Source: Cyanidioschyzon merolae
Lineage: Eukaryota
Assembly: GCA_000091205.1 (NCBI GenBank)
Contig: AP006488.2
Length of the DNA: 64,000 bases
Direction: 5' to 3' (one strand)
The stretch's first letter is position 1. The number at the start of each line of letters is the position of its first letter. The notes under the pieces were generated by a model that did not search any database, was not told the origin of the DNA, and saw only the letters and a program-made list of their open reading frames with translations. A program made the position numbers and the translations under genes. This document shows, piece after piece, positions 1 through 64,000 of the stretch.

Positions 1-1967
1 GTTGCACGTGGAGCTTTTGACGTACCCCGTTCACGCTTAGATGCTTGTCCTATCTGGGCGCTCGCATCCGCGTCTTTTGCGTATGTACGAGGGCGAGCGC
101 TATGCGGAATGTCGTGCTCAGCAGCAAACGCAAGTCCAATATGCATGAGCAGGGTCACAGCCGAACGTCTCCGCGCAATTTGCTCTAAAACAATATCCAT
201 TAATCGGTAAAAGATAGCCATACCAGCTTCAGGGTTCGCCAACATCGCCGTGACTACCTCGTCAGCGAGCTCCGCTTCGATCTCTTGCACTACCGAGAGC
301 CCTGGGCCGGCGTACGCATCACCAGCAACATCGGAGCCGCCACCGACGCGAGGTTCGTAGATGCGGTTGCGCTGATCACCACTAGCACCACTACCGGGAT
401 CGCCAGCACCGCCCCTGAAGGCGTCGTCGTCGATGTCATCATCGCCGGTCGGTAGCGTCTGAGCTACCTCTACGAAAAGGTCAAGTCTTCGGTACACGTC
501 CGGCTCTGTCTCCTCGAGGAGCAACCACAAACGCTGAAGAATCTCGTAACGGTGCAGTGCTTCCCGCACGCTCTGTAGGTAGGATACCAACTCCTTGCAG
601 AATCGCTGAAGCGACGCTGCAGTGCCTATCGCAAACAGGAGACTCAAGGCGCGTCGCTGAATGGTCGGGTCCGCATCACGAAGGCACTCGAAAATCGTCT
701 CCTGGTGGGCGGCAACACTCGCCATGCTCCGCTCTGCAGCCTGTGGGAGCAGTTCTAGCGCAACAAGGCGCAAGTTCGGGTCACGGCTACGTAGAAAGTC
801 ACCGAGTATCTGAATCGCGAAAGCCAGGTTTCTCGAAGGCGAGCTCTCTAGCGCCAAAATCGTGCGAACACATTCGAGGACAACTCCATGAGAGCGTTCA
901 CTTGAGCGCGCAACATCGATAAGTGTTCGGTGAAGCTCCTCTGTCGCCGCCGAATCGTGCTGCCCCAGTCGTCGAAGCATCTTCAAGATGCTGCACTGGA
1001 GAAATGGATCGCAGACACCCTGGAATCCGTATTCTGGATTGAAGCCAGCTGTTGCGGTTTCTCGAAGCTGCTGCACCAACAATGCCTGATACTCGTTGGC
1101 TAGCATCCCATACAGGGCACCCGGCGCTACCGTCAGCAGCTCCTCGAGCAGCGCCAGACCGCTAATCAAGACACCGTGGTGGTGTGGCATCTTCAACAGC
1201 TCCAGGGCGGCAGCTCGAAACGAGTCCGCTGGTTCTGGAGTACGTCGACATAAACGGAGCGCCGCAAGCGCTGCTTTCTTCCGTATAAAAGGGTTCCGCG
1301 AGTGCAGGAGACGTTCCACGTCGGGAGCGAGGTCCTGACCGATCTCCGCTGAAGCCAGGTTCGCCACTACGTGTAACGCGAGAGCCACAATCTGGTGGTT
1401 GTCGCTCTGGAGATCCTGTTTCAAAACGTTCACTACGAGAAGAAGAACTTCAGATTGTTCGTCGAGCAGTACCTGCAGCGCCATGTACCCAATGCGTTTG
1501 TCTTTGAACTTGGGACTGGCACAGAGTTTGACGCACTCCATGATACCGAAATCGACACCATAGCCATTTAGGTAGAAAAACACGAGTTTTGCAACGTTGC
1601 GTCGGCGGAAGTAACGATCTTCTTGTCGAGATAGGTCCCGAATCTGAGCGAGCTGCTTTTTGACAAACTCGCGCTCCGCCGAGGCAGTCCTTTGCTTCCG
1701 AAACAGCTTTACAGTGTCCCGTAACGCATACACGATGTACTGCTTTTTGGCCGTAGAGATGGCGTTCTTAGCGCTCCGAACGGCCTTATCGAGCTCCTTC
1801 TGCATTTGATGAACCACTCCCAAGAGTCTTCGCTTCAAGTCCGGTCTGTGGTGCTGCGGAGCGCAGGTCGTGAAACGGCGATACGCAGCGGCAACCGGGT
1901 CGCGTTCAAGTGCGCATGAATGCGAAAGAGGACGGTGACGCCTCATCGATGGGCAGAGACAACCCAT
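1..1967 (-). CDS. AP complex large subunit (gamma/alpha/epsilon-type adaptin), N-terminal ~650 aa; the C-terminal part lies beyond the window start
   Basis: My own translation of the minus strand gives an uninterrupted frame from ~1967 to position 1, with no stop. It contains adaptin N-terminal signatures: NVAKLVFFYLNGYGVDFGIMECVKLCASPKFKDKRIGYMALQVLLDE, then DLQSDNHQIVALALHVVANLASAEIGQDLAPDVERLL...RNPFIRKKAALAALRL, HHGVLISGLALLEEL and DPFLQCSILKMLRRLG. The frame is absent from the ORF track because it runs off the edge. The + ORFs 557..922 and 1096..1338 are its antisense shadows. Start Met is ambiguous among complement ATGs at 1965-67, 1944-46 and 1803-05. Confidence 0.7.
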   Translation of the reverse strand, partial: MGCLCPSMRRHRPLSHSCALERDPVAAAYRRFTTCAPQHHRPDLKRRLLGVVHQMQKELDKAVRSAKNAISTAKKQYIVYALRDTVKLFRKQRTASAEREFVKKQLAQIRDLSRQEDRYFRRRNVAKLVFFYLNGYGVDFGIMECVKLCASPKFKDKRIGYMALQVLLDEQSEVLLLVVNVLKQDLQSDNHQIVALALHVVANLASAEIGQDLAPDVERLLHSRNPFIRKKAALAALRLCRRTPEPADSFRAAALELLKMPHHHGVLISGLALLEELLTVAPGALYGMLANEYQALLVQQLRETATAGFNPEYGFQGVCDPFLQCSILKMLRRLGQHDSAATEELHRTLIDVARSSERSHGVVLECVRTILALESSPSRNLAFAIQILGDFLRSRDPNLRLVALELLPQAAERSMASVAAHQETIFECLRDADPTIQRRALSLLFAIGTAASLQRFCKELVSYLQSVREALHRYEILQRLWLLLEETEPDVYRRLDLFVEVAQTLPTGDDDIDDDAFRGGAGDPGSGASGDQRNRIYEPRVGGGSDVAGDAYAGPGLSVVQEIEAELADEVVTAMLANPEAGMAIFYRLMDIVLEQIARRRSAVTLLMHIGLAFAAEHDIPHSARPRTYAKDADASAQIGQASKRERGTSKAPRA

Positions 1968-2455
1968 CCGATTCTCCTCAGCTCATGTTTCGCATGCTGC
2001 AAGTCAGGTTGGGTGAACAGCTTATGCGTCTAGCAGTTTGTTCCAGTTTGCAGCTTCGATGGTAATGCATGCTTCAAGAAGCTTGTAGAGCTTGCGACTT
2101 TCAGGGGTTGTCTTTCGAATACTGCAAGTCTGGCTGGACAAACCGTATAACCGTCGATCTGGTGTTCCAGTGCATGGTCTCGAATGTCATACGTGCTTCA
2201 AGGAGGCTAGAGTACGGTCGGGAAATTGGTTCAGGACACCTTTATCCTGCAAACTTTTGCGTACAAAGCGCACGCCATAGACGCGATTGCGCCGTATCAG
2301 GCGATGCTTGCTGGCGTATCCTGCTGGTAAACCTACAAGAGATATCGGCTGCAAACGAATCCTGGACCTGAGCAGACATCGAGAAACAGTCATTGCTTCC
2401 GCAGCTTGGGAGAGTACCAACGATGGTATTGGGCCACCTTAGACGGAAGTTTTCG

Positions 2456-2950
2456 CTATTTCAGGCCAGGGATCAGCAAAGCACTGTTCCTCATCGAATT
2501 CAGGGACGCATGTCGCTCGTACATAGCCTCGTAGCACGACGAGTAGCGTACGCGACGCCAGGCAAAGAGCCGGCAACATGCGCCTGCGCACTGGAACGAC
2601 TCGCGATGAAGCTCACCAACTCCATTGTGTGTGTGTGTGTGTGTACGCTCCGTTGCATGCTCCTGCACGGTTTCAACGAGGCCGACGATATCGACAGCGG
2701 AGAGCGCTGTCGCGAACCTGCCGGCAAGCTCCTTACCCGTCAAGTTACCCGCGATCCTCAAAAGCATTCTGTTTGCTTCCTCCTCGGTAAACAGCGGAGG
2801 CAGAGCAAGATGCTTCCAACCCAGCAGCTCTACATCGAAACTGTGACTGCGCTGACGAAGAACCCTCCATGACTCGTCGATAGCAATCCGGAGGCCAGAG
2901 TCCCGGGCTCTCCCGCCGGACGATAAACAGAAACAATTTTTGCGAAACAC
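2456..2950 (-). CDS. hypothetical small protein (164 aa), contains a (TH)n stretch from the (GT)n microsatellite
   Basis: ORF directly downstream of SmD1 on the same strand. The translation looks helical and protein-like (EEEANRMLLRIAGNLTGKELAGRFATALSAVDIVGLVETVQE), but I see no recognisable family. The opposite-strand ORF 2393..2872 looks like a shadow. Confidence 0.2.
   Translation of the reverse strand: MFRKNCFCLSSGGRARDSGLRIAIDESWRVLRQRSHSFDVELLGWKHLALPPLFTEEEANRMLLRIAGNLTGKELAGRFATALSAVDIVGLVETVQEHATERTHTHTHNGVGELHRESFQCAGACCRLFAWRRVRYSSCYEAMYERHASLNSMRNSALLIPGLK
2627..2644. repeat. (GT)9 microsatellite
   Basis: gtgtgtgtgtgtgtgtgt read directly from the sequence. Confidence 0.9.
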
Positions 2951-2960
2951 CCCGGCACAG

Positions 2961-3365
2961 TCAGTGTCTCTCTTTCTGATATCGTGTTCTGGGGCTGAAC
3001 TTGCGCGTTTCTTTCAAAGCGCTCTCCAGGTTCAATGACTCGGGCAGAATGATATATCGAACCGTAGATCCCCGGATTCGATATTCTCTCGCCTTTTGCT
3101 GAGGTTGATTCCGACGACTCATAGCTGAGGCATCCGGTTCACTGAATCGCTCGGTCCAAGGGGCGACGACCTGGGCCGCGTGCGTCTCCAGAGAAGCAGA
3201 GGGGAGCTCGGCTGGAGGTTTTCCAGTAACGGAAGCGTTCAGCAGGTAAACGTTCATCTCATTATCCACTCGCTGTACAGTTCCCGTGGCCTTCGTCCCA
3301 TCTTTCAGCTCAACAGTAACAGTGGCACCTCGAAGGCGAGTTAGGAAATAAAGCAAGGGGGTCAT
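2961..3365 (-). CDS. SMD1: small nuclear ribonucleoprotein Sm D1
   Basis: Sm fold: MTPLLYFLTRLRGATVTVELKDGTKATGTVQRVDNEMNVYLLNASV ... IRGSTVRYIILPESLNLESAL closely parallels the SmD1 consensus (FLMKL..ETVTIELKNGT..G.I..VD..MN.HLK...IRGNNIRYFILPDSL). The track start at 3416 is a TTG, so the first ATG (MTPLL) is used. There is a ~24-aa insertion relative to canonical SmD1; see findings. Confidence 0.65.
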   Translation of the reverse strand: MTPLLYFLTRLRGATVTVELKDGTKATGTVQRVDNEMNVYLLNASVTGKPPAELPSASLETHAAQVVAPWTERFSEPDASAMSRRNQPQQKAREYRIRGSTVRYIILPESLNLESALKETRKFSPRTRYQKERH

Positions 3366-3729
3366 TTGTCGGCTCAGACGCAGGTGCGCAGGTTGCAGCC
3401 TCTCAAAACTCCCCAAAGAGCGTGACCTAGCGAAACCTGTGAGGCTGCAAGTGGCGCTCGAAACGGAAGCTCGAGAGCGCTGCAGGACCCTTTGGGACTC
3501 GGACTGGTCTCACAGAGTGCACTTGGCCTCAACCGCAGCAAACAAAATCGTTCTGTCTGTGAGAACAGCGCTTGATCAAGTTCAGCAACAGAGGGTAAAG
3601 CTCGTGCGGGCTTAACGGCAGTGCCAGCCGCTTTCGTCAACCCACTGCTGTGACAAGCAACTCTTGCAGGAGTATATGCTCAGTAAAACAAAAAAAGTTC
3701 CACAGCCATGGAGGGTACAGAAAACCCAT

Positions 3730-4200
3730 TCATAGAAATCTCCAAGCTTCTTGTGACCGGCCGGCTTCTACTGATTTTGTTTTATCCAGGCATACCTCAT
3801 GCCTGGGAGGCTGCCCCAGAAAGTTGGATTGCGTCAGCTTCGAGGGTCTCGTCTTCAGTACCGCACAGCTCCTTATATTGATGGAGGCGTTGAAGTCTCG
3901 GTTCACAAACCCCATGCTTTGATGGCCTTTGATGGAACGCTTCAGAGGAAGGATTGCCAGAACTCGTCCCCCCTGTGTCAATGTATTCTCGTCGTGGTCC
4001 CGTCGGACAAGCGCCTTATCTCGCCGATCCCCTCACTTCTTCTTCGTCTTCGTCACTGGCTCGTCTTAGCTAGATGGTCGGGGAGGAGACGATTTTTGGC
4101 TTTCTTTCGACAGCCAGCAATGGTGGCCCTGTAGGATCCCCGACTTTCATGTCCATGGCTTTCCCTTGGATTTTTTATTTCTTCAAAATGAACGCACTTC
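3730..4200 (-). mobile_element. decayed 3' portion of a Fanzor/TnpB-like (OMEGA-type RuvC nuclease) element, copy A; carries the RuvC-III fragment VNRDFNASINIRSCAVLKTRP
   Basis: Minus-strand ORF 3730..3981 encodes ...GFVNRDFNASINIRSCAVLKTRPSKLTQSNF, the TnpB/Fanzor RuvC-III (D)RD.NAA.NI hallmark. Upstream frames are broken. Roughly 450 bp (3735-4200) is homologous to 12795-13255 (copy B), and the 3' part is ~75% identical at the nucleotide level to 51930-52020 (copy C). An 8-bp-stem hairpin ccaggcat-acctc-atgcctgg lies at 3786-3806. Confidence 0.55.
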
Positions 4201-4275
4201 TTTATGCCCTAATGTGAGGACGTTTCCGACGCGATTAGGACTTGCGGAAGGCAGAGAACATGTGCTCCGGGTGAG

Positions 4276-4917
4276 TCACCGTTTGCTGAATGCATCAGTG
4301 ATTCGTCCAGTGGAGCGATCATTGCGTGCAACGACGGAAAACCCGCCTTCGATGGGGCTCAACCACGGAGAGCGCGGAGGAATGAAAAGCAGCTCGACAC
4401 CAATAGCATCAGCAACAGCTCCAAAGTAACAGGAGTGGTCAAATGCTATGTTGTCCAACAGAATGAAGTCGCCAGGCATCAGGGGGCAAGTCTTTGATGA
4501 TTCGACAAAGTGGTTGGAGCAGTTGGATAGGCGTTCTCTGCCTGCGAAACTGAGGTCGCCGAATATATCCTCAAAAGCTTGAATAAAAGTATGATATCCT
4601 CGTTCTACTCGAGTTCCATCGTACGTACAACGGGTTTCCTAATCCGCGAATATCCATATACGTTCCGATCGGTTCTCCCGATGGAATTCTTATCAACTGA
4701 AAAAAAACAAACCGACGCCCCTCTGCTTCATACTGATAGTGACGTTCCAAGAACTTTGTTGTCTTTGAGCTTTCAGTAGAAGACGGCCGTGCGTGAAAAC
4801 GGTAATATTTTTGCGACGATATCCAAGTGTTTTCAGAGCCGAACGAACAAGCTTTTGAGAAACAGAAATGCCAGTGGTGGCTACTACCGTCGCTTTTGCT
4901 CTCCGTAAGGTGATCAA
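4276..4917 (-). pseudogene. Tc1/mariner (IS630-Tc1-type) DDE transposase remnant
   Basis: ORF 4276..4479(-) reads FILLDNIAFDHS...GVELLFIPPRSPWLSPIEGGFS. This matches the DDE_3 second-D region (DN..H) and the LPPYSPDLNPIE hallmark, with the third catalytic D replaced by W. ORF 4693..4917(-), ISVSQKLVRSALKTLGYRRK...RLLLKAQRQ, resembles the N-terminal HTH / 'R..fA..h' region. The frames are interrupted and total length is too short for an intact transposase. Confidence 0.5.
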
Positions 4918-6883
4918 CCAGTCTCTTTTTTACGATTTACTGCGAGCAGTCTCTGAAAATATTGGTAGCTGGAATAGAGCACAAGTACTTGTTTCTTTCA
5001 GTGTGCCTCAACCATGTCATTCCAGTTGTGTTGCTGACCTGAGGGACGAATGCAATCCCCCTCGCATTTTTCACTAAAGAATATATCCTATATTCAATTC
5101 ATCTGTGACCTCTACGGTACATTGAATGGTCATTTCGATCTCCTGCTCTACACCGAATAGGGGGTGAATCAAAATTGAGTTGAAAAACGATCATCATGGC
5201 GCATACATTGTTTCGCGATTGTGCGTTGGATTCCATGCCTGCACACGGAAACGTACATGTCACTGAACTTTTTGGACCCAGGATCTCCAGGTTCAGTCCT
5301 GAGCGCTGTCGGCAGAACGCCGCGAACACCAGCTGTGCGACTCCTTCGGCTGGTGCGGCGACCAGTTGATGATTTTTCTTTGGGCTGCAGGACGGATGGG
5401 TCGAAGCTGACGCTGCAGCGAACCAGCATTCTCGGGTACATCCCGTTGGCAGGCCCTGGCATCATCCACGCGTTCCATTTCTTGAAGCGAGGGGATCGAT
5501 GACTCCGAGCCGAGGCTCCTGGGATGCAGGGGAAGCATTGGTGATGCTTCCGCTTTCACTGCACATGATCGATATGCCAGCGAAATGATAAGCACGTCCA
5601 TGAAACTGCTCTGAAGCACTGATATGAACGAAGGTCGCCTCCTATTCTGAAAGGATAAAAACTTTGAAATTTTTGCGCACCGCTATGTGTACAATTCGAG
5701 TCCCTTGCTCGCTACTCGTTGTACGAACGGGACGCGGTTTGCAGCGTAGGTCTGGAGCCTGCATGAATATCAACGCGTCATGATAGCGCGTCCACGCGGA
5801 GACTTAGCCGAATACCAATCCAGGTTTTGAGATCTGGATATCCTTCGATATATATGGTAACCATATGAACTGTGCGATCCGTGGCATCGGGTCGCGAAAA
5901 ATAAATCAATCGAAAAAGAGCCCCGTGGCTACTTCTGGAATGTATCTACGCACGGTCGCTTCGTTTCAGCAGCCACGTTTTCTCGCAACGAGCACAAGTT
6001 CCAGCTTGCACGCCTCAGCTGCGTTCGACTCAGCGCTCTCTGGGAAGCACACACTCGCGTTTTTCGCACGGTCTGCAAGACCCCGAGGCATCCGCGGAAC
6101 CCTGCGGCGTCCGCGAGTGCTCACAGGCGCTCTGAGCTCGGAAGAGCGGATCGTATCCCGGTGAAGAAGATGCCTGCTTCAGGCACGGAACCAAAATTGA
6201 TATTGTGGAGATGATTCCCGCACAAGAAGCACAGCCACTCATGCTGAATGCCCGACAACGGGCGGGGATCATGGAATACGATGCATGTTGACCGTGGACG
6301 AGCGGTTGAACGTAACGCGCCCTTGTGTGCTCCCAGCCGTGAACCCGTCATCGCTCACGTATCGGTATCGATTTCCATAGGTTCCCCGCATAGCCACCGA
6401 ATGCGATCCACTAAACCATTTCATATATCCGAAATGTAGGTCGTCTCGGGTGGCTGAATTCCTTGCGAGCACGGACACGGCACATACAGCATGCACCAAT
6501 ACAACGTTTATGATGCCTGCCCCCTCGAAGACACATAGGAAAGCACATGCTGCACCCTTCAATATAACATGCGTCCTGTTTGCTTCCTCGCAGAGTCAAG
6601 CAGAGCTCATACTGCACGCACCTTCGCGATGTATTCGACGCCAGCGAAAGTTAAGCGTTCGGGCCGTGCCAAACAAGACCAGCAAAGTCATCGCTGCGAG
6701 CAATTTCATAGTGCATTGATGATTACATTTATCATGATGATTCTAAAGAGCGATACACTTGGTACTGCCGCCGATCCGACTCGAGAAATTTCACCCGCCA
6801 CTACAATAGATATTGATCCACAGAGTACATCCTCCAGGAATGCCCGCTAAAGTGCGCAAGTACATGCATCCGAGCTAGCGTCA

Positions 6884-8188
6884 TCACTGCCCATCCCAGT
6901 CGTGCAGCTCCGGTGGGAGCGGCCGATCGACCTCGCTGATCTTTACCGGCATGCCGGTCTGGTAGCTTTGCCGAGCAGCCATGGCAATGACTACCGGCGC
7001 TCGGCCGTCGAAACCGGTGCACTGAATGGGTGTCCCATCGAGCAATGAGCTGCAAAAGGCATCCATTTCCCGAATGAACGAGTCCGTATATCGCTCCATA
7101 AAAAAATGCATAGGCAAGTCGCGCTGAATATGGTGAGCGGTGCTGACAATCGCTGTGTTCGGATAGCTGTTGTTGATAGAAATCGACCCAGCACTACCGA
7201 ACACCTCGCAGCGCTGATCGTATCCGTAGACTGCACTGCGGGAGTTGTCGATCGTGCCGATCGTACGGTTCCGAAACTTCAACATTACCACAGACGTGTC
7301 GACGTCTCCGTACTGAGCAATCTCAGGTGATATGCGGACAGCTCCATACGCGAAGACCTCGTCGACTTCATTGCCAATAAGAAAGCGAGCCATATCAAAA
7401 TCGTGGATTGCGCAGTCCATCCAGATTCCCCCTGAGGTTGCGGAGTAGTGGGCCGGTGGTGGCTCCGGATCACGGCTCACGATGTGGAAAATATGGGTTT
7501 CGCCGATCTCACCGGTCTCGATCGCTTTGCGAACTCGCATGTAGTTGGTATCGAAACGACGATTGAAGCCGACCTGAAGCTTGACGCCAGCCTTGCGGAC
7601 TGCGGTAAGGGCCTCGTCGATCCTGCCCAAATCGATGTCGATCGGTTTCTCGACGAAAATGTGTTTTCCTGCCTGAGCTGCCTCAATCATCTGCCGCGTA
7701 TGCTGCGTACTTGCTGAGCAAATGCATACTGCGTCCACATTCGGGTCGTCCAGGAGCTGGTGATAGTCAAAGTAGGGTTTGCAGCCAGCGGCCAGGGAGC
7801 AGCGCTCCGCGAGCTCCCGGGTGCCGGAGGCCACCCCGCACAAGTTGGCGCGTCGAAGTCTGAAAGCGATGTTCTCAGCGTGGACTTGGCCGATCCGCCC
7901 CGCACCGATGACCGCTACATTCACCTTATCACGAGCAACCACACCTTTCTTAGCGGAAGGTCCAGACGCGGGCGAAGCTGACGCTGGAGCAGGCGACGCC
8001 GACTGCGAGCGCAGCCCGCGCAGTGCCGAACAACCGGAGCGGCGCCGCGGAAACGCTCTCGTCCTCGAACGAAACACATAGCGGTTGTTTTCTCCCGTAA
8101 ACCTCAAGCAAAATCCTGCACATTGAGAGTTGCAGTCGTCCCTGGGAACAATATTCAACGAAACAAACGCCATGAGTACAGAGTTCAT
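6884..8188 (-). CDS. Gfo/Idh/MocA-family NAD(P)-dependent oxidoreductase (myo-inositol 2-dehydrogenase-like), with an ~90-aa Ser/Ala/Pro/Arg-rich N-terminal extension
   Basis: Rossmann N-terminus VNVAVIGAGRIGQVHAENIAF, then the characteristic HIFVEKP and FNRRFD motifs and a C-terminal dimerisation-domain pattern. Start codon uncertain: the extension RSRTRAFPRRRSGCSALRGLRSQSASPAPASASPASGPS could be a targeting peptide or spurious. Confidence 0.75.
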   Translation of the reverse strand: MNSVLMAFVSLNIVPRDDCNSQCAGFCLRFTGENNRYVFRSRTRAFPRRRSGCSALRGLRSQSASPAPASASPASGPSAKKGVVARDKVNVAVIGAGRIGQVHAENIAFRLRRANLCGVASGTRELAERCSLAAGCKPYFDYHQLLDDPNVDAVCICSASTQHTRQMIEAAQAGKHIFVEKPIDIDLGRIDEALTAVRKAGVKLQVGFNRRFDTNYMRVRKAIETGEIGETHIFHIVSRDPEPPPAHYSATSGGIWMDCAIHDFDMARFLIGNEVDEVFAYGAVRISPEIAQYGDVDTSVVMLKFRNRTIGTIDNSRSAVYGYDQRCEVFGSAGSISINNSYPNTAIVSTAHHIQRDLPMHFFMERYTDSFIREMDAFCSSLLDGTPIQCTGFDGRAPVVIAMAARQSYQTGMPVKISEVDRPLPPELHDWDGQ

Positions 8189-9599
8189 GCCTTCGTCGCA
8201 ACTGCGTTCCAGCGCTTGAACGAAATCCGTTGCGCGTGCAGCTGAGACGACGTAGACGCCTTCATCGCCGTGACACCGTCGATTTCGCGGAAGGCGATGT
8301 CGGGGCTGGTGCGTTTTTTCCCATCATGCTCGATACGGAACGATGCAAATCAGAGTTCTATGGAAAATGGATGCTGAGCGGGCGGTTTTTAGTCTGTTGA
8401 ACAAATATTTGGTTCCCAGGAATTTCTGTCGAAGAGAGATATTCCTCTGGTAACCGTGACGCTGGTGGAATCGAAACGCGCAGCAGTCGGTTGTTGCAGG
8501 TAGATGGCGTACAACTGTCGTTCAGGTAATTGTACGCCATGGAGATGCAGGAGAGAAACGTGCATGACGTATTCATGCGTGCATACAGCAGTAGAGACCT
8601 TTCGCTCTTCGGGATAACGGTTTGGAATCGCGTCTACGGGGCCTCGGCGGGCGTTGGACAGGCATCTGCTCCGAGTTCTTGGGTGTCCCAGCGTGCATAC
8701 GATTCTGGAAAAAGCTGGCAACATTCAAGACTTTTGGAATTTTGAGAGGCGGATTCTCAAGTTTTCGTTTATGCGCGACGCGAGCATGAAATGCAGCACG
8801 CATCAGAGCTTTGGCTTCGTCTTTGGGCGCAGTGCATCGGACGCGGCATTCTTCAGAATGCTTGGTTTCGGGGGATTTTCGAGTCAAAAACGGAACCTGA
8901 TGGAGCACCGTGTCGCGCATGATGCGAACAAGGTCGCAGATCCGGGCAGCATATGACGGGCAGAGAACAATTTTCATTATGAGGACCAACACCTTAGAGC
9001 AAGCATCCTTCCCATGCGGAAATGATCCAGGGATATAAGGAAGTGCAGTGCGCCGTTCGGGCGTGACTTGTGGGATTTCCTGAGGAGAAAGCGCTTCCAT
9101 GGAAACTCTAGTGGAGCAAACTTCTGTTCCTGGAGGTGGATTTACTTTAAACCTTTAGTGCCCGGCTACACCAAACCCCGGAATCAACTATATCCTAAAT
9201 CCATTTGGAGAACTGGCTTATGCAGCGTCTGGCTTCTGCCGTCACTCGACCCATAGAAAGAACAAAAGATGCCGCGATGTTCATTCCTTGCCAGGAAATC
9301 CGAGCGAGACGCCAGCGATCGACTCGTGACGCGCACGCCTCGAAAATCGGACAGCAGCGCGTACGCCGCTCAAGGCTCGAAACGTGTCCGTCAAAATATC
9401 GGAACGCTTACAGGTAGTAACGCAAGAACACAGGTACGCGAGCTTCCTAGTCTATTTCGCTGAACAACTTTGTAGACTGCAAGCAGAAGCGCTCAAAATA
9501 AAGGCTACTCGCAAGAATTGAGCGCTTGCTGGCTGAACTCGGACTGGTCTTCCGGAGCCCTGGACAAGCCGCTCTAATCGTCAAACGCCTCGAGTTTAT

Positions 9600-10163
9600 A
9601 TGGCCACGCTGCCAAAGGACCTTCCGTCGCTAGAAGAGCTATTTGTTAATTGCCTGCAGAAAAGACTTGAGGGGAGAAACTCTGCAGAACTTGAAGTCGT
9701 TGACGCTGTAGAAGAGGAGTTTACGCAACTTTACAACGCGACATATCCTGTTGCCACGCTTCGCGGAAGTTTAGCTGATTTGGAGCGTAGCTTGGACAAT
9801 GCGCGCGAGAACAGGCTCCATCTCCATCGAGAGCGTACCAGAGTAATGCTCGAAGAAATAGAATCTATGCAGAGACAGCTGGCCGCTGAAAAAGAGGTGC
9901 TGGACCGGCTCACACGGAGGCGAAACGAGCTCCTCGAACGTTGGTCGGCAGCAGCGCACCGACGGGTGCTGCAGAATGCACTGCAGGAACAGGCAGCGGC
10001 AGTTGAGGATGCCCGCCAGGCATTAATTCAGTGTCGTCGTGAATGCACTTTTGATGAAATACGAAGCTATGGGGAGAACTTTTTGCAGAAACGCACGCGA
10101 CAGCGCATGATAGAGGATATGATTGGCCGGTCTGAAGATTTTTTGACGAGGAATCACGCTTGA
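9600..10163 (+). CDS. hypothetical coiled-coil protein (187 aa)
   Basis: ATG-initiated ORF with heptad-like, E/R/L-rich sequence (LEEIESMQRQLAAEKEVLDRLTRRRNELLERW). No family recognised. Confidence 0.35.
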   Translation: MATLPKDLPSLEELFVNCLQKRLEGRNSAELEVVDAVEEEFTQLYNATYPVATLRGSLADLERSLDNARENRLHLHRERTRVMLEEIESMQRQLAAEKEVLDRLTRRRNELLERWSAAAHRRVLQNALQEQAAAVEDARQALIQCRRECTFDEIRSYGENFLQKRTRQRMIEDMIGRSEDFLTRNHA

Positions 10164-12794
10164 GCCCAGCATCTTCATAGAAGACGTGCTCCAGACGCCA
10201 AGATTTTGCGTGGCTCGTATACCAGATGAAAACTTGCCCAAAGCCTAGAACATGGTTGCAAGGAACCCTGGGTCCAACTGGATCATGCAGGATGCGCTTT
10301 CGTAAGGGCATGTGGTAGCCACGGTCACCGCACCGGTATCGATGCACCGCGGCGCATAAACATGGCTCAGATGCAACGGGGCAACGGTTGAAGGCTACCG
10401 GGTAGCGTCAGCTGTGGAGCTGCACGGGTACGTACACAAGCAGAGCAGCGAATCATGTGCAGCGGGAGCTCATTGTCGCAAATTCATCATGGTTTCGTTA
10501 CAGCATGCTTGTAACTAGCGAATACACGACATAGGCGCGCAAAAGTCTTTTATATTACCGTTGTGCGTTCCTGAAACATGAATGCTGTGGCTGTTCAGCG
10601 AGTGCATGCCACTTCGCACGATGAACTCCGCTGTCGTGCTCGAGAATGCATGGCCCATGCCATCAGCGGTGGCACTGAAACGAAACCTGCTGCAACTTCG
10701 ATGGTCGGTCGGCGAAAAGCATGAACCTGTCCCATGGTAATCGGCGTCATGGTTGTAACGCTCTCTGTTCGACACTGGGACACCGCGCCGGACTAGGTTG
10801 CGCAGGTCCATCACATCATCATGAAGCTTCCGCTGGAGACATAGGACTTTGCCATCTCTTCAACTCGTGTCCCGAATGTTTTGTCAAATAAGCCTCTACA
10901 CCCAAGTCGGACGAGAATAGAGCAGATAAACTTTGCCAACTCGGGTGCATACTCCAGAGTTCTCTATTCTTCGAGCCATCACGAGCGCCGTCCTTGGCAA
11001 TGTCTTTCTGCGACTCCTTCTTCCTTATCTCTTATCTCCGGTATTGAAATACGCCAATCCCTCCTGTCCCGCCAGCTTTTTTGTCAGCTGTCGAGGGACG
11101 TTGATCCCAGCGCTAGTCCCGATATTGCCGGTTGCGGGTGTTGACGACACATTTCATGCACTGGCGCAGGTTGAGATCTAGGCTGCGCATGCCATTGCCA
11201 TCTTCTCGTTTGTAAAGCGTGTTGGTGTATCCCTCGCAGCGGTGACACTCTAGTGTGATACGATGTTTCGAGATGTCCACCGCATCTCATGCTCTGGGAG
11301 CCTCCTCGTAGCACGCGAAGCAGTCCAGAGGTCTCGCCTCTATGCCCTAGTCCATTTCCGCACCCATCGCCATCCCCTATAATAACAGGCTTATTATGAG
11401 CGACTTTCTCGGCGAACGCGCTATCCGCTGCGCGCGCAAGAGCACGCTGTTCCATTGAATAGAGAGGATTTCTGGAACGCGATGTTTTCCATGATGAAAC
11501 AAATACCAGAAGGAAAATTCAGACTGGAGACAAAGTCGATCAATTTCGAGCCGTCTGCGCCCCGTGTGTGTCATGCGTTGGCGCGCGCTCTCTCCACTCG
11601 GAGCGATCGTTGCGAGGACTCAAGTCCGAGTTTAGGACCCTTTGCCATTCGAACAGAAGACACGGGAACCTCTCGGAGCATAAACATTGATCGAAATACT
11701 GCAGGTGACGAATGGCGATTCGTCGACGGCCACAGCCCCAGGCAGAAATGTCTTTCGAGTGAAATCCATTGTTTGACATGTGAAGTTCATTGAGTTTTCG
11801 ACACGAGCTTTTGAACGATTCGTCAAGGAACACGCCGAGAGTTCTTCCTCATCAATCCAATGGCGTGAGTTTTTGTTGCGCCTTCGAGTTGCTTTGTGGC
11901 AGCTTGACCGAGTATTTGAAGAATGCGTAATTTGCACGTGTCGCATGCAAGGAAAAGAGAAGAGTGGCGGTTTGTAGGTATGACTCGATTGATGTTATCT
12001 GTTTGTTTACGAATCCCTGATCGCGGGCCTTGTGAATCATGTCGATGACGATGTCGTGACAAATCCCGGCGGCAAAGTATCGAATGAGCCATTCCAAAAA
12101 GTCCACCGCAAATCCGAAACCACTGCGTAGATCCATATGCCACTACTAGTGCAGTTTAGATTCACAGGTTGCACATAAATGAAAATATCGGAATATAATC
12201 GAAAAGCAGGAAGAGAACGAGCTGTTCAGCGTTCCGATTTGATTCTGAAACAGGACTAGTACCAGTGGGTTGTCTGGTTTCCGAAAGCAAACATATACTC
12301 GGGAAGTTTTCGTTGGATTTATCGATCTCACGCCGCAAAAAAGATTCGCGGGGAAACATTGTTGTACGCTTGCAGATAGTGAAACATTTAGTCCGTTATC
12401 AGAAAGCGTTTGGGAGAACGCGGACCAGGACTTTTGTAGGCAACGCTTAGAGATGAGGCTCGCCTTAAAACAGCATGGGCAGCCTATCGAGCTGCTGCTT
12501 CCCTGATGATGTCGTCGGCACCACAGTGAATATCCACGGTGCGCTCATCAGAAGGAGACCTGGTGGAATGAACGAGCGTGGGATCTTGACGCAAGACCCA
12601 CTTGGAGCAAACGGAAACTTGGAGCTGCTGGGTAGAAGCTAATATGCGTTCTTGCTACGGGTAGCTTTCGTCCAACTGCGATCATTTATTTTGATCTGTT
12701 TACCCACAAACCAGTTAAACTTATGCTCTGTGAAACGAACAACATTTCACGACTATGACGTGTACATATTCACCCTTTCACAGACGCTTCCCAG

Positions 12795-13400
12795 CCTCTT
12801 TCGACCGGTCGCCTGCTATCGGTTTTCGTTTCTCCAGGCACTCCTCTAGCCGTAGAGCGTGTACCACAAGTTGGATCGCGTCAGCTCCTCGGGCCTCGTC
12901 TTCAGCACCGATCCTCGTATGATATTGACGGCAGCATTGAAATTCCGTTTCACGAGCTCATTGCGTGTATTGCCTCTGGCTGAACTTGCTAATGCAGGGA
13001 CTGCTAAATCAAGCAATCCTCTCTGCCGCTGCAGTCTCGATATCATCGCGTCAGACATGAAAACCTCTCCTCGCCTATCGCCCGCCTTCTTCATCTCCGT
13101 TACGCGCTCTTATTCGCTCGATGATCGGTGAGACAAGGATTTTTCCGTTTTTTTGCCGGCAGCCGGCGACACCGAGCCTCCAAGATCCTCGACTTCCATG
13201 TCCATAAATTTCCCTTGGATTTCTTATTTTTGAAAACTTACGCACTTCGAAAGCATCTGCCACGAACCAGGAAAAATCATCTGATGACACACACCGAGAG
13301 GTGGAACGCAACTGAGGTGTAAAACGATAACAACCCAATGCGACGTTGCAGATGCCTAGTCGCAGCGGTGACACGGGCGCCCGCGCATTCCTCCCCAAGT
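12795..13400 (-). mobile_element. decayed 3' portion of a Fanzor/TnpB-like element, copy B; RuvC-III fragment VKRNFNAAVNIIRGSVLKTRPEELTRSNL
   Basis: ORF 12846..13094(-) carries the RD.NAA.NI-type motif (here K-R-N-F-N-A-A-V-N-I). The frameshifted upstream ORF 13075..13398(-), ...EVRKFSKIRNPREIYGHGSRGSWRLGVAGCRQK, is homologous at protein and nucleotide level to copy A (KCVHFEEIKNPRESHGHESRGSYRATIAGCRKK). Nucleotide homology to copy A runs over about 12795-13255. Confidence 0.5.
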
Positions 13401-13795
13401 CCTGGCCAGGTGTGTTGCTCGCCGAGACAGTGCGAAGCAGCTGCGTAAAGGTTCAACGGAGACCGCACGAGTTCCTCGGAGGACACGAACCAAACCCATA
13501 ACACGCTGAGTAAGCGTGCTAGTACATCGCAGAGCTTGATCGCCATCGAGCAAAGCAGCAAACTTTGCGCGCCCTGAGCAAGTCGATAACCGTAACGCAG
13601 CCCCTCCAGGTGGAAAGACGCGCTCGTTCGGGCGTCAGAGAAAACCAACCATAGTCTATCGTAGCGCTCCGTCGTTCAATTAGATGTTTTGTTACGGAAA
13701 GTTGTTATGCATTCACTTGTAACCTGCGACATTCGGCTGCAGTAACCCGTCCTTGCGAGATAGTTTGCTACCCGAAGCCCGTCCCGAGGTGTACG

Positions 13796-14941
13796 ATGTG
13801 GCCAGAAACACTCAGCGAAACACCGCTCTGGAAACGGGTACGTTTTGAGGAGCGCTTGTCGATATCTCCAGCTGTGCTGCAAGGTCCAAAAACTGTCTTC
13901 AACGCGATCTACCGCAGTCTATTCAACCGACTTTTTCGTTACGACCCGCTTCTGCAGGGAACCGTGGTGTCGTTGCGTGCGGTACCTGGCGCCGCACTGG
14001 ATCCACTGCACAAGCGTCGGGCAAACACGTACACCGCTGCAGAACCAAAACTCGACCTAGAGGTTACGGATCGAGGGTTTTTCCATGTTCGGCTCCATGT
14101 GGAGGCTCTTGTTTTCTCTCCGCCGGTGGTTGATGGCGAAGCATCGATCGTTGTGAAGAATGGAACCCGGACGCGGCAGCTTCCTCGATTGTATGGTCGA
14201 GTCGTATTTCTCGGCACGCGGCATGTTGCACTACGAGTGTTTGGTATTTTTCACGCAGCCATTAGCGTGGATGATTTTCCGGGAGAATATCGACGAGAGC
14301 ATGACCGATGGATACCGTTAGCAGTAGATGCCCCAGGTGTCGACTTATCGGAGAAACAAGTTCGTGTCGGGGACGTGCTCTGTTTTGAGGTGAAAGATCT
14401 CCAGCACGCGTCCAATGGTATCTTTGTGATCCGAGGAGGGGTTCCCGTCCCCGATGCAAACTGCGTGGAGACGACGCCGGCCCCGGGAGCACCACAAGCT
14501 GATACCACAACGCGCCCTCTAGAGTATACGCTTCCGGATTACGAGGCACTTCACGATGAGTTACTTCGGAACCAAGTCGAGCGATTCCTCACGGCTGCCT
14601 GGCGCGCGTCGACGCTGGGCGACCATGTGGACATCGCGACGTTCCAGGAGCTTGTGAGCCTGGAAATACCAGGTCACGATGGAGCTGCAAAGCTACCACG
14701 AACCACGACAGATACGGAGACGAATCTGGGGGTTATCAGACTCACTGCGGACGCTATTGACCGCGAAATCATATGGGACGCTGATAGCGATAGCATTTCC
14801 GAAAACAGCACCGCTCACGAGGATCCGTCGGCGTCGAAACTCGAAGCCCTATCCGGAGAGTTCTTCACATTGGGGAACGCTGACTCGGACCCGCTGGCAG
14901 AGCTTGTAGCTGCTTCACGTGGGCACCCCACAGTCGGGTAG
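13796..14941 (+). CDS. RNA polymerase I subunit Rpa43-like (Rpb7/Rpc25-fold) protein
   Basis: N-terminal region LSISPAVLQGPKTVFNAIYRSLFNRLFRYDPLLQGTVVSLRAV resembles the Rpb7-like N-domain of Rpa43 (L.P..L..PL.GV...L.....Y....GGVVL.Y). A following OB-like segment VRLHVEALVFSPPVVDGEASIVVKNGTR is followed by an acidic, S-rich C-tail. The assignment rests on pattern similarity only. Confidence 0.4.
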   Translation: MWPETLSETPLWKRVRFEERLSISPAVLQGPKTVFNAIYRSLFNRLFRYDPLLQGTVVSLRAVPGAALDPLHKRRANTYTAAEPKLDLEVTDRGFFHVRLHVEALVFSPPVVDGEASIVVKNGTRTRQLPRLYGRVVFLGTRHVALRVFGIFHAAISVDDFPGEYRREHDRWIPLAVDAPGVDLSEKQVRVGDVLCFEVKDLQHASNGIFVIRGGVPVPDANCVETTPAPGAPQADTTTRPLEYTLPDYEALHDELLRNQVERFLTAAWRASTLGDHVDIATFQELVSLEIPGHDGAAKLPRTTTDTETNLGVIRLTADAIDREIIWDADSDSISENSTAHEDPSASKLEALSGEFFTLGNADSDPLAELVAASRGHPTVG

Positions 14942-16686
14942 CTGCTGTGTGCCACATGGCGTCGAGAACGATGGGTATGGAAAGCAACGCATGGCAGCGT
15001 TCTTGTCAGCTGAAGATGACGTCGCGGGTCACGTTTCTCCAGTCGTAAAGGGCAACCGCTGGATCCAGCGCCTGCCTCACATTCTATGATGAAAGCAGCT
15101 GAAGCGAATGTGGCGTTTCATATGCACTCCCTGGGATCTGATTCGCTTTCTCGATGCACTCATGTTGCAGCTGGAATATGATCCCATGCTTCCAACAGAA
15201 TACCGTTCTCCTCAATGGAGCCGCTTCGCTCCAGAGGTGTGCATTCATTCAGTTCGGCCCAAAATGGTGTGTTCAGCACGACGCCTTCTTGCAGGGACCG
15301 GTGCAGCGCTCTCGTACGAGCATTTAGTTCTGGTTCGGAACACGGTACAGCCAGCTCGATGCGAAACCTGAACGAGTGCATTCAGCCTGCGTTAAAGCAA
15401 GCGCATGCGAATACATATGGACTAGTAATGCGTTAAATGGAGGAGCACTCGCTCTCTTGGACCACCGTGCTGCTTTGAAGAAACAAGACAGGTTCTGTGG
15501 CATCCTTTTCTGACGCATGCACAACGATATTGCCCACAAGTTGCAGCAACCGAAGGTGTATCGGCACCGAAATAGATGGACCCCAGAAGCGATTGGTAAC
15601 GCCCGTGCCAATCGAACCCCGGCGAGACTGAGGCTCACGCAATGGATCTTTGTAGGCATGCTTAGTGATACAGGTCAATGGAGCACCATGACTGACTGGA
15701 AAATGGCAAACAAAACCGTTCGCTTTTTGTGTATGTGGCGCCCAAAATACGCTGGACCAGGGGCCCGTACCATACCAGCGAAATACTCGGGGCGAGAATC
15801 CAATGCCCCCTGTCCTGGGCTGTGATTTGTTCTCATCGAAAGTCTCTCCACGAGCCGACGCTCTCTGAATGGTACGGCAACGCCGTTCTGTCTCCGTGCA
15901 GCGACCGCACCGGCGCTATAGGCGCCATTGCGGATGCTCTCGGCAGGCATTTGGCACACAATAGGACGTTTAAAATGACCAGTATATCCGAGAAGAAGTA
16001 TAGGTAATGTAACTTGGAGGTAGGGGGTTTGATGGATACTTCACCGCGTACTGAAAAAAAATAAGAAAAGAAAAAGCACACAATCGGCGAACGCTGGCCT
16101 AACTTAAAGTTTTGTCAAGTAAGAAAACGAAACTCTCCAGCGTTTGAGCTCAATCTCCGCAGTGCATACAACACACTGCGCACGAACAAACGACTCACGG
16201 GAAATAGCTGGACGCTCCGTATGTATGAGACACTTTCAGATATTGATCGGTGCGTTGAAGCGCGGGTGTGGAGAACGTGCTTCCGCGCATTGCGGCTGAT
16301 GGAATCACATCATCGTGATGCGCTCTCTTGCGACTGCCTCGCCATTTGACGTTCGTTCAGCTTACCGTTCACCTTTTCGTGCGCCAGTTATTGTTTCACC
16401 TTCTTCTTCTTTACATGTTTCAGCGTTCATGCCCGCTCGTGATACGCATATGTGGTCCCGAACGCATCGATGGAAATCGTGCAACATCGATTCCCGCACT
16501 TGTTCTGGGTGCTCTTGTGGAAAGAGCAATCGTGCATCCCCGGCGAGTTACTGAACATCCAGCACCATACGCTGCCGCTCAACGAAGCGAAACCTAGGCC
16601 ATTTTGGTTTCCATTTCATAGCACAGTCTGACGAATGGAAGCTTCTTGCTTCAGTACAGCAGTCAATGTTGGCGAGCCTGGCGCGT

Positions 16687-17110
16687 TCACATAAACCACT
16701 GCCAAGTATCGTCGGCATGGGGCACTTTCGGTTTATGTGATCCACGAACGAAGCCTGCAATGCCTCCCCATTTGCTCGAGATGGTGCATCGGGGGTCGAA
16801 GAAGGTCCTGGCGCCGTCGTTCCACATGTTGGCACGCCTCCTGGCGTCAAAGAAGCCCGCCTCCAGATAATACCGAGTTCTGGAAAAGTTGAGCAGCTTC
16901 ATTAGCTCTCCATGCAGATCTTGGGTTCCGTACTCATGGTTAAGAGGTACGCCCAGAAACATGACGACCTTGAACCCGGAATCCAAAACGTCTACCAAAA
17001 CTTTTTCTCCTATATCCTGAACTGTTGACATTGAGATTTATTGCTCGTCTTGGGCATGGGGTTCACAATCTGAAAGCAGACAGATATTTCAAGGGTCGCC
17101 ACTGTCTATT
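16687..17110 (-). pseudogene. degenerate PPP-family/metallophosphoesterase-like fragment
   Basis: Minus-strand ORF ...LVDVLDSGFKVVMFLGVPLNHEYG resembles a GDxVDRG ... GNHE phosphoesterase core. The upstream frame reads CEPHAQDEQ-stop (GDxHGQ-like) with an in-frame stop, and catalytic residues are mutated. Weak evidence. Confidence 0.2.
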
Positions 17111-19860
17111 TTCACCTTTTCCCGCTTGCTCCCCCAAACCTGGAAACCCTGAAGGATCTCCATCCCGCTATCCCCACAAACTGTTTCGAATGCCTCTGAG
17201 TTGTAAGCAGAGATCACCCGTTGCTCACCTAGTTGGGTATAAAGTTCAGTACAGATTTGTCTACGATGTTGAGATCTACCCTAGTCTGACGTACACGGAG
17301 CATGTTGAGTGATAGCTCGAGGAGACGACGGGCACTCTAATGCAGGCAGGGAGTCTGCATTGCCCCGGAGGACTCTGTTCACTTGCCCAAATCGCAGTGC
17401 AGATAGGAACACTGTTTCAACCATCCTTTGAATATGACCTCATTTGGCCCGAGGCCGAGACCAACACCATGCCCTCGGACGATTTGAAGCGATCGCCACG
17501 CTCGTTGCGGCATCTCTTCCAAACTCGCTACCTCTTCGATCTCCTGCGCCAGCAGCTCGTCACCCGCCTCCACTGACACTCGGAGACTACTCTCCATGAC
17601 TCCCATTTTTCTTCGCCAGTAAGGAGATCGGAAAACGCCCACAGAGTGCGCTCCACGCAGCGCTCGAGCTAGAACCGCATTTGGGTTTTCTAGTCAGTTT
17701 GATACTGTTTGACACCTGCTTTGTGGATGTACCACTCGCAGACTGGGCACAGCAATGCGTCAACAAGTTCGAGGAAGCGCGTGCGCGAAGCTCTGATCCG
17801 ACGATCAGACCATTTTTGCATCCTCTGTCCAGAGCGTCAGCCGCTGCATGAGGGTATTATGGAAGGATTCCAGTGGAATGTGCACAGCTGGCTGCCCTGC
17901 GTCCGGAACACCCACAAATGTTTGTTTCATGATGTGCATCAAAGCGAGAGAAGCTCGACGAGCCTCCCTCGGGCCGGGAGTTCGACTACTCCGTATGGCG
18001 TCCTGCCTCGCGCTCTATGGAAGATTTCATCAATGAATACATTGCATGTGGGAGACGATGACACCCGTCTCGGATAGTTCTTTCTGCTCCGATTGTTTAA
18101 CTTGCTGTTCCATCTCGTCCTCTTTTGAGCTGGACTTTGCTCTTCTTAGTCTCGTAGGTTCTTCTCCTTCTCATCGTTAGCCTTGCCCTGTACGTGGTAG
18201 CGTAGCACGCATGTGGTTGCTATAATCTGTAACCATTGTTCTTGCGGACTCTGGAGTTCTGGGTAGACACTGATGCTGAAAAAAAGCCTTTTCTCTCTAT
18301 GAATCTACTAGTTTATATCCCTTTTCATAGTGTTATCCGTTGCGAGTACGCCCACCGGCATATGCGCTCGTTTCTGCTCCTTCTCCTCGCACGAGAAGCG
18401 GAGCAGCGCAGCAATCTAGATGTGGTGATCGTCGAGAACAACTTGTATATACATTGCGGTTTCACGGATGCACACGACTTTAATGCTGTTCAGTGAGCGT
18501 CGAAATGGCGCTCGACAACTGGAAAGGCACCATCGACAGGATTGATCCAGGGGCACGGGCTGGCGCGCAGAGACGCTCAGAATCAGCCTCAGCTGCGCAC
18601 ACGATGGCCTATTGAGCGTGGCAGAACTGGGCGTTGTTGAAGATCAGGACAGTTATATGTTAGGAGCATTCGCCACGAACATTTCTTCGACCAAGGATGG
18701 GGTGTTTAAGTATCCTTTATTTTTCCGATATGTAGATAGCCATACGACAGCGTCGCCGCTATGGCTAAGGTTGTCGTCATTCTCGCCTGTCACGTCTTTC
18801 CGAACAGCGGCTTGCCTCACATTGAAGGACCGCCGAGTTCTACTATCCATCCCGAGTGAAGCCATATCGAGTGAGACGAACAGCCGCTTCTGCTTTCACA
18901 AGCGTTCGCATCTCAGAGCGTCATTGAAAGCATTTTGTTCAACGCGCGCTTGCCTTCTAGATAAGCGTGCAATGTACTCGCCCACTTTGTACACCGTTCG
19001 TGTCAACGGTAACAAATCTTGGAATCCTGCGACTTCTTGAGATATTCTTCTTCGAGAGCATATGAAATGCAATGGATTGATGCGTGGATAGTCGTACTAG
19101 TAGCGTAAAACAAGTTCTTCCCTGGGTACACGTCGTTCAGGAGAGGAACTACGCCAAGCTTGGCGCTTATCCACCTGCTGACCCTGGAGCAACTGATTTG
19201 TTCGAGTAGGACCTTTTACCCATGTTCTCGGTGACGGCATCATGTTTTTCTTCGACTATTCTCTATTGTAAAAAGGCAGACTCCTTTTGTTGTGCTACTG
19301 ACAGAAGAACAAACAAAAAAGCGTGCTGCTGCATCTGCTCCAGCGTGCAGTGCTCTGAATCGAACGCTGCTTTGGCGATACCTCTGAACCTCGTCATTCT
19401 GGACACAATACATGCAACGCGGCGGCATCGACAGTGCCCGAGCGTTTCATGCACAGAACTAGACAATCCAGCACGGATTGTTGCCCTAGGCAACGTCGAG
19501 CACATATGTCCATTATAAAACCAATATGTTCAGCATCAGGAGCGTGCTCCTAGCGGCGCCTCATTTCGCCATCGATGGTGGCGGAGACGCTCGCACGGGC
19601 AATGACGTGCGCGCTCACGTCGCAAAGCCAGCGCATCGCGCTGCGTGAGCGTTCAAAACGTGAAACTACTCCGGTGTGTGAACTGACTCGTGTGCAGGGC
19701 GTGATCCCACTTCGTCCTTGTTCATCAGTTGGTTGCAGTGACATCTTTGTGTTTGTGGCGAAGAATTTGGCAGATCTGCTCGGTCTCTGAACTTGAAACC
19801 TTGTACTGCAGGAACGCACCGAAGACACCGCTTGGTGACGCATTGTGCTGGTGGTTTTTC

Positions 19861-22179
19861 ATGGAGGTACAACAACGTCTAGCATTTGTGGGATCTGTGG
19901 CAAGCAAGCAGTCGACTTGGACACCGTGCCAAACCGACGCCTTGAAAGCGTTGAACCAGTGCACGTGTGCACAGCTGCAGACGTCGCGGAGGCGTGCTGC
20001 ACGGACGCGTTCTCGTGCCGCATTACTGCGCTGTGCTGCTGACGATGGGTCGCTTGGAGAGTCCCACTCTGTCGAGTATACGAGCGCGGCACCGCTGAGC
20101 ACGCCTCTTCTGGATGCAGTGCGCTTCCCCGCGGATATGCGCCAGTTCACCGTGGGTGAAGTGAAACAGCTGGCGCACGAACTGCGCTGGGAACTCTTGC
20201 GTGCAGTGAGCAAGACTGGTGGACACCTCGGCGCCTCGCTTGGTGTCGTAGAACTGACGGTAGCGCTACACTACGTATTCAATACCCCGGAGGACGCGAT
20301 CGTCTGGGACGTCAGCCACCAAACGTATCCGCACAAGATTCTGACCGGCCGGCGTCATCGTATGCACACTCTGCGCAAAAGCGGAGGTATAAGCGGTTTC
20401 ACTAGAAGAGTCGAAAGCGAATACGATGTTTTTGGCGCTGGCCATTCGTCGACTTCTATCTCGGCGGCTTTGGGTCTAGCGATAGGACGCGATCTCGCAG
20501 GAAAGAAACAACATGTGATTGCCGTTATCGGAGACGGCGCGCTTACCGGAGGCATGGCCTACGAAGCAATGAACAACGCTGGGTACTTGAACTCGCGGAT
20601 CATTGTCATTCTGAATGACAACGGCCAGGTGAGCCTTCCGACGGGCACCAAGTCCGCTGCAGGCACCGGACCAGCTGGGGCGCTCAGTGGCTATATGTCG
20701 CGCTTGTTAACGAGCAAGGAGTTCCAGGACGTTCGCGCTATTGCAAAAGAGTTTTCTCGTCTGTTTCCGGATCCGCTGCAGCGCACTGCAGCCCAGCTTG
20801 ACGAGTATGCGCGAGCCTGGGTTGCACAGGGAGCTGGCGGCAACCGCGCGACGCTCTTTGAAGAACTGGGCTTTTACTACGTCGGGCCTGTCGACGGCCA
20901 CGACGTTGAGGTTCTCGTCAATGTCCTGAAGAATATTCGAGATGCACCCGGGAACAAACCGATTTTTCTTCACGTGAAGACGGAGAAGGGGCGAGGCTAC
21001 CCTCCCGCCGAATCCGCTCTAGACAAGTATCACGGTGTATCCAAATTCGACCTAGCCACTGGAAAGCAGATGGTTCCGATGCATTCACCTCCGAGCTACA
21101 CATCCGTTTTCGCCAAAGCGCTTATCGCAGAGGCCGATGAAGATCGCCGCATTGTTGGCATCACCGCAGCAATGCCGGGCGGTACCGGCATGGGCGCCTT
21201 TGGAGAGGCTCACCCTACGCGTTGTTTCGATGTAGGTATCGCTGAACAACATGCGGTAACTTTTGCCGCAGGCCTGAGTATCCAGGGTTTCAAACCGTTT
21301 TGCTGCATTTACTCGACCTTCTTGCAGCGTGGCTATGATCAGGTTATTCACGATGTTGCATTGCAAAAGCTACCAGTGCGATTCATTCTGGACAGGGCGG
21401 GCCTTGTTGGGAATGATGGGCCCACACATCATGGAACCTTTGACCTGGCATATTTGGGTTGCATTCCAAACATGATGATTATGGCCCCCAGTGATGAAAT
21501 CGAGTTGGTGCATATGGTGGCGACGGCGCGGGCCTACGATGAGGGCCCCTGTGCATTACGGTATCCACGTGGTACCGCTGTTGGCCTCGATGTTCTCCGT
21601 GAACACTTCGGGTACGATCTGGAGGCCATTCCAGTGCGGGGTAAGGTGCTTCCGATCGGCAAAGGCCGAATCATCCGCGAAAAGAAGTCCGCCAGTACCG
21701 CCGATGGCGCCGAAATCCCACGAGGCGTCGCAATCCTTTCACTCGGGACGCGTCTGCTCGAAGCGGTACACGCTGCAGGGCAGCTGGAGGCTCTGGATGT
21801 TGCATGTACAGTTGCAGATGCTCGATTTATGAAACCGCTTGATACGGATCTGATCCGTCGCCTCATTCGGAATCACGAAGTGCTGATCACCATTGAGGAG
21901 GGCAGCATCGGAGGATTCGGCGATCACGTGCTCCACTACGCTGCTCTGAACGGACTTTTGGACGAAGGCAAATGCAAAGTGCGACCCATGGTCATTCCCG
22001 ACGTCTTCATCGAAACAGGAACACAAGCTGAACAATATGAGGAAGCCGGACTGACAGCCGCACACATCGTGCGTACGGCTCTGCAACTGGTTGGAAAAGG
22101 CAATCTGCGCTTTGGTGGAAACGGAGTGGCGAATCCATCAGCGGGCACCGCGGCTGCCTCCCGCAACGCGCGGACTTGA
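19861..22179 (+). CDS. DXS: 1-deoxy-D-xylulose-5-phosphate synthase (MEP pathway) with ~80-aa transit-peptide-like N-terminal extension
   Basis: Full-length DXS signatures: [46 protein letters not shown], the TPP-binding [18 protein letters not shown] and IVILNDN, then [33 protein letters not shown] and RYPRG. The track start 19729 is a TTG and the first ATG is 19861 ([20 protein letters not shown]...). The presequence is rich in S/T/A/R. Confidence 0.9.
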
Positions 22180-23344
22180 GATGCCACTGCTCTTGAGCAG
22201 CGTCTGCGAGGCGTCCGGGCTTGAGGCTTCGCAGCGAGCGAACTGGCATGGATATGGTGCCTGATCAAGTCCGGTACCACGGGCATTTATCTTTGACACA
22301 AAGATCGTAAAATCATGACCTGAATCCGATCTATGGTGACAAACGCCGTGTGTTGCATGTTCCAGCAGCGAGTGGCCGGACAGTGCTGCCAGCACACCAC
22401 CGTGGACGACGGGTACAGACGGTGCTGGTATTGCGTTCCCGCGAATAGAAGCCGCCCCGACGACGTTCGTCGAAGCGCGACACCCGCGTCACCAATAGAT
22501 GCGATGGCATTCAGCAGGTCGTCCTTAACATGGGTATCGTGCGTAGGCGCAATGTCTGGAGGAATACTCCGTGTTGTTGTTGGCTGTTACGCAGCGCGCG
22601 TCTAAAACAGGTACAGCGTTGGATAAAGCTGGATGCGAGAACGTGCAGCTAGCGCCGAGGCTTCAAGATAGACAGGACATGCGGCATGGCTTCGTGCACC
22701 AGGTACGCGCACCCGGTGGCGAATGAGCAGAAACTGCGATCGGACGCATGGGGCAAAGCTACCGGCTTTGATGCGCCTCACGAGTGCCACAGTCATGTTT
22801 TTAGAGAAAGTGAGACACAATCGGCGCTCACTCTGGTGCCGCATAACGAGTATGCAACGGGTACAGCGTCAAGCACCTTGGGCGCGCGAACTCGAACTCA
22901 GATTTCTTTTCTACATACGGCTTGGTGTGAACGGGCGCAGAGCGCCAGCTCGGTCTCTGCGCTTTTCCACTTTTGTATCGTAGAACCTGGCGTCCTCGGT
23001 GTGCATGGAATGACGCTGGCACATCGGCTACGCAAAATGCCAAGCGCTTTTGGCAACGCGACCTGCGCGAAATGGACGGCGATCGGACGCTTACAACTAC
23101 TTTTGTAGTCGCGCAGCAGACCAGTGGACAGCAGGGACACCAGCTAAGGACAGCGGAAAACGTTTGGACGCTACGCTGCGGCGCGCAGTGCGCCTCGTTT
23201 CCATACGTTCCGAGTACAGCGCTCTCCGTAAAGCCAGTCAGCGAGACAATTCGACGGCGCGTCCGATAGGAAGCTGCACAAACAACCGTACACACCGACC
23301 CGAGAGGAAACGCACACAACGTCTACAGCGGATTCATGGATAAA

Positions 23345-23490
23345 TAAATCCACAGTCTATGTATCCATTGACACGCCCATATATTTCAATGATCTATATA
23401 AAATATATCCACAGTCTATGCATCCATTGAACAAATCCATACAGAACATTGCTCTATTCGAAATAAATCCTCAGTCTATGGATTCGTCAA
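23345..23490. repeat. three copies of a ~28-bp motif (ATAWATCCWCAGTCTATG...) spaced ~58-60 bp apart, bracketed by GATTCATGG; upstream of the PEMT gene
   Basis: Copies at 23345-23372 (ataaatccacagtctatgtatccattga), 23403-23430 (atatatccacagtctatgcatccattga) and 23463-23490 (ataaatcctcagtctatggattcgtcaa). gattcatgga lies at 23331 and attcatggga at 23511. Confidence 0.7.
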
Positions 23491-23718
23491 CGTCTCCATG
23501 CATCGCATCGATTCATGGGAGCCAGTGAAACTGGACGTGCGCGCCCGCCGCCGCCAGTCGTGAGCGCGCACGCATACCGATGCGCGCGCACGCACGTCGA
23601 TGCGTGTCGCGTGTGACGCACGCATACACGCCTGCACGCATACACGCCTGCACCACTTTCTTCCAAGTGCTCGTGCCGTGTCGGCCGGCTCGTGGTCATC
23701 ATCTTGCACATCTTCTGT

Positions 23719-25968
23719 ATGGAGTTACCGAGCGTCCAAGAAAATGCGGTAGCGACGCTGGGCGGACGGCGGAACTCCAAGTCGCGAAAGAGCCGTAGGG
23801 TGCCGAGTCGAGCACCGTCGACATCCTCGCTGTCAGATGAGGCGAGCTCGCTACGATCCACAGAGCGTAGACGAGGGCGGACTAGCCTTGGATCGCCGTC
23901 ACTATCAACGTTAGATCATGATGAGCAGGGTCCTGTGCGAGCGGGAATCGATGTTACGCTCAAACAAAGTGCGACGACGAACTCGGGCGATAGAGTTCAT
24001 TTTGGTGTACCGCCAGCGTCGCCGATGACGGAGCGAGCCGCATCCCAGGTACAGGGCGCCTCCAATGCGCATGGAGAAGAACTACGTCCTACACAACGCT
24101 ATGGGACCGGTCTTATATCAGGAGAGCGGTTTCGAGTCCCGGTAACACGAACCATGGCGGCTCTCGTTTTCGATGTTAGAAACTGGGGTCCTCTGGAGTT
24201 CGTGGTGCACGCCTTGTTCCTGGTCCAGCTCTTTGCGACATTCTGGGTGTTTCCACGACTGGACCCACTGTGCACCGATGCGTTGAGCGGCTCCTGCGCG
24301 GCTGGTGTCATTTCCTCTGTGATGCTCTTTCTCAGTTGGCGACTGGCGTACAACGTAGGGCTTGGCTGGCTCTTGCGTCGGCAGTCCCGTCACGCCGCTA
24401 TTACCCATTGGTGGGCAGGTCTGTCCCCGAAATGGAAGCGAATTATTCGCAGATGCTTTCGCAGTTCGCTCTTGCCGGATGAACGGGTAGCGTCGCGAGC
24501 TCGCTACGGACCATCGCCACCTTGGCCAGTTGATTTCGAAGCCTGGGCCGCTTTCCGATGTCTTGCGACCATCGTCTTGGCAAATGACGGCTGGTCGTAC
24601 CTGTTGCTCTGCTGCAGAGTGTTCCACTTTCCATGGATAGAGCGCTGGTATGCGAGGCCGGATGTCTGGCTCTGCTACCTCTTGGGCGTTGCGCTGATCG
24701 CATTTTCGCTCTGGGCAAAAGCGAGTGCGCATCGCGTGGTGGGTGACTTTGCCTGGTATTGGGGCGACTTTTTTTTCATCATGGAAGGTGAGCTCACTTT
24801 CGATGGCGTGTTTGAGCTTTTCCCCCATCCAATGTACACTGTCGGATATACTGCATACTACGGCTTTAGTTTGATATGCCGCTCGTACACTTTGCTGATT
24901 GCGTCGCTCATCGCACACATGTCTCAGCTGCTCTTTCTCATGAGCGTGGAGGAGCCCCATATCGAAAAAACATACGGCCCGAGCGAGAGGGCGCAGAGCC
25001 CCTCCTGTGCTGCAGAAAGCGTCTCTCCTGAGCGCATCTGCACCGTGTCATGCTGTTCCCGAAACAAAATCGAAAAGGAAGCTGTGGTCCTGGCGAATCT
25101 GGACCCGTTTCGAAATTCGGATCTGTCTCTGCTCATTATGGCGTGTATGACAATCTTTACGCCGGCCCTATCGGGATGGACGCTTACATCTCGATACTAT
25201 GCAATGCAGGTCGTTGGCTGGATGGTCTTCCATTGGTGTGGTCTCGGCACTGTACTCTATCTCCAGAGTACTCGGCGCTGGTGGACACGGCATTTCGAAC
25301 AGCGAGGCCACTGTGCGGCTGAAGCCTTTCGCCAATGGCAGCGGACGTTCAACATGAGCCTTGTGATGAACCACCTGGTATTTGTGATGCTCGCGCTTCA
25401 CGACGCCCAACCGATCCGAATTCCTTCCGTTTGGTCGCTGGTTTCCGGTCGCACTGCGGCGCTCGTCGGCGGGTCTGCTCTTATCATCGTGGGAGCGTCG
25501 TCTTCTATTTCCGCATATCGGATTCTCGGAGATTACGGCTGGTTCTACGGAGACTTTTTTCTCGAACCGTGTGCGTTGTCGAACCATCAGGGGCCTTGGA
25601 AACGACCCGCATCGGTTGAAGCTTCTCTGCGCCCGTCATACGCGGGTATTTATCGGTATTTGAACAACCCTGATTGTGTGCTGGGCTACCTCTGGATGTA
25701 CGGGCTGAGTCTAGCCACTGAAAGCTGGCGGGCGTTCTGGTTCGCGGTTTGTTCCCAAGCGCTTCATGTCTTGTTCTTGGTGCTGGTAGAGGTCCCGCAT
25801 ATGCACCGCACGTATGGGCCGCACTGTCGACGTGCAGCAGCGCTGGAACTGCTCTTACGTCGCCAAGTGCAACGCATTCGTGACCAGCCGCTGCTTCGGG
25901 AGGTAACTTGCAAAGTTGAAGCGCGCGTTGATGAGCTGCGCGGCCGGCTCCTGCACAAGTATCGATAG
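23719..25968 (+). CDS. CHO2: phosphatidylethanolamine N-methyltransferase, Cho2-type (two PEMT-like motif sets, multi-pass membrane)
   Basis: Two copies of the PEMT class VI SAM-binding motifs: PHPMYTVGYTAYYG ... VEEPHIEKTYG, and YRYLNNPDCVLGYLWMYG ... VEVPHMHRTYG. There are many hydrophobic spans. The track start 23692 is a GTG and the first ATG is 23719 (MELPSVQ). Confidence 0.7.
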   Translation: MELPSVQENAVATLGGRRNSKSRKSRRVPSRAPSTSSLSDEASSLRSTERRRGRTSLGSPSLSTLDHDEQGPVRAGIDVTLKQSATTNSGDRVHFGVPPASPMTERAASQVQGASNAHGEELRPTQRYGTGLISGERFRVPVTRTMAALVFDVRNWGPLEFVVHALFLVQLFATFWVFPRLDPLCTDALSGSCAAGVISSVMLFLSWRLAYNVGLGWLLRRQSRHAAITHWWAGLSPKWKRIIRRCFRSSLLPDERVASRARYGPSPPWPVDFEAWAAFRCLATIVLANDGWSYLLLCCRVFHFPWIERWYARPDVWLCYLLGVALIAFSLWAKASAHRVVGDFAWYWGDFFFIMEGELTFDGVFELFPHPMYTVGYTAYYGFSLICRSYTLLIASLIAHMSQLLFLMSVEEPHIEKTYGPSERAQSPSCAAESVSPERICTVSCCSRNKIEKEAVVLANLDPFRNSDLSLLIMACMTIFTPALSGWTLTSRYYAMQVVGWMVFHWCGLGTVLYLQSTRRWWTRHFEQRGHCAAEAFRQWQRTFNMSLVMNHLVFVMLALHDAQPIRIPSVWSLVSGRTAALVGGSALIIVGASSSISAYRILGDYGWFYGDFFLEPCALSNHQGPWKRPASVEASLRPSYAGIYRYLNNPDCVLGYLWMYGLSLATESWRAFWFAVCSQALHVLFLVLVEVPHMHRTYGPHCRRAAALELLLRRQVQRIRDQPLLREVTCKVEARVDELRGRLLHKYR

Positions 25969-28695
25969 AAGGATTGAAATCCGGTTCGAAGCTTCCAACA
26001 GGACCTGCAGGAAGCGACGATTGCTGGAAAGAAAGCACTTTTTGGCACAAGGCACCTCCGCATGTATGCTTCCTTGCGTTGGTATCTGACTCCCAGTCCA
26101 AACCATGTTGTACACGACAATCATCGCTCCGCATTGACGGAGCTTGAAGTTAGGCGGAAAACGTGTTCAATATATGAAACAAATGCTCGAAAACGGCCTG
26201 ATTCGGGACAGACTATGTTCCGAAACGCTCCGAAAATGCATTGATGATGACCTGATATTCGCCGCTGTGGACCAGTACAAGAGAGCGCCATCGCTATGCT
26301 CCGGGGTCGCGTGTCTGCGCAAGGCATCTCATCGGGGACCTCCACGGTGACACTCGTTCGATCGATGCTTCGGGTGCAGCAATCGGATCACTTGGTGATC
26401 ATTCGTGGTATCAGAAGCGATGTTGTGGAGACGCTTTCGAGCTTCGCGTCCACAGCGACTCAAGTCCGGACCAGTGAACGTGGAACGATAACGCGTTCGG
26501 CACGCGTCCACGGAAACGCGGCCCCCGAGGACATTGGTCTCTGGCGAACGCTGCACGGGTCTGTTCGAGCACACCGTTCTGATGCCGCTGACGCCGATGA
26601 ACCGCCCGTTGCGGAAAGACGCAAGGCCCCCGGCAGCGATCTAATCGGTACGGATGCATCTGTGTCCAGCGCTAAGGTGTTGTCTGAGAGGCTTTGCCAC
26701 GAACTGTACACGATTCGCTGTTACTGAACAGTGCGCGCCTTGGCTCGCCACGTCTATGCTGCCCGTTCCGCTGGAAACCCAGTTGCGTCAAAAAGCTTTC
26801 AATGTGGGGATGTCCAAGGAAACGCTCGGTATCGCGGCTGCCTAGGACGAACATCTGGAAAGACTTTCGAACCAGGGCTGATGTATCTGAGTTTGCGCAA
26901 GTTAGAATCTAATTGCTACGTTTCGTTTCGCATAGACAAGACTCCGTTCTCGGACGTGGACTCGGCGATTTCAAACGTCAGCTACCAAGTAAATATCCTG
27001 ATTAGGATAGCGCTTTTTCCGCTGTGCCATACACCCGAGTCAGCATAGAACGGAAAAGGTTTTCCGATTCGTACGCACCTACCAAAGTTTAGGTTGTATC
27101 CGCGCTCATCAACACCAGAATTTGCGGGCTTTTTCTGCGACAGCTTCCTTTGCCGCTCGCTTATCTCCAGTTTAAAGCAAGGTAGTCTTATCTGTCGCCT
27201 AAGGCTCCAGTGTCAGCAGTCGGAGGATATACCGATGCCGCCAATAACGCCTAGCTTTCGTTGCTTCCCGCAGTTGTGAACGCGTTGCATGTGTAGACGG
27301 TAGCTGCGATCTAGACACTTTGCTCGCCGCTATCCTATTCGCCTTTCGGGGAAACCTCGGTGCGCTCCGCAAAGCGATTACACGTGCCTGTGGTCGGTGT
27401 TGCTCACGAGTCCACAGCATGTTCTCCATCGAGCGCCGTACCATGGTGCATCGACGCTTGCTTCATTACTCGGTCCGTGCGCTTGACTGGTGAAGAAGGC
27501 TCTCTGCGGTGCTTGCCTCCTCGACAGCGTCCAGCGCGGTACCCGGACGGTCGTGGACTTGTTCTTGGCGATACCTCCCGCGCGTACGCGTTCCAGTGCA
27601 TGGAAAAGGGCACGCGTTTCCGTCCAATGGATAGCCTGTTGCACGCAATATGAACCCTGCTGAAACCATTACCCAAAGACAAGTCCAGGTAATAGAACGA
27701 ATCGGGGGAAATTGTCGCGTGTACGCTCCTGTAGTGCGAAGCGGTTGCGTATTGCCCGCTGTAAACGAATCGCTGTGGTGACGGAGGCTCAAGACCCTTT
27801 ACCACACAAATCATTGAACGTGGAGTCTCTGGGAGCATATTCCATGAGTGGTAGCATGCTGCTGACGAATGCAGTTTTGTCGACGCCCGCAACGAAGGCA
27901 GAAATCGTCATTCGAACGTGATCGATTATTCGAAAGGACAAGGTCAGCGAACTTTCGGCATGAGCTCATGAACAAGCTTTCAAAGGACGACCTCGTCAAG
28001 TATTCTGCCTCGTTTTTCCAGCGGTGCCAAAATGACGCCCGACGAGTTGCCTTGAAATCCAGAGATCGAAAACTTGAAGAACGCATGCTTGCATTGTTCT
28101 ACTCGATGGCGAACGCGAAAAATGGATGCAGGAACGTATGCATCGGATCGTGATAGAGAATACTTTACGAATTCTTGTTCGAAGGCGTCGCGAATGATCT
28201 TGCTTCCGGTTAGGTATAGGTTTTGAACGACCAAGCGCCCAACGACGCACTTGGCGAATACGACCAAAGTCCGAAAACTACGTATGAATCGAAAGGTCCA
28301 TTTTGCTGCACTTTGAATCTAGAAGCTGTTCCCATGAGAAACCACTCGATATGCAGGGATCGAGCGAGCATCTCAACGTTCCATGGTACTCCAACAGATC
28401 CAAGCACGCTTGAGCCCAGCGGCCATAAGCAGCACCAGACCGAGAGCAGTGTGCTCTGCCCGCGCAACGATCCAAAAATGTACAGTTTACAGAACCCTGT
28501 CTCGGAAATGCGTCCATCAAGCGAACCTCACGACATTCAACACCTGTGCAACCGCCAACGTTCGCTCGTCCATGAAATATACACGTATCATTCGTTCGAC
28601 TCGGATGTAGTTTGCATCACTTGGGAGCCGCTGTCTGGTTGGCGCTACCGTCCGATTGTCTGCGCCAACGAGGACTAACCTGGTCGTTCGATTAC

Positions 28696-30003
28696 TCACT
28701 CGGAGTTGGGCATGGACCGCTTCAGGTGGCTGCGCAAAATGGTCAAATGCTCTTCTTTGATTTTCTCCGGCGCCAGATGGGAACGCCACTCACGCGCTAA
28801 CAACGAGCGTAGAATCAGGAGCTCATCCACGAAATCGCTCGGCATGAAACCGACGCTCTTTTCGGTGCGTGCACCGACACCTTCGCGTTCGACGACTCGA
28901 TCATGGTTTTCGACAAAGAATTTCTGGCCTTCGCAGCGGACGTTGCCAAGACGCAAAAGAGAACGGATAAAGTCGTCGCCGTCCCCAATTTCCTCTTCCC
29001 AACGCGGCCACTTGCTCAACCATTCATGTTCAGCATGACGTCCTTCGAAACGTAGACGATTCAGGAAACGCACAGTCGCTCTTCTCGTCAAGAGCGCCTT
29101 CACGTAGCGATAGTTGTGGTACCGGAGCGGGGACTCATCCGTCGTAAAATCGTCATGGTCTAGAATACGCTGGGCCTGATGCGCCTGACCACTCTGTTCA
29201 TGTACCAGTTCGGAGAGTATTTCACTGTTTTCAACGCTCACCAACCCGAGATCCCGACGCAACTCTTCCGCAATGGACTCGCGGGCCGCCATGATACGCT
29301 GCGCGTAGCGAAACGGTTCCAGAGTAAAAGTGAACTCGCGTCGAATACGCGTCCCGACAACCATCGTGTGCATCTCCGAGGGCGCCGACATCATCCCACT
29401 CAGGTACTCAACAGTGTTCCGAAGAAAATGGTATGCTTGCTCGTGACGTCGAGAACCAATGGAGGCTCCACCGAACCACTTCCCATAGTCGTCAAAATCC
29501 AGCAGCCAACGCCGCGCTGGCTCGTCCCGAAACTCCGTGAGATAGTAGATGATCGTTCGCACTGCTCGGTCTGTGGCAAAGTCTCGGATCAGGTTTGCGT
29601 CAGTATCGTGCGCTGGCGTACTGGCACAGATAGATCGAACACGCTGCCCGGAGGTACGCGCGCCACCAAACGAAACGCTGGCGTTCTTGTGCTCCTCCAG
29701 CGTTCCCTGGTCTACCGCGTAGCCCTGCTCTTGCCGCCCGTTTCCTTCGTTGGTGGATTCACGTGCTCCCTCTGAGTCCGAGCCCTCACCAAGCACACAC
29801 TTTAGTGAATGGATCTGCTCCGCGCACGGCTGCCGTCCAAGTCGTGTTCCGGTTCGTCCAGCTGGGATAGGTCTCCAGTGACGCCGTCGCCCAGTGCTGG
29901 GGCAGCGCACAGCGCCCGTTGACGTTGCCACCCACGCGCACCGCGAGAAAGCGCCCCGAGAAAACCGCAATGGAGATGCGCTAAACTGAACAATATCCGT
30001 CAT
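28696..30003 (-). CDS. conserved-looking hypothetical protein (435 aa) with S/T/R-rich N-terminal presequence-like region
   Basis: ATG-initiated long ORF with a mostly helical predicted sequence. No motif I can assign confidently; WLLDFDDYGKWFGG is only reminiscent of other families. N-terminus: MTDIVQFSASPLRFSRGAFSRCAWVATSTGAVRCPSTGRRRHWRP. Confidence 0.4.
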   Translation of the reverse strand: MTDIVQFSASPLRFSRGAFSRCAWVATSTGAVRCPSTGRRRHWRPIPAGRTGTRLGRQPCAEQIHSLKCVLGEGSDSEGARESTNEGNGRQEQGYAVDQGTLEEHKNASVSFGGARTSGQRVRSICASTPAHDTDANLIRDFATDRAVRTIIYYLTEFRDEPARRWLLDFDDYGKWFGGASIGSRRHEQAYHFLRNTVEYLSGMMSAPSEMHTMVVGTRIRREFTFTLEPFRYAQRIMAARESIAEELRRDLGLVSVENSEILSELVHEQSGQAHQAQRILDHDDFTTDESPLRYHNYRYVKALLTRRATVRFLNRLRFEGRHAEHEWLSKWPRWEEEIGDGDDFIRSLLRLGNVRCEGQKFFVENHDRVVEREGVGARTEKSVGFMPSDFVDELLILRSLLAREWRSHLAPEKIKEEHLTILRSHLKRSMPNSE

Positions 30004-32832
30004 GACTTTGAACTAAAAAACAATGAGAAAGCGTTGATCGTAGAAAACACACAGACGCGAAACCTCCGCTCCAGCGAAATAACTGTCGCGAATATATACC
30101 CAAAATCCTGGTACGTTTATCTGCTGGCGCTGGTGCTGCTGGTGCTTGTGCTGCCAACGGATTTTGGCGCTGCTGAATGCACGCGCGCCAAGGCGCCTCG
30201 CCCACGCGCAGATCTGAACGCTGCGGTTGAAATGCCCGGCGCAGCAGCAGCGCAGATTCGAGCATTGCGCGGGAAAGCTGCAGAGCGCGCGCGCGCGCGC
30301 AAGCATCGTACGGTGCACCCGTATACAGCGACGCAATGGACAGCGTTGTTGAATCCAGGTGCGTACATGATATCGTTTGGGTTTCATCCTATTATCGTGA
30401 ACGAGAGGTTTGAAGGCCTCCTTGTGGGAGCTTCCTGTTTCCGGTTTCATATCTGCTGCTGTCATTCCGCCAGTCTCTGCTTTACTACTAGTTCCGTTAT
30501 CAGCTGTTGAAAAAACGCGGTTACCGCAGCATCATATCGTCCTGATTTTGCTACTTCCGGTTGTTGTTTATGCATCTCATGCCGAGACGGTAGTTAGGAT
30601 CTAGATTCGGTTGCAGTTCGCGTCCTGTATGAGAACAGCCTCGGTGGAATCAATGCAGCGGCGATTCTTGACAGTGGTTAAATGTTCCTGGGTAGGCGGC
30701 GCACATCCTCCATCGAGCGCTGCAGTCCAGCGCCCGAACGCGTGCTTCATCGCTCGGGTTGCGTCCTGGACGGGAATGGAAGGCCCGGGTCGATGCCCTC
30801 CTATGATTCCGCGTATGGTGCCGTACGCTCTGGGTAGGGACTTCATTTTCAGGGTGCCCTCGGCGAGTAATTTTTCAGCTGCACTCGCAAGCACATAATA
30901 TCCCATCCGATGCGAAATTTTTTGAAGGCGATGTTGTTTATGATGAAACCTGAACCCCAAATGAAAATCTAGCCTGGAGATCAGATCGAGAAACGTCGTT
31001 TCGTCGACGCTTCATTACTGTCGAGTGGTCTTGCACGCTCCATTGAGCGCGATCACAGCAAGAAAAACGTCCGAGTCCGATTCCTTTCGCCATCCTCAAA
31101 CGAGAGACCGGAGCCTCTGAAAGCATATGCTGTGAGAGGCATCAAGCCGCTGCGGGTGCCGTTTCTTAGATACACCACGAAGAGAGGAGAATATATCTTT
31201 CGGACGGAATCGATGATTTGACGTGACATGGTCTGTGAATTGCGGCATGGGCGTGTGAGCAAGTCGCAAACGGACGACGTCAAGAGCTTGTCGTCAACGA
31301 TCCAGCGACGCGAGTTGCGAGGCGCACTATTCACCTCGATATAGAGAGATCGAAAACTTGAAGTATGCATGATTCGGGCATTCTTCACCAAAGAATAGGA
31401 GACAAGTGGATGTTTTTACCTATGAACTCCATCCCATTGTATATAACTTTAGAATGCTTGTTCAAGGCCGTCACGACTCATGCTGATTCTGGTGATGGAG
31501 CGAATTCGAGATGCGCAGAGTCAGTGCAGCTATTCCCAAAAAAGACCGGGAGCCTTGGAGTATCGACGAGTGAATCCATACATCCATATTTCTGCACTAC
31601 AAATATCGAAGTCGTACACCTAAAACGCACGCGAAAATCGACAGGCAGGAACAGAGCGAGCAGGCTAGTTTTCCATCGTAATCTGACACGAATGTCGCGG
31701 TCATGACCTGCACGTCAATGCGACCAACGAACCTCCGTTTTTTTTTTCGTAGAAAACGGGCGTTCATCATCGTAGATCCGCCTGGATGATTCGCATCACG
31801 TCCACTACGGGAAGCGTGTTATGCGGATGCACGGAGCGGTCCCCGACGCATGTGCCCGTGCCCTAGCGTTGATCCTCATGCAATGCGACAACTCCAGATG
31901 GAGGGGTTTGCAAGTCACGCCACACAGCGGTGATGCACACCGCTGATCCTCTGTAACCGGGAAACTCCGGGACGGCAACCCGCGTGATGTACTCGCTCGA
32001 GGTCTAGAGCAAAGAATCGCGGTACACTGGCACCGCCGGTAGGTACGTGCGCCAGCGCGCCTTCTTTTCGTTCCATAATCCAGCGTTCCAGGGTTTCGAA
32101 TCGGAAACGCGCTGCGAAGAACGTGCTTCTCTAGCGCGAATCTGCGGCAACCGCCTCGGAAAGCATCGGCGCTCGTACCGTTTTCTTGTCAGCGCCGAAG
32201 ACACATGTGACGAGTGCTCCAGTTTTTGCCTGCTCTGAACTCAGTACACCTGTCCGGAAACTTTCCAAAACGGCTGCGTGACTGCTGTCGTCGTTCAGAG
32301 AAGCGACCACCAAGCCGGTCCACGCGCTTCTGCGTCGTATCGAGTCCAAAGCAGACGTCGGGCTGGGATATGGCTAGCTCAAACCAGCAACACTCCTGGT
32401 GCCAGAAGCACGGTAAGTACTCGCTCCAGTGGACAGCCACGAATGCGAACGGTGTTCGTCGAGCGCCCGATCTCCATGTGCAGATGCGACCACAGGCCTG
32501 CAGCACGTGCGACCAGCCAAGCGCTGAGTCCTCATATGTCGCTATTTGACGCATGCACCCATTTATACCGTTTTGAACATGATTGTCCACCCTTCACAAT
32601 CGAAACACGACAACCGGCGCTCGCTGCCGATGACGCTTCGATGGCGCCCGGCTGGCACCGCGGCTGGTACGCGCCTACCGGTACCAGCATCGTCTACCGT
32701 TATAGCTGCGCTTGCCGTTCTGTGTGGTGGCTTTCCACTGAGCAGCCAAAGCGGTGGTAGGGCACTAGCCACCTGGCTGCTAACGTGCGTCGTTCGAAGC
32801 GACGCGAAGCGCTTGGTCTTCAATTTGCTTCT

Positions 32833-33822
32833 ATGAAACGGGTTCAGGCTCTCGTCGAGCTTGGTGCACGGCTTGCAGAACTCTCAGGGACGCTGGAGCA
32901 GACCCTAAGCGATGTCGAGTCACGCTATGGCAAGCTGCGCACGCTCTCTGACCTCTATAGTTCGGGCTTCCTCCTCTACGGCTTTGCACTGTGGTGGTCG
33001 ATCTTCCTTGCGAGCTTCCTAGTGTACTCGGTGGTGCCCGTATCGCGAACGTTTCGCACTTGCTTGTCGTTCAGTCAAAAGGTAGAGTGGATATCACGTG
33101 TTGTATCGAACGTGAACGCCGTCATCATGGTCGTCGTGTCTTCGGGACTGCTGCAACAAACGTTCTGGTCTTTGATCCAGGGGAAGGTGCTTGGGCGTGC
33201 CTTACCCCATGAGGCGTCTTTCTACATATCGCAGGCGCTGTTGTTATCTTATTTCTGCTATGATGCTGTGCTGATTCTCTTGTTCATGCGGTCTATCTCT
33301 TCACCATGCTCATCACTCGCGCATCACTTATTTTCCGCCTTATCGATCATGTTCTGTTTCTATATTGGGGAAAAACAACCACTAGCGCTCATCTGGGCCA
33401 CTGGAATCGCCCTCACAGAAGTATCGACACCACTTGTGAATGCTCGCTGGTTTCTCAGTTTCCGTTACCGCGAGCGCTGGCAGTACAAAGTCATTGGCCT
33501 CGGGATGTTGGTTGCTTTTGTTCTGGGCCGCGTAATTTACATTCCCGTCCTCGTCGCTGGTATCGTGCTCGCTGCACCGATGTACCTGAATCCGGGAGAA
33601 GCGCTGTGCGCTTTCTGGCTAGGGCTAGTTGGCAGTGCGAGCTCCGTAACAATTTGGATATTGAATGTATACTGGACGATGCTTATGCTGCGGGGAGCAC
33701 GGAAACTCTTCAAAAGCCAGGCGCGGAATTCGATGACAGACCAAGCAGCGATGTATTCGGCGATACGTGGGCGTCCGCCCGCTCTCGGGGACAACGAAAA
33801 TACGCATCTGAAAACTGTTTGA
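32833..33822 (+). CDS. TLC-domain (TRAM/LAG1/CLN8 homology; TLCD/TMEM56-like) multi-pass membrane protein
   Basis: TLC signatures are present: EWISRVVSNVNAVIM (W..R..S..NA), SYFCYDAVLILLF (YF.YD), SLAHHLFSAL (HH) and TEVSTPLVNARWFL (ELSTPF.N.RWFL). There are about 6 hydrophobic helices. The first ATG is 32833 (track start 32785 is a GTG). Confidence 0.6.
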   Translation: MKRVQALVELGARLAELSGTLEQTLSDVESRYGKLRTLSDLYSSGFLLYGFALWWSIFLASFLVYSVVPVSRTFRTCLSFSQKVEWISRVVSNVNAVIMVVVSSGLLQQTFWSLIQGKVLGRALPHEASFYISQALLLSYFCYDAVLILLFMRSISSPCSSLAHHLFSALSIMFCFYIGEKQPLALIWATGIALTEVSTPLVNARWFLSFRYRERWQYKVIGLGMLVAFVLGRVIYIPVLVAGIVLAAPMYLNPGEALCAFWLGLVGSASSVTIWILNVYWTMLMLRGARKLFKSQARNSMTDQAAMYSAIRGRPPALGDNENTHLKTV

Positions 33823-34509
33823 CACAGAACGAACGATACCGGGTAGTTCATGCTGCCGAGCCGCGGCATTAGCGGCACAGGATGCGCTGTTTCGCGAAAT
33901 GAAGCAAGTTTTTCCGTTCTCTACGACTTGCTTCCGCACCGTCCACAGCTCGCGACGGGTTTGCTGTGCGGCACGGTGCTTCTAAGCGGCAACCGGTTCG
34001 GGGCACAGGTCGAGTTCGCGCGTCAGCACTGAGTGTCGTCTCCGAGCAGGGTCGCGTGTTGCCTCCGCGTCCTGGTGCGTATCTTGACCGCATCGGATTC
34101 GACTTGCTCCAGATGACTGTAAAAATCGAACAGACGTAATCTTCATTGGAAAATAAGCGGTAATACAAGTCACCAGGGATCCATCTGCTGTCATTTCCTG
34201 CGGACCGTTGCTGAGCAATGCCCCCAGCGCCATGCAACGTACTCATTTTGCTGATCCACACACCATAACCAGACATCATCCCTTATGATGGTCGGATCAA
34301 TGAACCTGCTATTTCCGTGGAACGGCAACATGCGGTACGCGTGTTCTTCGGCGATACCTGGAGACGCGACACGCGTTCGCTGCTGGCAGCGTCGACATGC
34401 GGACCCAGCAAACGGGAACACTAGTGCTGAGCACTTTACGCTGATGCACGCTCCACATAGCTCGAAGCAAAACCCAGTACCTGCACGTCACCTGTAATTT
34501 TTCTTGTTT

Positions 34510-35292
34510 TTATAAAGTGGATTCTTCGACCATTTTCCGATGCTCGGGGATCGATGGTCCCGACGGTGCTCCTGATCCTGCATTCGCGTTCGATGTTGGT
34601 GTCGCTGTCGTCGCTCGAGAGACTGCCCGCGAGTCTGCCTTACGGAACTGACACAACACCGGATAAAGCCGCTGAAATGCTTCGTTGAGATCATCGCGTG
34701 ACTTGGCCCCAGTGATGACGACCTTGCCACTGACAAATATCAAAAGAGCTAATCTCGGTTCCAGCATGCGATAAACAAGTCCGGGGAACAGCTCGGGTTC
34801 ATAGTGGGCATAGTTGCTATGGGCGTGTGCGAGCGCCTCCAGTCGGATCGGGAAACGCACGTCCGCGCTCGCTACGAGGTTGTGCAGCTCAAAATCAGCA
34901 AGCTTGACATCTGCATACCCCAGCTTGCGAACGATCTTCGCATATTTGCGCGCTGCGAGACGAGCATCTTCCTCGGAACGTGCACCCGTGATAACCACCT
35001 TACCGCTACTGAAAATCAGCGCAGTGGTACGAGGGTCTCGTATTCGCATAATCACGGCCGCAAAGCGCTGCGGGTTGTACTCGGCGTTCCGCGCACGCAT
35101 CGCGATATGACGCAGGTCCAGAGGACACAACAGGTTCACAGATGCGACCACGTTCTGCAGCCGTACTTCAACGTCCGCTACTACTACTGGCCGCCGGAGT
35201 CGCTCCGGTGTCGTCGTTGAGACACTGTTTTCTACGGAGCTTTCGCCAGCTTTGCTCTCTTCCGGCCGTTCGGGTGTCGAAGAGTCCGTCAT
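34510..35292 (-). CDS. TBP: TATA-box binding protein (TBP), with ~45-aa C-terminal extension
   Basis: Both TBP direct repeats are near-canonical: [77 protein letters not shown] and [70 protein letters not shown]. The first ATG is MTDSS at 35290-92 (track start is a TTG). Confidence 0.9.
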
Positions 35293-38200
35293 GGCAGCCT
35301 CTTGTGACTCGACGCACGACTGAGGCACAGGAATCTGCAGGGCAAGCTGCGAAAAGCGTCGACGCGATGCAGTAGGTGCCAATAAGCGTTACACCGTCGC
35401 GGTCGAGATGGCGTGCGCGGTTTCGCCCGGTCGGCTAGCGCGCGCTCCGGAACACCTACCAGGCTCGATACTGCTGCAGCCGGTGCTGTTGTCCTCTACA
35501 GAACGTATCGCCGGTCACAGTCCCGGAGTTCCTGGAGCCTTCTGCGCGGTCCAGCGCTCACCGTGCGGGTTACCAGCACCGGGGCACCGCCACAGCCCCA
35601 GGGCGTGTCAGGTTTCGTCGGCGTTGCCAAGGCGCCGCCGCACAGCCGCATCCGCGGCACGGGGCGCAGTGCGTCGACCATTCTGTGGAGAGTTCAGCGC
35701 ACTGCATGCTGTAGTACCGGGAAAAAGACGCATTTTTGTTTCCGAGTGTTCTTCTAACAGGCATTGGATTGAAGGAATTTATTTGTTAAAAAGGAGTTTG
35801 GTGGGCGAATAGGGTGTATGTTCTCGCATCTGAATGAGGAAGGAGCGGAAATGGACGTACAACTTCGTCATACTACAGTCACCAGGTGGATGCGCCATGC
35901 TTCTCGAAGCCCATACTCAGAGCGTCGTGCACCCGACATGGAACGTTCCGAAAGCTATATACACGCTTATCTTTACGAAATCTATTCCAGTCCAAATGCT
36001 CGCACCGTAATGCCACCAAAGATGCAATTCCATGTAAACTTTCGGTAACGTTTCCTCGAGCGGAGATGAAGAGACGCGGATGGATCAAGAAACAGGCACG
36101 CCTCAACAGGAGACCGCACCATTTCGAACAATACACAACAGATTCTGTATAGAAATGCGAATACTTTTCGTGGAAGCGACGGGCGTTCATCTCGCATGAT
36201 GACAAATTCATCGATGACCAATGCGAGACTTGTATAGACGTTGCCGTAGAGGGGCAAGCCGCTGTTTGTGAAGAAGAGTCAAGCGAGCATTCCGACAACG
36301 TCAGTTCTCGCGACGATTCAATACTGTATTCGCCCATGAATCGCAACACAGAGAGCAGCGCTCAGCACCTGATCCTCCGATGAAACACGCCTCGAGTTCC
36401 ATCTTTTCGTGTCCTTCTCCTGGGCAATATCTCTCAGTCCATCACTGATGTAGGTCGGGGGGCGGGGGCGCGGTTTGTAGCTGCTCTTCGTGCTAGCACA
36501 CGCTCGCGGGTTCCATCCGCTTAAAGACGTCGTATAGGATTTCAAACGCCATTTTGATCTACCGGAAGAACAGACGAGTCGTACGTAACCGTGTTACAGA
36601 AGTTCTTCGACAAATCACTCTTTGTGTTCACCAGAACCGAATCCATGCATTGATTCTCCGCTCATTGGCAGCTGAGAAGGGAAAGGTGCGCTCCGGTCTG
36701 GGAGCGGGCATGCGATGGCTAAGGCGACGAAAAAGCACTTGAGAAACAGTGCGTACATTCAAAGAGAAGACGAGTTTCAGGCACGTCGAGCGATCAGTGC
36801 GTCTGAGTGCCAAGAAAGAAAACGTATACAGCGTATCATGAAAAAATCCATGCTACCTAGCCGAGTAAGCGAAAAGGCAAAGATGTCGAAGCCGAAAGAG
36901 ATGCAACCACACGTCAAAGCAGAGAAATAGCTTCCCTAAAAGATGACGAGTTCCGACGGGAACGGAGCACCTTCCGATCGGAAAGATCATTGTTGGACCG
37001 CTGTCAACGCCTCACCAATAAATCATATCCATTGGGAGAATCCTTGAAGGCGTCAGGCACACGACGCCATTAGAGATCGCGTAGCTTCTTACGCGCACAA
37101 GTCTGGCCTATTTCGTCTTGTCTTGGTGCACCGCGCCACGCGACGCTTCGGTGGAGTTCCAGACACGGGCGGCAAGCTCTCGGCATTTCTCTGGATTTTT
37201 TTCGGATCAGACCTTCGTGCGAGAACACAACTTATGCTCCGGATAGAAGGCGCAACACGGCCTGTTCATAGGATTCCGGATGTACTCGCACGCTTCCCAG
37301 AATACCTTGACACATTACCGCGCCACCTCGGCGATCTGAGGATCGACAACGCAGATGCCAGAAAGTACGGAACTACATTCAACATACCAAATTAGGTTCA
37401 GTGTCGAGCGCTTCACGAAACACCTCCCATGCGCATTGTATCCTCACGTCACATACGCGATAAAATACGGATGGATGGACGGGATGCTTAGCGGGTCGAT
37501 GGAGGAAAATGACGAGCGATTGGCGGCAAGAGATCGAGGTGGCAGCGAGTTCGGAACTGATGTGCCAGCGATAGGGAGTATCGCTTCAGGTAATCCAAGC
37601 TCGTCGTGTTGCCGTCAGCCTCGGGTCGGCGGATTTCGTACCGAAAAGGATCGTTGAGACGCAACGCCTACCTTGCTTGCATCTACGGTTCCATGTTTCG
37701 CTGAGCAGATCTTCCCAGAGCAGACCAGAGCAGATTCCATCAGACCGTCGCCTCGAATCCAAGCGCCGTAGCCTCCGAAATCGCCAAGTGGATGTGCTCC
37801 CAGCACCTCAGATGGAAGCCCAGTCGATCACCCGAGACGCTTCTGCTCTGTACTGTATCGCATCTTCAGTGAGCTACAGCTGGTCTGTCTGCGCGCAGCT
37901 ATTCCGCATTCCACTTTAGAGGCTAGGAGCATTGCAGAGCTCGTTCAAGGCTCCTCGTGTACGGAGAAGGAATGGAACGAATTCTACAGTGCCGATGAAG
38001 CTCGCTGGAATACAAATCCGCATGTACTTGTGAGATCGAGGCCCAAGTCAAGCGATGCGACTCGGTCTCAGCCAAAGAAGACATATCAAGAGAGAAACAT
38101 CATGGTGGGCCCGGATCCCCAGGTCTGAGAATATCATGACGGTTGTCGTACCTCTGAATCGAGAGAACGTATCGAGGGATATGCAGGGAATGCAAATGAA

Positions 38201-39993
38201 GCTACTCAGCTTTTCCCGGGCTCGATTTCACCCAGGAATGGGCATGATGAATGCGAGAAGGCACACGAAAACTGGAAAGACGGCGTCAGGGACCAGACCC
38301 CGGTGCTCTGAGCACACTGTCCTGCGGACGAGGATGCTTTGTGTGCTGCATTCAGAGAGAACACGAGCGTCCAAATGGCGTATGTCGACGATCTCTGGCA
38401 GAAATACCTGCGGACGCACGGGAATGGCCAACGATTTTCGGCGTACAGGGGCAAGACGCGAGTATTCAGCGACTTGTTTCATGAACAGGAAAAGAAATAC
38501 GACGGATCGTTCGTCTCGTTGGGTGACGGTACCCTATGGCGCAAGACGTGCTGTGGCGCTCGTGGGCTGCACGCCTGCTCCTCTGACGAGAACGTAGAAC
38601 GAGTGCAGGAAACGATTCTGTACGACGCCTGTCGATGAGTTACGGCCAAAAGAGAAACGTCACGAGCACGAGTGCCCGTTGAAACAGCCAGAAACGAAGC
38701 GCTTGAAACAGAGCACAATGGGCGAGATGGGGTACGGCAGGCTGCCCGAAGTTCGAATGGCAAGGCAATGGAAGGTCAGCGGCCTGCGTTCATGTGCGCA
38801 TACTGGCAACCATGCGAGCCAGCTCCTTCTGCAACGAGACTTCGCCTCGATCAACATCTGGATATGTCTGGTGCCTCGTGCAAGTTCAGTAGCTTTACGT
38901 CGAGCAAAGTTTCCTGGTACTCGTTTCGTACTCGGTGCGTGCATTACGCTGAAACGCAGAAGAATTCCGATGACGTAGAAATACGCAGTCAAAAGGGAGG
39001 GAATCTTATTGCAGCTCGGAGCAACGCACTGGTATACTGCGGTTCAGCAATTCAGCGCCGCTGCACTGTGTATCGATACCCGGAAAACCATTCGCATTGC
39101 CATTAGGTAGGCGGTACTGGATTCCCGTGATTCTCGATTCGTAAGTATAATCAATGTTATTTGACCGAGTTGTTCTGGGAAACGAGCGACAACAGCTGCG
39201 ATCATTGCACAGCAGCTGGCAACCTGGTGTCTGTCTCACACACGGTCCGAACGTTGAACGCCTGGACACGTGCCGGTGCGTCACGCTTGCATTTCAACAA
39301 GTTCGTGGCGAATAGGCGTTTCCATTTCAACATTGTGGCAGCGACGCTGACCCCTGAACCAGAGGACAACGATAAAATCAGGGCATTGCAAAAAGAAGCG
39401 CACGCGGAAACCTGTAGCCACCTCCATAGCAATCCCTGTCGTTCAACGATACGAACGCTGTGTCGAGGACTGCTGGGGGCGCTGCCAAACCACTGGATCT
39501 TCTATTGCGAAGTTCGCACACTCTTGACAAAGATAAACCTCACGGAGCCGTCTGCCGCGCACAGACGACATTTGGCGGAGCGAAAACGCGTCTACTGTGG
39601 GAGGCTCATCAGTGGCTTTGCGAAAGCAACTAGCTTCGCTTCCCTGCGATACGATGCTGGCACTGTGAAGAGGCAAACCGCTTGAAACGGTAGCACCCGG
39701 ACACACAGATCGGGCTTGTAGCTGCGGAACAGCAGCGACTCGTTCGCTCTTCGATGCTTTTGATGGATGCGGAATCACAACATCTGAGGAGGTACCGAGT
39801 TCGTTGAAGAGATTGAGAGAAAGAGAGAAAACGTAGGAGAGCGCAAGGGAGCGGCGCAGTAGCTCGCGCGCTCTGATTGCCGACCTCGCCCTGGGCACGA
39901 TTTATGATTCTTGGATACGAAAGCCGCGGTTTCCGTTGCCTCCAAGGCAACAAACAGTTCCCTGTAATACTATAGACCCATGTAATTCAACTG

Positions 39994-42285
39994 ATGCAGC
40001 CTCTTCCTGTTTATTTAAGTATCGACGTGGGCACTGGGAGCGCACGAGCTGCGCTCTTCGACGAACTGGGACGCTGTCTAGCTAGGGCAGATGCGCCGTT
40101 TCCCACTCATAACCCTAAACCAGACTATTTTGAACAGTCGACTGTTCACATCCTTAAAGCGGTTGCCAGCTCCACACGCCAGGTACTGGAAACACTGAGT
40201 CAAAACGCAACGACGAGCGTCAGCACCGCTGGTACCGTACTGACACGCTCTCTGCAGACGCTGGGCGCGTCGGAGAGAGCAGAGCTAGGGCCTGCGGTAC
40301 CCCAGCCAACAGGCCATGGAAACGAGCAGCGACCTGCCTGGCAACTGTGTGGCGTTGGTGTCGACGCAACCTGCTCTTTGGCGCTTGTCAGTGCTGAGCA
40401 AGCAGCATTCTTCAGGAACTGCTATAGCGACGAATGCGCTTCACCGGAGGGTCTGTGGTCATGTGTACCTGGCGGCGTCGCGCTGGACGTGGAACACAAT
40501 GACGACGATGGCGGAACGTTGCCCCAAGCCGTCTGGGATATTATCGTATGGATGGACCATCGTGCCGAAGCAGAGGCGGCTGAAATGAACGCTGACACTG
40601 CCGAATGCACCCAGGATGTGCTTCGCTTCTACGGGGGATCCCTGTCTCCGGAGAGCGAGCCCCCGAAGCTGCTCTGGTTGCTGCGTCATCGACCGGAGCT
40701 GTTCCTGCGATGCACTGCCGTCATGGACCTCTCTGACTTTATTGTATTTGCGCTAACTGGGAACTTGGAGGCACGCGGACTCTGTCCCCTGGCTGCAAAG
40801 TGGGCATATCGCACCGATGAAATGCGGTGGGATACGAGCTTCTATCAACGATGGGGACTCGGGGACCTGTTTACGCGCGGATGCTTCGGTCGAGAGATTC
40901 GTTTACCGGGGCAGCGAGTCCACGGCATCGGGGATTCGGTTGGACTTTCAAAGATTGCAGCGTTTCTGTTGTTTGGCTCCCCGACATCGGACGTGACATC
41001 CCGAGCCTCCAACTGCACGTTAACCGCAAGAGGTGAGCCCGTCGATGGAGGTGCTGCAGCGCAGCTCGTCTGGGACTATCGCGAAGTTGTCGTTGCTGCC
41101 GGCATGGTCGATGCACATGCGGGTGCCGTGGGAGCCTACAGTATGCGTATTCCAGCAACAGGAGAACGATCTGACTGGTGGATCCAGCCGACTGGGATGA
41201 AGGAGGCACCATCGGGCCTCAGTGCGGGAACAAGGCCGATGTCCGCTGCCTGTACTCCAACGGGTCACGCCTGTACAACTGCAAACACGCAAGCGATGCA
41301 CGTTCTAGATGAGCACGGCCTCAACATTACCCAGTGCGCAACGGGATCCATTGTAGACGACCGCTCAAACATATCAAATGAAACCGCACCGAGCCTCATG
41401 ACTATCGATCTGACAGGGGCACGCGTTACTTCAGTGGGTACAGCTGCTGCTGCTGCTGCCGCTGCTGCCATGGTGCCTTTCGACTGGTGTCAACGCATTG
41501 CCTTGATTGCTGGCACGTCAACGTGTCACATGGTCTGCTCGCGGGAACCTGTTTTCGTTCGTGGTGTATGGGGTCCGCACCGCACCGCGGTGCTCCCAGA
41601 CCTGTGGCTCAACGAGGGAGGCCAGAGCGTCACCGGTCGATTACTCGATTATCTGGTCGAGAGTCATGCGCATGCTCTCGGCTTCGGAAACACACCGCTC
41701 GCCGTGGTCCACGCTCGACTCTGTCAACTTGGCAAGCACCAGATGAAAAGAGCAGCGGGCATCCATGTGTATCCGGATTTCCATGGGAATCGTTCCTTGC
41801 TCGCGGATCCACGCATGAGTGGAGCGATTGTCGGGCTACGTCTGGACACCTTCGCCAACGAGGAGGCTTTTGCTGCGCTTTACCTGGCCACCGTGCAATC
41901 CCTGGGCTACGGAACGCGTCAAATCATTGAGCGTCTTAACGAGGCAGGTCACGACATTCGCGTGATCCTGCTCTGTGGTGGCATGCTGAAGAACGAGCTG
42001 TTTGTGCAATCACTTGCAGACACGTGTCAGCTGCCGGTAGTATTCGCAGAGCGCCCTTTCGACGTCATGCTCCTGGGTGGCGCTATCTGCGCGCGCTGTG
42101 CGCACCTGGAAGGCGATCTTTTGCAGGTAATAGAAGCCATGAACGGCGGGCCTGATCAGCTTTTTTATCGACTGGATCCGGATCCGAAATGGCGGATGTA
42201 TCACGAAGCGAAATATCGAATTTTTCAGCGAATGCAACAAGAGCAGATAGCGTATCGAGCAGCGATGATGAATGTTTGGACATGA
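39994..42285 (+). CDS. FGGY: FGGY-family carbohydrate kinase (FGGY/D-ribulokinase-like) with low-complexity insertions
   Basis: N-terminal LSIDVGTGSARAALFDELG; C-terminal domain LIAGTSTCHMVCSREPVFVRGVWGPHRTAVLPDLWLNEGGQSVTGRLLDYL, VYPDFHGNRSLLADPRMSGAIVGLRLD and ILLCGGMLKNELFVQSLADTCQLPV. It is colinear with metazoan FGGY and includes an Ala9 run (GCT)n at ~41440-41470. Confidence 0.85.
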   Translation: MQPLPVYLSIDVGTGSARAALFDELGRCLARADAPFPTHNPKPDYFEQSTVHILKAVASSTRQVLETLSQNATTSVSTAGTVLTRSLQTLGASERAELGPAVPQPTGHGNEQRPAWQLCGVGVDATCSLALVSAEQAAFFRNCYSDECASPEGLWSCVPGGVALDVEHNDDDGGTLPQAVWDIIVWMDHRAEAEAAEMNADTAECTQDVLRFYGGSLSPESEPPKLLWLLRHRPELFLRCTAVMDLSDFIVFALTGNLEARGLCPLAAKWAYRTDEMRWDTSFYQRWGLGDLFTRGCFGREIRLPGQRVHGIGDSVGLSKIAAFLLFGSPTSDVTSRASNCTLTARGEPVDGGAAAQLVWDYREVVVAAGMVDAHAGAVGAYSMRIPATGERSDWWIQPTGMKEAPSGLSAGTRPMSAACTPTGHACTTANTQAMHVLDEHGLNITQCATGSIVDDRSNISNETAPSLMTIDLTGARVTSVGTAAAAAAAAAMVPFDWCQRIALIAGTSTCHMVCSREPVFVRGVWGPHRTAVLPDLWLNEGGQSVTGRLLDYLVESHAHALGFGNTPLAVVHARLCQLGKHQMKRAAGIHVYPDFHGNRSLLADPRMSGAIVGLRLDTFANEEAFAALYLATVQSLGYGTRQIIERLNEAGHDIRVILLCGGMLKNELFVQSLADTCQLPVVFAERPFDVMLLGGAICARCAHLEGDLLQVIEAMNGGPDQLFYRLDPDPKWRMYHEAKYRIFQRMQQEQIAYRAAMMNVWT

Positions 42286-44576
42286 AACGAATGCTGGATG
42301 CGGTGCTAGATCTGGAAGCCGCAGTGTGCGTTGCGGTCGCGAAGCGCCCCATGGAGTGCTTCAAACCGCTGTGAACACCGAAATCAATCTGAAGAGCGAA
42401 GTAGATACCCGGGAGGGTCGAGTTCTGGAGACGTTGGGCTGGGCTGGGCTGGGCTGGGCCTTGTCCGACCAGGGAACCGGCACACGAATCTTCGGGGTGC
42501 CCGTTTGAGCTGGGCAAAGACAAAGCACGGGGGTTTGCTGGAAACAGCTGCAGTGTGCCCCGATAATGAGACCATCAAACCTCCTATATACACCGATGTC
42601 AGATTGGTACGGAACAGGTCCAACGACGTGACTCGGGCGTAAACGCGAATATTTGGATCGCTTCCCACGATGATCAAAACTAGCCTTTGCGGTGTTTTTT
42701 TGGTGACTGTTGTCCTTTGAACCCTGATCTCGGACTTTAAATATGCTGGTCTGTCCTGGTCCTGCAGCTCCATTGTCCGCAGTCGGAGGATGGCGGTTGC
42801 TGTCAGCAGGTCCCTGTGTCGCAGCTCGGGCTGTTGTTGACGCACTGCATGCAATCCAGGAAGTTGTGCTCTACGCCTCGCTTGCCACTTTCATTTTTGT
42901 TTTCCATAGAGCGTCTGTGCGACCTTCGCAGCGGCGACGCTGGATTGCTGTCAGGGTTCGCCATAGATCGACCATACCTTCTTCTCCGAAACGTATCCTG
43001 TGGCGCGTAAAGGCTTGCTTCATCGATCAGTACATAGCCGTGACTGGTGCGGAATGCTCCGGTGGATTATAACTTTTGTTTCCGCGCTCGATGCCGTCCC
43101 GTACGACCACGGGCTTCCTCAGGGTAACACGCTCGGAGACGCCTTTGAATAAAGCACACACACGAGGACGCTGCTCCATTGGATAAAGCGTTTATGGTAT
43201 GCGATATGGTCGACGATCAAACAATACGGAAAGGACACACGAGCCTCGAGATCAAGTCGACGAATACCGATTTGTCGACGCTTCATTCGTGCTAAAGCGT
43301 GATGCATTCTGCAATGAAAGCGACCGCTGCAATGATTCAAATCCGAATACAAGACCCCCTTTCTATTCAATGAGAAACGTCGGGAGACATTTCGGTAGCG
43401 TATACCATGATATGCTCGCTGATGCTGTGGAACCTCGATCGTCGAAGTGCCACGAATAGAGGATGATTTGTCTTCTGGACGGTATCCATTACGATCCATT
43501 GGTCTCAAAAGTTCGGTGAAGTCTCGGCACGAGCTTGTGGGCAAGTCGCCCTGGGACGAAGTCGAGACGATCCCTTCGTCAGCTCAGCGACGCGAATCGC
43601 TGTGCATACGAGCTGCCTCGAAATAGTTAGATCTAGATCTTGAAGATTGCATAACCTGAGCATGCTGAACCCATGGACAGGAGAAGCGTGGAGGCTCGCG
43701 CTCCAGCATCGCATGAGGCTATCGGTTATTTTACGAAGCGGTGCTCGAGGTCGTCGCGTATGATCTTGATGCAGGCGACGCCACATATTCCAGCGGCAAG
43801 GCGCCGAAGAAACCGCTCCGATCAGATTGCAGAGCATCCTCCAGCAACTCATGAATTAGTAAGCGTTTTTTTACTGCACTTTGCATTTTGAGGCTGTGTA
43901 ACTGAAATAAAACTTCGAAATAATCGCAAAACAAGTGCAAGACGAGCAATGCAGGGCTCTGCTTGCATCTGAGTTGGGTCCAGCGCTGCATGCTCGGACA
44001 CGAGGCTTGCGCTGGGTACGCATCGGTAGACGGCGTCGCCTTTATTTGTGACCCAGGCAACACAGAGCTGCTGGGTCGCCATCAAGGGAACGCGAGATCG
44101 CCCTATGCGTAACATTGCTTCGGTTCTCTTGAAGTCTGCGGTGTCTCGAGTGGATGACTCTGGGTTTGAGCAGATGCGGCAGCGGCGCCTGCTGGCCGCC
44201 TCGATCCGTACCAGACGGATTCGTGGTAACCAGTGCGTCTCAGTGTACCTGGACCATTCGAATGACTTTTACGTGGTCGATACAGAATCATTAAATCTAT
44301 CCTTAGATAAAGGCACTTTATACGAACTGGATCGAGCACAACATCGCAGACTACAGCCAGTGCAAACGTCACGTTTGGTGCTGCGGCAACTCCCGGGAGC
44401 GAGCCCGTCAATGCGCATAGCTTCGGGGTCCTGAAGCTATTGGCGCATCACCCGCAAACCTTGTGCAACGATTTCCCGACTTGTCATCGAACAGAGGGAT
44501 TCACGATCGATCGGTGTCTCGGGATGTGTTCGCGCTCGCTGCATGCCCTCGCGTCCGTCGAGCGCACACCTAGGCG

Positions 44577-45131
44577 CTAGTGATGCTCGGATGCCACATG
44601 CTCCTCATACGCCTTCGCATCCATCAAATCCTGAAGCTCATCGGCATTGCTCACCCGTACTTTGATCATCCAGCCAGCATCATGCGGGTCTTTGTTCACC
44701 TGGGCGGGGTCCTCACTCAGCACCGCGTTGACTTCAACCACCTCGCCGCTCACAGGGGAATACACGTCGCTCGCAGCCTTGACAGACTCCACGGCCCCGA
44801 ACGTCGCTCCTTTCTCAAGCTGCGAGCCGATTGCTGGAAGATCCACGAAAACGATATCACCGAGCTGGCTTGCAGCGTGACTCGTGATGCCAACCGTCCC
44901 GGTGCCGTTCTCAACCTTGACCCATTCGTGGGACTTCATGTACTTCCGATCCGCTGGAAACGTCCCAGCTGCACTCGCCAACAATCGCCTACCTCGATCG
45001 TGTGCCGCCTGTGGAGCCATTTGCACGAGCTCTCCAGCGGGCCCCGCGACCCGACGGAACAGACTCGGCGTCCGTTGCCGCAATGCACTGGGCCAGCTCG
45101 CGGTCATACAACGCACAAGTACTCGGTTCAT
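44577..45131 (-). CDS. GCSH: glycine cleavage system H protein (lipoyl carrier), with mitochondrial-presequence-like N-terminus
   Basis: KYMKSHEWVKVENGTGTVGITSHAASQLGDIVFVDLPAIGSQLEKGATFGAVESVKAASDVYSPVSGEVVEVN...DAGWMIKV contains the lipoyl-lysine motif ESVKA. The N-terminus MNRVLVRCMTASWPSALRQRTPSLFRRVAG is basic and amphipathic. Confidence 0.85.
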   Translation of the reverse strand: MNRVLVRCMTASWPSALRQRTPSLFRRVAGPAGELVQMAPQAAHDRGRRLLASAAGTFPADRKYMKSHEWVKVENGTGTVGITSHAASQLGDIVFVDLPAIGSQLEKGATFGAVESVKAASDVYSPVSGEVVEVNAVLSEDPAQVNKDPHDAGWMIKVRVSNADELQDLMDAKAYEEHVASEHH

Positions 45132-45753
45132 GATTTGAATTCAAGGACGCCTACAATAGGAAACCAATAGAAAACGAAGCAGACACACAACAGACTCTTG
45201 GTCAAGTAAGTATGCAGCACCGTTGTACACGCTGCGGACCAGGTGCTTCAAAAGTTTGTCGCCTAAGCTGTCAGCTGCTCCCCGCGAGGCACGCAAGGTG
45301 TAGAGCGCACAGGCGGCGTGCTCGCGCATCGATCCGAAGCGGCGGCGGGTATCGGGCCAGTACGCCGCCAGCGCAACCGCCGGATCGCCAGCGCTGGCGA
45401 TCCGGCGACGCGTTCCAGGCGCGTCCGCTGCAGCAAATGGCGCCTCATCAAACGCTCGGTCTGATACGAGGGTGGTGTCGGTAGCTGGTCGACCACACCT
45501 ACGATACGATCCGAAGACAGGGGCGTTTATGGAGTGCTCGCTTGATCGAACGCTGGTGCTTTGAATGCGAGGCGCACGTGCTCCATGGAGCAACAGGATT
45601 CGTGGCAAGCGCAGGCATCGCCCGCAACGACCAGGTAAAAACTGCAATAGAGATGGAAGCAGCGGTTGCGGGCACGCGTACGCCGGACACGCACATAAAC
45701 GTATGATGAGGCATGCATGGAGGCTACAATGCGCGATCCACGCCAGCAACGGG

Positions 45754-45872
45754 GGCATCAGATCGCGATCCGGTGATGCGTGCACTGCACGGCCCCGGAC
45801 GGCATGCACATGCACGACCATTCGACACATGACGACAACCGGCATCAGATCGCGATCCGGTGATGCGTGCAC
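45754..45872. repeat. exact 32-bp direct repeat (ggcatcagatcgcgatccggtgatgcgtgcac) x2, 87 bp apart
   Basis: Identical 32-mers at 45754-45785 and 45841-45872. They lie inside a low-complexity minus-strand ORF (45141..45923) that I consider spurious. Confidence 0.8.
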
Positions 45873-46051
45873 AGCATCATTGCACTGTGCGCCTTGCGAC
45901 GATTTACGTCGTAACAGCGGCAACGTCCGGCACGATCCATCGCATCGTGCACGGCAAGCGATGACGTCTTGCGAAACAAATCAACACCCAACGTTGTCGG
46001 TATCGCTCGGTACTGCCGAAACATGCTCGGTTGTCAGATCCTCAATCGCGT

Positions 46052-48373
46052 TCAAGTGATACGGCCAAAGGCCGTCGCCGTGATGAACAGTCCGTCGCTC
46101 CAGTCCTCGCGAATCTTGCACAAGGGCCCATGACTCGTGCGCGTGCAGCGTTGCTCTTCACCAGACGCGTGTCCACGACTCATCACATAGGCCGATATAT
46201 CTGATCCGCAAGCAACTGCCGTCAGCATGTAGCCCTCGTCCCAGCGGTGATGAATGCTCTCACTGGGATACCCAAATTCGAGTTCGACCACCTGCTCCTT
46301 GAACGCTGTGCCTCGGCTCATGACGACGAGCCACTGCTCGGCAGAGGGCGGCCCCTGGACACAGAGGCTGGTGATGGCATAGCCGTTCGTCCACTTGTCG
46401 GCACACCACTTGGCCGGGAAGGTCGAGCTCACGATATAGCTCTGTTGCTTGTAGCGTTTGTTGCGATTCATGGTCGATGCGACAATCCCCCAACTTGTGT
46501 GATTCGCTGAGCAAGCAGTGATGTAGAAGCCCTCGTCCCATTTGCTGCGAATCCAATCTCGAGGCACTTCATTGCCGGGGCAATAGTGCATGGCTTGCTC
46601 CACCAGCACGGGATCTCTGGCGTTGAGGACGCTGGTCCACATCCCGCCGTCGAAGCACAACACGCTGATGCGCATGCCCTGAGCCCATTTGCGCTCCACC
46701 TCGCGCACCAGATTCTTGTACGAGGTATGACTCGTGTACACCTGGCTCGCTGGGGCACATGACGAGGCGTTGTTCGCTGAGGTGCTTATGATTACCCACT
46801 GATGTGTTTTCGTCGTTCGTGGTGCAATAATTTCAAAGCGTCCTCGTCGCATGCCCACGTCCTGGAGCGCCAAGGATAGCGCATGTTCAGCGAGCGCGCC
46901 ACCACGAATGCCCACGTCCGGCTCTGTGGAGCTCGCTCGCGAGACCGCTTGCGCCGTGTTCTGCAGCTCGGCCGCCGCACCCGGCGTTCGCGCTCGCTTT
47001 GGTGCCTGGGCAGATGCTTGCCCTGACATACCATTCCGCCGCTTACCACCGACCGTGCCCGGCACTGACGACTCCACAAGAAGAACTTCTGCTGCTCCTG
47101 CGCTGTTCTGCGAGACATCGCTGGCCAAGTTGATGATATTCGCACTCGGTGCGGCACTATCGACATCAACAGTCTCGGCGGCAGGGGTACGTGCCTGATA
47201 CGGGGGGACAAGCGGCACTCCCTCGGCCATGAGGCGCATTTGCTGATGAATCCAAACGATTCCCTGCTTGCAATCCAAAATCCGTGCCATGTACTCGTAG
47301 TCTGGCTGTTCAGCGAATTTCAGCTGCCGCACGTAGGCCAAAAAGTAGCGCAACTCATCCGGCACTGCTCGACAGATGTCATTAACTAGCATGCGTCCCT
47401 TGCTTTCGCAGACTTGCATATTCTTGTCGTCGCCGACAAAACCTTGCCACGGGAGCTGCCCTTTCAACAGATAAATCAGCATGTAAGCGAGTGATTCCAG
47501 ATCGTCTCTCCGAGACAGGTGGCGGCCGAGGTGCGCGTTCACCGACGCGTACCGCACCGTGCCGCTAAAGTGATCAATACGTTGACCGTATGGGACGTGC
47601 TTGCCCGTGGCGTCATCCTCGCGCCAACGGGTGGCGAGGCCCATGTCAATAATATAGAGAGGCACGTTGACGTCGATTTTCGCCGGCGTCACGCGAGCGT
47701 ACTTTGGGTCACTCACGGATGTCGTTCCATTGGCGCCCGTCCCGGAGGCATCGCGTGCGTCTATATTCACCTCTAGTAGCGCCAAGGGGTCCACGCACGA
47801 CCCCCCCGTATTCTGGCGACTTGACGTCTGGTTTTTCGGTTCGCGGTATTCGAGGAGGAAATTCTCGGGCTTCACATCCCCGTGAACATAACCGATGTCG
47901 TGGACTCGCTTGATCAACGCCAAACACTTGAGCGCGATCTGAGACACTTGTGGCCAGGTAAATCGTCGCGAAACTCGAGATTCAAGGGCCTTCTGGAGCG
48001 TAGGTCCCAACAGCTGCATAACACAGACAAAATATCGCCCGACATGTCCAGTGTAGTAGACAGTGGGAGCGCCGAGTCCCTGCATCCGCATCAGAACCTC
48101 CCACTCGCGATACGCAATCGTTCGGGAGCGATACTCCAGTTTCACCGCTACTGGCTCGCCTGTAAGCGCGTTGCGGCCCTTGTAAACGTCGCCAAAGTGG
48201 CCAGAGCCAAGAAAAACGTCCTTTTCCACGATGAAACCTTTGCCGCCAGTGCAAGGGCACGACTGCCCCACCACCGTTGGAACTGGATCCTTCGGCTCCG
48301 ACGCACTCGCTGCGGGTGTCGCACCGACCGCTGGCTCGACAGCGGCTGTGCGCCCTCCCACTGGGCCCCGCAT
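46052..48373 (-). CDS. casein kinase I (CK1)-family Ser/Thr protein kinase with long C-terminal extension carrying ~5 tandem ~48-aa W-x-x-G-[YF]-x-[IL]-T repeats
   Basis: Kinase domain: FLGSGHFGDVYKG...VAVKLE, HDIGYVHGDVKPENFLL, a large insert, then IDMGLATRW...GTVRYASVNAHLG and SRRDDLESLAYMLIYLLKGQLPW. C-terminal repeats: WAQGMRISVL..., WDEGFYITAC..., WTNGYAITSL..., WDEGYMLTAV..., WSDGLFITATAFG. Confidence 0.85.
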   Translation of the reverse strand: MRGPVGGRTAAVEPAVGATPAASASEPKDPVPTVVGQSCPCTGGKGFIVEKDVFLGSGHFGDVYKGRNALTGEPVAVKLEYRSRTIAYREWEVLMRMQGLGAPTVYYTGHVGRYFVCVMQLLGPTLQKALESRVSRRFTWPQVSQIALKCLALIKRVHDIGYVHGDVKPENFLLEYREPKNQTSSRQNTGGSCVDPLALLEVNIDARDASGTGANGTTSVSDPKYARVTPAKIDVNVPLYIIDMGLATRWREDDATGKHVPYGQRIDHFSGTVRYASVNAHLGRHLSRRDDLESLAYMLIYLLKGQLPWQGFVGDDKNMQVCESKGRMLVNDICRAVPDELRYFLAYVRQLKFAEQPDYEYMARILDCKQGIVWIHQQMRLMAEGVPLVPPYQARTPAAETVDVDSAAPSANIINLASDVSQNSAGAAEVLLVESSVPGTVGGKRRNGMSGQASAQAPKRARTPGAAAELQNTAQAVSRASSTEPDVGIRGGALAEHALSLALQDVGMRRGRFEIIAPRTTKTHQWVIISTSANNASSCAPASQVYTSHTSYKNLVREVERKWAQGMRISVLCFDGGMWTSVLNARDPVLVEQAMHYCPGNEVPRDWIRSKWDEGFYITACSANHTSWGIVASTMNRNKRYKQQSYIVSSTFPAKWCADKWTNGYAITSLCVQGPPSAEQWLVVMSRGTAFKEQVVELEFGYPSESIHHRWDEGYMLTAVACGSDISAYVMSRGHASGEEQRCTRTSHGPLCKIREDWSDGLFITATAFGRIT

Positions 48374-49439
48374 GGTGCCCGCTCACCCCTGGTACACAGC
48401 CACAGACACGCTTGCTTCAGCAGCTTCAAAAACCTCCTGGTATCCAAACACGCTCCGCTTCAACCCGACTCACGGCTTCTCTGAGCAAAATCTGTCGAGC
48501 GAACAATAGACAACTCAACCAAAACCACCACAGAGTCGCAGCCCAGAGTCTTTTGTAGACGTGACAAGTCGTCCGTGCGAACTGGCGCTGCCACTACCGC
48601 TGCGTCGCGCGAGGGTTTCCACTACAACCGACTCGTGCAACCTCGAAACAGCCTAAAAACGGAAACTGACCTCTATCGTTGGATACTGAGTATTCCTGCT
48701 TTCACGTCAAGTACTATAGCACCAAACAGGAACCTACTCGAAACGTGTATACCCGCTCATATGGTCCATGCGTTCAGGGTAGTCACGCGCTGAGCGTCTA
48801 TCGAACGCGCGCTGTCTCGAGGCGCTGTTCATACATCCCCGCGTGACGCGACCCTGCGGGCGCTGATGCGCAAGCGCGCGCTGCAATGGACATCGCTGCA
48901 TCAAGATCGATGGTGCAATCCTGATTCGATTGCGATGACAAAACGTTTCCATGGAGCAGGGATCCCTGGTTTCGGGAAGGATGGGTGGTGGCGTTCGGGA
49001 AAGCGTCCATCATGATGTTACCTCCAGGTTCCTTTTGGATATACTGGCCGTTTCGTATGGTCTATCGTTTGCCGAGTACTTGATGTGAGCGCTCGCCTCG
49101 GGGCTTGTATCGCTGGAGCAGATATATCATGGGGATAGAACGGCTTTGGCACGCCATTGAGGGCGTCGGATCGAGGAACGCTTCACCTGATACGTAGTCG
49201 GAGTATATGATCAATCTGCGAGCCTGCAAGCTGCGCTGGCAGACGGACTGCCTGCGGCAGTTTGACGCGATATACTAGGAGTCCACTGCGACCAGATCGA
49301 CGCCCAGATGGAGCCTAACTGCCCCTGATCCCAGAATGAATTGCGTTTTGCGGACGCATTGTTCAGGTCTCGCCACAGCACCTGCCACTGGAGGAAGCAT
49401 GAAGCACGAGCTTGGTAGATTCGTCCGTCTCGCGGGACC

Positions 49440-52140
49440 TTACGCCTAGAAGGTAAACTTTCGAAGATACGGAAACCTTTCCCCTTTGTAACGTTTATCG
49501 TAGATGGGGATAGAAATACATAAATATTTGCAGGTGAATCGTGAGTCTATGTTCCTTATTCTAAATAACGCGCTCGGTACGCGCATCCCAAATTTGGTAG
49601 TACGAAATACGACGCGAATGTCGCTGTTGAAGGGAAACGCGATCGAGACAACACGTTTTCTTTTTTGGGAGCATTCGATCTCGTACTCGCAGCGTGCACT
49701 GTTGGTGAGGGTCTTGTCCCATGGATGACAACGGCATTGCACGGCTAGATCTAGTGTGTTGTTCTACTGTAAAAGTCGGATTTCCTTTGAGGCCATAGCA
49801 AAGTCTAGTTTCCCAGTTCAATTGTGTTTCAAACCTCAAGTAAGAATATTCCATTGAATTTTCGCAGCATATAACAAATGCGTTCGAAGAGGGCTCTTTT
49901 TCAAAAGAAACTAAGAAAAAGGAAAGTTGTGAAAAAGCAACTGGACGATCCTTGAAGTCCAGGATCCTCGGCTGCCAGAAAAAAAAACGAAAAACAGTGC
50001 CGAGTCCAGAAGAAAAGGAAGAGAAGAGGACCGAAAGGGGGAGGCCCTGCGTCGAAGACGGCCAGAAAGACGACTGTACGACGAGACGGTGGTGAAAGCC
50101 TTTCTTCTTGGACATATCAAGGGGTCGTACAAGGAAAGGTTGCGAGACGCTATCGAAAAACGTGTCGATTCGTACACCAAGAGCACCATAAAGACGTCGT
50201 CAGGACTGATGCATTTGGTGAGAGAGATGTATCGCGACGTGACGCACATGGAAACGGTCGAGATTCCAGACGAGTTGTTCGACCAGACCTTTATTCGGCA
50301 CCTGATGCTTGGCACAGGGAAACGCGGAGGGGAAATGAGTTCGTGCATGCTCTCCACGGAAAACATCCCTTTTATAGCTTCGAGGGTACTCGATACAAGG
50401 CTGACCAGGATATTTACACATACGGGGCAATGAAGTACCTCACGAATCTGAAGAACCATTTGACAATGAACCTCGAACGTTTCATGATACGCTCCGTGTT
50501 TGCACTCTACCCGGGTCTGTCTCGCAATGGAAAATGGGCGATTATCAATGGCATCACGAAAGATCGTAAGCATGAAGATGAGACGGAGATCGTTGACAAG
50601 AAGTCGTCAAACGAGAGCACGAATGAAGCTTCTGTAATCCGTGCGCCTAGTAAAGAGTACCGCGCAGACCTGGGGCTGGCGAATCCAGCAGAAAAGATGT
50701 CAGAGTTGAAAAAACATATGGAAAAATACAATCGCCTCATCCTGCGGTATTTCTTGTTTCTGGACCGAGAGCTCGAATGCAAGGCAGATGTGAAGCTAAG
50801 TGAGGAAAACAATGAAGAGTCGGAGAGACGGACGGCTTTCCTAATGGGGAAGCGCGTCAACGTGGTTCCAATGTGCAACATCAAGTCACATTTTGTGACT
50901 ACCGACTCCAGAGTCCTTCATGGCATCATCAGGAAGATCAGTCTTGAGTTCAATGTTAGCAGGGAGGAGTTCACCGGCGAGAACCGGGAGCCGTACTGGA
51001 AGAATATCTTCGATTTCAAACGTCTCAAAGTGAGCAAGCAAAAGGTATTCACTTGGATGATCGAAACCGATGGAGTAGCCATGGACGTACACTATCGGCG
51101 CTTGAAGGCAGATCGTCCAGTTCCGCCCTCTGCTGCGCCCTCGACGAGCCATGCAGAAAAGAAGGAGGCGGATCCTGCGATGCAGGAGGTGCAGGATAAC
51201 GACTTTGTCGTGGGTGCGGACCCTGGGAATACGAATATCATAACCATCGCAGCACCCAAGCCTGGGGAAGATGATACTGACGGTGACTTACGTCAGAGAG
51301 ACAAGCGTCTTTTGAGGTTCTCGACAGCGAGATACTATCGAGAATCCGGTATAATGAATGCAAGGAAGAAAATTGATACGTGGAATGCAGGAATGAAGGA
51401 TCACCTGGAAGCTTTGAGTGAGGTGACGAGCCGAGGAGCGGGCTTACAAGCTTTTCGGAAACTCATGGAAATACGCGTTGCTCATTGGGAGGCGCTGTGG
51501 GAGGAGTATACAAATCCCCGGTGGGCTCGTCTGCGAATGAATCTATATTGTGGGAAGCAGCGGGCGTTCGCGGACTTTTTCAATCAGTTGAGTGCCCTCA
51601 AAGAGGATGAAACTCAGAGGCTGGAAGTAGCTTATGGGGCAGGGCGCTGGAAGAACCGAAAAAAGGGACTACGCCAGCTCCAACGACAACAACGTACAAA
51701 GAGTGTGCACGGCGTTTCGCTACGATACCTGTAGATGAGTTTCGAACGTCCTACACACACCATGAACTGGGGTGTACACTTCAAAGGGTCGAGATGGAAA
51801 AGTGCCAGCGGAGCGCTGAAGACTTAAAAAGCACGGACCACTGACAGAAGAGCATATGGAATAGAGGGCAAAAGTTCGTGGACTACTCGCATTCGTAAGT
51901 ACAACCATTTGCAAAAAACGTATGGAATTTCTGAACCGGGACTTGAACGCCGCGATCAATATCAGGAGACGTGCGGTGATAGAACAGAGACCTCCACAGT
52001 CGACAAGAGCGAAAAGCGTTGGCTGGCGTGATCATTTCGTTCATGAGAAAAATCAACGGCGCGCTCGAGCGACTCTCCAGCCACGCCCGAGATATTCTCG
52101 GTCCGTCGTTACGCCCGAGATATTCTCGGTCCGTAGCTCC
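49440..52140 (+). mobile_element. Fanzor/TnpB-like (eukaryotic OMEGA-type RuvC nuclease) element, most intact copy (copy C), in a lower-GC island
   Basis: Composition changes abruptly to AT-richer at ~49440. The nuclease ORF runs 50089-~52000. The 3' end holds a ggctgg...ccagcc stem, the 10-bp palindrome cgctcgagcg (52061-52070), a 24-bp unit acgcccgagatattctcggtccgt duplicated at 52083-52106 and 52111-52134, and (acga)4. Boundaries are approximate. Confidence 0.5.
50089..52000 (+). CDS. Fanzor/TnpB-like RuvC nuclease ORF (RuvC-I, RuvC-II/TS..C zinc-finger and RuvC-III motifs present); reading frame interrupted at ~50340-50430, ~51720 and ~51840 (frameshifts or short introns), so possibly a pseudogene
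   Basis: Main frame 50343..51734 contains [19 protein letters not shown] (RuvC-I, the GIDLGI..lA pattern) and [10 protein letters not shown]. The adjacent frame at ~51709-51840 reads [21 protein letters not shown]...C (the TnpB vd.yTSq.C zinc-finger lead-in with E). The frame at 51922 reads [19 protein letters not shown] (RuvC-III, D-RD.NAA.NI). An N-terminal piece at 50089..50433 lies in a third frame. Track starts 50089 and 50343 are GTG. Confidence 0.55.
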
Positions 52141-52321
52141 GCCAACTCAAACGAACGAACGAACGAAAGCTCTTCTATCGGGTGCGAAAATGCGCTCCGA
52201 CTCAGTGCGTCTTGTCAGTACAACTTTTCCGAGTCTAGTAGATATTCACAGGAATATTCATGACGCAGTTACAGTGCAAGCTGAGCTCTTGAGAGCTGCT
52301 TCGCCACGCGCAACTCCAGTG

Positions 52322-54154
52322 ATGGCTGGTGCGCGCTCCCCAATCGCTAAAGCCTCACCGCGTCCTCGCACGGTCGTGTACTTTGGCACGTACACGCGTG
52401 TGCTACACCACAGTCGTGGGACCGGAAAAGGTGTGTTCGGGTTTTGGTTGGACAACGACACAGGCTACCTGGCTCCTCTTAAAACTGATTCCCCGGAGGA
52501 GGCTGACGAGTCTGGACTCGTCGTCCGTGCTGACGGGCTACTGTGTCCAGCGTATTTCTGTCGCGATCGTGGCCCTTCAGGCGAGTACCTCTGGGCAGTC
52601 AATGAAACGTCCAAGTTCGACTATGCTCGCCCGGATATTTTCGGGTCGGTGACCCTGTTCCGCTGGCTGCGGCGCGAGGGCGGCCTGCTAGAGCGGCTCG
52701 GAGAGTTTGCGACCGCGGGACACGGCGCTTGCCATCCGTGGACGGATCACCTTGGACGGTTTCTTCTTATAGCAAACTACTGGAGTGGATCTGTTGTGGT
52801 CTTCCATATCGAGCGTGAGGCAGTGGAGCGTGAGCATACGACGAGTCCACGTCTGCACCTGGTGCAGCATGTGCAGTTTATATCCCCAGTCGATGCAGTC
52901 GACGAGGAAACGAAACCGTGCGCAGCGTCGCTCCTAGGTCTCACTGAAGCGATGCAACAGGCACAGAAAGCAAAATCAAGTCTCTTGGGTTTCCGCCGCG
53001 ATCGGCAGGATGGACCACACTCACACCAGATCGTGGTTGACCCCACCGAGCGCTTCCTCTATGTCCCAGATCTAGGAACGGACCGCATCTATCAATTTAT
53101 CCTCCGGTTTGATGAGGTAGCTTCCGAGCTGGCACACGGAAAAGACCAAGAGTCTCTGCGGTGCGTACCGCACGCTGCGTTATCGGGAAGCGATGCGCAG
53201 TTGTGTACAGAGGCACAGGATGCTGTCGCTGCGCATGTACGGGGCACATCGCCTGGTCCTGATGAGCAGAACGGTCGCCCCATTCAAGCGCAGCAGCAGC
53301 GTTTCATCACTCCGGCTGGTGTGGTGTCTGACTACCCGTTCCAAGCGCCCCAGGGTGGCGTACTGTACCAGACCGAGTTCGCACGAGCCACCGGGACGGC
53401 GTGCTGTCTCCTGCCGCATCCCTCTGCGGCGTTCGTTTCCGTGCCGCCGAGCGGTGCGGGACCTCGCCACATGTTGTTGCATCCATCTGGCCGTTGGGCG
53501 CTCGTTCTCTGTGAACTGAACGCGACCCTGCTGTGCTACGCCTGGGACGGACCAACGCCAGTGGAGACGGTGCTTGGGCATCAGACTGCCAGCGGGCTGC
53601 TGTCGAGCACGCCTGCGTCCATGTTGGACTTGCTCCCGGCCCACTATCGTCAGAGGTACTCGCCGGAAATACTGCACCAGTACAACATCTCGTCGGCGTT
53701 GCGTCTGCATCCATTGAGAACGGATCGGCTCTATGCGAGCAACCGTGGACACGACTCAGTTGCGGTTATCGAGTTCTCCGAACAGAATGGCTGTATGCGG
53801 ATTCTGCAGTGGGTTCCGTCTGGTGGACGCACCCCACGTGATATCGCCCTGGATCCCCGCGCAGAGTTCCTCTACGTGGCTAACCAAGATTCAGATCGAG
53901 TAGCGGTGTTCAAGCTGGATCCCGATACTGGCTTGGTTTTGTCGACTGGCCACCATGCGCCATGTCATGAACAAGCTGCAGATGCTGGTCAGAGTGCCGA
54001 CTTGGGCGCTGCACCAAATCCCGAACAAGATGGCATGTCCGCGGACTCAATGGATGATCTAACGCTTGCGGGCTGCGAACAACGGTGCACACCTTACCAA
54101 ACGCTCTCGATCCGCGAGCCTTGCACGGTATTCGTCGAGGAGGTACCCCTCTAG
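52322..54154 (+). CDS. lactonase, 7-bladed beta-propeller family (6-phosphogluconolactonase / muconate lactonising-enzyme-like)
   Basis: TVVYFGTYT...GKGVFGFWLD near the N-terminus, with repeated propeller blades: HPSGRWALVLCELNATLLCYAWD, LHPLRTDRLYASNRGHDSVAVIEF and PRDIALDPRAEFLYVANQDSDRVAVFKLDPDTGLV. The open frame extends upstream to 52019 (TTG) across the Fanzor 3' end. I chose the ATG at 52322 from family N-terminus position; ATG 52190 is an alternative. Confidence 0.55.
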   Translation: MAGARSPIAKASPRPRTVVYFGTYTRVLHHSRGTGKGVFGFWLDNDTGYLAPLKTDSPEEADESGLVVRADGLLCPAYFCRDRGPSGEYLWAVNETSKFDYARPDIFGSVTLFRWLRREGGLLERLGEFATAGHGACHPWTDHLGRFLLIANYWSGSVVVFHIEREAVEREHTTSPRLHLVQHVQFISPVDAVDEETKPCAASLLGLTEAMQQAQKAKSSLLGFRRDRQDGPHSHQIVVDPTERFLYVPDLGTDRIYQFILRFDEVASELAHGKDQESLRCVPHAALSGSDAQLCTEAQDAVAAHVRGTSPGPDEQNGRPIQAQQQRFITPAGVVSDYPFQAPQGGVLYQTEFARATGTACCLLPHPSAAFVSVPPSGAGPRHMLLHPSGRWALVLCELNATLLCYAWDGPTPVETVLGHQTASGLLSSTPASMLDLLPAHYRQRYSPEILHQYNISSALRLHPLRTDRLYASNRGHDSVAVIEFSEQNGCMRILQWVPSGGRTPRDIALDPRAEFLYVANQDSDRVAVFKLDPDTGLVLSTGHHAPCHEQAADAGQSADLGAAPNPEQDGMSADSMDDLTLAGCEQRCTPYQTLSIREPCTVFVEEVPL

Positions 54155-54854
54155 AGCCGAGTATTTGCGCTTGGGCCAATGCAAACCTAGTCGTCAGCGT
54201 TCGGGCAGGCCCAGCGCTTGGGGAACAAGTTGAGACGCAACTCGTTGTTGTTCCCAACCAAAGTCACAGTGTCGATCACGACACTGGCAATACGATTATT
54301 CAAGTACTAGTAAGCAGGCAGACGCGCTATTCGTTTTCCATGTGACGGTGGCAGAAAACACGCATATATTTCAATCAAATACGAGAAAATCACAATGAAT
54401 ATGATCATGAAGAAGAAGAAGAAGAAGAATCCACTTAAAGAAGTTTATCGTGCGAAATCGCTCTTCGACGCAGATTCTGTGCATCACAGCGCTTTCCCAG
54501 TGCATCTGTCTTGGATCATGTCTAGACGCAGACACGTAGCGGAGCGTTGCAACACGCGATGCTGTTCGCTGTTGAGACATTCCCCCGAATCCTCGGTTCA
54601 ACGTCATCGGCTACGGGGGAAGTACAGACGCGCATACGACCCGCGTTGCTCGCACGCTGAAACCAACAGCGAGAACGTGCGCTCAGCGCATGATTGTACG
54701 ACAGCTGCGGTGTACGCTGCGTCAATCCTTGAACGCATCCAGCTCGTGAACATTGCATGAACGCAGGTAACCAAGCTGTCGAAGCAGGTACGTGCGGCGT
54801 TACCGAGGGCAAGGCTTCACGAGCGCGACGCTGATATCGCGTACCAGAGCTCGG

Positions 54855-56822
54855 TCATTCCGTGGTGGCTATTTCGCTGATCGACTGCATAGCCAGCTCA
54901 TCTACAGCGCGTTCAAGGAGCGCGTCCAGAAGCAGCGTGCTCCCGTTGATACCGGCAAGCGCAAGTTCCCGGGCAGCCTCGTGATAGAGCTGAGCAGCTC
55001 TCTGCACGCTGCCCCGCACATGTTCCACATAGCCAAGCGCTGACAAGGTATCCGCCCGTGCCAGCGCATCGGACCCAGCGCAGCCCGGGGCAAGTCGAAC
55101 AGCGTGTCCGACCAGTAGCGCTTCTTCGAGCGCTTCGGCAGCTAGGTCTATCGCCTGCAGTCGAATGAGCGCATGTCCAAGATTACTGCAAATGGTTGCC
55201 AGCAGACTACGCGCTTCTTGGCAGCCATAAAACGTGCTCGTGGGATCGCACCAGACGGATGTTGCCGAGGGAGCGTTGGTATCCGAGCTTGTGCTTTGGC
55301 TGTTCTCGATGCCGCTCTGTTGTAGCACAGGTCGTTGGACAGCCGCTTCAGCCTGTTTCTCTGGAGCAAACCCTCCACCACCATCGGAGATGCGATATCT
55401 TTGGTCTAGGCCTAGGCGCATCGACCATGCTTTCTTGTACGCTTGGAGTGGACGTGCTGCCTTTTGAAAATAAGCGACTGCCTCGGCGTACTCCCCGTCC
55501 CGATAGCATAGCACACCGAGTTCATTCCACGGGCGGGAACGCTCGATGCCGTTTGCCAGTGCGTCCTCGTCTGCGTCCGAGTCGGCACTCGAGGTCAATA
55601 CAGGCGCTACTACTACTGCTGCTGCTGCTGCTGCCCGTTCAAAAAAGTTGCGCGCAATTGCCAGATGATTCTGCCGAGCAAACTCCATCCCGACATGAAG
55701 CAGCGGTGTCGGGTCATTCGGTCGGAGACGCATTGCAGTCCGATATGCCGCAAGCGCCTGTTCGCTGTCGTCAACAGCGGCAAAGGCGTGGCCATACGCA
55801 ACCCATACGTATGCAAGATTGCTGTTTAAGAGCGTCGCCTTTTGAAAGTACGCGCGTGATGCATCATATTTCCCCGATGCGAAGTAGTACATGCCAACAG
55901 CGTACCAGGACTCTGCCGCTCGCGGAAATTCCTGCACGAGCTGATGCGCGTACCGGAAGAGGGTGATAAGGTCCTGGTGGTGAGCCAGCAGCGCAACAAA
56001 CAAGGGAAAGCTCCGCTTCAGTTCCAGTTCCTTTCGTTCAGCGACCAAAAATGAGACCAGTCTGTACGCTTCTTGGCAGAAACCGAGGCGCCAGAACCGG
56101 GTAGCGACCATGGTCAAGAAGAAGCAAGGTACCAGGGACCAACGTTTCCGCCAGTCATCGAACCGAAGATCGTTCGCAAGCATGAGATATACCTTCGAAG
56201 GGGAACTATCCTTGGGAAACGGTGTTTCGAATGGCCATAGCGCCTGGAGTGCGATCTGGTCAACAGAGAGTGCCTTGTGCTGAGCACCGGACGACGTGCT
56301 CGGGGGTAAAGCGCCCAGCGGCACTGACGCTACCACCGCGTTGCTATAGAAGAGTCGTTCAAGCGCTTCCACACAGCTTTCGTCAGCCTGCAGTGCTGCA
56401 ATATAGCATTCGCTTGCTTTTTGAGGGTTCTCCAGGGCTTCATACGCATCGCCCACGAGAACGTAATAGGCGGCGATGAGCGGATTCGCGTTCCCGCGTG
56501 CAGCGTCGCGCTCTCCTGTCGTGGATGGGAGGCCACGCTCCTCGAAAATCGCGACCTGGTCCTCGTATAGCCTCAGTTCCGCCAGACATCGAGCTTCGAT
56601 CAAGCGAATAAAAACAGTCTCTTCCAAAGGCAGCCTTGTCCGATAGCGCTCGAGTCGGTGTAGCGCACGCCGCGCCTCACCCGCTGAAAGCAGCGCCTGC
56701 GCGAGCACCTCTACTGCAGCGGGGTTTTCTGGTTCACCTGCAAGCAAACGCTCAGCGTTGTATGCTGCACTTTCGAATCGACCAAGACGCAAGTCTTCTC
56801 GTGCGCGGAGAATATCGCTCAT
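54855..56822 (-). CDS. CDC16: anaphase-promoting complex subunit Cdc16/APC6-like TPR protein
   Basis: The TPR-rich block SWYAVGMYYFASGKYDASRAYFQKATLLNSNLAYVWVAYGHAFAAVDDSEQALAAYRTAMRLRPNDPTPLLHVGMEFARQNHLAIARNFFERA is colinear with the APC6 core (SWFAVGCYY..G....AR.Y..KAT.L....AWIAYGHSFA...E.DQAMAAY.TA..L....P.LYIG.EY). The first ATG is 56820-22 (track start is a TTG). Confidence 0.7.
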   Translation of the reverse strand: MSDILRAREDLRLGRFESAAYNAERLLAGEPENPAAVEVLAQALLSAGEARRALHRLERYRTRLPLEETVFIRLIEARCLAELRLYEDQVAIFEERGLPSTTGERDAARGNANPLIAAYYVLVGDAYEALENPQKASECYIAALQADESCVEALERLFYSNAVVASVPLGALPPSTSSGAQHKALSVDQIALQALWPFETPFPKDSSPSKVYLMLANDLRFDDWRKRWSLVPCFFLTMVATRFWRLGFCQEAYRLVSFLVAERKELELKRSFPLFVALLAHHQDLITLFRYAHQLVQEFPRAAESWYAVGMYYFASGKYDASRAYFQKATLLNSNLAYVWVAYGHAFAAVDDSEQALAAYRTAMRLRPNDPTPLLHVGMEFARQNHLAIARNFFERAAAAAAVVVAPVLTSSADSDADEDALANGIERSRPWNELGVLCYRDGEYAEAVAYFQKAARPLQAYKKAWSMRLGLDQRYRISDGGGGFAPEKQAEAAVQRPVLQQSGIENSQSTSSDTNAPSATSVWCDPTSTFYGCQEARSLLATICSNLGHALIRLQAIDLAAEALEEALLVGHAVRLAPGCAGSDALARADTLSALGYVEHVRGSVQRAAQLYHEAARELALAGINGSTLLLDALLERAVDELAMQSISEIATTE

Positions 56823-57828
56823 CAACGAGCGGGCTGCTCAGCTTCCGTGCGAGTCCTCCAGCGAAAGCGAACAGCCTCTTCGCAAAATACCTGCCACTGC
56901 GTCGCGGCGCACGTGTCCACTGCGGGAGCGCCCGCATCGCTGCGACGCGTTCACGAAGCCTCTGTTCGGGTACCTCAGTGCACAAGGTGCTCCACGCAAG
57001 TGCCTGGGACTCTATGCTGGCTATTGGAAGCACGTGTCTGCTTAGGAGAATCTAGTTTGCGTTATGCATCCTGCTCGTCATGAGAAACGCTGCCAATAGC
57101 CGACAATTGCGTCTCTGGGGGCATCACGGTTTTGTTATGCATGCCGCTTATCATGAGAAGAAAAGCCACTCGTCCGTGACCCAGTATCCAGAAACCGCGC
57201 TGTGCTTGTCCGCCGTGCAAATCCTGCATGCGCTGCATCCCGTGTCTTCGAACTGCACCCCATCAGGGGGCATGAAATCCTTCGCGTCGCTCTTTTTCTC
57301 AGAACCGGCAAAGACCGACCGATTTCGCGTGCATATACCGTGAACCTGGTGCATACGCATCTCATCGTCAAATGATAGCTTCCACCAGCACCACCAGCAT
57401 CACCAACGCTGGAAATACCTTCTATGAACAGCATCGACGGGCGAGGCGGTGCGCCTGGGAGCAGCGCATCGCAGCAATTGCCGCCATAGGCGCCGCCTCT
57501 CCAGCGTCCGTTGCATCACACAGTGCCGTGGCGGCGACTGCCGCTGCTGCTGCTCTTCGGCGAGAAACGTCCCGATGCAATCGCGCTGGCGCACGCATAC
57601 ACGCATCGATGGATGTGCACGCATGCGCCTGGACACGTGTGCATGGCTGGGCAGCGCACGCATCCGTTTCTGCGCGCCGCCTTGGTAGTCTAATTGGGTT
57701 AAAGTGTCTGTTTTGCGGCTCGGGAGGCCTTTCTGTACACCAGCAACCTCTTGAGCGTTGTTTGTTGGCTTGTTGGGTAAAGAGGTACTTCACCGGAGAA
57801 TAGTTTGTGGAGGTTGCTGCGTTGAAGC

Positions 57829-60800
57829 ATGGCGGCGGCACCTGTTGTTTTCGAGGAGCTGTTCACGCTGCCCTCGGTGGGCATCAGCCCGACGCATATC
57901 AGCTTCAGCAACGTCACCATGGAGTCAGACCGTGTCATCTGCGTTCGGGAGACCTCTGACCAGGGAAATAAGCTGGCGATTATAGATGTTACAAAGCCCG
58001 ACCAGATCGTGCGGCGACCGATAACCGCGGACTCGGCAATAATGAACCCCGAGAGCCGCATCATTGCCCTGAGAGCAGGTGCGCAGATCCAGTTATTCGA
58101 CATCACATCTAAGACGCGTATCAAGTCATACCTGTTGTCAGAGGGCGATATTGTGTTTTGGAAATGGCTCTCTGGGCGCACCTTGGGGATCGTTACTGCG
58201 AACGCGGTGTACAGCTGGTCGATTGACGCTTCGAGCACCGCGCCGCCTGCAAAAGTATTCGATCGACACCCAGCGCTGGCCGCCTGCCAAGTTATTAACT
58301 TAGTTGCTGGTGTAGGTGAACGCTGGTTAGCTCTGGTTGGGATCCGCGCCGACGACACCGCTCCCGGTGGTGTGCTGGGCAAGATCCAGCTGTATGCTGT
58401 GGATCGCGGTGTGAGTCAGATTCTCGATGGCTATGCAGCAGGCTTCTGTGATCGCTACCGGATTGATTCTCAGGATGTTACGGGTACGCATCTGTTCGCG
58501 TTCGCGAGCAAGACCAAATTCCACGTGGTGGAGGTCGCTCAGGATAGGAAGCCAGATGGTGCTCCGCGCTTCGAGAAACGCATCACGAATATCGTATACG
58601 CACCTGGCATGGATAACGATTTTCCCGTGGCATTGCAGGTATCGAGCAAACTGTCGGTGGCGTATCTGCTGACCAAGTACGGCTACATCCATGCGTTTGA
58701 TTTGGAATCGGGCAAGTTGATCTACGCGAATCGCATTAGTGAATCTCCTGTTTTTGTTAGCACATCACACAGAGAGACAGGCGGATTAATAGGAATCAAC
58801 CGACGGGGGCAGGTTCTTGTTTTTGCAATCGACCCATCTCTGGTCGTTGAGTACATCCTGAGGGAGACAAACGACCTGGATCTGGCCATCAAGTTCGCGG
58901 CACGGAATGCGCTGCCCGGTGCAGATGATCTTTTCGCGCAACAATTTCGCCTCCTCTTTGATTCGGGAAAATACCGTGAGGCGGCTCAGGTCGTTGCGGA
59001 ATCGCCTGCTGGGAATCTGCGCACGCCTCAAACCATGGAGATGTTCAAGGCGGCGACACCACAACCGAATGTACCATCGCCTCTCCTTTTGTACTTGCAG
59101 GTGCTCTTGGAGCACGGCAACCTCAACAATGTTGAATCGATCGAACTTGGTCGGCAGGTCGTCGCATATTCCCGGCTGGGTTTGCTTGAGCGATGGATCA
59201 AGGAGAACCGAATCGAATGCTCTGAGGAGCTTGGCGATCTAGTAAGAGCTGCCAACGATCATCGCTTGGCTCTGGCGATTTACCTGAAAGCCGGTGCGCA
59301 TCGCAAGGTGTTTGATGGTCTCATTCAACTCGGCGAATACAAGCGAGCCGCGGAATACGCGAAACGGAATGGTATTCCAGTGGACGCGCTTTCCCTGATC
59401 CAGAGCGCTTTGGCAACCAGCCCAAAGGTCGCGCTCGAGGTCGCGGAGTCGCTGGCAACAGATACCGCAGACCACGCGGCGGTAGCGGACCTGTTTCTGC
59501 AACGCGGGATGGTGCAGGAAGCGACCTCATATCTTTTGGATGTTATGCGCGAGGATCGCCCGGAGCAAGGTGACTTGCAGACCAAAGTCCTTGAGATCAA
59601 CTTGACCTTGGGTGCTCCGCAGGTAGCTGATGCGATACTTGCTCAGGAGATGTATACACATTTTGATAAGCAGCGGATTGCTGTGCTTTGCGAGCGGGCG
59701 GGACTTGCTCAGCGCGCTTTGCAGCTGTACACTCGTCTTAGCGATGTCAAAAGGATACTGGTTACATTGTCGCATGCAATTCAACCGGAGTACTTTCTCT
59801 CAATTTTCGCGAATCTTTCTCCCGACGACAGCCTCGAGCTGCTCGATGAACTATTGACCAACGACTTGCGCGGCAACATACAGCGGGTGGTGCAGGTTGC
59901 CATCCGCTACTCAGATGCTCTGGGACCATCACGTCTGATTGACCTCTTCGAGAAGCACCAGTGCTATGAAGGAATGTATCTGTACCTCGGGGCAATTTTG
60001 GCAACCAGCAAGTCGCCCTATGTCGTTGCCAAATACATCGAAGCAGCCTGTCGAACGCAGCAGTGGTCTGAGGCGGAGCGCGTCACCCGCGAATCGGATC
60101 TGTACAATCCCGAGCAAGTGAAGGAATTGCTCTTTGAATTGAGACCCAAAGACCCTCGTCCGATCATCAATGTGTGCGAAAAAGGCGGTGATGTCGAAGA
60201 CATGGTTCGGTACTTTGTGAAGCAGAATCAGCTTGAAATCGTGAAAGGCTATGTTCAGCGAATCAACCCCGGCAATACGCCAGCCGTCGTGGCTGCGCTA
60301 CTCGACTCTGACAGCTCTTCGGTTGACGACGTCTATATCAAGTCGCTGCTGATGAGCATCAAATCACTGGTGCCTATCGAGGCCGTCACGCAGGTGCTCG
60401 AAGAACGTCAGAAGCTGAAACTGATGCTGCAGTTGCTGGAAGCACTGGTTGCCGAGGGCAGCAAAGACAGAGCGGTTCATACCGCGTTGGCCAAGGTCTA
60501 CGTCGACGCCAACATCAACCCGGAGCATTTCCTCGAGACGAACGAGTTTTATGATGCTCGAATTGTGGGCAACTTTTGTGAACGGCGTGATCCGCTTCTC
60601 GCGTTCATTGCGTACGCGCACGGTGCATGTGATGACGATGTGCTGCGCGTAACAAGCGATCACGGCCTCTGGCGGGAGCAGGCACGCTACGTTATCGAGC
60701 GGATGAACCCGGAACTCTGGGCACGCGTCCTCGAGGAGAGCAACCCCAATCGGAAGACCCTGCTCACGCAGGTAATCGGGTCTGCCCTGATGGAGAATCG

Positions 60801-63009
60801 TAATCCGGAGCAAGTCAGTGCCGCAGTGAAAGCACTCATGCGAGCTGGATTACAGAACGAGCTTCTAGAACTTTTGGAGAAGCTGGTTTTGCAGGCGGGC
60901 GGAACTTTTGCGAACAATACATCTCTCCAAAACCTGCTGCTGTTGACGTCAATTCGATCAGCACCCGAGCGCACCGGTGACTATATTCGCCGCCTGGACG
61001 CGTTTGACGGCGCAACAATCGGCCAGCTGTGCTTGGAGCACGACCTCTACGATGAGGCATTTGCGACTTTCGCCAAGTTCGAAATGCACGTCGAGGCTGT
61101 GAGCGTTCTCATTGACCAAAAGAAGGACATTGTCATGGCGAACGAGTACGCAGCACAGCACGACCGTGCGGATATCTGGGCACGGCTCGGCGACGGCTTG
61201 CTTCGTCTGGGAGAGCTTACCAAGGCCGTTCAAGTGTACATGCGCGCTGGTGTGACCAATCGCTACCGGCCACTGATCCAGGCGTGTCGCAAGACCGGCG
61301 CCTTTGCTGACCTCGCCACATACCTCCAGTTTGTGCGCAGCAAGCAGCTCGGCATTGACGAGGAACTCATCGACAGCGAACTGGTGTACGCGCTTGCCTG
61401 CTGTGATCCTCCAAAGTTGTCACAGTTGGAGGAGCTTCTCGCTTCGCCGCAGTCAGCGGATTTAGACGCTGTCGGGGACCGTCTCTTCAGTGAAGGTAAG
61501 TACGAAGCCGCCCGTTTGTTGTTTGTCGCTGCCAACAACTACGCACGTTTGGCCGAGTGCCTGGTATACATGCGGGAATTTACGGCAGCACTGGAGGCGG
61601 CACGCAAAGCGAACAAACTGCGTACCTGGAAGACTGTTTGCTATGCGTGTGTGGAGGCACAGGAGTTTCGCATTGCAGAGCTGTGCGCGTTGCATCTGAT
61701 TGTGGTCCCCGAGGAGCTCGACGAGGTCATTCGGGTCTACGAGACGCGTGGCTATTTCGATCAGATTATGAGTGTACTGGAGAACGGTCTCGGACTGGAC
61801 AAAGCGCACAATGGCATGTTTACCGAGCTCGCGGTGCTCTATAGCAAGTACGCAGAGCAAAAGGTCATGGAGCACCTCCTCGTTTACTGGTCGCGCTGTA
61901 ATCTGGCCAAAGTCATCCGGGCTCTGGAGAGTGCACACCTGTGGAATGAGCTTTGCTTTGCCCACATGCGGTACGAGGAATACGACGCTGCTGCAATGAT
62001 TATGATGGAACATGCACCACTTGCTTGGTCGCACAAGGGCCTCGAAGAGTGTCTTGCCGCCGTCACTGGCGCCGAAGTCCTCTATCGCGCAGTCTCATTC
62101 TACATGGACGAGCACCCTGATTTGCTCATTGAGCTCTTGGGCGTGCTGCAATCGCGCCTGGACCCGGGCCGCGTGCTCTCCATGGCTCGTCAGCACGGCC
62201 TCGACAAGTTCGGTCCTCTAGGCCACGTTCCCTTGTTGAAGCCGTACATGCTGCGCGTACAGGATAAGAATTTGGCCGAAGTTAATGAAGCGTTGAACGA
62301 AGTCCTCATCATGGAAGAAGACGTGGACGCCCTGGTTCTCTCCGTGGAGCGCTACCCGAACTTTGACCAAATGGCACTGGCTCAGCGTCTGGAGAAACAC
62401 GAGCTCCCGCTCATGCGTCAAGTCGCTGTGCTGCTGCTCCGCCGCAGCCAGAAATACGAACGAGCACTTGAGCTCTGCAAACGAGATATGGCATTCCGGG
62501 AGGCTGCTGAGATCGCCGCAGAATCAGGCTCTGCGAGCCTCGCTGAATCCATAGCGCGCTACTTTTTAGAGAGCAATCTGAAGGAGGCCTTTACCATGGC
62601 CCTGTACTTGTGTTATCCGCTGCTGCGCCCCGATCTTGTTCTGGAGTGGACCTGGCGCTTTGGTGCTTCGGACTATGCGATGCCGTTCTACATCCAAACC
62701 CTGCATGATTACGGGAAACGCTTGGAAGCACTGGAACGTGCAGAGCGCGATCATCGAACCACGAATCGCAAGGAGCGCACGAACGCTGCCAGCGGCTCGG
62801 AGTCGTTGCTGCGCAGTCTGACGGCATCGACACCGATGCTTATGGCGGGCACGCCACCAACTGGACCGACGCCGCCCTCGAGTCTCTACTTTGGCGCTAG
62901 TGGACCGGTGCCGTCGATGCGCATGCCATCTCCTGCGGCGTCTGCACCAGCAGCAGCGGGTATGGCAGGGAATAGCGCACGCGGCCGCAATCCGTATTTC
63001 GGAACGTAA
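57829..63009 (+). CDS. CHC: clathrin heavy chain (1726 aa, single exon)
   Basis: N-terminal beta-propeller (ISFSNVTMESDRVICVRE...KLAIIDV...IMNPESRIIALRAGAQIQLFDI...SYLLSEGDIVFWKWLS), then the alpha-solenoid CHCR repeats and C-terminal trimerisation/proximal region. ATG at 57829. Confidence 0.95.
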   Translation: MAAAPVVFEELFTLPSVGISPTHISFSNVTMESDRVICVRETSDQGNKLAIIDVTKPDQIVRRPITADSAIMNPESRIIALRAGAQIQLFDITSKTRIKSYLLSEGDIVFWKWLSGRTLGIVTANAVYSWSIDASSTAPPAKVFDRHPALAACQVINLVAGVGERWLALVGIRADDTAPGGVLGKIQLYAVDRGVSQILDGYAAGFCDRYRIDSQDVTGTHLFAFASKTKFHVVEVAQDRKPDGAPRFEKRITNIVYAPGMDNDFPVALQVSSKLSVAYLLTKYGYIHAFDLESGKLIYANRISESPVFVSTSHRETGGLIGINRRGQVLVFAIDPSLVVEYILRETNDLDLAIKFAARNALPGADDLFAQQFRLLFDSGKYREAAQVVAESPAGNLRTPQTMEMFKAATPQPNVPSPLLLYLQVLLEHGNLNNVESIELGRQVVAYSRLGLLERWIKENRIECSEELGDLVRAANDHRLALAIYLKAGAHRKVFDGLIQLGEYKRAAEYAKRNGIPVDALSLIQSALATSPKVALEVAESLATDTADHAAVADLFLQRGMVQEATSYLLDVMREDRPEQGDLQTKVLEINLTLGAPQVADAILAQEMYTHFDKQRIAVLCERAGLAQRALQLYTRLSDVKRILVTLSHAIQPEYFLSIFANLSPDDSLELLDELLTNDLRGNIQRVVQVAIRYSDALGPSRLIDLFEKHQCYEGMYLYLGAILATSKSPYVVAKYIEAACRTQQWSEAERVTRESDLYNPEQVKELLFELRPKDPRPIINVCEKGGDVEDMVRYFVKQNQLEIVKGYVQRINPGNTPAVVAALLDSDSSSVDDVYIKSLLMSIKSLVPIEAVTQVLEERQKLKLMLQLLEALVAEGSKDRAVHTALAKVYVDANINPEHFLETNEFYDARIVGNFCERRDPLLAFIAYAHGACDDDVLRVTSDHGLWREQARYVIERMNPELWARVLEESNPNRKTLLTQVIGSALMENRNPEQVSAAVKALMRAGLQNELLELLEKLVLQAGGTFANNTSLQNLLLLTSIRSAPERTGDYIRRLDAFDGATIGQLCLEHDLYDEAFATFAKFEMHVEAVSVLIDQKKDIVMANEYAAQHDRADIWARLGDGLLRLGELTKAVQVYMRAGVTNRYRPLIQACRKTGAFADLATYLQFVRSKQLGIDEELIDSELVYALACCDPPKLSQLEELLASPQSADLDAVGDRLFSEGKYEAARLLFVAANNYARLAECLVYMREFTAALEAARKANKLRTWKTVCYACVEAQEFRIAELCALHLIVVPEELDEVIRVYETRGYFDQIMSVLENGLGLDKAHNGMFTELAVLYSKYAEQKVMEHLLVYWSRCNLAKVIRALESAHLWNELCFAHMRYEEYDAAAMIMMEHAPLAWSHKGLEECLAAVTGAEVLYRAVSFYMDEHPDLLIELLGVLQSRLDPGRVLSMARQHGLDKFGPLGHVPLLKPYMLRVQDKNLAEVNEALNEVLIMEEDVDALVLSVERYPNFDQMALAQRLEKHELPLMRQVAVLLLRRSQKYERALELCKRDMAFREAAEIAAESGSASLAESIARYFLESNLKEAFTMALYLCYPLLRPDLVLEWTWRFGASDYAMPFYIQTLHDYGKRLEALERAERDHRTTNRKERTNAASGSESLLRSLTASTPMLMAGTPPTGPTPPSSLYFGASGPVPSMRMPSPAASAPAAAGMAGNSARGRNPYFGT

Positions 63010-63480
63010 CTCGAATACAAGTAAAGAGAGATCGGGCGCAGAGCTGATCACCGAAGAGACCTGCACATACAAACAGGCGCATTTGAATACGTCTTTCATC
63101 GGTAGGTGCACGGTGCACTGTTCGGGAGCGCACACGCTGGAAGCAAGCTCGCTTCTCGAAGGCGTGTAGCGCGATCTCGGAATACCGCATATCGATACGC
63201 ATGTTTGCGTGGAGGAGGACGCGTGCGCGAACCCAGACGCCGAAGCGAACCTTGGGGTCTGTTCGCAGTGGCGGCGAAACTAGTCGTGGCGGGGAATGGT
63301 CTCCGACTGCTTCATGTTACGCTCACGTATCCCCTGCTTGTAGAACGCCGGTCTACTGTTTCTCTAGCCCTGTTGTCAGCAGTCGAAGATGACGGATGCT
63401 CGTGTTCATTCCCCTGCTTTCGCTGCATACAGCCGTTGTCGACGCATATGGTGCTCAGGCGGACGTTGCTATGTACGCAT

Positions 63481-63788
63481 CGCTTGCCATGTTCTTCGTG
63501 TTTGTATATAAGTCAGTGCGTTTGTTGCAGCGTTGACACCTGCATGTGGTCAGGTGTCGCTTGCCATGTTCTTCGTGTTTGTATATAAGTCAGTGCGTTT
63601 GTTGCAGCGTTGACACCTGCATGTGGTCAGGTGTCGCTTGCCATGTTCTTCGTGTTTGTATATAAGTCAGTGCGTTTGTTGCAGCGTTGACACCTGCATG
63701 TGGTCAGGTGTCGCTTGCCATGTTCTTCGTGTTTGTATATAAGTCAGTGCGTTTGTTGCAGCGGTGACACCTGCATGTGGTCAGGTGT
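63481..63788. repeat. 77-bp tandem repeat x4 (cgcttgccatgttcttcgtgtttgtatataagtcagtgcgtttgttgcagcgttgacacctgcatgtggtcaggtgt), each unit carrying TGTATATAAG
   Basis: Units at 63481, 63558, 63635 and 63712 are near-identical (unit 4 has cgg for cgt). A partial degenerate copy sits upstream. The array lies 470 bp downstream of the clathrin stop. Confidence 0.9.
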
Positions 63789-64000
63789 CCAGCGTATGTC
63801 CATCGCGCCGCCACCGAGTCGTCAGAAACCCATATTGCAGGGAATCATTCCTTGCCGCAGCGCTCGGTACGTGCACTTGAGGCCTACAGAAGGCCTCCAT
63901 CGATGTCCTAGTCGGTTTCCGCGGCAGGTGCCGTTGCCAACGATCACCAGCTTGTTTTATTTCTAGACGGAACCCAGAGTGAGCACTCTGTCTGCTGCCC

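Follow-up and report, generated by a model that had tools for sequence, protein, structure and literature searches.

Two decayed sequences, here called A and B, in a 64,000-nucleotide stretch of the Cyanidioschyzon merolae genome (contig AP006488.2; this whole stretch is hereafter the window) are very probably old, inactive copies of an amplified and internally deleted derivative of the transposon family CMe-1A, a derivative that we name mini-CMe-1. A single internal deletion of ~1.75 kb in CMe-1A would have produced a short, non-autonomous form lacking most of the Fanzor1 nuclease, and this form would have been copied by whatever machinery moves CMe-1A; since the mini form cannot encode the nuclease, such copying is presumed to have occurred in trans. 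Only cis-acting sequences would have been needed by the short form, the structured 3' end being the best candidate, and each copy, once inserted, would have been left to neutral decay. The features on which this proposal is based are listed in Table 1.

Table 1. Coordinates of CMe-1A-related and associated features in the window and of the short copies in metagenome contigs
Feature	Position	Strand	Basis
Copy A, decayed mini-CMe-1A, internal-deletion derivative	3665..4199	-	blastn vs B and consensus; six-copy alignment
A, 3'-terminal ~65-70 nt of mini element	3665..3735	-	folds; pair counts on alignment
A, C-terminal remnant, ~85-97 codons	3730..3979	-	translation; tblastn with P0002, P0047, P0005; consensus ORF spans region
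A, hairpin, 8-bp stem ccaggcat/atgcctgg	3786..3806	-	inside ancestral coding tail, codons PPRHEVC
A, deletion junction (approximate), consensus nt ~1068 joined to ~2818 (aa ~55 to ~638)	3980..3995	-	by eye from alignments
A, start codon (ATG 4156-4154) and ~50-codon N-terminal remnant MDMKVGDPTGPPLLAVERKPK...	4010..4156	-	translation; match to CMe-1 N-terminus
Decayed DDE_3 (Tc1/mariner/IS630-type) transposase remnant	4237..5186	-	directly upstream of A, same orientation
Copy B, decayed mini-CMe-1A, deletion as in A	12722..13329	-	blastn; 5' homology reaches consensus nt 786
B, mini-ORF remnant, 119 codons, one continuous frame	12846..13205	-	translation; ATG at 13205-13203
TE-N2_CMe-like 5' module, fragment (consensus nt 84-257)	15847..16024	-	blastn, 81%/178 bp, E 1e-41
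Copy D, much older Fanzor1-like pseudogene, many stops	16140..18137	-	tblastn with P0002, P0047, P0005
Copy E, much older Fanzor1-like pseudogene, many stops	36979..38957	+	tblastn with P0047 (27%/464 aa, E 4e-32) and P0002
Copy C, near-full-length CMe-1A	48933..52013	+	blastn vs consensus; frame analysis; tblastn; nhmmer
Mini copy, metagenome contig L024	~750-1260		
Mini copy, metagenome contig L077	~3076-3570		
Mini copy, metagenome contig L046	~5380-5942		
Mini copy, metagenome contig L053	~1300-1856		

Homology and internal deletion of copies A and B

The nucleotide homology of A and B asserted in the initial annotation of the window was borne out by blastn, which aligned 3675-4200 with 12722-13248 at 67.2% identity over 534 bp (E 2e-37), and by a MAFFT alignment; in both, the similarity ended sharply at either side, the flanks of A and B being without homology. 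The RuvC-III-type peptides quoted for the two copies were both found in translations of the minus strand, as were the two peptides quoted from further upstream, but the latter had been read in the wrong frame and really belong to the N-terminus of the ORF, which in the correct frame is MDMKVGDPTGPP.. in A and MDMEVEDLGGSVSPAAGKK.. in B, the N-terminus of the CMe-1 protein being MEKEVEDPGGPVSPAAGKKRK. The match between A and the near-full-length copy C is better than the ~75% first claimed, reaching 82% over 56 bp (3860-3915 vs 51922-51977, E 3e-10, blastn); the 38-mer given in the initial annotation has a single occurrence in the window (0 expected) and, by eye, agrees with A at 32 of 38 bases. 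A further blastn match that had gone unreported, of B 13140-13259 to the 5' region of C (49875-49994; 67.5% over 120 bp), gave the earliest indication that A and B include more than the 3' end. A, B and C are members of one TnpB/Fanzor-like family, as had been proposed, and that family is CMe-1A. A and B are on the same strand, 9 kb apart. The sequence at 3607-3625 beside A resembles that at 12657-12672 beside B, ~45-60 nt outside the element ends, and this may be due to chance.

For comparison with the parent we used the CMe-1A consensus DNA and the CMe-1 protein of the supplement of PMC3627910, in which the ORF spans nt 906-3110 (734 aa) and is followed by 59 non-coding nt at the 3' end. By blastn, A aligns with this consensus at nt 869-969 (window 4199-4093, 72%) and 2901-3012 (3915-3804, 79%), and B at nt 786-969 (13329-13141, 77%) and 2864-3010 (68%). 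The two copies carry one common internal deletion, of consensus nt ~1069-2817 (aa ~55-637), which joins the 5' leader, the start codon and ~54 N-terminal codons to ~97 C-terminal codons and the 3' terminus, so that the earlier statement that only the 3' module survives in A and B does not hold. A consensus of the short copies (minis) maps to CMe-1A consensus nt 869-969 and 2840-3083, and the 117 nt in between bridge the junction at ~1068|2818. RuvC-I (D431), the RuvC-II region and the TS/zinc-finger segment are lost in the deletion, and the basic N-terminus and the 'RD' motif of RuvC-III are kept. In B a single frame, with one stop, spans the junction, and the deletion, of approximate size (~583 codons), is apparently in frame.

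The homology that had been described as running past the ORF is mostly coding in origin: the frame of A takes in the hairpin and ends with the stop at 3732-3730, and because the consensus ORF stops only 59 nt short of the element end, most of this sequence derives from the ancestral reading frame. In A the homology to CMe-1A has its 5' boundary at 4199 (consensus nt 869) and the 3' terminus lies at ~3665-3675, with an nhmmer match to the 3' profile at 3929-3723; in B the 5' profile matched 13326-13086 and the 3' profile 12976-12724. The minis are short of the published 5' end at consensus nt 1, B starting from nt 786 and A from nt 869, and the cores of parent copies begin at ~648-740. Their 3' end aligns with the terminal region of the parent, from which they are set apart by a ~45-nt difference in the 3' tail and by a terminal motif, TGAGCATATA, that is absent from full-length copies.

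The N-terminal remnant of A is broken by stops and one frameshift. Its C-terminal remnant contains the RuvC-III motif FVNRDFNASINIR at 3909-3871 and the tail GQPPRHEVCLDKTKSVEAGRSQEAWRFL, homologous to the C-terminus of the consensus, GQPLKVELYEKKLEAVVGGRSKKTGRRL, and at the 3' terminus an inner hairpin (GTGGAAC-T7-GTTTTAC) precedes the terminal motif. The mini-ORF of B has a single internal stop, its deletion junction is at ~13060-13070, and the Asp of RuvC-III has been replaced (VKRNFNAAVNII). Only the last element of the Fanzor1 motif is thus represented in A and B, as NRD in the former and KRN in the latter, and as proteins both are fragments, not members of Fanzor1.

The parent family and other relics in the window

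CMe-1A is the sole Fanzor1 family described for C. merolae (Bao and Jurka 2013, Mob DNA 4:12, PMC3627910), where ~150 copies, each ~80% identical to a 3169-bp consensus, were reported, some of them with intact ORFs. Neither terminal inverted repeats (TIRs) nor target site duplications (TSDs) were found for it and its class was left undetermined by the authors; its 5' 635 bp correspond to a separate element, TE-N2_CMe (PMC3627910). In the window, copy C aligns with consensus nt 1-725 at 79% and with nt 734-2992 at 86%, the last 177 nt being missing; it has at least three frameshifts and one stop, and keeps a 15-residue stretch and NRDLNAA. The three copies counted in the initial annotation were an undercount, as A, B, C, D and E make five Fanzor-like relics in the window, with one TE-N2-like fragment in addition. 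The window is part of chromosome 6 of C. merolae 10D and encodes clathrin heavy chain, DXP synthase and lactonase; five complete ORFs in it are identical to the 10D proteins BAM79464.1, BAM79472.1, BAM79474.1, BAM79477.1 and CMF092C.

The Fanzor1 motif has been defined as D-X(125,275)-[TS]-[TS]-X-X-[zinc finger]-X(5,50)-RD (PMC3627910), and the CMe-1 consensus protein contains it, with D431, T606-S607 and R671-D672 and a spacing of 175 between D and TS. Pfam searches gave nothing for the ORF of C and, for the query protein P0002, only PF07282 at E 0.23, and a profile of ten sequences matched no chain at E <= 1 among PDB sequences. A 702-aa relative gave a poor AlphaFold model (mean pLDDT 49.5, with the lowest values in the RuvC half; TM about 0.22); with this model as query, the top seven Foldseek matches in the PDB were all Fanzor (SpuFz, GtFz and PpFz; E 3.7e-6 to 3.4e-4), the next match having an E of 0.35. 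We take the membership of CMe-1 in Fanzor1 to be supported by the motif, by these fold matches and by identity with the published family, rather than by an independent sequence statistic.

Six short copies with one junction

A scan with the C-terminal motif gave >600 pattern matches in related metagenomes, of which 484 were confirmed and 80 loci were kept; together with the ~150 genome copies reported (PMC3627910), these matches support the suggestion of a proliferated family. Four further short copies with the collinear architecture of A and B were met by chance in the flanks of related metagenome loci, and four of the six minis now available hence come from metagenome contigs of related organisms, not from the C. 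merolae genome itself. The six are collinear over the junction and have unrelated flanks, with identities of 67-72% between pairs and of 69-82% to the mini consensus, and all six (6/6) carry stops or frameshifts. The occurrence of one junction in six copies at unrelated loci indicates that the deleted form was itself copied. No TIRs or TSDs of the minis were found, only short inconsistent repeats, and their transposition is read from the structure of the copies.

In a search for intact mini-ORFs, the mini profile retrieved from the protein database only an 82-aa fragment (P0052), called in a contig orthologous to the B locus. This orthologous locus (L003), from a related strain, is 98.4% identical to that of B over 2370 bp including the flanks, and B is fixed there.

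The minis fall into two subgroups by their 5' sides: B, L046 and L053 run on into the CMe-1A leader, and A, L077 and L024 lie behind a decayed DDE_3 transposase. In the window, the latter was recognised by a match to PF13358 on a 67-aa ORF (E 8e-7; 29.4 bits, cut-off 28.6). The ~0.95-kb upstream part of the DDE_3-plus-mini unit was found by blastn in the two metagenome loci of the subgroup (L077, 68% over 933 bp; L024, 67% over 583 bp), and a search for TIRs in the units of A, L077 and L024 gave only short, inconsistent matches. These three copies may have been carried along within another unit. A DDE_3 transposase was also considered for the ~900 bp upstream of full-length copies and was rejected, given that tblastx yielded nothing, nor did Pfam on consensus fragments; that region is the published TE-N2_CMe-like module.

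Proposed selection on the RNA of A and B

The initial annotation had raised the possibility of selection on an RNA encoded by the surviving 3' sequence. In its strongest form, A and B would be 3' remnants kept by purifying selection as functional stand-alone omega-RNA genes and used by intact Fanzors elsewhere, an alternative that we consider very unlikely. It can draw on the highly structured 3' end of the family, on compensatory changes in one terminal helix of the minis and on the fold of the B tail, which beats its shuffles (z -2.78), as well as on two literature reports, of a Fanzor guide RNA with conserved, stand-alone copies in Chlamydomonas (PMC10530073) and of intact ORFs in some CMe-1A copies (PMC3627910). 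Against it, the mean pairwise identities among the six minis are 0.64 for one half of the 3' tail and 0.46 for the other, compared with 0.66 in the leader and 0.69 in the N-terminal coding part, and the fold of the A tail is no better than those of its shuffles (z -0.72). Between B and its orthologue, 9/676 positions differ within the element and 28/1696 outside it, so that B diverges at the flank rate; the 5' sequence kept in the minis would not be expected if the RNA alone mattered; and Rfam searches of the window and of two full-length loci, and a permissive search with a single 3' end, yielded no match. The hairpin noted in A is present at its reported position, yet it is part of the ancestral coding sequence and degenerate in B and the other copies, being common only to L077, with one compensatory exchange of U-A to C-G, and the minis lack most helices predicted for the full-length tail. 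On the even identity across regions, the divergence of B at the rate of its flanks, the folds and the Rfam result, A and B are judged neutral, and we infer that they have no function today.

The neutrality of A and B in the present is a separate matter from the 3' end of the family as a whole. The tail of the full-length consensus (179 nt) has a folding energy of -73.7 kcal/mol (z -4.3), and its terminal structure is a 19-bp hairpin that includes 7 G·U pairs. Of 41 non-redundant copies, 35 have a terminal segment whose sense fold is better than its antisense fold; across the set, the means are -18.5 and -14.0 kcal/mol, respectively, with a mean of 3.1 G·U pairs. Pairing is preserved in each of two sequence versions of this hairpin, CGTTCGA..TCGAACG and CGTTTTTC..GAAAGGCG (alignment, by inspection). 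RNAalifold found essentially no structure on a 47-sequence 3' alignment that included flanks; structure was seen once the alignment was restricted to the 41 full-length tails, most of whose helices are lacking in the minis. These properties make the CMe-1A 3' end a plausible candidate for an omega-RNA or for a cis-acting end.

As to compensatory substitutions, which the initial annotation had proposed to compute, the minis show them in one terminal helix; the hairpin of A has a single such exchange, with L077, and most of the full-length helices are lost. The positions of the terminal, long-range helix are paired in 76% of cases, compared with 65% for shuffled sequences (0/500) and 38-44% for slid controls, and double changes occur at 5/9 pairs; with seven related sequences, and the helix read off one of them, this covariation is only suggestive of compensatory changes. 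In A the helix is partly broken, with 6/9 pairs by inspection. An alternative inner hairpin is 86.5% paired, without excess covariation. While the minis were active, their 3' end may have acted in cis or as an omega-RNA.

The 3' end is also the most constant part of the family, and to that extent the initial annotation was partly right. Most family copies end at consensus nt 3137-3169, and the 5' sides vary, some metagenome loci in this comparison of ends being one locus in several samples or lineages and not all independent: the TE-N2 module may be direct (start at nt 1-15) or inverted and next to a core beginning at 660-740, a different shared extension may be joined at ~671, there may be no extension (start at 648), and deeper truncations occur. 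An apparent "3'-only" subfamily (consensus nt 2665-3169) was discarded as one locus present in several lineages, with at least 400 bp of upstream flank shared at 85-89%.

Alternative origins of the short form

An alternative origin of A and B would be independent decay, through separate losses of the middle in situ, or a local segmental duplication, no mobile mini family ever having existed. Old transposons are often internally deleted, as are L007/L011, which are without consensus nt 1037-1736, and A and B share a strand with only 9 kb between them. This origin is nonetheless very unlikely, considering that one collinear junction is found in six copies, four of them in unrelated contigs, that the identity of A and B is no higher than 67%, that the two fall into different 5' subgroups and are surrounded by sequences without homology, and that the minis have in common the ~45-nt tail difference and TGAGCATATA, neither of them present in full-length copies.

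Still harder to credit is an origin by retrocopying, in which aa 55-637 would have been spliced out of a transcript as an intron; introns are very few in C. merolae. The GT and AG dinucleotides seen by inspection near both junction sides of the consensus, and a deletion that seems in frame, would suit such an origin, but the short form includes an untranscribed-looking 5' leader, ends at the 3' terminus of the element without a poly(A) tail and has the DDE_3 segment upstream in three copies, and a single exon is given for the CMe-1 ORF (PMC3627910, supplement table).

Relation to known systems

Within the published family, the copies described here resemble CMe-1A in their host, in the 79-86% match of C over nt 1-2992, in the match of A and B to the leader, N-terminus and 3' end, and in the ~80% identity to the consensus and the lack of recognisable TIRs and TSDs of the window copies. 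A and B differ from it as a ~0.53-kb form in which consensus ~786/869-1068 is joined to ~2818-3169, with ~45 nt changed in the tail. This form was not found in the text of PMC3627910 or in the CMe-1 entries of its supplements, where the sole short relative named is TE-N2_CMe.

In characterised Fanzor and TnpB systems the guide RNA (omega-RNA or fRNA) is encoded at the right end of the transposon (PMC10530073; PMC11423790). Likewise, the 3' end of CMe-1A is structured and sense-biased and overlaps the end of the ORF, and its stem-loop adjoins the element boundary, where a guide would begin. Unlike those systems, CMe-1A has no Rfam or sequence match and has an ORF that reaches to 59 nt from the end, so that the putative scaffold would be nearly all coding; in A and B, moreover, the structure is degraded.

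Fanzor1 elements of Chlamydomonas offer a second comparison. CRe-1, CRe-2 and CRe-3 show an overabundance of 3' ends, for which one-ended rolling-circle copying was proposed (PMC3627910). As non-autonomous Helitron2 elements that carry Fanzor1, they have in common with CMe-1A an intact 3' end, variable or truncated 5' ends, internal deletions and a 3' subterminal hairpin; the 3' end of CMe-1A, however, is ...GAAAGGCG(TTGG) and not CTRR, though the hairpin is present. It is tempting to propose that the structured 3' ~250-300 nt were the only cis requirement for copying and served both as omega-RNA gene and as transposon end, in which case the minis would be guide-RNA-bearing parasites of the Fanzor1 nuclease, and the near-constant 3' ends with varied 5' sides would be footprints of one-ended, 3'-anchored copying; we regard this extension as tentative and, taken as a whole, rather unlikely.

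For annotation, the mini-CMe-1 interpretation means that the A and B loci should be treated as dead CMe-1A derivatives, neither genes nor RNA genes. Apart from hints that the 3' end alone sufficed for copying, the two are cases of ordinary transposon decay, and the lead is a modest one, the family, its host and the general 3'-biased pattern of Fanzor1 copies having been published already in 2013. An amplified derivative that has lost nearly all of the nuclease and kept the structured 3' end would nevertheless narrow what CMe-1A, a Fanzor1 element without a transposase, needs in cis, and the minis supply a small candidate for both the CMe-1 guide RNA and the element end. In being short, not coding-competent, provided with ends of the parent and apparently amplified in trans, they are reminiscent of MITE-like elements and of the PATEs derived from bacterial IS200/IS605, from which they differ by having no TIRs or TSDs, by a parental 5' terminus that is not demonstrably kept, and by the fusion of three of the six copies to a DDE_3 remnant.

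Truncated copies and composite units

Among the loci on metagenome contigs from organisms related to C. merolae, several copies of the Fanzor1 transposon CMe-1A comprise consensus nt 2665-3169 only (Table), and for at least 400 bp upstream their flanks are 85-89% identical to one another. Because that flank is common to them, they represent one truncated insertion kept across several Cyanidioschyzon lineages, and its conservation shows that the contigs represent multiple related species. At two loci the terminal ~100 nt (consensus nt 3073-3169) occur as solo pieces ~0.75 kb upstream of full-length copies and in the same orientation, which could be a tail-to-head arrangement.

The decayed remnant of a DDE_3 (Tc1/mariner/IS630-type) transposase that lies against A, one of the two internally deleted mini-CMe-1A copies in the window, is also fused to a mini copy at two metagenome loci, which indicates that the ~1.5-kb unit was itself copied; no TIRs of this unit were found at any of the three sites. 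A short motif common to A and the second mini copy, B, lies ~45-60 nt past their 3' ends, and may reflect chance or a common target context.

Table. Coordinates of Fanzor-related features
Feature	Locus	Coordinates	Strand
D, Fanzor1-like pseudogene, many stops	window	16140-18137	-
E, Fanzor1-like pseudogene, many stops	window	36979-38957	+
DDE_3 remnant, directly upstream of A	window	4237-5186	-
DDE_3 remnant fused to mini copy	L077	2222-3136	
DDE_3 remnant fused to mini copy	L024	62-633	
Shared motif, A side, GCAGTGGGTTGACGAAAGC	window	3607-3625	-
Shared motif, B side, GCAGTTGGACGAAAGC	window	12657-12672	-
Inverted TE-N2-like module / Fanzor core	L047	1201-1820 / 1844-4358	
Inverted TE-N2-like module / Fanzor core	L050	1100-1775 / 1785-4364	
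Inverted TE-N2-like module / Fanzor core	L069	1-169 / 179-2611	
Inverted TE-N2-like module / Fanzor core	L012	1-1094 / 1109-3512	
Consensus nt 2665-3169 only	L019	3859-4327	
Consensus nt 2665-3169 only	L024	3858-4361	
Consensus nt 2665-3169 only	L074	3858-4362	
Consensus nt 2665-3169 only	L078	518-1022	
Solo 3' fragment	L009	1024-1117	
Solo 3' fragment	L076	641-736	

Modules, relics and the end of copy C

At several metagenome loci, a module resembling TE-N2_CMe, a separate element equal to the 5' 635 bp of CMe-1A, is inverted immediately upstream of a Fanzor core beginning at consensus nt ~660-740, whereas in the published CMe-1A consensus the module is direct. It seems that module and core tend to be joined end to end, whichever way the module faces, a hint of some target preference. 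Within the window, positions 15847-16024 (minus strand), just downstream of relic D, match consensus nt 84-257 at 81% and are a piece of the separate TE-N2_CMe-like element.

Relics D and E have 27-35% protein identity to family members. When their nucleotide sequences were compared with the CMe-1A consensus, E matched at a single short, weak stretch and D not at all; both may be remains of an earlier Fanzor1 lineage. A single Fanzor1 family was recorded for C. merolae in the 2013 survey (PMC3627910).

The near-full-length copy C stops at consensus nt 2992, right by the start (52019) of the long ORF that contains the lactonase gene. In the stretch 52013-52140, a small palindrome-containing unit is duplicated in near-perfect tandem at ~52085-52135, as two copies of cccgagatattctcggtccgt.

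Follow-up and report, generated by a model that had tools for sequence, protein, structure and literature searches.

Introduction

Fanzor1 genes are established constituents of autonomous Mariner/Tc1 elements (Bao & Jurka 2013, PMC3627910; Jiang et al. 2023, PMC10530073). Two Mariner-type transposons, PUl-1 from Pythium ultimum and PGv-1 from Phaeocystis globosa virus, encode both a transposase and a Fanzor1 protein (Bao & Jurka 2013, PMC3627910), and PUl-1 measures 3620 bp, has repeats of 24 bp and shows a TA duplication (PMC3627910).

One Fanzor1 family, CMe-1A, has been reported for Cyanidioschyzon merolae (Bao & Jurka 2013, PMC3627910). It comprises about 150 copies, each approximately 80% identical to a 3169-bp consensus, and has a 734-aa Fanzor1 protein (PMC3627910). 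The family was published without inverted repeats or a transposase, with its target duplication undetermined and its classification unknown, and its 5′ 635 bp are common to TE-N2_CMe (PMC3627910). A separate study of C. merolae described eight "transposase-related" class II elements, closest to bacterial transposases, and a WSV486-like repeat of 3.2 kb that is present in 253 copies (Nozaki et al. 2007, PMC1955436). This repeat is probably the CMe-1A Fanzor family, since a white spot syndrome virus Fanzor element is listed by Bao & Jurka (PMC3627910). At 150–253 copies and about 5% of the genome, CMe-1A is the main interspersed repeat of a model alga with a minimal genome. In a literature search that had Repbase outside its scope, no paper was found linking a C. 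merolae mariner/DDE transposase to CMe-1A.

We analyzed a 64,000-nucleotide stretch of chromosome 6 of C. merolae 10D (hereafter the window), in which a transposase pseudogene lies beside a Fanzor1 remnant. The segment 5192..3675 is very probably a dead copy of an old, dispersed, non-autonomous C. merolae DNA-transposon family that derives from an ancestor carrying both a transposase and Fanzor1.

Results

Six ORFs of the window match chromosome 6 proteins of C. merolae 10D exactly (BAM79464 to BAM79477; tags including CMF088C and CMF092C). The window has a G+C content of about 54% and contains long uninterrupted ORFs for DXS, clathrin heavy chain, TBP and casein kinase. Two minus-strand genes, an Sm-like one at 2961-3416 and one for myo-inositol dehydrogenase at 6884-8188, border the unannotated interval that holds the whole dead element (approximately 5192..3675, minus strand; Table 1). 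Hot-spring metagenome contigs (L002-L005, L008 and L009) are 99% identical to this region, with at most 1–2 gaps over 2.4 kb; because they have the same sequence, the damage to the transposase frame is real and not an assembly artefact. In the adjacent Sm-like ORF, an LSM profile of 66 positions is matched over residues 24–123, so that some 35 residues are inserted; they could be a lineage-specific insert or, in a genome with very few introns, an unspliced intron.

Table 1. Parts of the dead element on chromosome 6, in window coordinates
Feature	Position	Strand	Remarks
Degenerate 5′ TIR match	5164..5192	-	GATCGTTTTTCAACTCAATTTTGATTCAC; homology to paralogs begins here; repeat matrix 7.8 bits in the window copy
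Transposase pseudogene, Tc1/mariner/IS630-type (DDE_3, DD34E)	4276..5122	-	about 280 codons across three frames; Pfam and tblastn
Spacer, transposase stop to Fanzor start	4157..4275	-	last ~50 nt match the CMe-1A Fanzor 5′ leader (consensus ~853-905)
Fanzor1 N-terminal remnant, family CMe-1A	3987..4156	-	consensus 906 to ~1062
Fanzor1 C-terminal remnant, family CMe-1A	3730..3974	-	consensus ~2838-3110; stop 3732-3730
3′ untranslated end of the element	3675..3729	-	degenerate 3′ TIR match 3675-3703; plus strand TATGCTCAGTAAAACAAAAAAAGTTCCAC, starts with TA

The two peptides on which an earlier reading of this DNA (the sequence-only reading) had based its claim of a Tc1/mariner-type DDE pseudogene were both found, in one minus-strand frame (FILLDNIAFDHS, 4467..4432; LLFIPPRSPWLSPIEGGFS, 4392..4336). 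A 120-aa piece translated from 4638..4279 matches Pfam DDE_3 (E = 5.5e-7, 30.0 bits, cut-off 28.6), which upholds the claim. The second catalytic D is kept in LLDN (codon 4455-4453). The statement of that reading that the third catalytic D had been replaced by W was mistaken. The motif P-P-Y-x-P-W-F-N-P-x-E is invariant, W included, in 11 of 11 intact relatives, with PPYSPWFNPIE as the family norm, and the third catalytic residue is the E, retained here in SPIE (4350-4348). Thirty-four residues separate the D of LLDN from this E, giving DD34E spacing. The codon for the first catalytic D is also kept (SVD, 4700..4692; D, 4694-4692), in a separate frame, so the catalytic triad is not expressible. 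A candidate interpretation in which the first D is replaced by Q (FFQ...) in all copies, as the mark of a dead master element, was rejected as an out-of-frame reading: the D is present in SVD(E/K), in another frame than FFQ, with copy L032 in one frame throughout.

The interval 4276-4917, to which the sequence-only reading had confined the pseudogene, lies inside it but covers only part of the gene. A tblastn search with the reconstructed family protein (described below) aligned residues 1–278 over 5122..4279, extending the pseudogene from an ATG at 5122 to a stop at 4278-4276. The HTH-like piece noted upstream of the DDE region (4917..4810) aligns to the second helix-turn-helix (HTH2) of intact relatives, though its match to Pfam alone is weak (HTH_33, E = 0.037), and the segment 5122..4810 aligns to both regions of the bipartite N-terminal helix-turn-helix in the reconstructed protein. 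The gene is interrupted by at least two in-frame stops (5101-5099, at codon 8, and 4939-4937, after CSQ) and at least three frameshifts; as these break the transposase frame, the window copy is inert today. An intact transposase frame is kept in none (0/11) of the aligned C. merolae-type copies, and the window copy is likewise broken.

A word-indexed protein search returned a first relative (P0001) on a 1-kb Logan contig, the DNA of which aligns through the transposase part into the Fanzor tail. Scanning of JGI metagenome contigs with two-sequence alignment yielded 29 loci, which were sorted by eye, from their flanks and identity, into 12 distinct places, one of them the locus in the window. 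The transposase part is present at 11 other distinct loci with 67–71% nucleotide identity (5188..4162 plus the tail aligned), and 10 of these 11 also carry the CMe-1A 3′ tail; composite copies elsewhere, which the sequence-only reading had named as a check on its proposal, are therefore found. The remaining locus (L024/L025) is truncated by another CMe-1A/TE-N2 insertion. In nearly all of these places, the transposase part is followed within ~80–130 nt by CMe-1A 2737/2840-3090. The flanking genes at six loci fall into clusters of at least 90% identity with C. merolae 10D proteins. Two of the six cluster in this way with chromosome 12, one each with chromosomes 6 and 19, and the other two with records of 866,983 and 1,253,087 nt. 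Because these flanking genes map to several chromosomes, the copies are dispersed paralogous insertions in one genome lineage. One Logan contig (L001) was considered as an orthologue from another species and rejected; its translation is, by eye, nearly identical to that of L011, which makes it a paralogous C. merolae-type locus.

The copies fall into two deletion classes, given here in CMe-1A consensus positions. Class i (the window copy, L022, L026 and L030) joins ~853-1017/1070 to 2807/2840-3090, a deletion like that in a second derivative within the window (copy B, below), and class ii (L001, L011, L013, L017, L020, L029, L032 and L035) joins ~853-897/909 to 2737-3090. Transposase, Fanzor leader and 3′ end are preserved in both classes, the Fanzor 3′ end over at least 290 nt. 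Most of the Fanzor gene was thus lost by internal deletion at least twice, leaving short derivatives of ~1.4–1.5 kb at 12 or more loci. Since two independent deletion classes retain the same three parts, they point back to a full-length ancestor with two genes. At one paralogous locus, a near-full CMe-1A (671-3092) lies ~1 kb downstream of a short transposase-bearing copy in the same orientation (L030 4387-6800, L027 4365-6411).

The majority sequence of 11 copies gave a family consensus of 1597 nt with an almost open frame, to which the window copy has 80% DNA identity. Three frame corrections to this consensus of only 11 copies yielded a reconstructed transposase of 278 aa. An exhaustive HMMER search and a second word-indexed search revealed hundreds of 290–305-aa proteins with HTH_23, HTH_Tnp_Tc3_2 and DDE_3 domains, many of them on ~3.1–3.9-kb contigs. 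The reconstructed protein is 41–46% identical, over its full length, to intact metagenomic relatives (295–302 aa), which match DDE_3 with E of 1e-22 to 1e-27.

Three of these relatives were examined: L037 (3356 nt), L038 (3361 nt) and L039 (inside a 493,685-nt contig). In all three (3/3), an ORF of 586–636 aa comes directly after the transposase on the same strand; it is 29–32% identical to the CMe-1 Fanzor over ~670 residues (E of 1e-79 to 1e-98) and carries VDEFRTS and a second motif. We checked whether this downstream ORF might be unrelated to the CMe-1 Fanzor and found it homologous in each of the three. The spacer between the genes is 103 nt in L037 and 51 nt in L038, with a small overlap in L039, compared with ~119 nt in the window copy. 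Each pair is bounded by TIRs of 29–30 nt (TACA(C/G)T...AATAATGTTACA(C/G)); L037 and L038 are cleanly TA-flanked, and L039 ends in TTATA...TATAA, compatible with TA. Intact composite copies, also sought by the sequence-only reading, are accordingly represented by these three metagenomic relatives with a full Fanzor1, but no copy with both genes intact, or with both full-length, was found in the C. merolae-type sequence scanned. The L039 element (JGI 3300071517, Ga0620987_00111, 5946-8873) has an apparently intact transposase and Fanzor1 and 30-nt TIRs; its neighbors include thymidylate synthase, a cellulase and an M16 peptidase, and its host may be a protist or a giant virus.

The boundaries of the element were placed from paralog alignments. 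At the 5′ side, the boundary lies ~13 nt upstream of TCAACTCAATTTTG (window ~5192), and at the 3′ side it ends ...TTTTACTGA(GCA)TA (window 3680-3675). A repeat matrix derived from the three relatives' six TIR arms was run over both strands of the family consensus, where its top score (16.6 bits; reached by 1/300 shuffles) falls precisely at the 5′ terminus. In the window copy, the top score (13.7 bits; 4/300 shuffles) belongs to an inverted match that coincides with the 3′ terminus (outer end 3675). With a matrix from three relatives, degenerate matches to the repeat motif are thus present at both ends of the window copy. When the two family ends of C. merolae are compared with each other by plain local alignment, the inverted similarity is not significant (224/500 shuffles reach the score), and an inverted-repeat search of 3300-5700 gave 44 short pairs, none convincing. 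The sequence-only reading had expected repeats near ~3700 and ~4950; the 5′ end lies at ~5192, 240 nt further out. Nothing is found near ~4950 because that position falls inside the transposase gene. Of the TA duplication that the sequence-only reading also proposed to look for, the window copy has TA at the 3′ flank (3675-3676) but GA at the 5′ flank (5192-5191); about half of the paralogs have TA at the 3′ flank.

To identify the Fanzor portion, we used the CMe-1A consensus from supplementary file 2 of Bao & Jurka 2013 (PMC3627910). Window 4199-4093 corresponds to consensus 869-969 (72% identity) and window 3915-3804 to consensus 2901-3012 (79% identity), and local alignment extends these matches to 4199..3987 (869-1062) and 3974..3740 (2838-3076). 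The N-terminal remnant holds the leader and ~55 codons, starting MDMKVGDP at 4156 where the CMe-1A consensus has MEKEVEDP. The C-terminal remnant holds the last ~80 codons, with the RuvC-III motif (N-R-D-x-N-A-A/S-x-N-I) as FVNRDFNASINI at 3909..3874. Between them, ~1.8 kb (consensus ~1063-2837) is deleted, and RuvC I, RuvC II and the zinc finger, removed by this deletion, are absent from the window Fanzor copy. As both N- and C-terminal pieces are present, the remnant is an internally deleted CMe-1A and not a simple C-terminal fragment. The "Fanzor fragment 3730-4200" of the sequence-only reading is therefore Fanzor1-derived and on the same strand as the transposase, as stated, but consists of two CMe-1A pieces joined across a deletion. 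A candidate assignment of 4101-4187 to the Fanzor RuvC-II (VDEFRTS) region was rejected, as the published CMe-1 protein shows it to be the N-terminus (MEKEVEDPGG). A profile of CMe-1 and the three relatives matched PDB 9cf0 (Parasitella parasitica Fanzor 1) with E = 4.4e-11, and one relative's Fanzor matched Pfam Cas12f1-like_TNB with E = 5.6e-5; single-sequence PDB searches with the CMe-1 Fanzor and with P0103 gave no match, and profiles were needed.

CMe-1A and the transposase-bearing family have in common the Fanzor gene with its leader and 3′ end (CMe-1A consensus ~853-3125). Upstream of it, CMe-1A has a ~850-bp non-coding 5′ module (TE-N2_CMe-like) where the transposase-bearing family has the transposase gene. 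Copy B (12722-13329, minus) is a short CMe-1A derivative of the same deletion class as the element described here (copy A), without the transposase; its upstream part is CMe-1A 786-868, where copy A has the transposase gene. Because copy B joins the deleted Fanzor module to a CMe-1A-type 5′ part, 5′ modules have been exchanged between the two families.

The 5′ end of CMe-1A/TE-N2_CMe (consensus 8-30, AAAACGTTTACATTGACCATGGA) and the family's 3′ subterminal sequence (window 3690-3715 region; ~3096-3125 in the published consensus) are similar in inverted orientation, with a score reached by 0/500 shuffles. CMe-1A may on this ground have inverted repeats after all. The published CMe-1A consensus extends ~45 nt beyond the end of likeness among the copies aligned here.

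Discussion

The proposal of the sequence-only reading, that the two adjacent fragments reflect a degraded composite Tc1/mariner-Fanzor transposon, is supported by the dispersed composite loci, the intact two-gene relatives and the matrix matches at the termini. From the deletion derivatives together with the metagenomic relatives we infer a two-gene ancestor of the C. merolae family. It would have been an IS630/Tc1/mariner-superfamily element of ~3.3 kb that moved by cut and paste, made up of a short TIR, a DD34E transposase of ~300 aa, a spacer of ~100 nt, the Fanzor1 gene and a second TIR. By analogy with characterized elements, the transposase would bind the inverted repeats and move the unit into TA sites by DDE catalysis, Fanzor1 would travel as a passenger RNA-guided nuclease (TnpB-like), and the short deletion derivatives would be mobilized in trans. 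The guide RNA of a Fanzor is normally encoded at the 3′ end of the element. On a more speculative reading, the Fanzor 3′ end of at least 290 nt kept by the short copies could represent a guide-RNA region and right end that are needed, such that a Fanzor supplied in trans promotes retention or homing of short elements.

Three other explanations for the junction were weighed. An independent IS630/Tc1-like transposon and CMe-1A could have been joined once, by recombination or nested insertion, and the resulting secondary chimera then multiplied. Copy B and the published CMe-1A do have the Fanzor/3′ module with a different 5′ module, demonstrating that module exchange occurs, and a full two-gene copy is lacking from the C. 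merolae-type contigs scanned. We nevertheless consider this origin unlikely: the intact relatives have exactly this gene order and spacing, with both proteins homologous to the C. merolae pair, their inverted repeat is recognizable at the 5′ terminus of the C. merolae family, and each of the two independent deletion classes goes back to an arrangement of transposase, Fanzor leader and Fanzor gene.

Horizontal acquisition of a bacterial insertion sequence of the IS630 family, one unrelated to the eukaryotic Tc1/mariner-Fanzor elements, would account for the weak BLASTX matches of Nozaki et al. 2007 (PMC1955436), all to bacterial transposases, and bacterial IS630 also has DDE_3. Such an origin is highly improbable given that the nearest intact relatives (those at 41–46% identity) are paired with Fanzor1 in ~3-kb TIR elements, two of them cleanly TA-flanked, and that in C. 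merolae the copies are joined physically to a Fanzor1 element. Least probable of all is that unrelated transposase and Fanzor relics came to lie side by side at one locus by chance. The homology between the Fanzor-type parts of copies A and B ends at 4200/13248, before the DDE part, as coincidental neighbors might show; the junction is, however, alignable in the other tail-bearing loci on several chromosomes, and this repeated sharing refutes chance.

The inferred C. merolae ancestor resembles PUl-1 in order (TA, inverted repeat, ~300-aa transposase, Fanzor1, inverted repeat) and in size class. The two lineages are distant: in the catalytic core, the 308-aa PUl-1 transposase and the reconstructed C. 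merolae protein share 28% identity. Over the full length, the PUl-1 transposase is 23–26% identical to the intact relatives, and it reads PPYSPQLNPVE where the C. merolae family has PPYSPWFNPIE. In contrast to PUl-1 and PGv-1, every C. merolae copy is decayed and lacks most of the Fanzor gene. They are of similar age to CMe-1A, the copies of which are ~80% identical to their own consensus, close to the value for the window copy against its family consensus. With the DD34E transposons Sleeping Beauty, Tc1 and Mos1, the family shares paired N-terminal helix-turn-helix domains, the DDE_3 fold and the 34 residues between the second D and E, and the intact relatives also share the TA target and CA(C/G)T-type repeat ends. 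It differs from them in its short protein (~300 aa), its own PPYSPWFNPIE motif and the weak structural match of the profile of intact relatives against PDB (Sleeping Beauty SB100X, E = 1e-3; Mos1, E = 8e-3).

As Fanzor1 genes in Tc1/mariner transposons are established, the kind of element is already known, and the general picture of Fanzor biology is unchanged. What is new is local: the locus and its paralogs link CMe-1A with a particular DD34E transposase lineage and, putatively, with inverted repeats. Whether the entire CMe-1A family is of Tc1/mariner type, moved in trans by a now-extinct DD34E transposase, is a tentative extension that we regard as rather doubtful. A reconstructable ancestor and the 5′ module swaps are useful for annotating cyanidiophyte genomes, and the locus is useful for asking how Fanzor genes persist once the transposase of their carrier is dead.

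Other repeats in the window

A near-complete CMe-1A element is present at 48933-52013 (plus strand; consensus 1-2992, 79–86% identity). Its Fanzor1 gene keeps an open frame of 463 codons (50343-51734), with a frameshift just before VDEFRTS, near 51700-51740. Isolated CMe-1A fragments lie at 15847-16024 (minus; consensus 84-257, the TE-N2_CMe-like part, 81%) and at 38571-38644 (plus; consensus 2646-2719, 73%). Beside the TBP gene, the N-terminus of the reconstructed transposase (first helix-turn-helix) has a weak tblastn match at 35806-35934 (plus, E = 0.004), which may be a further, very old transposase remnant or may be due to chance. Near the end of the window, a tandem array with a 77-nt unit occupies 63403-63787 and comprises ~5 units, the last ones 99–100% identical.

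Follow-up and report, generated by a model that had tools for sequence, protein, structure and literature searches.

A gene for a casein kinase 1 (CK1) family protein lies in the 64,000-nucleotide stretch of Cyanidioschyzon merolae DNA analysed here (the window), and the 3' end of its uninterrupted open reading frame (46052–46900, aa ~492–773 plus stop) encodes tandem repeats, which raises the question of what this tail is and what it does for the kinase. The initial annotation had taken the tail for an unusual accessory domain that it did not recognise. However, a Pfam scan matched it to PF24289 (DUF7477) in one stretch, aa 525–771 (E = 1.2e-50; 172.6 bits, above the gathering threshold of 27 bits; profile positions 21–265 of 268). 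A survey of homologues of the 773-aa kinase (n = 1399) found PF24289 in nearly all of the best 120 listed. The tail thus belongs to a known kinase family and its domain is already catalogued, and in that sense the match to a known repeat family, which the initial annotation had named as evidence against its own reading, was found. The features of the gene are collected in Table 1.

Table 1. Positions in the window of the kinase gene and of its encoded features
Feature	Residues	Positions	Strand	Basis or remark
Complete ORF, MUT9/MLK/PPK-type casein kinase 1	773 aa + stop	46052..48373	-	ORF list; Pfam Pkinase + DUF7477
CK1-type catalytic domain	~45–390	47204..48241	-	Alignment with red- and green-lineage homologues; motifs; phmmer; pLDDT
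~60-aa insert, catalytic loop to DMG motif	176–238	47660..47848	-	Alignment A6; pLDDT
Low-complexity linker	395–518	46820..47191	-	pLDDT; basic clusters aligned to family consensus
C-terminal repeat domain (Pfam DUF7477, 'PPKC')	519–773	46055..46819	-
N-terminal closing strand, THQWVIISTS	523–532	46778..46807	-	Strand E24–33 of tail model
Repeat unit 1, WAQGMRIS...MWTSVLN	543–591	46601..46747	-
Repeat unit 2, WDEGFYIT...WGIVAS	592–641	46451..46600	-
Repeat unit 3, WTNGYAIT...WLVVMS	642–691	46301..46450	-
Repeat unit 4, WDEGYMLT...AYVMS	692–739	46157..46300	-
Repeat unit 5, truncated, WSDGLFIT...GRIT	740–773	46055..46156	-	Completed by N-terminal closing strand

The kinase and its family

The best matches of the protein came from Cyanidiophyceae and other red algae, with 80% identity to P0289 and, in local BLASTP alignments, 78% to Cyanidiococcus P0004 and 67% to Cyanidium caldarium P0003. 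Among the best 120 of the 1399 homologues, PF00069 is present as well wherever the N-terminus is complete, and the names found there include 'casein kinase 1-like protein HD16', 'MUT9-related serine/threonine protein kinase' and 'CK1-CK1-Pl family'. The same C-terminal region of the Arabidopsis PPK/MLK kinases was named the PPKC domain by Liu et al. 2017, and it is described as a highly conserved non-catalytic C-terminal domain absent from canonical CK1 (PMC5437284, PMC7084540). Chlamydomonas MUT9p, Arabidopsis MLK1–4 (= PPK1–4 = AEL) and rice EL1-Hd16 share the CK1 plus DUF7477/PPKC architecture over their full length, and DUF7477/PPKC is the defining accessory domain of this plant-type CK1 clade (MUT9/MLK/PPK/AEL/EL1-Hd16). 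Within the literature library searched, the term DUF7477 returned no paper, and a search for a structure of the DUF7477/PPKC domain or a study of any red-algal member likewise found none.

The window protein combines a CK1-type catalytic domain with intact catalytic residues, a conserved ~250–280-aa C-terminal PPKC domain that aligns end to end with those of rice, Coccomyxa and Closterium, and the clade-specific kinase signatures (HGD, D-L/M-G and LPWQG(F/Y)xG(D/E)xK..VC), as seen in the invariant columns of a 50-sequence alignment and in alignment A6. Because of the DUF7477 match, the PPKC region and the HD16/MUT9-related names of its homologues, we regard the 773-aa kinase, judging from its sequence, as almost certainly the red-algal orthologue of the well-studied MUT9/MLK/PPK/EL1-Hd16 ('type II', plant-type) CK1 clade. 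It has been stated that red algae are without type II CKI genes (PMC8140429); contrary to that statement, type II CK1 appears to be present in red algae, a modestly new point.

The assignment to the CK1 family was borne out by searches of the PDB, in which the kinase domain alone found CK1 chains as its best matches (phmmer, E~5e-53) and a family profile reached solved CK1 structures at E~1e-80; in this first profile (A1) the kinase part of the full-length rows prevailed, and the search is uninformative on the tail. The catalytic motifs LGSGHFG (55), VAVK (75), HGDVKPENF (164), DMGLA (243) and SRRDDLESL (287) are intact, and pLDDT in the full-length model is mostly >85 over the kinase domain. 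The initial description of a canonical CK1 domain continuing into the repeats held for the CK1 family, but the subtype is MUT9/MLK, with HGD in place of HRD, DMG in place of DFG and a ~60-aa insert, and a linker of ~125 aa lies between the two domains, so that the repeats do not adjoin the kinase part. In alignment A6, green-lineage members share the catalytic motifs, the HGD loop and the D(L/M)G motif. In the same alignment the insert is confined to Cyanidiophyceae, being present in the window protein, P0289 and P0003 and absent from Galdieria, Porphyridium, green algae and rice; it is predicted to be disordered (pLDDT <50 at aa 185–228). Disorder is also predicted for aa 395–488 of the linker (pLDDT <50), with a short predicted helix at 495–504. 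NLS-like basic clusters in the linker, KRR(444)...KRAR(459) (nt 46976–47050), line up with 'VGxKRxR...KKxR', a conserved part of the family consensus, and an NLS in MLKs has been noted in a review.

Compared with the MUT9p/MLK/EL1-Hd16 group, the red-algal protein shows 39–41% identity in the kinase domain and ~33–37% in the tail. Common to both are the HGD loop, D(L/M)G, the NLS-like linker motif and invariant Trp, Gln and Pro in every repeat, whereas the kinase insert, predicted to be disordered, and a much longer linker set the window protein apart. W-x-x-G is kept in all five red-algal units, while unit 1 of the plant proteins lacks the Trp (K-G-N-E-D-G-L-F-I-S).

The surroundings of the gene in the window are those of a eukaryotic nuclear region, with genes for clathrin heavy chain, APC3 and GCV-H. 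A trypanosomatid kinase, which base composition and the intronless ORF had first brought to mind, was rejected because of these surroundings and of the red-algal best matches. An identical 773-aa protein is encoded on JGI metagenome contigs, where it adjoins the same GCV-H gene. A tRNA-Cys next to the kinase gene was called by ARAGORN; Rfam gave no confirmation of it.

Repeats and predicted fold of the C-terminal domain

About five divergent tandem repeats of ~48–50 aa with W-x-x-G had been reported initially, and all five quoted strings are present in the protein. W-x-x-G occurs exactly five times in the 773 residues, each time in the tail (aa 563, 612, 661, 711 and 758), at spacings of 49, 49, 50 and 47 aa. 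Against 1000 shuffles, seven of the ten unit pairs scored z>3.5, with a maximum of z=8.9, and family-level profile–profile comparison of the five units by hhalign gave probabilities of 78–99% and E-values of 1e-5 to 3e-17. The similarity of the tail repeats exceeds chance. Their consensus reads Q..(Y/V)..S..FP..WI..KW..G(F/Y).(I/V)T......W.VVMS.G, and the closing strand contains W-x-[IV]-[IV]-x-S, the element with which all the other units end; its W526 is invariant in the 50-sequence alignment.

An AF2 model of the tail (pLDDT 87.8, pTM 0.86) has five units of one helix and three strands with N/C closure. The structural repeat is strand–helix–strand–strand, and the last strand of unit 5 is supplied by the N-terminal strand, so that the ring is closed. 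The C-terminal domain is thus predicted to be a closed five-fold alpha/beta barrel. Fold searches with the tail model returned one solved structural relative, the alpha/beta barrel of PDB 7TPU. This is the N-domain of the fungal polyglycine hydrolase Fvan-cmp, which has five EHEE repeats of 44 aa in a barrel (PMC9912923), and the tail model matches its type, with five EHEE repeats of ~44–50 aa in a closed barrel. The two share the fold at a sequence identity of 9–11%, but the fungal protein is secreted and its barrel is N-terminal to the catalytic domain, whereas the kinase barrel is C-terminal; moreover, the 7TPU repeats are barely alike in sequence (PMC9912923), while those of the kinase tail are recognisably homologous. 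Because 7TPU was not matched at E<=10 by hmmsearch of PDB sequences with either the eukaryotic (A2) or the bacterial (A5) profile, we claim the relationship at the level of fold only. This predicted fold link between kinase tail and 7TPU is modestly new; the 7TPU paper speculates on protein–protein interaction for the N-domain and leaves CK1/MLK kinases unmentioned (PMC9912923).

Neither A2, built from eukaryotic tails, nor A5, built from bacterial domains, found anything significant among solved structures, and the matches to a xylanase D CBM (1e5b, E=0.34) and to PD-1 (E=0.92) in these profile searches were taken as chance.

The initial annotation had also envisaged a propeller or beta-sandwich array. 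A ~49-aa period with Trp motifs is superficially propeller-like, and ring closure by an N-terminal strand resembles the propeller 'velcro' feature. However, the four-strand all-beta blades of beta-propellers (WD40, Kelch, etc.) were not found; the confident tail model, with one helix and three strands per unit, contradicts such an array, and together with the fold searches led us to reject it, so that a new kind of beta-propeller or beta-sandwich array is a highly improbable description of these repeats.

DUF7477 in bacteria

Eukaryotic and bacterial DUF7477 are clearly homologous (hhalign 100%, E=2e-50, 218 columns). The bacterial domains share the signature of the kinase tail, Q / FP..WI..KW..GY.IT / W.VVMS, and repeat with a period of 46 aa, more regularly than the kinase tail; a search with degenerate DNA encoding W(A/V)VVMSKGTG(F/Y) led to six bacterial MAG loci. 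The carriers are receptor Ser/Thr kinases and caspase-, S41-, trypsin- and astacin-fused secreted proteins of Bacteroidota, Verrucomicrobiota, Desulfobacterota and others. A Pfam scan of partner domains that covered 89 of 148 representatives found Pkinase in 23 of these diverse DUF7477 proteins and caspase in 16, along with trypsin, astacin, reprolysin and S41. The partners are mainly enzymes acting on proteins, which by fold the PGH protease joins, and this range of bacterial architectures is modestly new. The kinase partner in bacteria is a Hanks-type STK, whereas in the red alga it is CK1. A transmembrane helix separates kinase and repeats in each of the ten bacterial-type kinase fusions examined, and many other DUF7477 proteins start with a signal peptide; behind one or the other, bacterial DUF7477 is extracytoplasmic.

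Role of the barrel

Docking is the best reading of the barrel because of the bacterial architectures and of published work in which photoexcited CRY2 bound to PPKC. We lean slightly towards its being a partner- or substrate-docking module, and the explanation as a whole, orthologue identity together with a docking barrel, is the best available and fairly probable. The initial suggestion that the tail could be a fused binding module is, by analogy, in line with published work, since the Arabidopsis PPKC domain alone is sufficient for blue-light-dependent CRY2 binding in yeast two-hybrid assays (PMC5437284). The barrel would bind nuclear partners and hold them near a CK1 catalytic domain of little intrinsic specificity. 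Members from Chlamydomonas and Arabidopsis are reported to phosphorylate nuclear substrates, among them histone H3T3/H2A and cryptochrome. If the alga resembles these two cases (MUT9p and the PPKs, respectively), likely clients in it would be histones H3/H2A and/or proteins of the cryptochrome–photolyase family; phytochrome, PIF3 and other plant substrates may be absent from this alga. The tail does not act as an adaptor for every substrate, since the PPK1–PIF3 interaction of Arabidopsis needs the kinase domain only (PMC5437280).

The barrel may also pack on the kinase domain, which would couple partner binding to catalysis. The full-length model has a pTM of 0.77 although pLDDT is <50 in 165 of its 773 residues, and since independent domains would be expected, by arithmetic from the pTM, to give a much lower value, packing is possible. 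Full-length PPKs bind CRY2 more weakly than PPKC alone does (PMC5437284), an observation consistent with such packing.

The extracytoplasmic setting of bacterial DUF7477 is no less compatible with a sensor of ligands or of the cell wall than with protein docking. As a sensor, the barrel would recognise a small molecule, glycan or polymer and act on the kinase by allostery; bacterial receptor kinases and secreted proteases would use it as their extracellular input domain, and in the alga the ligand would be nuclear or cytosolic. The single transmembrane helix from kinase to repeats is the architecture of PASTA-type sensor kinases, the signal peptides of other members point the same way, conserved Trp, Gln and Tyr abound in the repeat, a composition frequent in sugar-binding sites, and the kinase–barrel contact hinted at by the full-length pTM is what allostery requires. 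However, the only functional result on the eukaryotic domain is the binding of a protein, CRY2; the sole carbohydrate-binding-module match (1e5b) was non-significant, and CK1 kinases are generally held to be constitutively active (review PMC7084540). We therefore consider sensing in place of docking unlikely. An intramolecular autoinhibitory or regulatory domain, masking the active site or substrate groove until phosphorylation or partner binding, would likewise draw on the high full-length pTM and the weaker CRY2 binding of full-length PPKs, and C-terminal truncation does activate animal CK1 (review PMC7084540). The C-terminal regions of CK1 delta/epsilon and Hrr25 occupy the same position after the CK1 domain and may have a regulatory role; none is homologous to DUF7477, and Hrr25 has a different central domain. 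The autoinhibitory tails of CK1 delta/epsilon and other animal CK1 are variable, mostly disordered and autophosphorylated, whereas the DUF7477 tail is confidently folded in the model, highly conserved and found with many non-kinase enzymes. In addition, MLKs lack the inhibitory autophosphorylation region (review PMC7084540) and full-length PPK2 and PPK4, made as recombinant proteins, show activity in vitro (PMC10115779), which makes autoinhibition rather improbable.

A broader and tentative model extends the docking reading: DUF7477 may be an ancient, mainly bacterial extracytoplasmic recognition barrel that was captured once by CK1 before the red/green split and packs on the kinase as an exosite, gating an otherwise constitutive CK1 through partner binding. 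A single capture before that split, if true, would be earlier than the literature states, and the exosite reading, if true, would predict by fold equivalence with 7TPU the same role for the polyglycine hydrolase N-domain. Given an Ancoracysta transcript, the CK1–barrel fusion may also extend beyond Archaeplastida.

In plants, MLK/PPK/Hd16 kinases govern signalling through cryptochrome and phytochrome as well as the circadian clock; responses to ABA and gibberellin, flowering time and the phosphorylation of histone H3T3 are likewise under their control. For the C-terminal domain of these plant-type CK1 kinases, the analysis predicts a definite fold, the 7TPU-like five-fold alpha/beta barrel, and shows homology to a module widespread among bacteria, where it is joined to kinases and proteases. 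The fusion of kinase and barrel is already present in red algae, contradicting the published statement, and a Cyanidioschyzon-type alga, with tractable genetics, a nearly intron-free genome and only one gene of this type, would offer an uncomplicated setting in which to study what the barrel binds.

A red-algal type II CK1 and its neighbourhood

The repeats noticed at 46052–46900 form the 3' end of a single kinase ORF, whose product contains all the strings quoted in the initial annotation. Its catalytic motifs are unbroken (LGSGHFG, VAVK, HGDVKPENF, DMGLA and SRRDDLESL) and its best PDB matches are solved CK1 structures, which bears out the original call of a CK1-family kinase. Pfam assigned to the protein a protein kinase domain and PF24289 (DUF7477), the latter over aa 525–771 (E=1.2e-50; 172.6 bits against a cut-off of 27; profile positions 21–265 of 268), so the tail is not the unrecognised module it had been taken for. 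Nor is it unusual, as had been proposed: a search of 5.8 billion proteins returned 1399 homologues, and nearly all of the best 120 carry PF24289, and PF00069 too where the N-terminus is complete, which makes the tail a hallmark of this kinase clade. The initial observation was thus sound, while its interpretation held only in part; architecture, domain family and kinase clade are all known already.

Among these best 120, the nearest named matches are from Cyanidiococcus yangmingshanensis (78% identity) and Cyanidium caldarium (67%). Further red-algal matches (Galdieria, Porphyridium purpureum 'Casein kinase 1-like protein HD16', Agarophyton and Rhodochaete) are followed by green algae (Coccomyxa 'MUT9-related serine/threonine protein kinase') and then by land plants ('casein kinase 1-like protein HD16', 'CK1-CK1-Pl family'). 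An identical protein is present in JGI metagenomes, and on four metagenome contigs the glycine-cleavage H protein (GCV-H) gene adjoins the identical kinase, as in the window. The homologue ranking, this shared neighbour and the other window genes place the window in the nuclear genome of a Cyanidioschyzon-like red alga and identify the gene as a CK1 of the MUT9/MLK/PPK/EL1-Hd16 type ('type II', plant-type).

Features of the kinase gene, its product and its neighbours in the window
Feature	Window position	Strand	Protein position (aa)	Remark
FGGY carbohydrate kinase	39994–42285			Large internal insertion; N- and C-domains ~425 aa apart
GCV-H	44577–45131
tRNA-Cys(GCA) candidate	45339–45432	+		94 nt; ARAGORN; between GCV-H and kinase 3' end
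Kinase ORF	46052–48373	-	1–773	Uninterrupted
Kinase insert	47660–47848	-	176–238	~60 aa
Repeat unit 1			543–591
Repeat unit 2			592–641
Repeat unit 3			642–691
Repeat unit 4			692–739
Repeat unit 5			740–773
Lactonase-type seven-bladed propeller protein	52019–54154
APC3/Cdc27-like TPR protein	54855–56825
Clathrin heavy chain	57829–63009

The genes around the kinase are what ordinary nuclear DNA would contain, and their ORFs are long and free of introns. No tRNA reached the Rfam gathering threshold in 43500–50500, and the ARAGORN candidate could be a spurious call caused by GC-rich sequence, or else a tRNA gene with an intron or some other unusual feature, such as have been reported for Cyanidioschyzon.

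The kinase insert separates the catalytic loop (HGDVKPENFLL) from the DMG motif, is predicted to be disordered (pLDDT <50 at aa 185–228) and, among the members aligned, is restricted to Cyanidiophyceae (the window protein, P0289 and the Cyanidium caldarium homologue P0003). The Mg-binding motif reads DMG here but DLG in other members. Compared with the rest of the family, the Cyanidiophyceae proteins also have a long kinase-tail linker, whose first ~95 aa (aa 395–488) are predicted to be disordered and whose basic clusters KRR/KRAR line up with a basic motif conserved across the family.

Five repeats and their predicted fold

W-x-x-G occurs five times in the whole 773-aa protein (aa 563, 612, 661, 711 and 758), always within the tail, at spacings of 49, 49, 50 and 47. 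Pairwise comparison of the repeat units against 1000 shuffles gave z>3.5 in 7 of the 10 pairs and z=6.4–8.9 for units 2–4, and hhalign, run with a 19-sequence family alignment per unit, related all pairs (probability 78–99%, E 1e-5 to 3e-17). These values show that the repeats are real and homologous, in agreement with the initial description of about five divergent tandem repeats, and that they stem neither from chance nor from an assembly artefact.

AlphaFold2 modeling of the tail with a 54-sequence alignment as input yielded pLDDT 87.8 and pTM 0.86. The elements follow one another as helix-strand-strand-strand five times, and the ring closes in the model because N-terminal strands (aa 523–532 and 544–546) complete the unit that the C-terminal helix and strand begin. 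The tail is therefore confidently predicted to be a closed five-fold barrel, and its topology differs from that of the propeller blades suggested initially.

The corresponding conserved region of Arabidopsis PPK1–4 was named the PPKC domain by Liu et al. 2017 (PMC5437284); the literature searched yielded neither the term DUF7477 nor a structure of this domain. The modeled PPKC/DUF7477 domain shares the fold of 7TPU, a Fusarium polyglycine hydrolase whose N-domain was published as a novel fold, a barrel built from five 44-aa EHEE repeats (PMC9912923). Neither the eukaryotic nor the bacterial DUF7477 profile found 7TPU at E<=10 in sequence searches, and our claim is therefore limited to fold equivalence. 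The authors of that paper speculate that the N-domain mediates protein-protein interaction, list a few actinobacterial Ser/Thr kinases among its AlphaFold neighbours in the supplement and nowhere mention CK1 (PMC9912923). The same fold has been found in Chondrus cuticle proteins (2026 preprint).

Distribution and partner domains of DUF7477

With the tail as query, HMMER run exhaustively on 1.84 billion cluster representatives matched 898 proteins at E<=1e-3, many of which start with signal peptides or Hanks-type kinase domains. In a Pfam survey of 89 representatives with lengths of 330 aa or more, every protein matched DUF7477, accompanied by Pkinase in 23, caspase (Peptidase_C14) in 16, TPR in three, astacin and trypsin-like domains in two each, and FGE-sulfatase, TIR and reprolysin in one each; fusion of DUF7477 to an S41/PDZ protease was also observed. 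Named members include a Bacteroidales/Tenuifilaceae 'caspase family protein', a Desulfococcaceae S41 peptidase and a Chitinophagales 'DUF7477 domain-containing protein'.

When one repeat motif was turned into a degenerate DNA pattern, it matched Bacteroidota, Aureispira and Verrucomicrobiales genomes. One of the matched loci combines a signal peptide and five repeats with a C-terminal region that looks caspase-like by eye, from His/Cys-type motifs, rather than by a Pfam match. Secreted bacterial proteins join five repeats to a caspase, an S41/PDZ protease or an FGE-sulfatase (the Aureispira MAG locus L007, 3220–5232, +, and the homologues P0209, P0250, P0140, P0151, P0183 and P0229), and these architectures resemble bacterial signalling or conflict-system proteins.

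In each of the ten bacterial-type Ser/Thr kinase fusions examined (P0136, P0164, P0165, P0170, P0172, P0174, P0186, P0198, P0228 and P0258), a single predicted transmembrane helix separates the kinase from the repeats, the latter with a period of 46 aa. This helix marks them as receptor kinases with DUF7477 as the extracytoplasmic input (sensor) module. Profile comparison leaves no doubt that the domains in bacteria and on CK1 are homologous (hhalign 100%, E=2e-50).

Possible role of the tail and evolutionary extent of the fusion

We lean towards a reading in which the barrel would act as a docking or exosite module, bringing nuclear clients to a CK1 domain that has little specificity of its own. 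An intact kinase is followed by a flexible basic linker and then the predicted barrel, DUF7477 homologues are attached mostly to enzymes acting on proteins, and the Arabidopsis homologue of the tail binds a protein substrate (PMC5437284). PIF3 is bound equally by the kinase domain alone and the full-length protein (Ni et al. 2017, PMC5437280), and H3T3/H2A phosphorylation by MUT9p and MLKs is listed in a 2020 review (PMC7084540). A ligand or glycan sensor, for which the extracytoplasmic location of bacterial DUF7477 speaks, is rather unlikely, and a propeller-type array, contradicted by the tail model, is scarcely credible. An autoinhibitory tail seems improbable; the non-catalytic C-terminus of ~280 aa is described as highly conserved and devoid of the autoinhibitory region of animal CK1 (PMC7084540).

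The full-length AlphaFold2 model places a short helix (aa 495–504) just ahead of the barrel. Despite pLDDT values below 50 for 165 of its 773 residues, the model reached pTM 0.77, whereas a ceiling of about 0.4–0.5 would be expected for two domains (~290 and ~250 residues) placed independently of each other. Judged from pTM, AlphaFold therefore appears to set the barrel against the kinase domain, and such packing would agree with the finding that full-length PPKs bind CRY2 less strongly (PMC5437284).

Red algae were reported to lack 'type II' (MLK-type) CKI genes, the type having arisen in green algae (PMC8140429). Our search of 5.8 billion proteins found homologues in seven red-algal lineages including the window (P0003; P0004 from Cyanidiococcus; P0005, P0011, P0022 and P0040), with full-length kinase plus DUF7477 in Cyanidiophyceae, Galdieria, Porphyridium, Agarophyton and Rhodochaete, which contradicts that claim; some of them already carry HD16-like labels in databases. 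All five units of the red-algal tails retain W-x-x-G (alignments A2 and A6, of eukaryotic tails and of red- and green-lineage homologues), whereas green-lineage tails have the first Trp replaced in unit 1 (K-G-N-E-D-G-L-F-I-S) and W-x-K-N-L-Y in the fifth, so the ancestral repeat appears more regular in the red-algal proteins. Kinase plus DUF7477 also occurs outside Archaeplastida in an Ancoracysta twista transcript (P0132, EukProt), and in MMETSP transcripts of unidentified marine eukaryotes (P0126 and P0295). The fusion may predate Archaeplastida or extend beyond them, or these transcripts may be prey or contaminant sequences. Relative to the literature searched, what is new is the predicted 7TPU fold of PPKC/DUF7477, its homology to an extracytoplasmic module that is widespread on bacterial receptor kinases and proteases, and the presence of full-length type II CK1 in red algae.

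Follow-up and report, generated by a model that had tools for sequence, protein, structure and literature searches.

We report that positions 48933 to 52021 of the window (the whole stretch of DNA analysed, 64 kb) are a copy, truncated at its 3' end and inactivated, of CMe-1A, a Fanzor1 element published from Cyanidioschyzon merolae; we put the probability of this reading at approximately 95%. The CMe-1A family is already known and has been in print since 2013 (Bao & Jurka 2013, Mobile DNA 4:12; PMC3627910), where the element is given as 3169 bp long with approximately 150 copies, each ≈80% identical to the consensus, and where CMe-1 is among the founding Fanzor1 sequences. According to the same source CMe-1A has no terminal inverted repeats (TIRs) and encodes a 734-amino-acid Fanzor1 protein in one exon, its 5' 635 bp correspond to TE-N2_CMe, and its target-site duplications could not be determined (PMC3627910). 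The copy in the window is one among these ≈150 decayed copies, and its main parts are as follows.

48933-52021, + strand: CMe-1A copy, 3'-truncated, corresponding to consensus positions 1-3000 of 3169
48933-49644, + strand: 5' non-coding part, beginning CGATGACAAAACG, aligned to consensus positions 1-725
49652-49750, + strand: 99-bp insertion relative to the CMe-1A consensus (pairwise alignment), between the 5' part and the pre-ORF region
49929-52021, + strand: Fanzor1 pseudogene, matching codons 1-698 of the CMe-1 ORF (734 codons)

Comparison with the published consensus (blastn and MAFFT) gave 78.9% identity between consensus positions 1-725 and 48933-49644, and 86.3% between consensus positions 734-2992 and 49752-52013; the copy as a whole, with 2973 bases aligned, is 85.4% identical at the DNA level. 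Other copies, present in metagenome contigs, cover the window from ≈48930 up to ≈52020. The first-pass annotation had placed the element at 49440-52140; the repeated element instead extends from 48933 to ≈52021 and starts ≈500 bp further to the left. At this left end the window reads CGATGACAAAACGTTTCCATGG from 48933, matching the family left terminus CGATGACAAAACGTTT... of the published consensus, and upstream of 48933 similarity is lost in non-orthologous copies. The segment 48933-49644 is found alone or joined to truncated copies at loci L012, L019, L020 and L047, and is also dispersed separately as TE-N2_CMe, while sequence similar to the 99-bp insertion is present in just one other fetched copy (L048). 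When the left and right ends of the copies were aligned neither terminal inverted repeats nor target-site duplications were evident. The left flanks of the copies are often T-rich, which may represent a target preference or element sequence. The GC content is 0.487 in 49440-52140 compared with 0.575 and 0.567 in the 3-kb flanks, as had been noted for a mobile-element insertion richer in AT than its surroundings.

The right end of the element is missing. Specifically, consensus positions 3001-3169 (169 bp), which comprise the final 36 codons with the stop codon and a 59-nt 3' tail, are absent: the pairwise alignment to the consensus has a 169-bp deletion at the 3' end of the copy, the match to an nhmmer profile built from 3' ends of the family halts at 52021 (profile position 105 of 277), and no element remnant was found further downstream of 52021. 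Other copies continue in conserved sequence for ≈170 nt past the point that corresponds to 52021, and several of them reach the consensus end at 3169. The copy was therefore filed as a truncated member; assignment to the family does not depend on the right terminus, which marks complete copies. The earlier description as "near-complete" is misleading: ≈95% of the length is present, but the ATG and the last 169 bp are lost, and the ORF is interrupted by two nonsense codons and five frameshifts. The sequence that follows the truncation point is specific to this locus and has the following features.

52022-52189, no strand assigned: locus-specific spacer, not part of the element, from the truncation point to the ATG (52190) of the lactonase-family gene
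52021-52026 pairing with 52077-52082: stem ggctgg / ccagcc, from the sequence
52062-52071: palindrome cgctcgagcg, from the sequence
52083-52106 and 52111-52134: 24-nt unit present twice with a 4-nt spacer, i.e. a 28-bp tandem duplication (52083-52110)

The stem, the 10-bp palindrome and the 24-bp duplication are all located where they were first described, and the region 52014-52140 folds better than its shuffles (z = -2.68, 1 of 200 shuffles being as good). The suggestion that 52020-52140 is an omega-RNA scaffold or the right end of the element has to be given up, since this is unique flanking sequence: 52022-52140 is found neither in the published consensus nor in any of the other fetched copies (≈40 loci), and the hairpin unit, which was searched for in the rest of the window and in 52 loci, is present at this locus only. 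The 28-bp duplication is polymorphic and absent in L001, an orthologous contig from an independent metagenome assembly of a different sample (99.1% identical over 7.8 kb). A search of the whole window against Rfam gave no match.

The copy, an old insertion, lies in a 3.8-kb spacer between divergently oriented protein kinase and lactonase-family genes. Protein P0067 (654 amino acids, 98% identical, 100% coverage) begins at the lactonase-family ATG at 52190, and the metagenome relatives of the lactonase-family protein show 98% and 61% identity. The neighbouring genes are eukaryotic and intron-free, and encode clathrin heavy chain, APC3, the protein kinase and an N-terminally extended DXP synthase. 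To judge by the transposon family and the gene content, the host is probably C. merolae or a very close relative, although for the lactonase-family protein the protein collection gave no match named as C. merolae. The position between divergent genes, the structured spacer adjoining the lactonase-family ATG and the presence of the insertion in two strains could be taken to mean that the truncated element, or the spacer 52022-52189, has been co-opted as promoter or 5'-UTR for one of the two genes; the 28-bp indel between strains within that spacer argues against tight constraint, and we regard co-option as very improbable.

As to the protein that the inactivated CMe-1A copy once encoded, a 19-residue RuvC-I motif is located at 51195-51251, a 15-residue motif at 51731-51775 and a 13-residue RuvC-III motif at 51934-51972, and the three occupy three different reading frames. 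The profile alignment puts them on the catalytic residues of SpuFz1 (residue numbering from PMC10432273), and their original interpretation as the RuvC catalytic D, E and D is thereby upheld.

51219-51221, + strand: RuvC-I Asp codon (D of GADPG), aligned with SpuFz1 D383
51737-51739, + strand: RuvC-II Glu codon (E of VDEFRT), aligned with SpuFz1 E541
51940-51942, + strand: RuvC-III Asp codon (D of NRDLNAA), aligned with SpuFz1 D606

A profile built from 15 relatives matched the PDB sequences of SpuFz1 (8gkh, E = 3e-6) and GtFz1 (9cer, E = 0.002). A search with the conceptual translation gave 57 homologues, the lowest E-values being 0, and judged by these sequence comparisons the protein match is not due to chance. 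In the Pfam scan of the conceptual translation the Cas12f1-like_TNB model scored 16.6 bits (E = 0.009), under its 26.3-bit cut-off, and eight relatives, intact ones included, gave nothing or weak scores, while a single-sequence phmmer search of the PDB gave no match. The precomputed annotation of the relatives is PF26935 (DUF8286), marked as weak at the sole locus for which its strength is stated. The Fanzor1 structures were matched by the family profile and the Pfam TnpB models stayed below threshold; only the profile match and the comparison with published sequences establish the family, direct Pfam and single-sequence PDB searches being weak or empty. Together with the match to the CMe-1A consensus, the profile match to the Fanzor1 structures bears out the view of the element as a eukaryotic TnpB-like Fanzor1.

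Compared with residues 20-699 of CMe-1, the frame-corrected translation shows 78% identity (E = 0). The ORF is not intact: the ATG is changed to GTG, there are two in-frame stop codons and five frameshifting indels of 1-2 bp each, and the final 36 codons are gone. The lesions, compared with the consensus and with L001, are listed below.

49929-49931, + strand: lost start codon, GTG for consensus ATG (codon projection; shared with L001)
49953-49955, + strand: nonsense TGA for consensus GGA (window-specific; L001 has GGA)
49979-49980, + strand: +2 frameshift in an A run (alignment; shared with L001)
≈50025, + strand: -1 frameshift (alignment; shared with L001)
50317, + strand: -1 frameshift, switching from ORF 50089-50433 to ORF 50343-51734 (shared with L001)
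51658-51659, + strand: +2 frameshift in an A run (window-specific, not in L001)
51827, + strand: -1 frameshift (shared with L001, where the gene call P0002 also ends ...STDH)
51862-51864, + strand: nonsense TAG for consensus AGG, in MERRAK (codon projection; shared with L001)

The frame breaks that had been placed at ≈50340-50430, ≈51720 and ≈51840 are real, but the true indels are situated slightly upstream of these ORF ends. Decay, assembly error and short introns had been offered as their causes; given the lesions shared with L001 assembly error cannot be the main one, and introns are rejected. A potentially active, near-complete Fanzor, in which the breaks are short introns and an omega-RNA lies at 52020-52140, would be in keeping with the retention of all three catalytic codons, with a GTAAGT at 51894 as candidate donor and with the folding of 52014-52140. 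However, the consensus ORF is single-exon, the breaks are all 1-2-bp indels and there is no intron-sized insert within the ORF; the GTAAGT itself codes for Val-Ser in LAFVSTT and lines up with a coding GTGAGT in the consensus. Given also the lost ATG, the two in-frame stops, the missing 169 bp and a putative omega-RNA stretch that no other copy contains and whose duplication is polymorphic, we attach hardly any credence to an active gene. Equally hard to credit is a gene intact in the organism and broken by assembly or sequencing errors, e.g. in homopolymers: the indels at 49979 and 51658 are in A runs, and the TGA at 49953 and the +2 at 51658 are not in L001 and, being in or near homopolymers, could be sequencing errors, but the GTG, the TAG at 51862, the 3' truncation and four of the indels (≈49979, 50025, 50317 and 51827) are all present in L001 as well, whose longest called product (P0002) likewise ends ...STDH, and correcting both window-only lesions still leaves a pseudogene. 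Because most of the lesions recur in this independent contig, they are in the main not assembly errors.

The dN/dS relative to the consensus is 0.40, which fits a protein formerly under selection and subsequently decaying. The CMe-1A copy in the window is a fossil that functions neither as nuclease nor as mobile element, since its ORF is broken and the 3' 169 bp with the expected omega-RNA scaffold are deleted.

The CMe-1A consensus resembles the window copy in the left terminus, in the TE-N2_CMe-like 5' non-coding part and in the single Fanzor1 ORF that follows it, and the divergence of the copy agrees with the ≈80% identity given for the ≈150 family copies. The copy differs from the consensus in the 99-bp insertion, the lost ATG, the two nonsense codons, the five frameshifts and the missing positions 3001-3169. 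SpuFz1 and GtFz1 are Fanzor1 nucleases whose biochemistry and structure have been characterised (Saito et al. 2023, PMC10432273). The family profile aligns with them over the WED/RuvC half (profile positions 289-645), and like CMe-1A they belong to eukaryotic, single-ORF elements, although the relation of CMe-1 to them is distant and seen by profile alone. Inverted repeats of 30 nt are present in SpuFz1 elements but not in CMe-1A (PMC3627910); activity and omega-RNA of CMe-1 are putative, by analogy, and the window copy is dead. The bacterial TnpB/OMEGA systems (IS200/IS605, IS607) likewise have a split RuvC and a C-terminal TNB or zinc-ribbon-like region, and their elements encode the guide RNA at the 3' end. 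In contrast to bacterial TnpB, CMe-1 has a eukaryotic host, no TnpA nearby, no match to the Pfam TnpB models at their thresholds and a much longer protein (734 amino acids) with a basic N-terminal region.

An intact CMe-1A would encode a 734-amino-acid, single-exon Fanzor1 protein, a TnpB-like RuvC nuclease with a basic N-terminal region, and, by analogy with characterised Fanzor1 systems, also an omega-RNA. Its scaffold would occupy the final ≈60-170 nt of the intact element with the guide read from the flank past the right end; both this location and RNA-guided activity in intact family members are our inference. The metagenome contigs include at least one open copy of nearly full length (P0001, 752 amino acids). 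For the 3' ends of 17 family copies, mostly neutrally decaying, RNAalifold gave a weak structure (-11.5 kcal/mol) and no covariation, a null result that is uninformative because most copies decay neutrally, and the consensus 3' 274 nt folded with z = -2.5, which cannot show an omega-RNA. We consider it possible, though tentatively and as the less probable alternative, that some Cyanidioschyzon members of the family are still active Fanzor1 nucleases, their omega-RNA lying in the last ≈60-170 nt; the dN/dS of 0.40, the open copy P0001 and the conserved 3' tail fit such activity.

Further relics are present in the window. At least one much older Fanzor1 lineage, not in the 2013 catalogue, is represented at 36973-38957 and 18164-16140. 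Short derivatives that appear to keep the element ends and have lost most of the ORF are located on the minus strand at 4199-3734 and 13329-12780, and a TE-N2-like piece at 16024-15847 is a locus separate from the main copy. The short derivatives resemble TE-N2_CMe (Bao & Jurka 2013) and the ORF-less "ghost" Spu-1 elements (Saito et al. 2023), and are loci separate from the main CMe-1A copy. All lower-GC patches in the 64-kb window are Fanzor relics, belonging to at least two lineages.

For annotation, the locus is cleanly described as a Fanzor1 pseudogene, with no gene, no introns and no omega-RNA. It also calls for caution, as structure beside a TnpB-like ORF is no evidence for a guide RNA unless it is common to other copies of the element. 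To judge by the relics in the 64-kb window, the influence of Fanzor1 elements on intergenic DNA in this compact genome has been strong. Finally, should the family indeed include active nucleases, a genetically tractable, intron-poor alga with a TIR-less and transposase-less Fanzor1 family would be well suited for studying how such elements move.

The element lying between the divergently oriented protein kinase and lactonase-family genes belongs to CMe-1A, the Fanzor1 transposon family of C. merolae, which has been described since 2013. Fanzor was defined by Bao & Jurka (2013; PMC3627910), who reported for CMe-1A a consensus of 3169 bp, approximately 150 copies each approximately 80% identical to it, and a one-exon Fanzor1 of 734 aa; CMe-1A has no transposase and no TIRs, clear TSDs could not be determined, and its 5' 635 bp also occurs as an independent repeat, TE-N2_CMe. 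Neither TIRs nor clear TSDs were found in the copy ends aligned here. The long intron-free ORFs in the window include those listed below, together with the gene downstream of the element.

Genes in the window
46052-48373, minus strand: protein kinase
52190-54154, plus strand: lactonase-family gene (Pfam Lactonase)
Clathrin heavy chain, 1726 aa
APC3/Cdc27-like TPR protein
PEMT-domain protein
DXP synthase with an N-terminal extension of approximately 127 aa

The intron-free ORFs indicate an intron-poor, plastid-bearing eukaryote of approximately 54% GC and, taken with the transposon family, suggest that the host is Cyanidioschyzon merolae or a very close relative. The lactonase-family product starts at ATG 52190 and is 98% identical, at 100% query coverage, to a collection protein of 654 aa (P0067). 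Downstream of the clathrin heavy-chain ORF there is a tandem array (63403-63787) of 4-5 units with a 77-nt period, in which the final units are 99-100% identical.

The window was compared with the published CMe-1A consensus and its protein, CMe-1 (Bao & Jurka 2013, PMC3627910). Consensus positions 1-725 aligned with 48933-49644 (78.9% identity) and positions 734-2992 with 49752-52013 (86.3%), while global alignment gave 85.4% identity over 2973 bases and CMe-1 residues 20-699 were 78% identical to the frame-corrected window translation. From 48933 the window starts CGATGACAAAACG, an exact match to the start of the published consensus. Because approximately 40 copies on metagenome contigs cover the window from ~48930 to ~52020 and nowhere past, we place the element at 48933-52021, i.e. 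its start is approximately 500 bp further left and its end approximately 120 bp earlier than the 49440-52140 of the first-pass annotation. The lower GC content noted there was confirmed, with 0.487 for 49440-52140, below the values of its 3-kb flanks (0.575 and 0.567) and of the whole window (0.542). Relative to the consensus, a 99-bp insertion (49652-49750) separates the TE-N2-like module from the region upstream of the ORF and is common to only one of the fetched copies (L048).

The TnpB/Fanzor-like identity and the order of the three RuvC motifs were both upheld. The motifs are present at 51195-51251, 51731-51775 and 51934-51972, one in each forward frame. With the frame-corrected translation as query, 57 homologues were found, some of them 70-99% identical; at 28-39% identity they include intact proteins 600-730 aa long. 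Direct search gave a faint Pfam match (Cas12f1-like_TNB, E=0.009) and a single-sequence phmmer search of the PDB gave none; a profile built from 15 relatives and run against PDB sequences matched the characterised Fanzor1 nucleases SpuFz1 (8gkh; E=3e-6) and GtFz1 (9cer; E=0.002). In the profile alignment the Asp of GADPG, the Glu of VDEFRT and the Asp of NRDxNAA fall on SpuFz1 D383, E541 and D606, which coordinate both active-site magnesium ions (Saito et al. 2023, PMC10432273), and on this alignment the three motifs are therefore assigned to the catalytic positions of a Fanzor1; the outcome that the first-pass annotation gave as refuting did not occur. Directly upstream of the RuvC-I Asp, family members differ in how many copies they carry of a 75-bp (25-aa) unit (51142-51219): the window copy and the published consensus have one, L002/P0001 has three, and the metagenome loci L017 and L052 have approximately five; the unit was also noted at L019 and L020.

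The label "near-complete" first proposed was not supported, since scoring against the consensus ORF (positions 906-3110) revealed a lost ATG, two nonsense codons, five frameshifts and a missing 3' end.

Lesions in the window copy (plus strand)
49929: start codon loss, GTG replaces ATG
49953: nonsense codon TGA (GGA in L001)
~49979: +2 frameshift
~50025: -1 frameshift
~50317: -1 frameshift
~51658: +2 frameshift (differs from L001)
~51827: -1 frameshift
51862: nonsense codon TAG
~51908: in-frame 3-bp deletion
After 52021: 3' truncation, consensus 3001-3169 absent (last 36 codons, stop codon and 59-nt 3' tail)

That the ORF is split over three frames by decay was borne out by L001, an independently assembled metagenome contig with the same locus including the host genes (99.1% identical over 7.8 kb). 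Apart from point changes, the only differences between L001 and the window are the TGA at 49953, the +2 frameshift at 51658 and a 28-bp indel. Since the remaining lesions and the truncation are common to both assemblies, they are judged to be real and older than the split of the two strains. Short introns, with GTAAGT at 51894 as a donor, had been offered as another explanation of the breaks; this reading was rejected because the consensus is a single exon, no break is intron-sized relative to it, and GTAAGT corresponds to coding GTGAGT (Val-Ser of LALVSTT). The dN/dS value of 0.40 against the consensus fits a lineage formerly under protein-level selection, as argued for the family by Bao & Jurka (PMC3627910), followed by neutral decay.

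An omega-RNA scaffold and right end had been suggested at 52020-52140. The structures exist as described: ggctgg (52021-52026) pairs with ccagcc (52077-52082), the palindrome cgctcgagcg is at 52062-52071, a 24-nt unit occurs twice (52083-52106 and 52111-52134), and 52014-52140 folds somewhat better than shuffled sequences (z = -2.68). However, they are locus-specific. Other copies run approximately 170 conserved nt past the point matching 52013-52021 (ORF end plus conserved tail), several of them to the published consensus end at 3169, and the match of the window to an nhmmer profile of the family 3' region breaks off at 52021 (position 105 of the 277 in the profile), with no remnant downstream. 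No counterpart of 52022-52189 was found in the other fetched copies, and neither the rest of the window nor 51 further loci contain its hairpin unit. What had been described as a 24-bp duplication plus spacer is a tandem duplication of 28 bp (52083-52110, including the hairpin CCGAGA-TAT-TCTCGG) that is polymorphic, being absent from L001. The suggestion was thus rejected, and on these comparisons we regard 52022-52189 as plain spacer ahead of the lactonase-family gene. Co-option of the relic or the spacer for a regulatory role is improbable and finds no support here; the window copy is a fossil, able to make neither protein nor RNA.

All lower-GC patches in the composition profile of the window (4-5, 12-13, 16-19, 36-37 and 49-52 kb) coincide with a Fanzor-derived relic, so that in this genome a dip in GC serves well as a marker of such elements. 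Two Fanzor1-like pseudogenes full of stop codons (36973-38957, plus strand; 18164-16140, minus strand) are only approximately 25-32% identical to CMe-1-type proteins and nearer to a clade of intact proteins found in other metagenomes (P0048-P0051); the regions upstream of them share an inverted repeat (18753-18816 / 36253-36316). Since only one Fanzor1 family is catalogued for C. merolae (Bao & Jurka, PMC3627910), these may represent an older, uncatalogued lineage. Two short internally deleted CMe-1A derivatives (4199-3734 and 13329-12780, both minus strand) join an ORF-start piece (consensus ~786-969) to the 3' end (~2900-3083), account for the direct repeat D2, and recall the "ghost" elements without an ORF in S. 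punctatus. A short way past the 3' end of the pseudogene at 18164-16140 is an isolated TE-N2_CMe-like 5' module (16024-15847, minus strand; consensus 84-257).

By analogy, the omega-RNA scaffold of CMe-1A would sit at consensus ~3040-3169, a region lost from the window copy. The 3' 274 nt of the consensus folds at z = -2.5, and RNAalifold of 17 family copies gave no covariation; this is uninformative, since pairing is not maintained in copies that are decaying. Intact distant relatives of 613-700 aa (loci L006/L007, L014 and L016) have hairpin-rich tails of 130-170 nt past the stop codon, ending in a common ...GGC(A/G)GAG(AG)TATA beyond which homologous contigs diverge; these tails are candidates for the omega-RNA scaffold and right end of those families. 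An intact CMe-1A would most likely act like other Fanzor1 elements, as an RNA-guided RuvC nuclease with an omega-RNA read out of its right end, a mode of action established for SpuFz1 as well as GtFz1.
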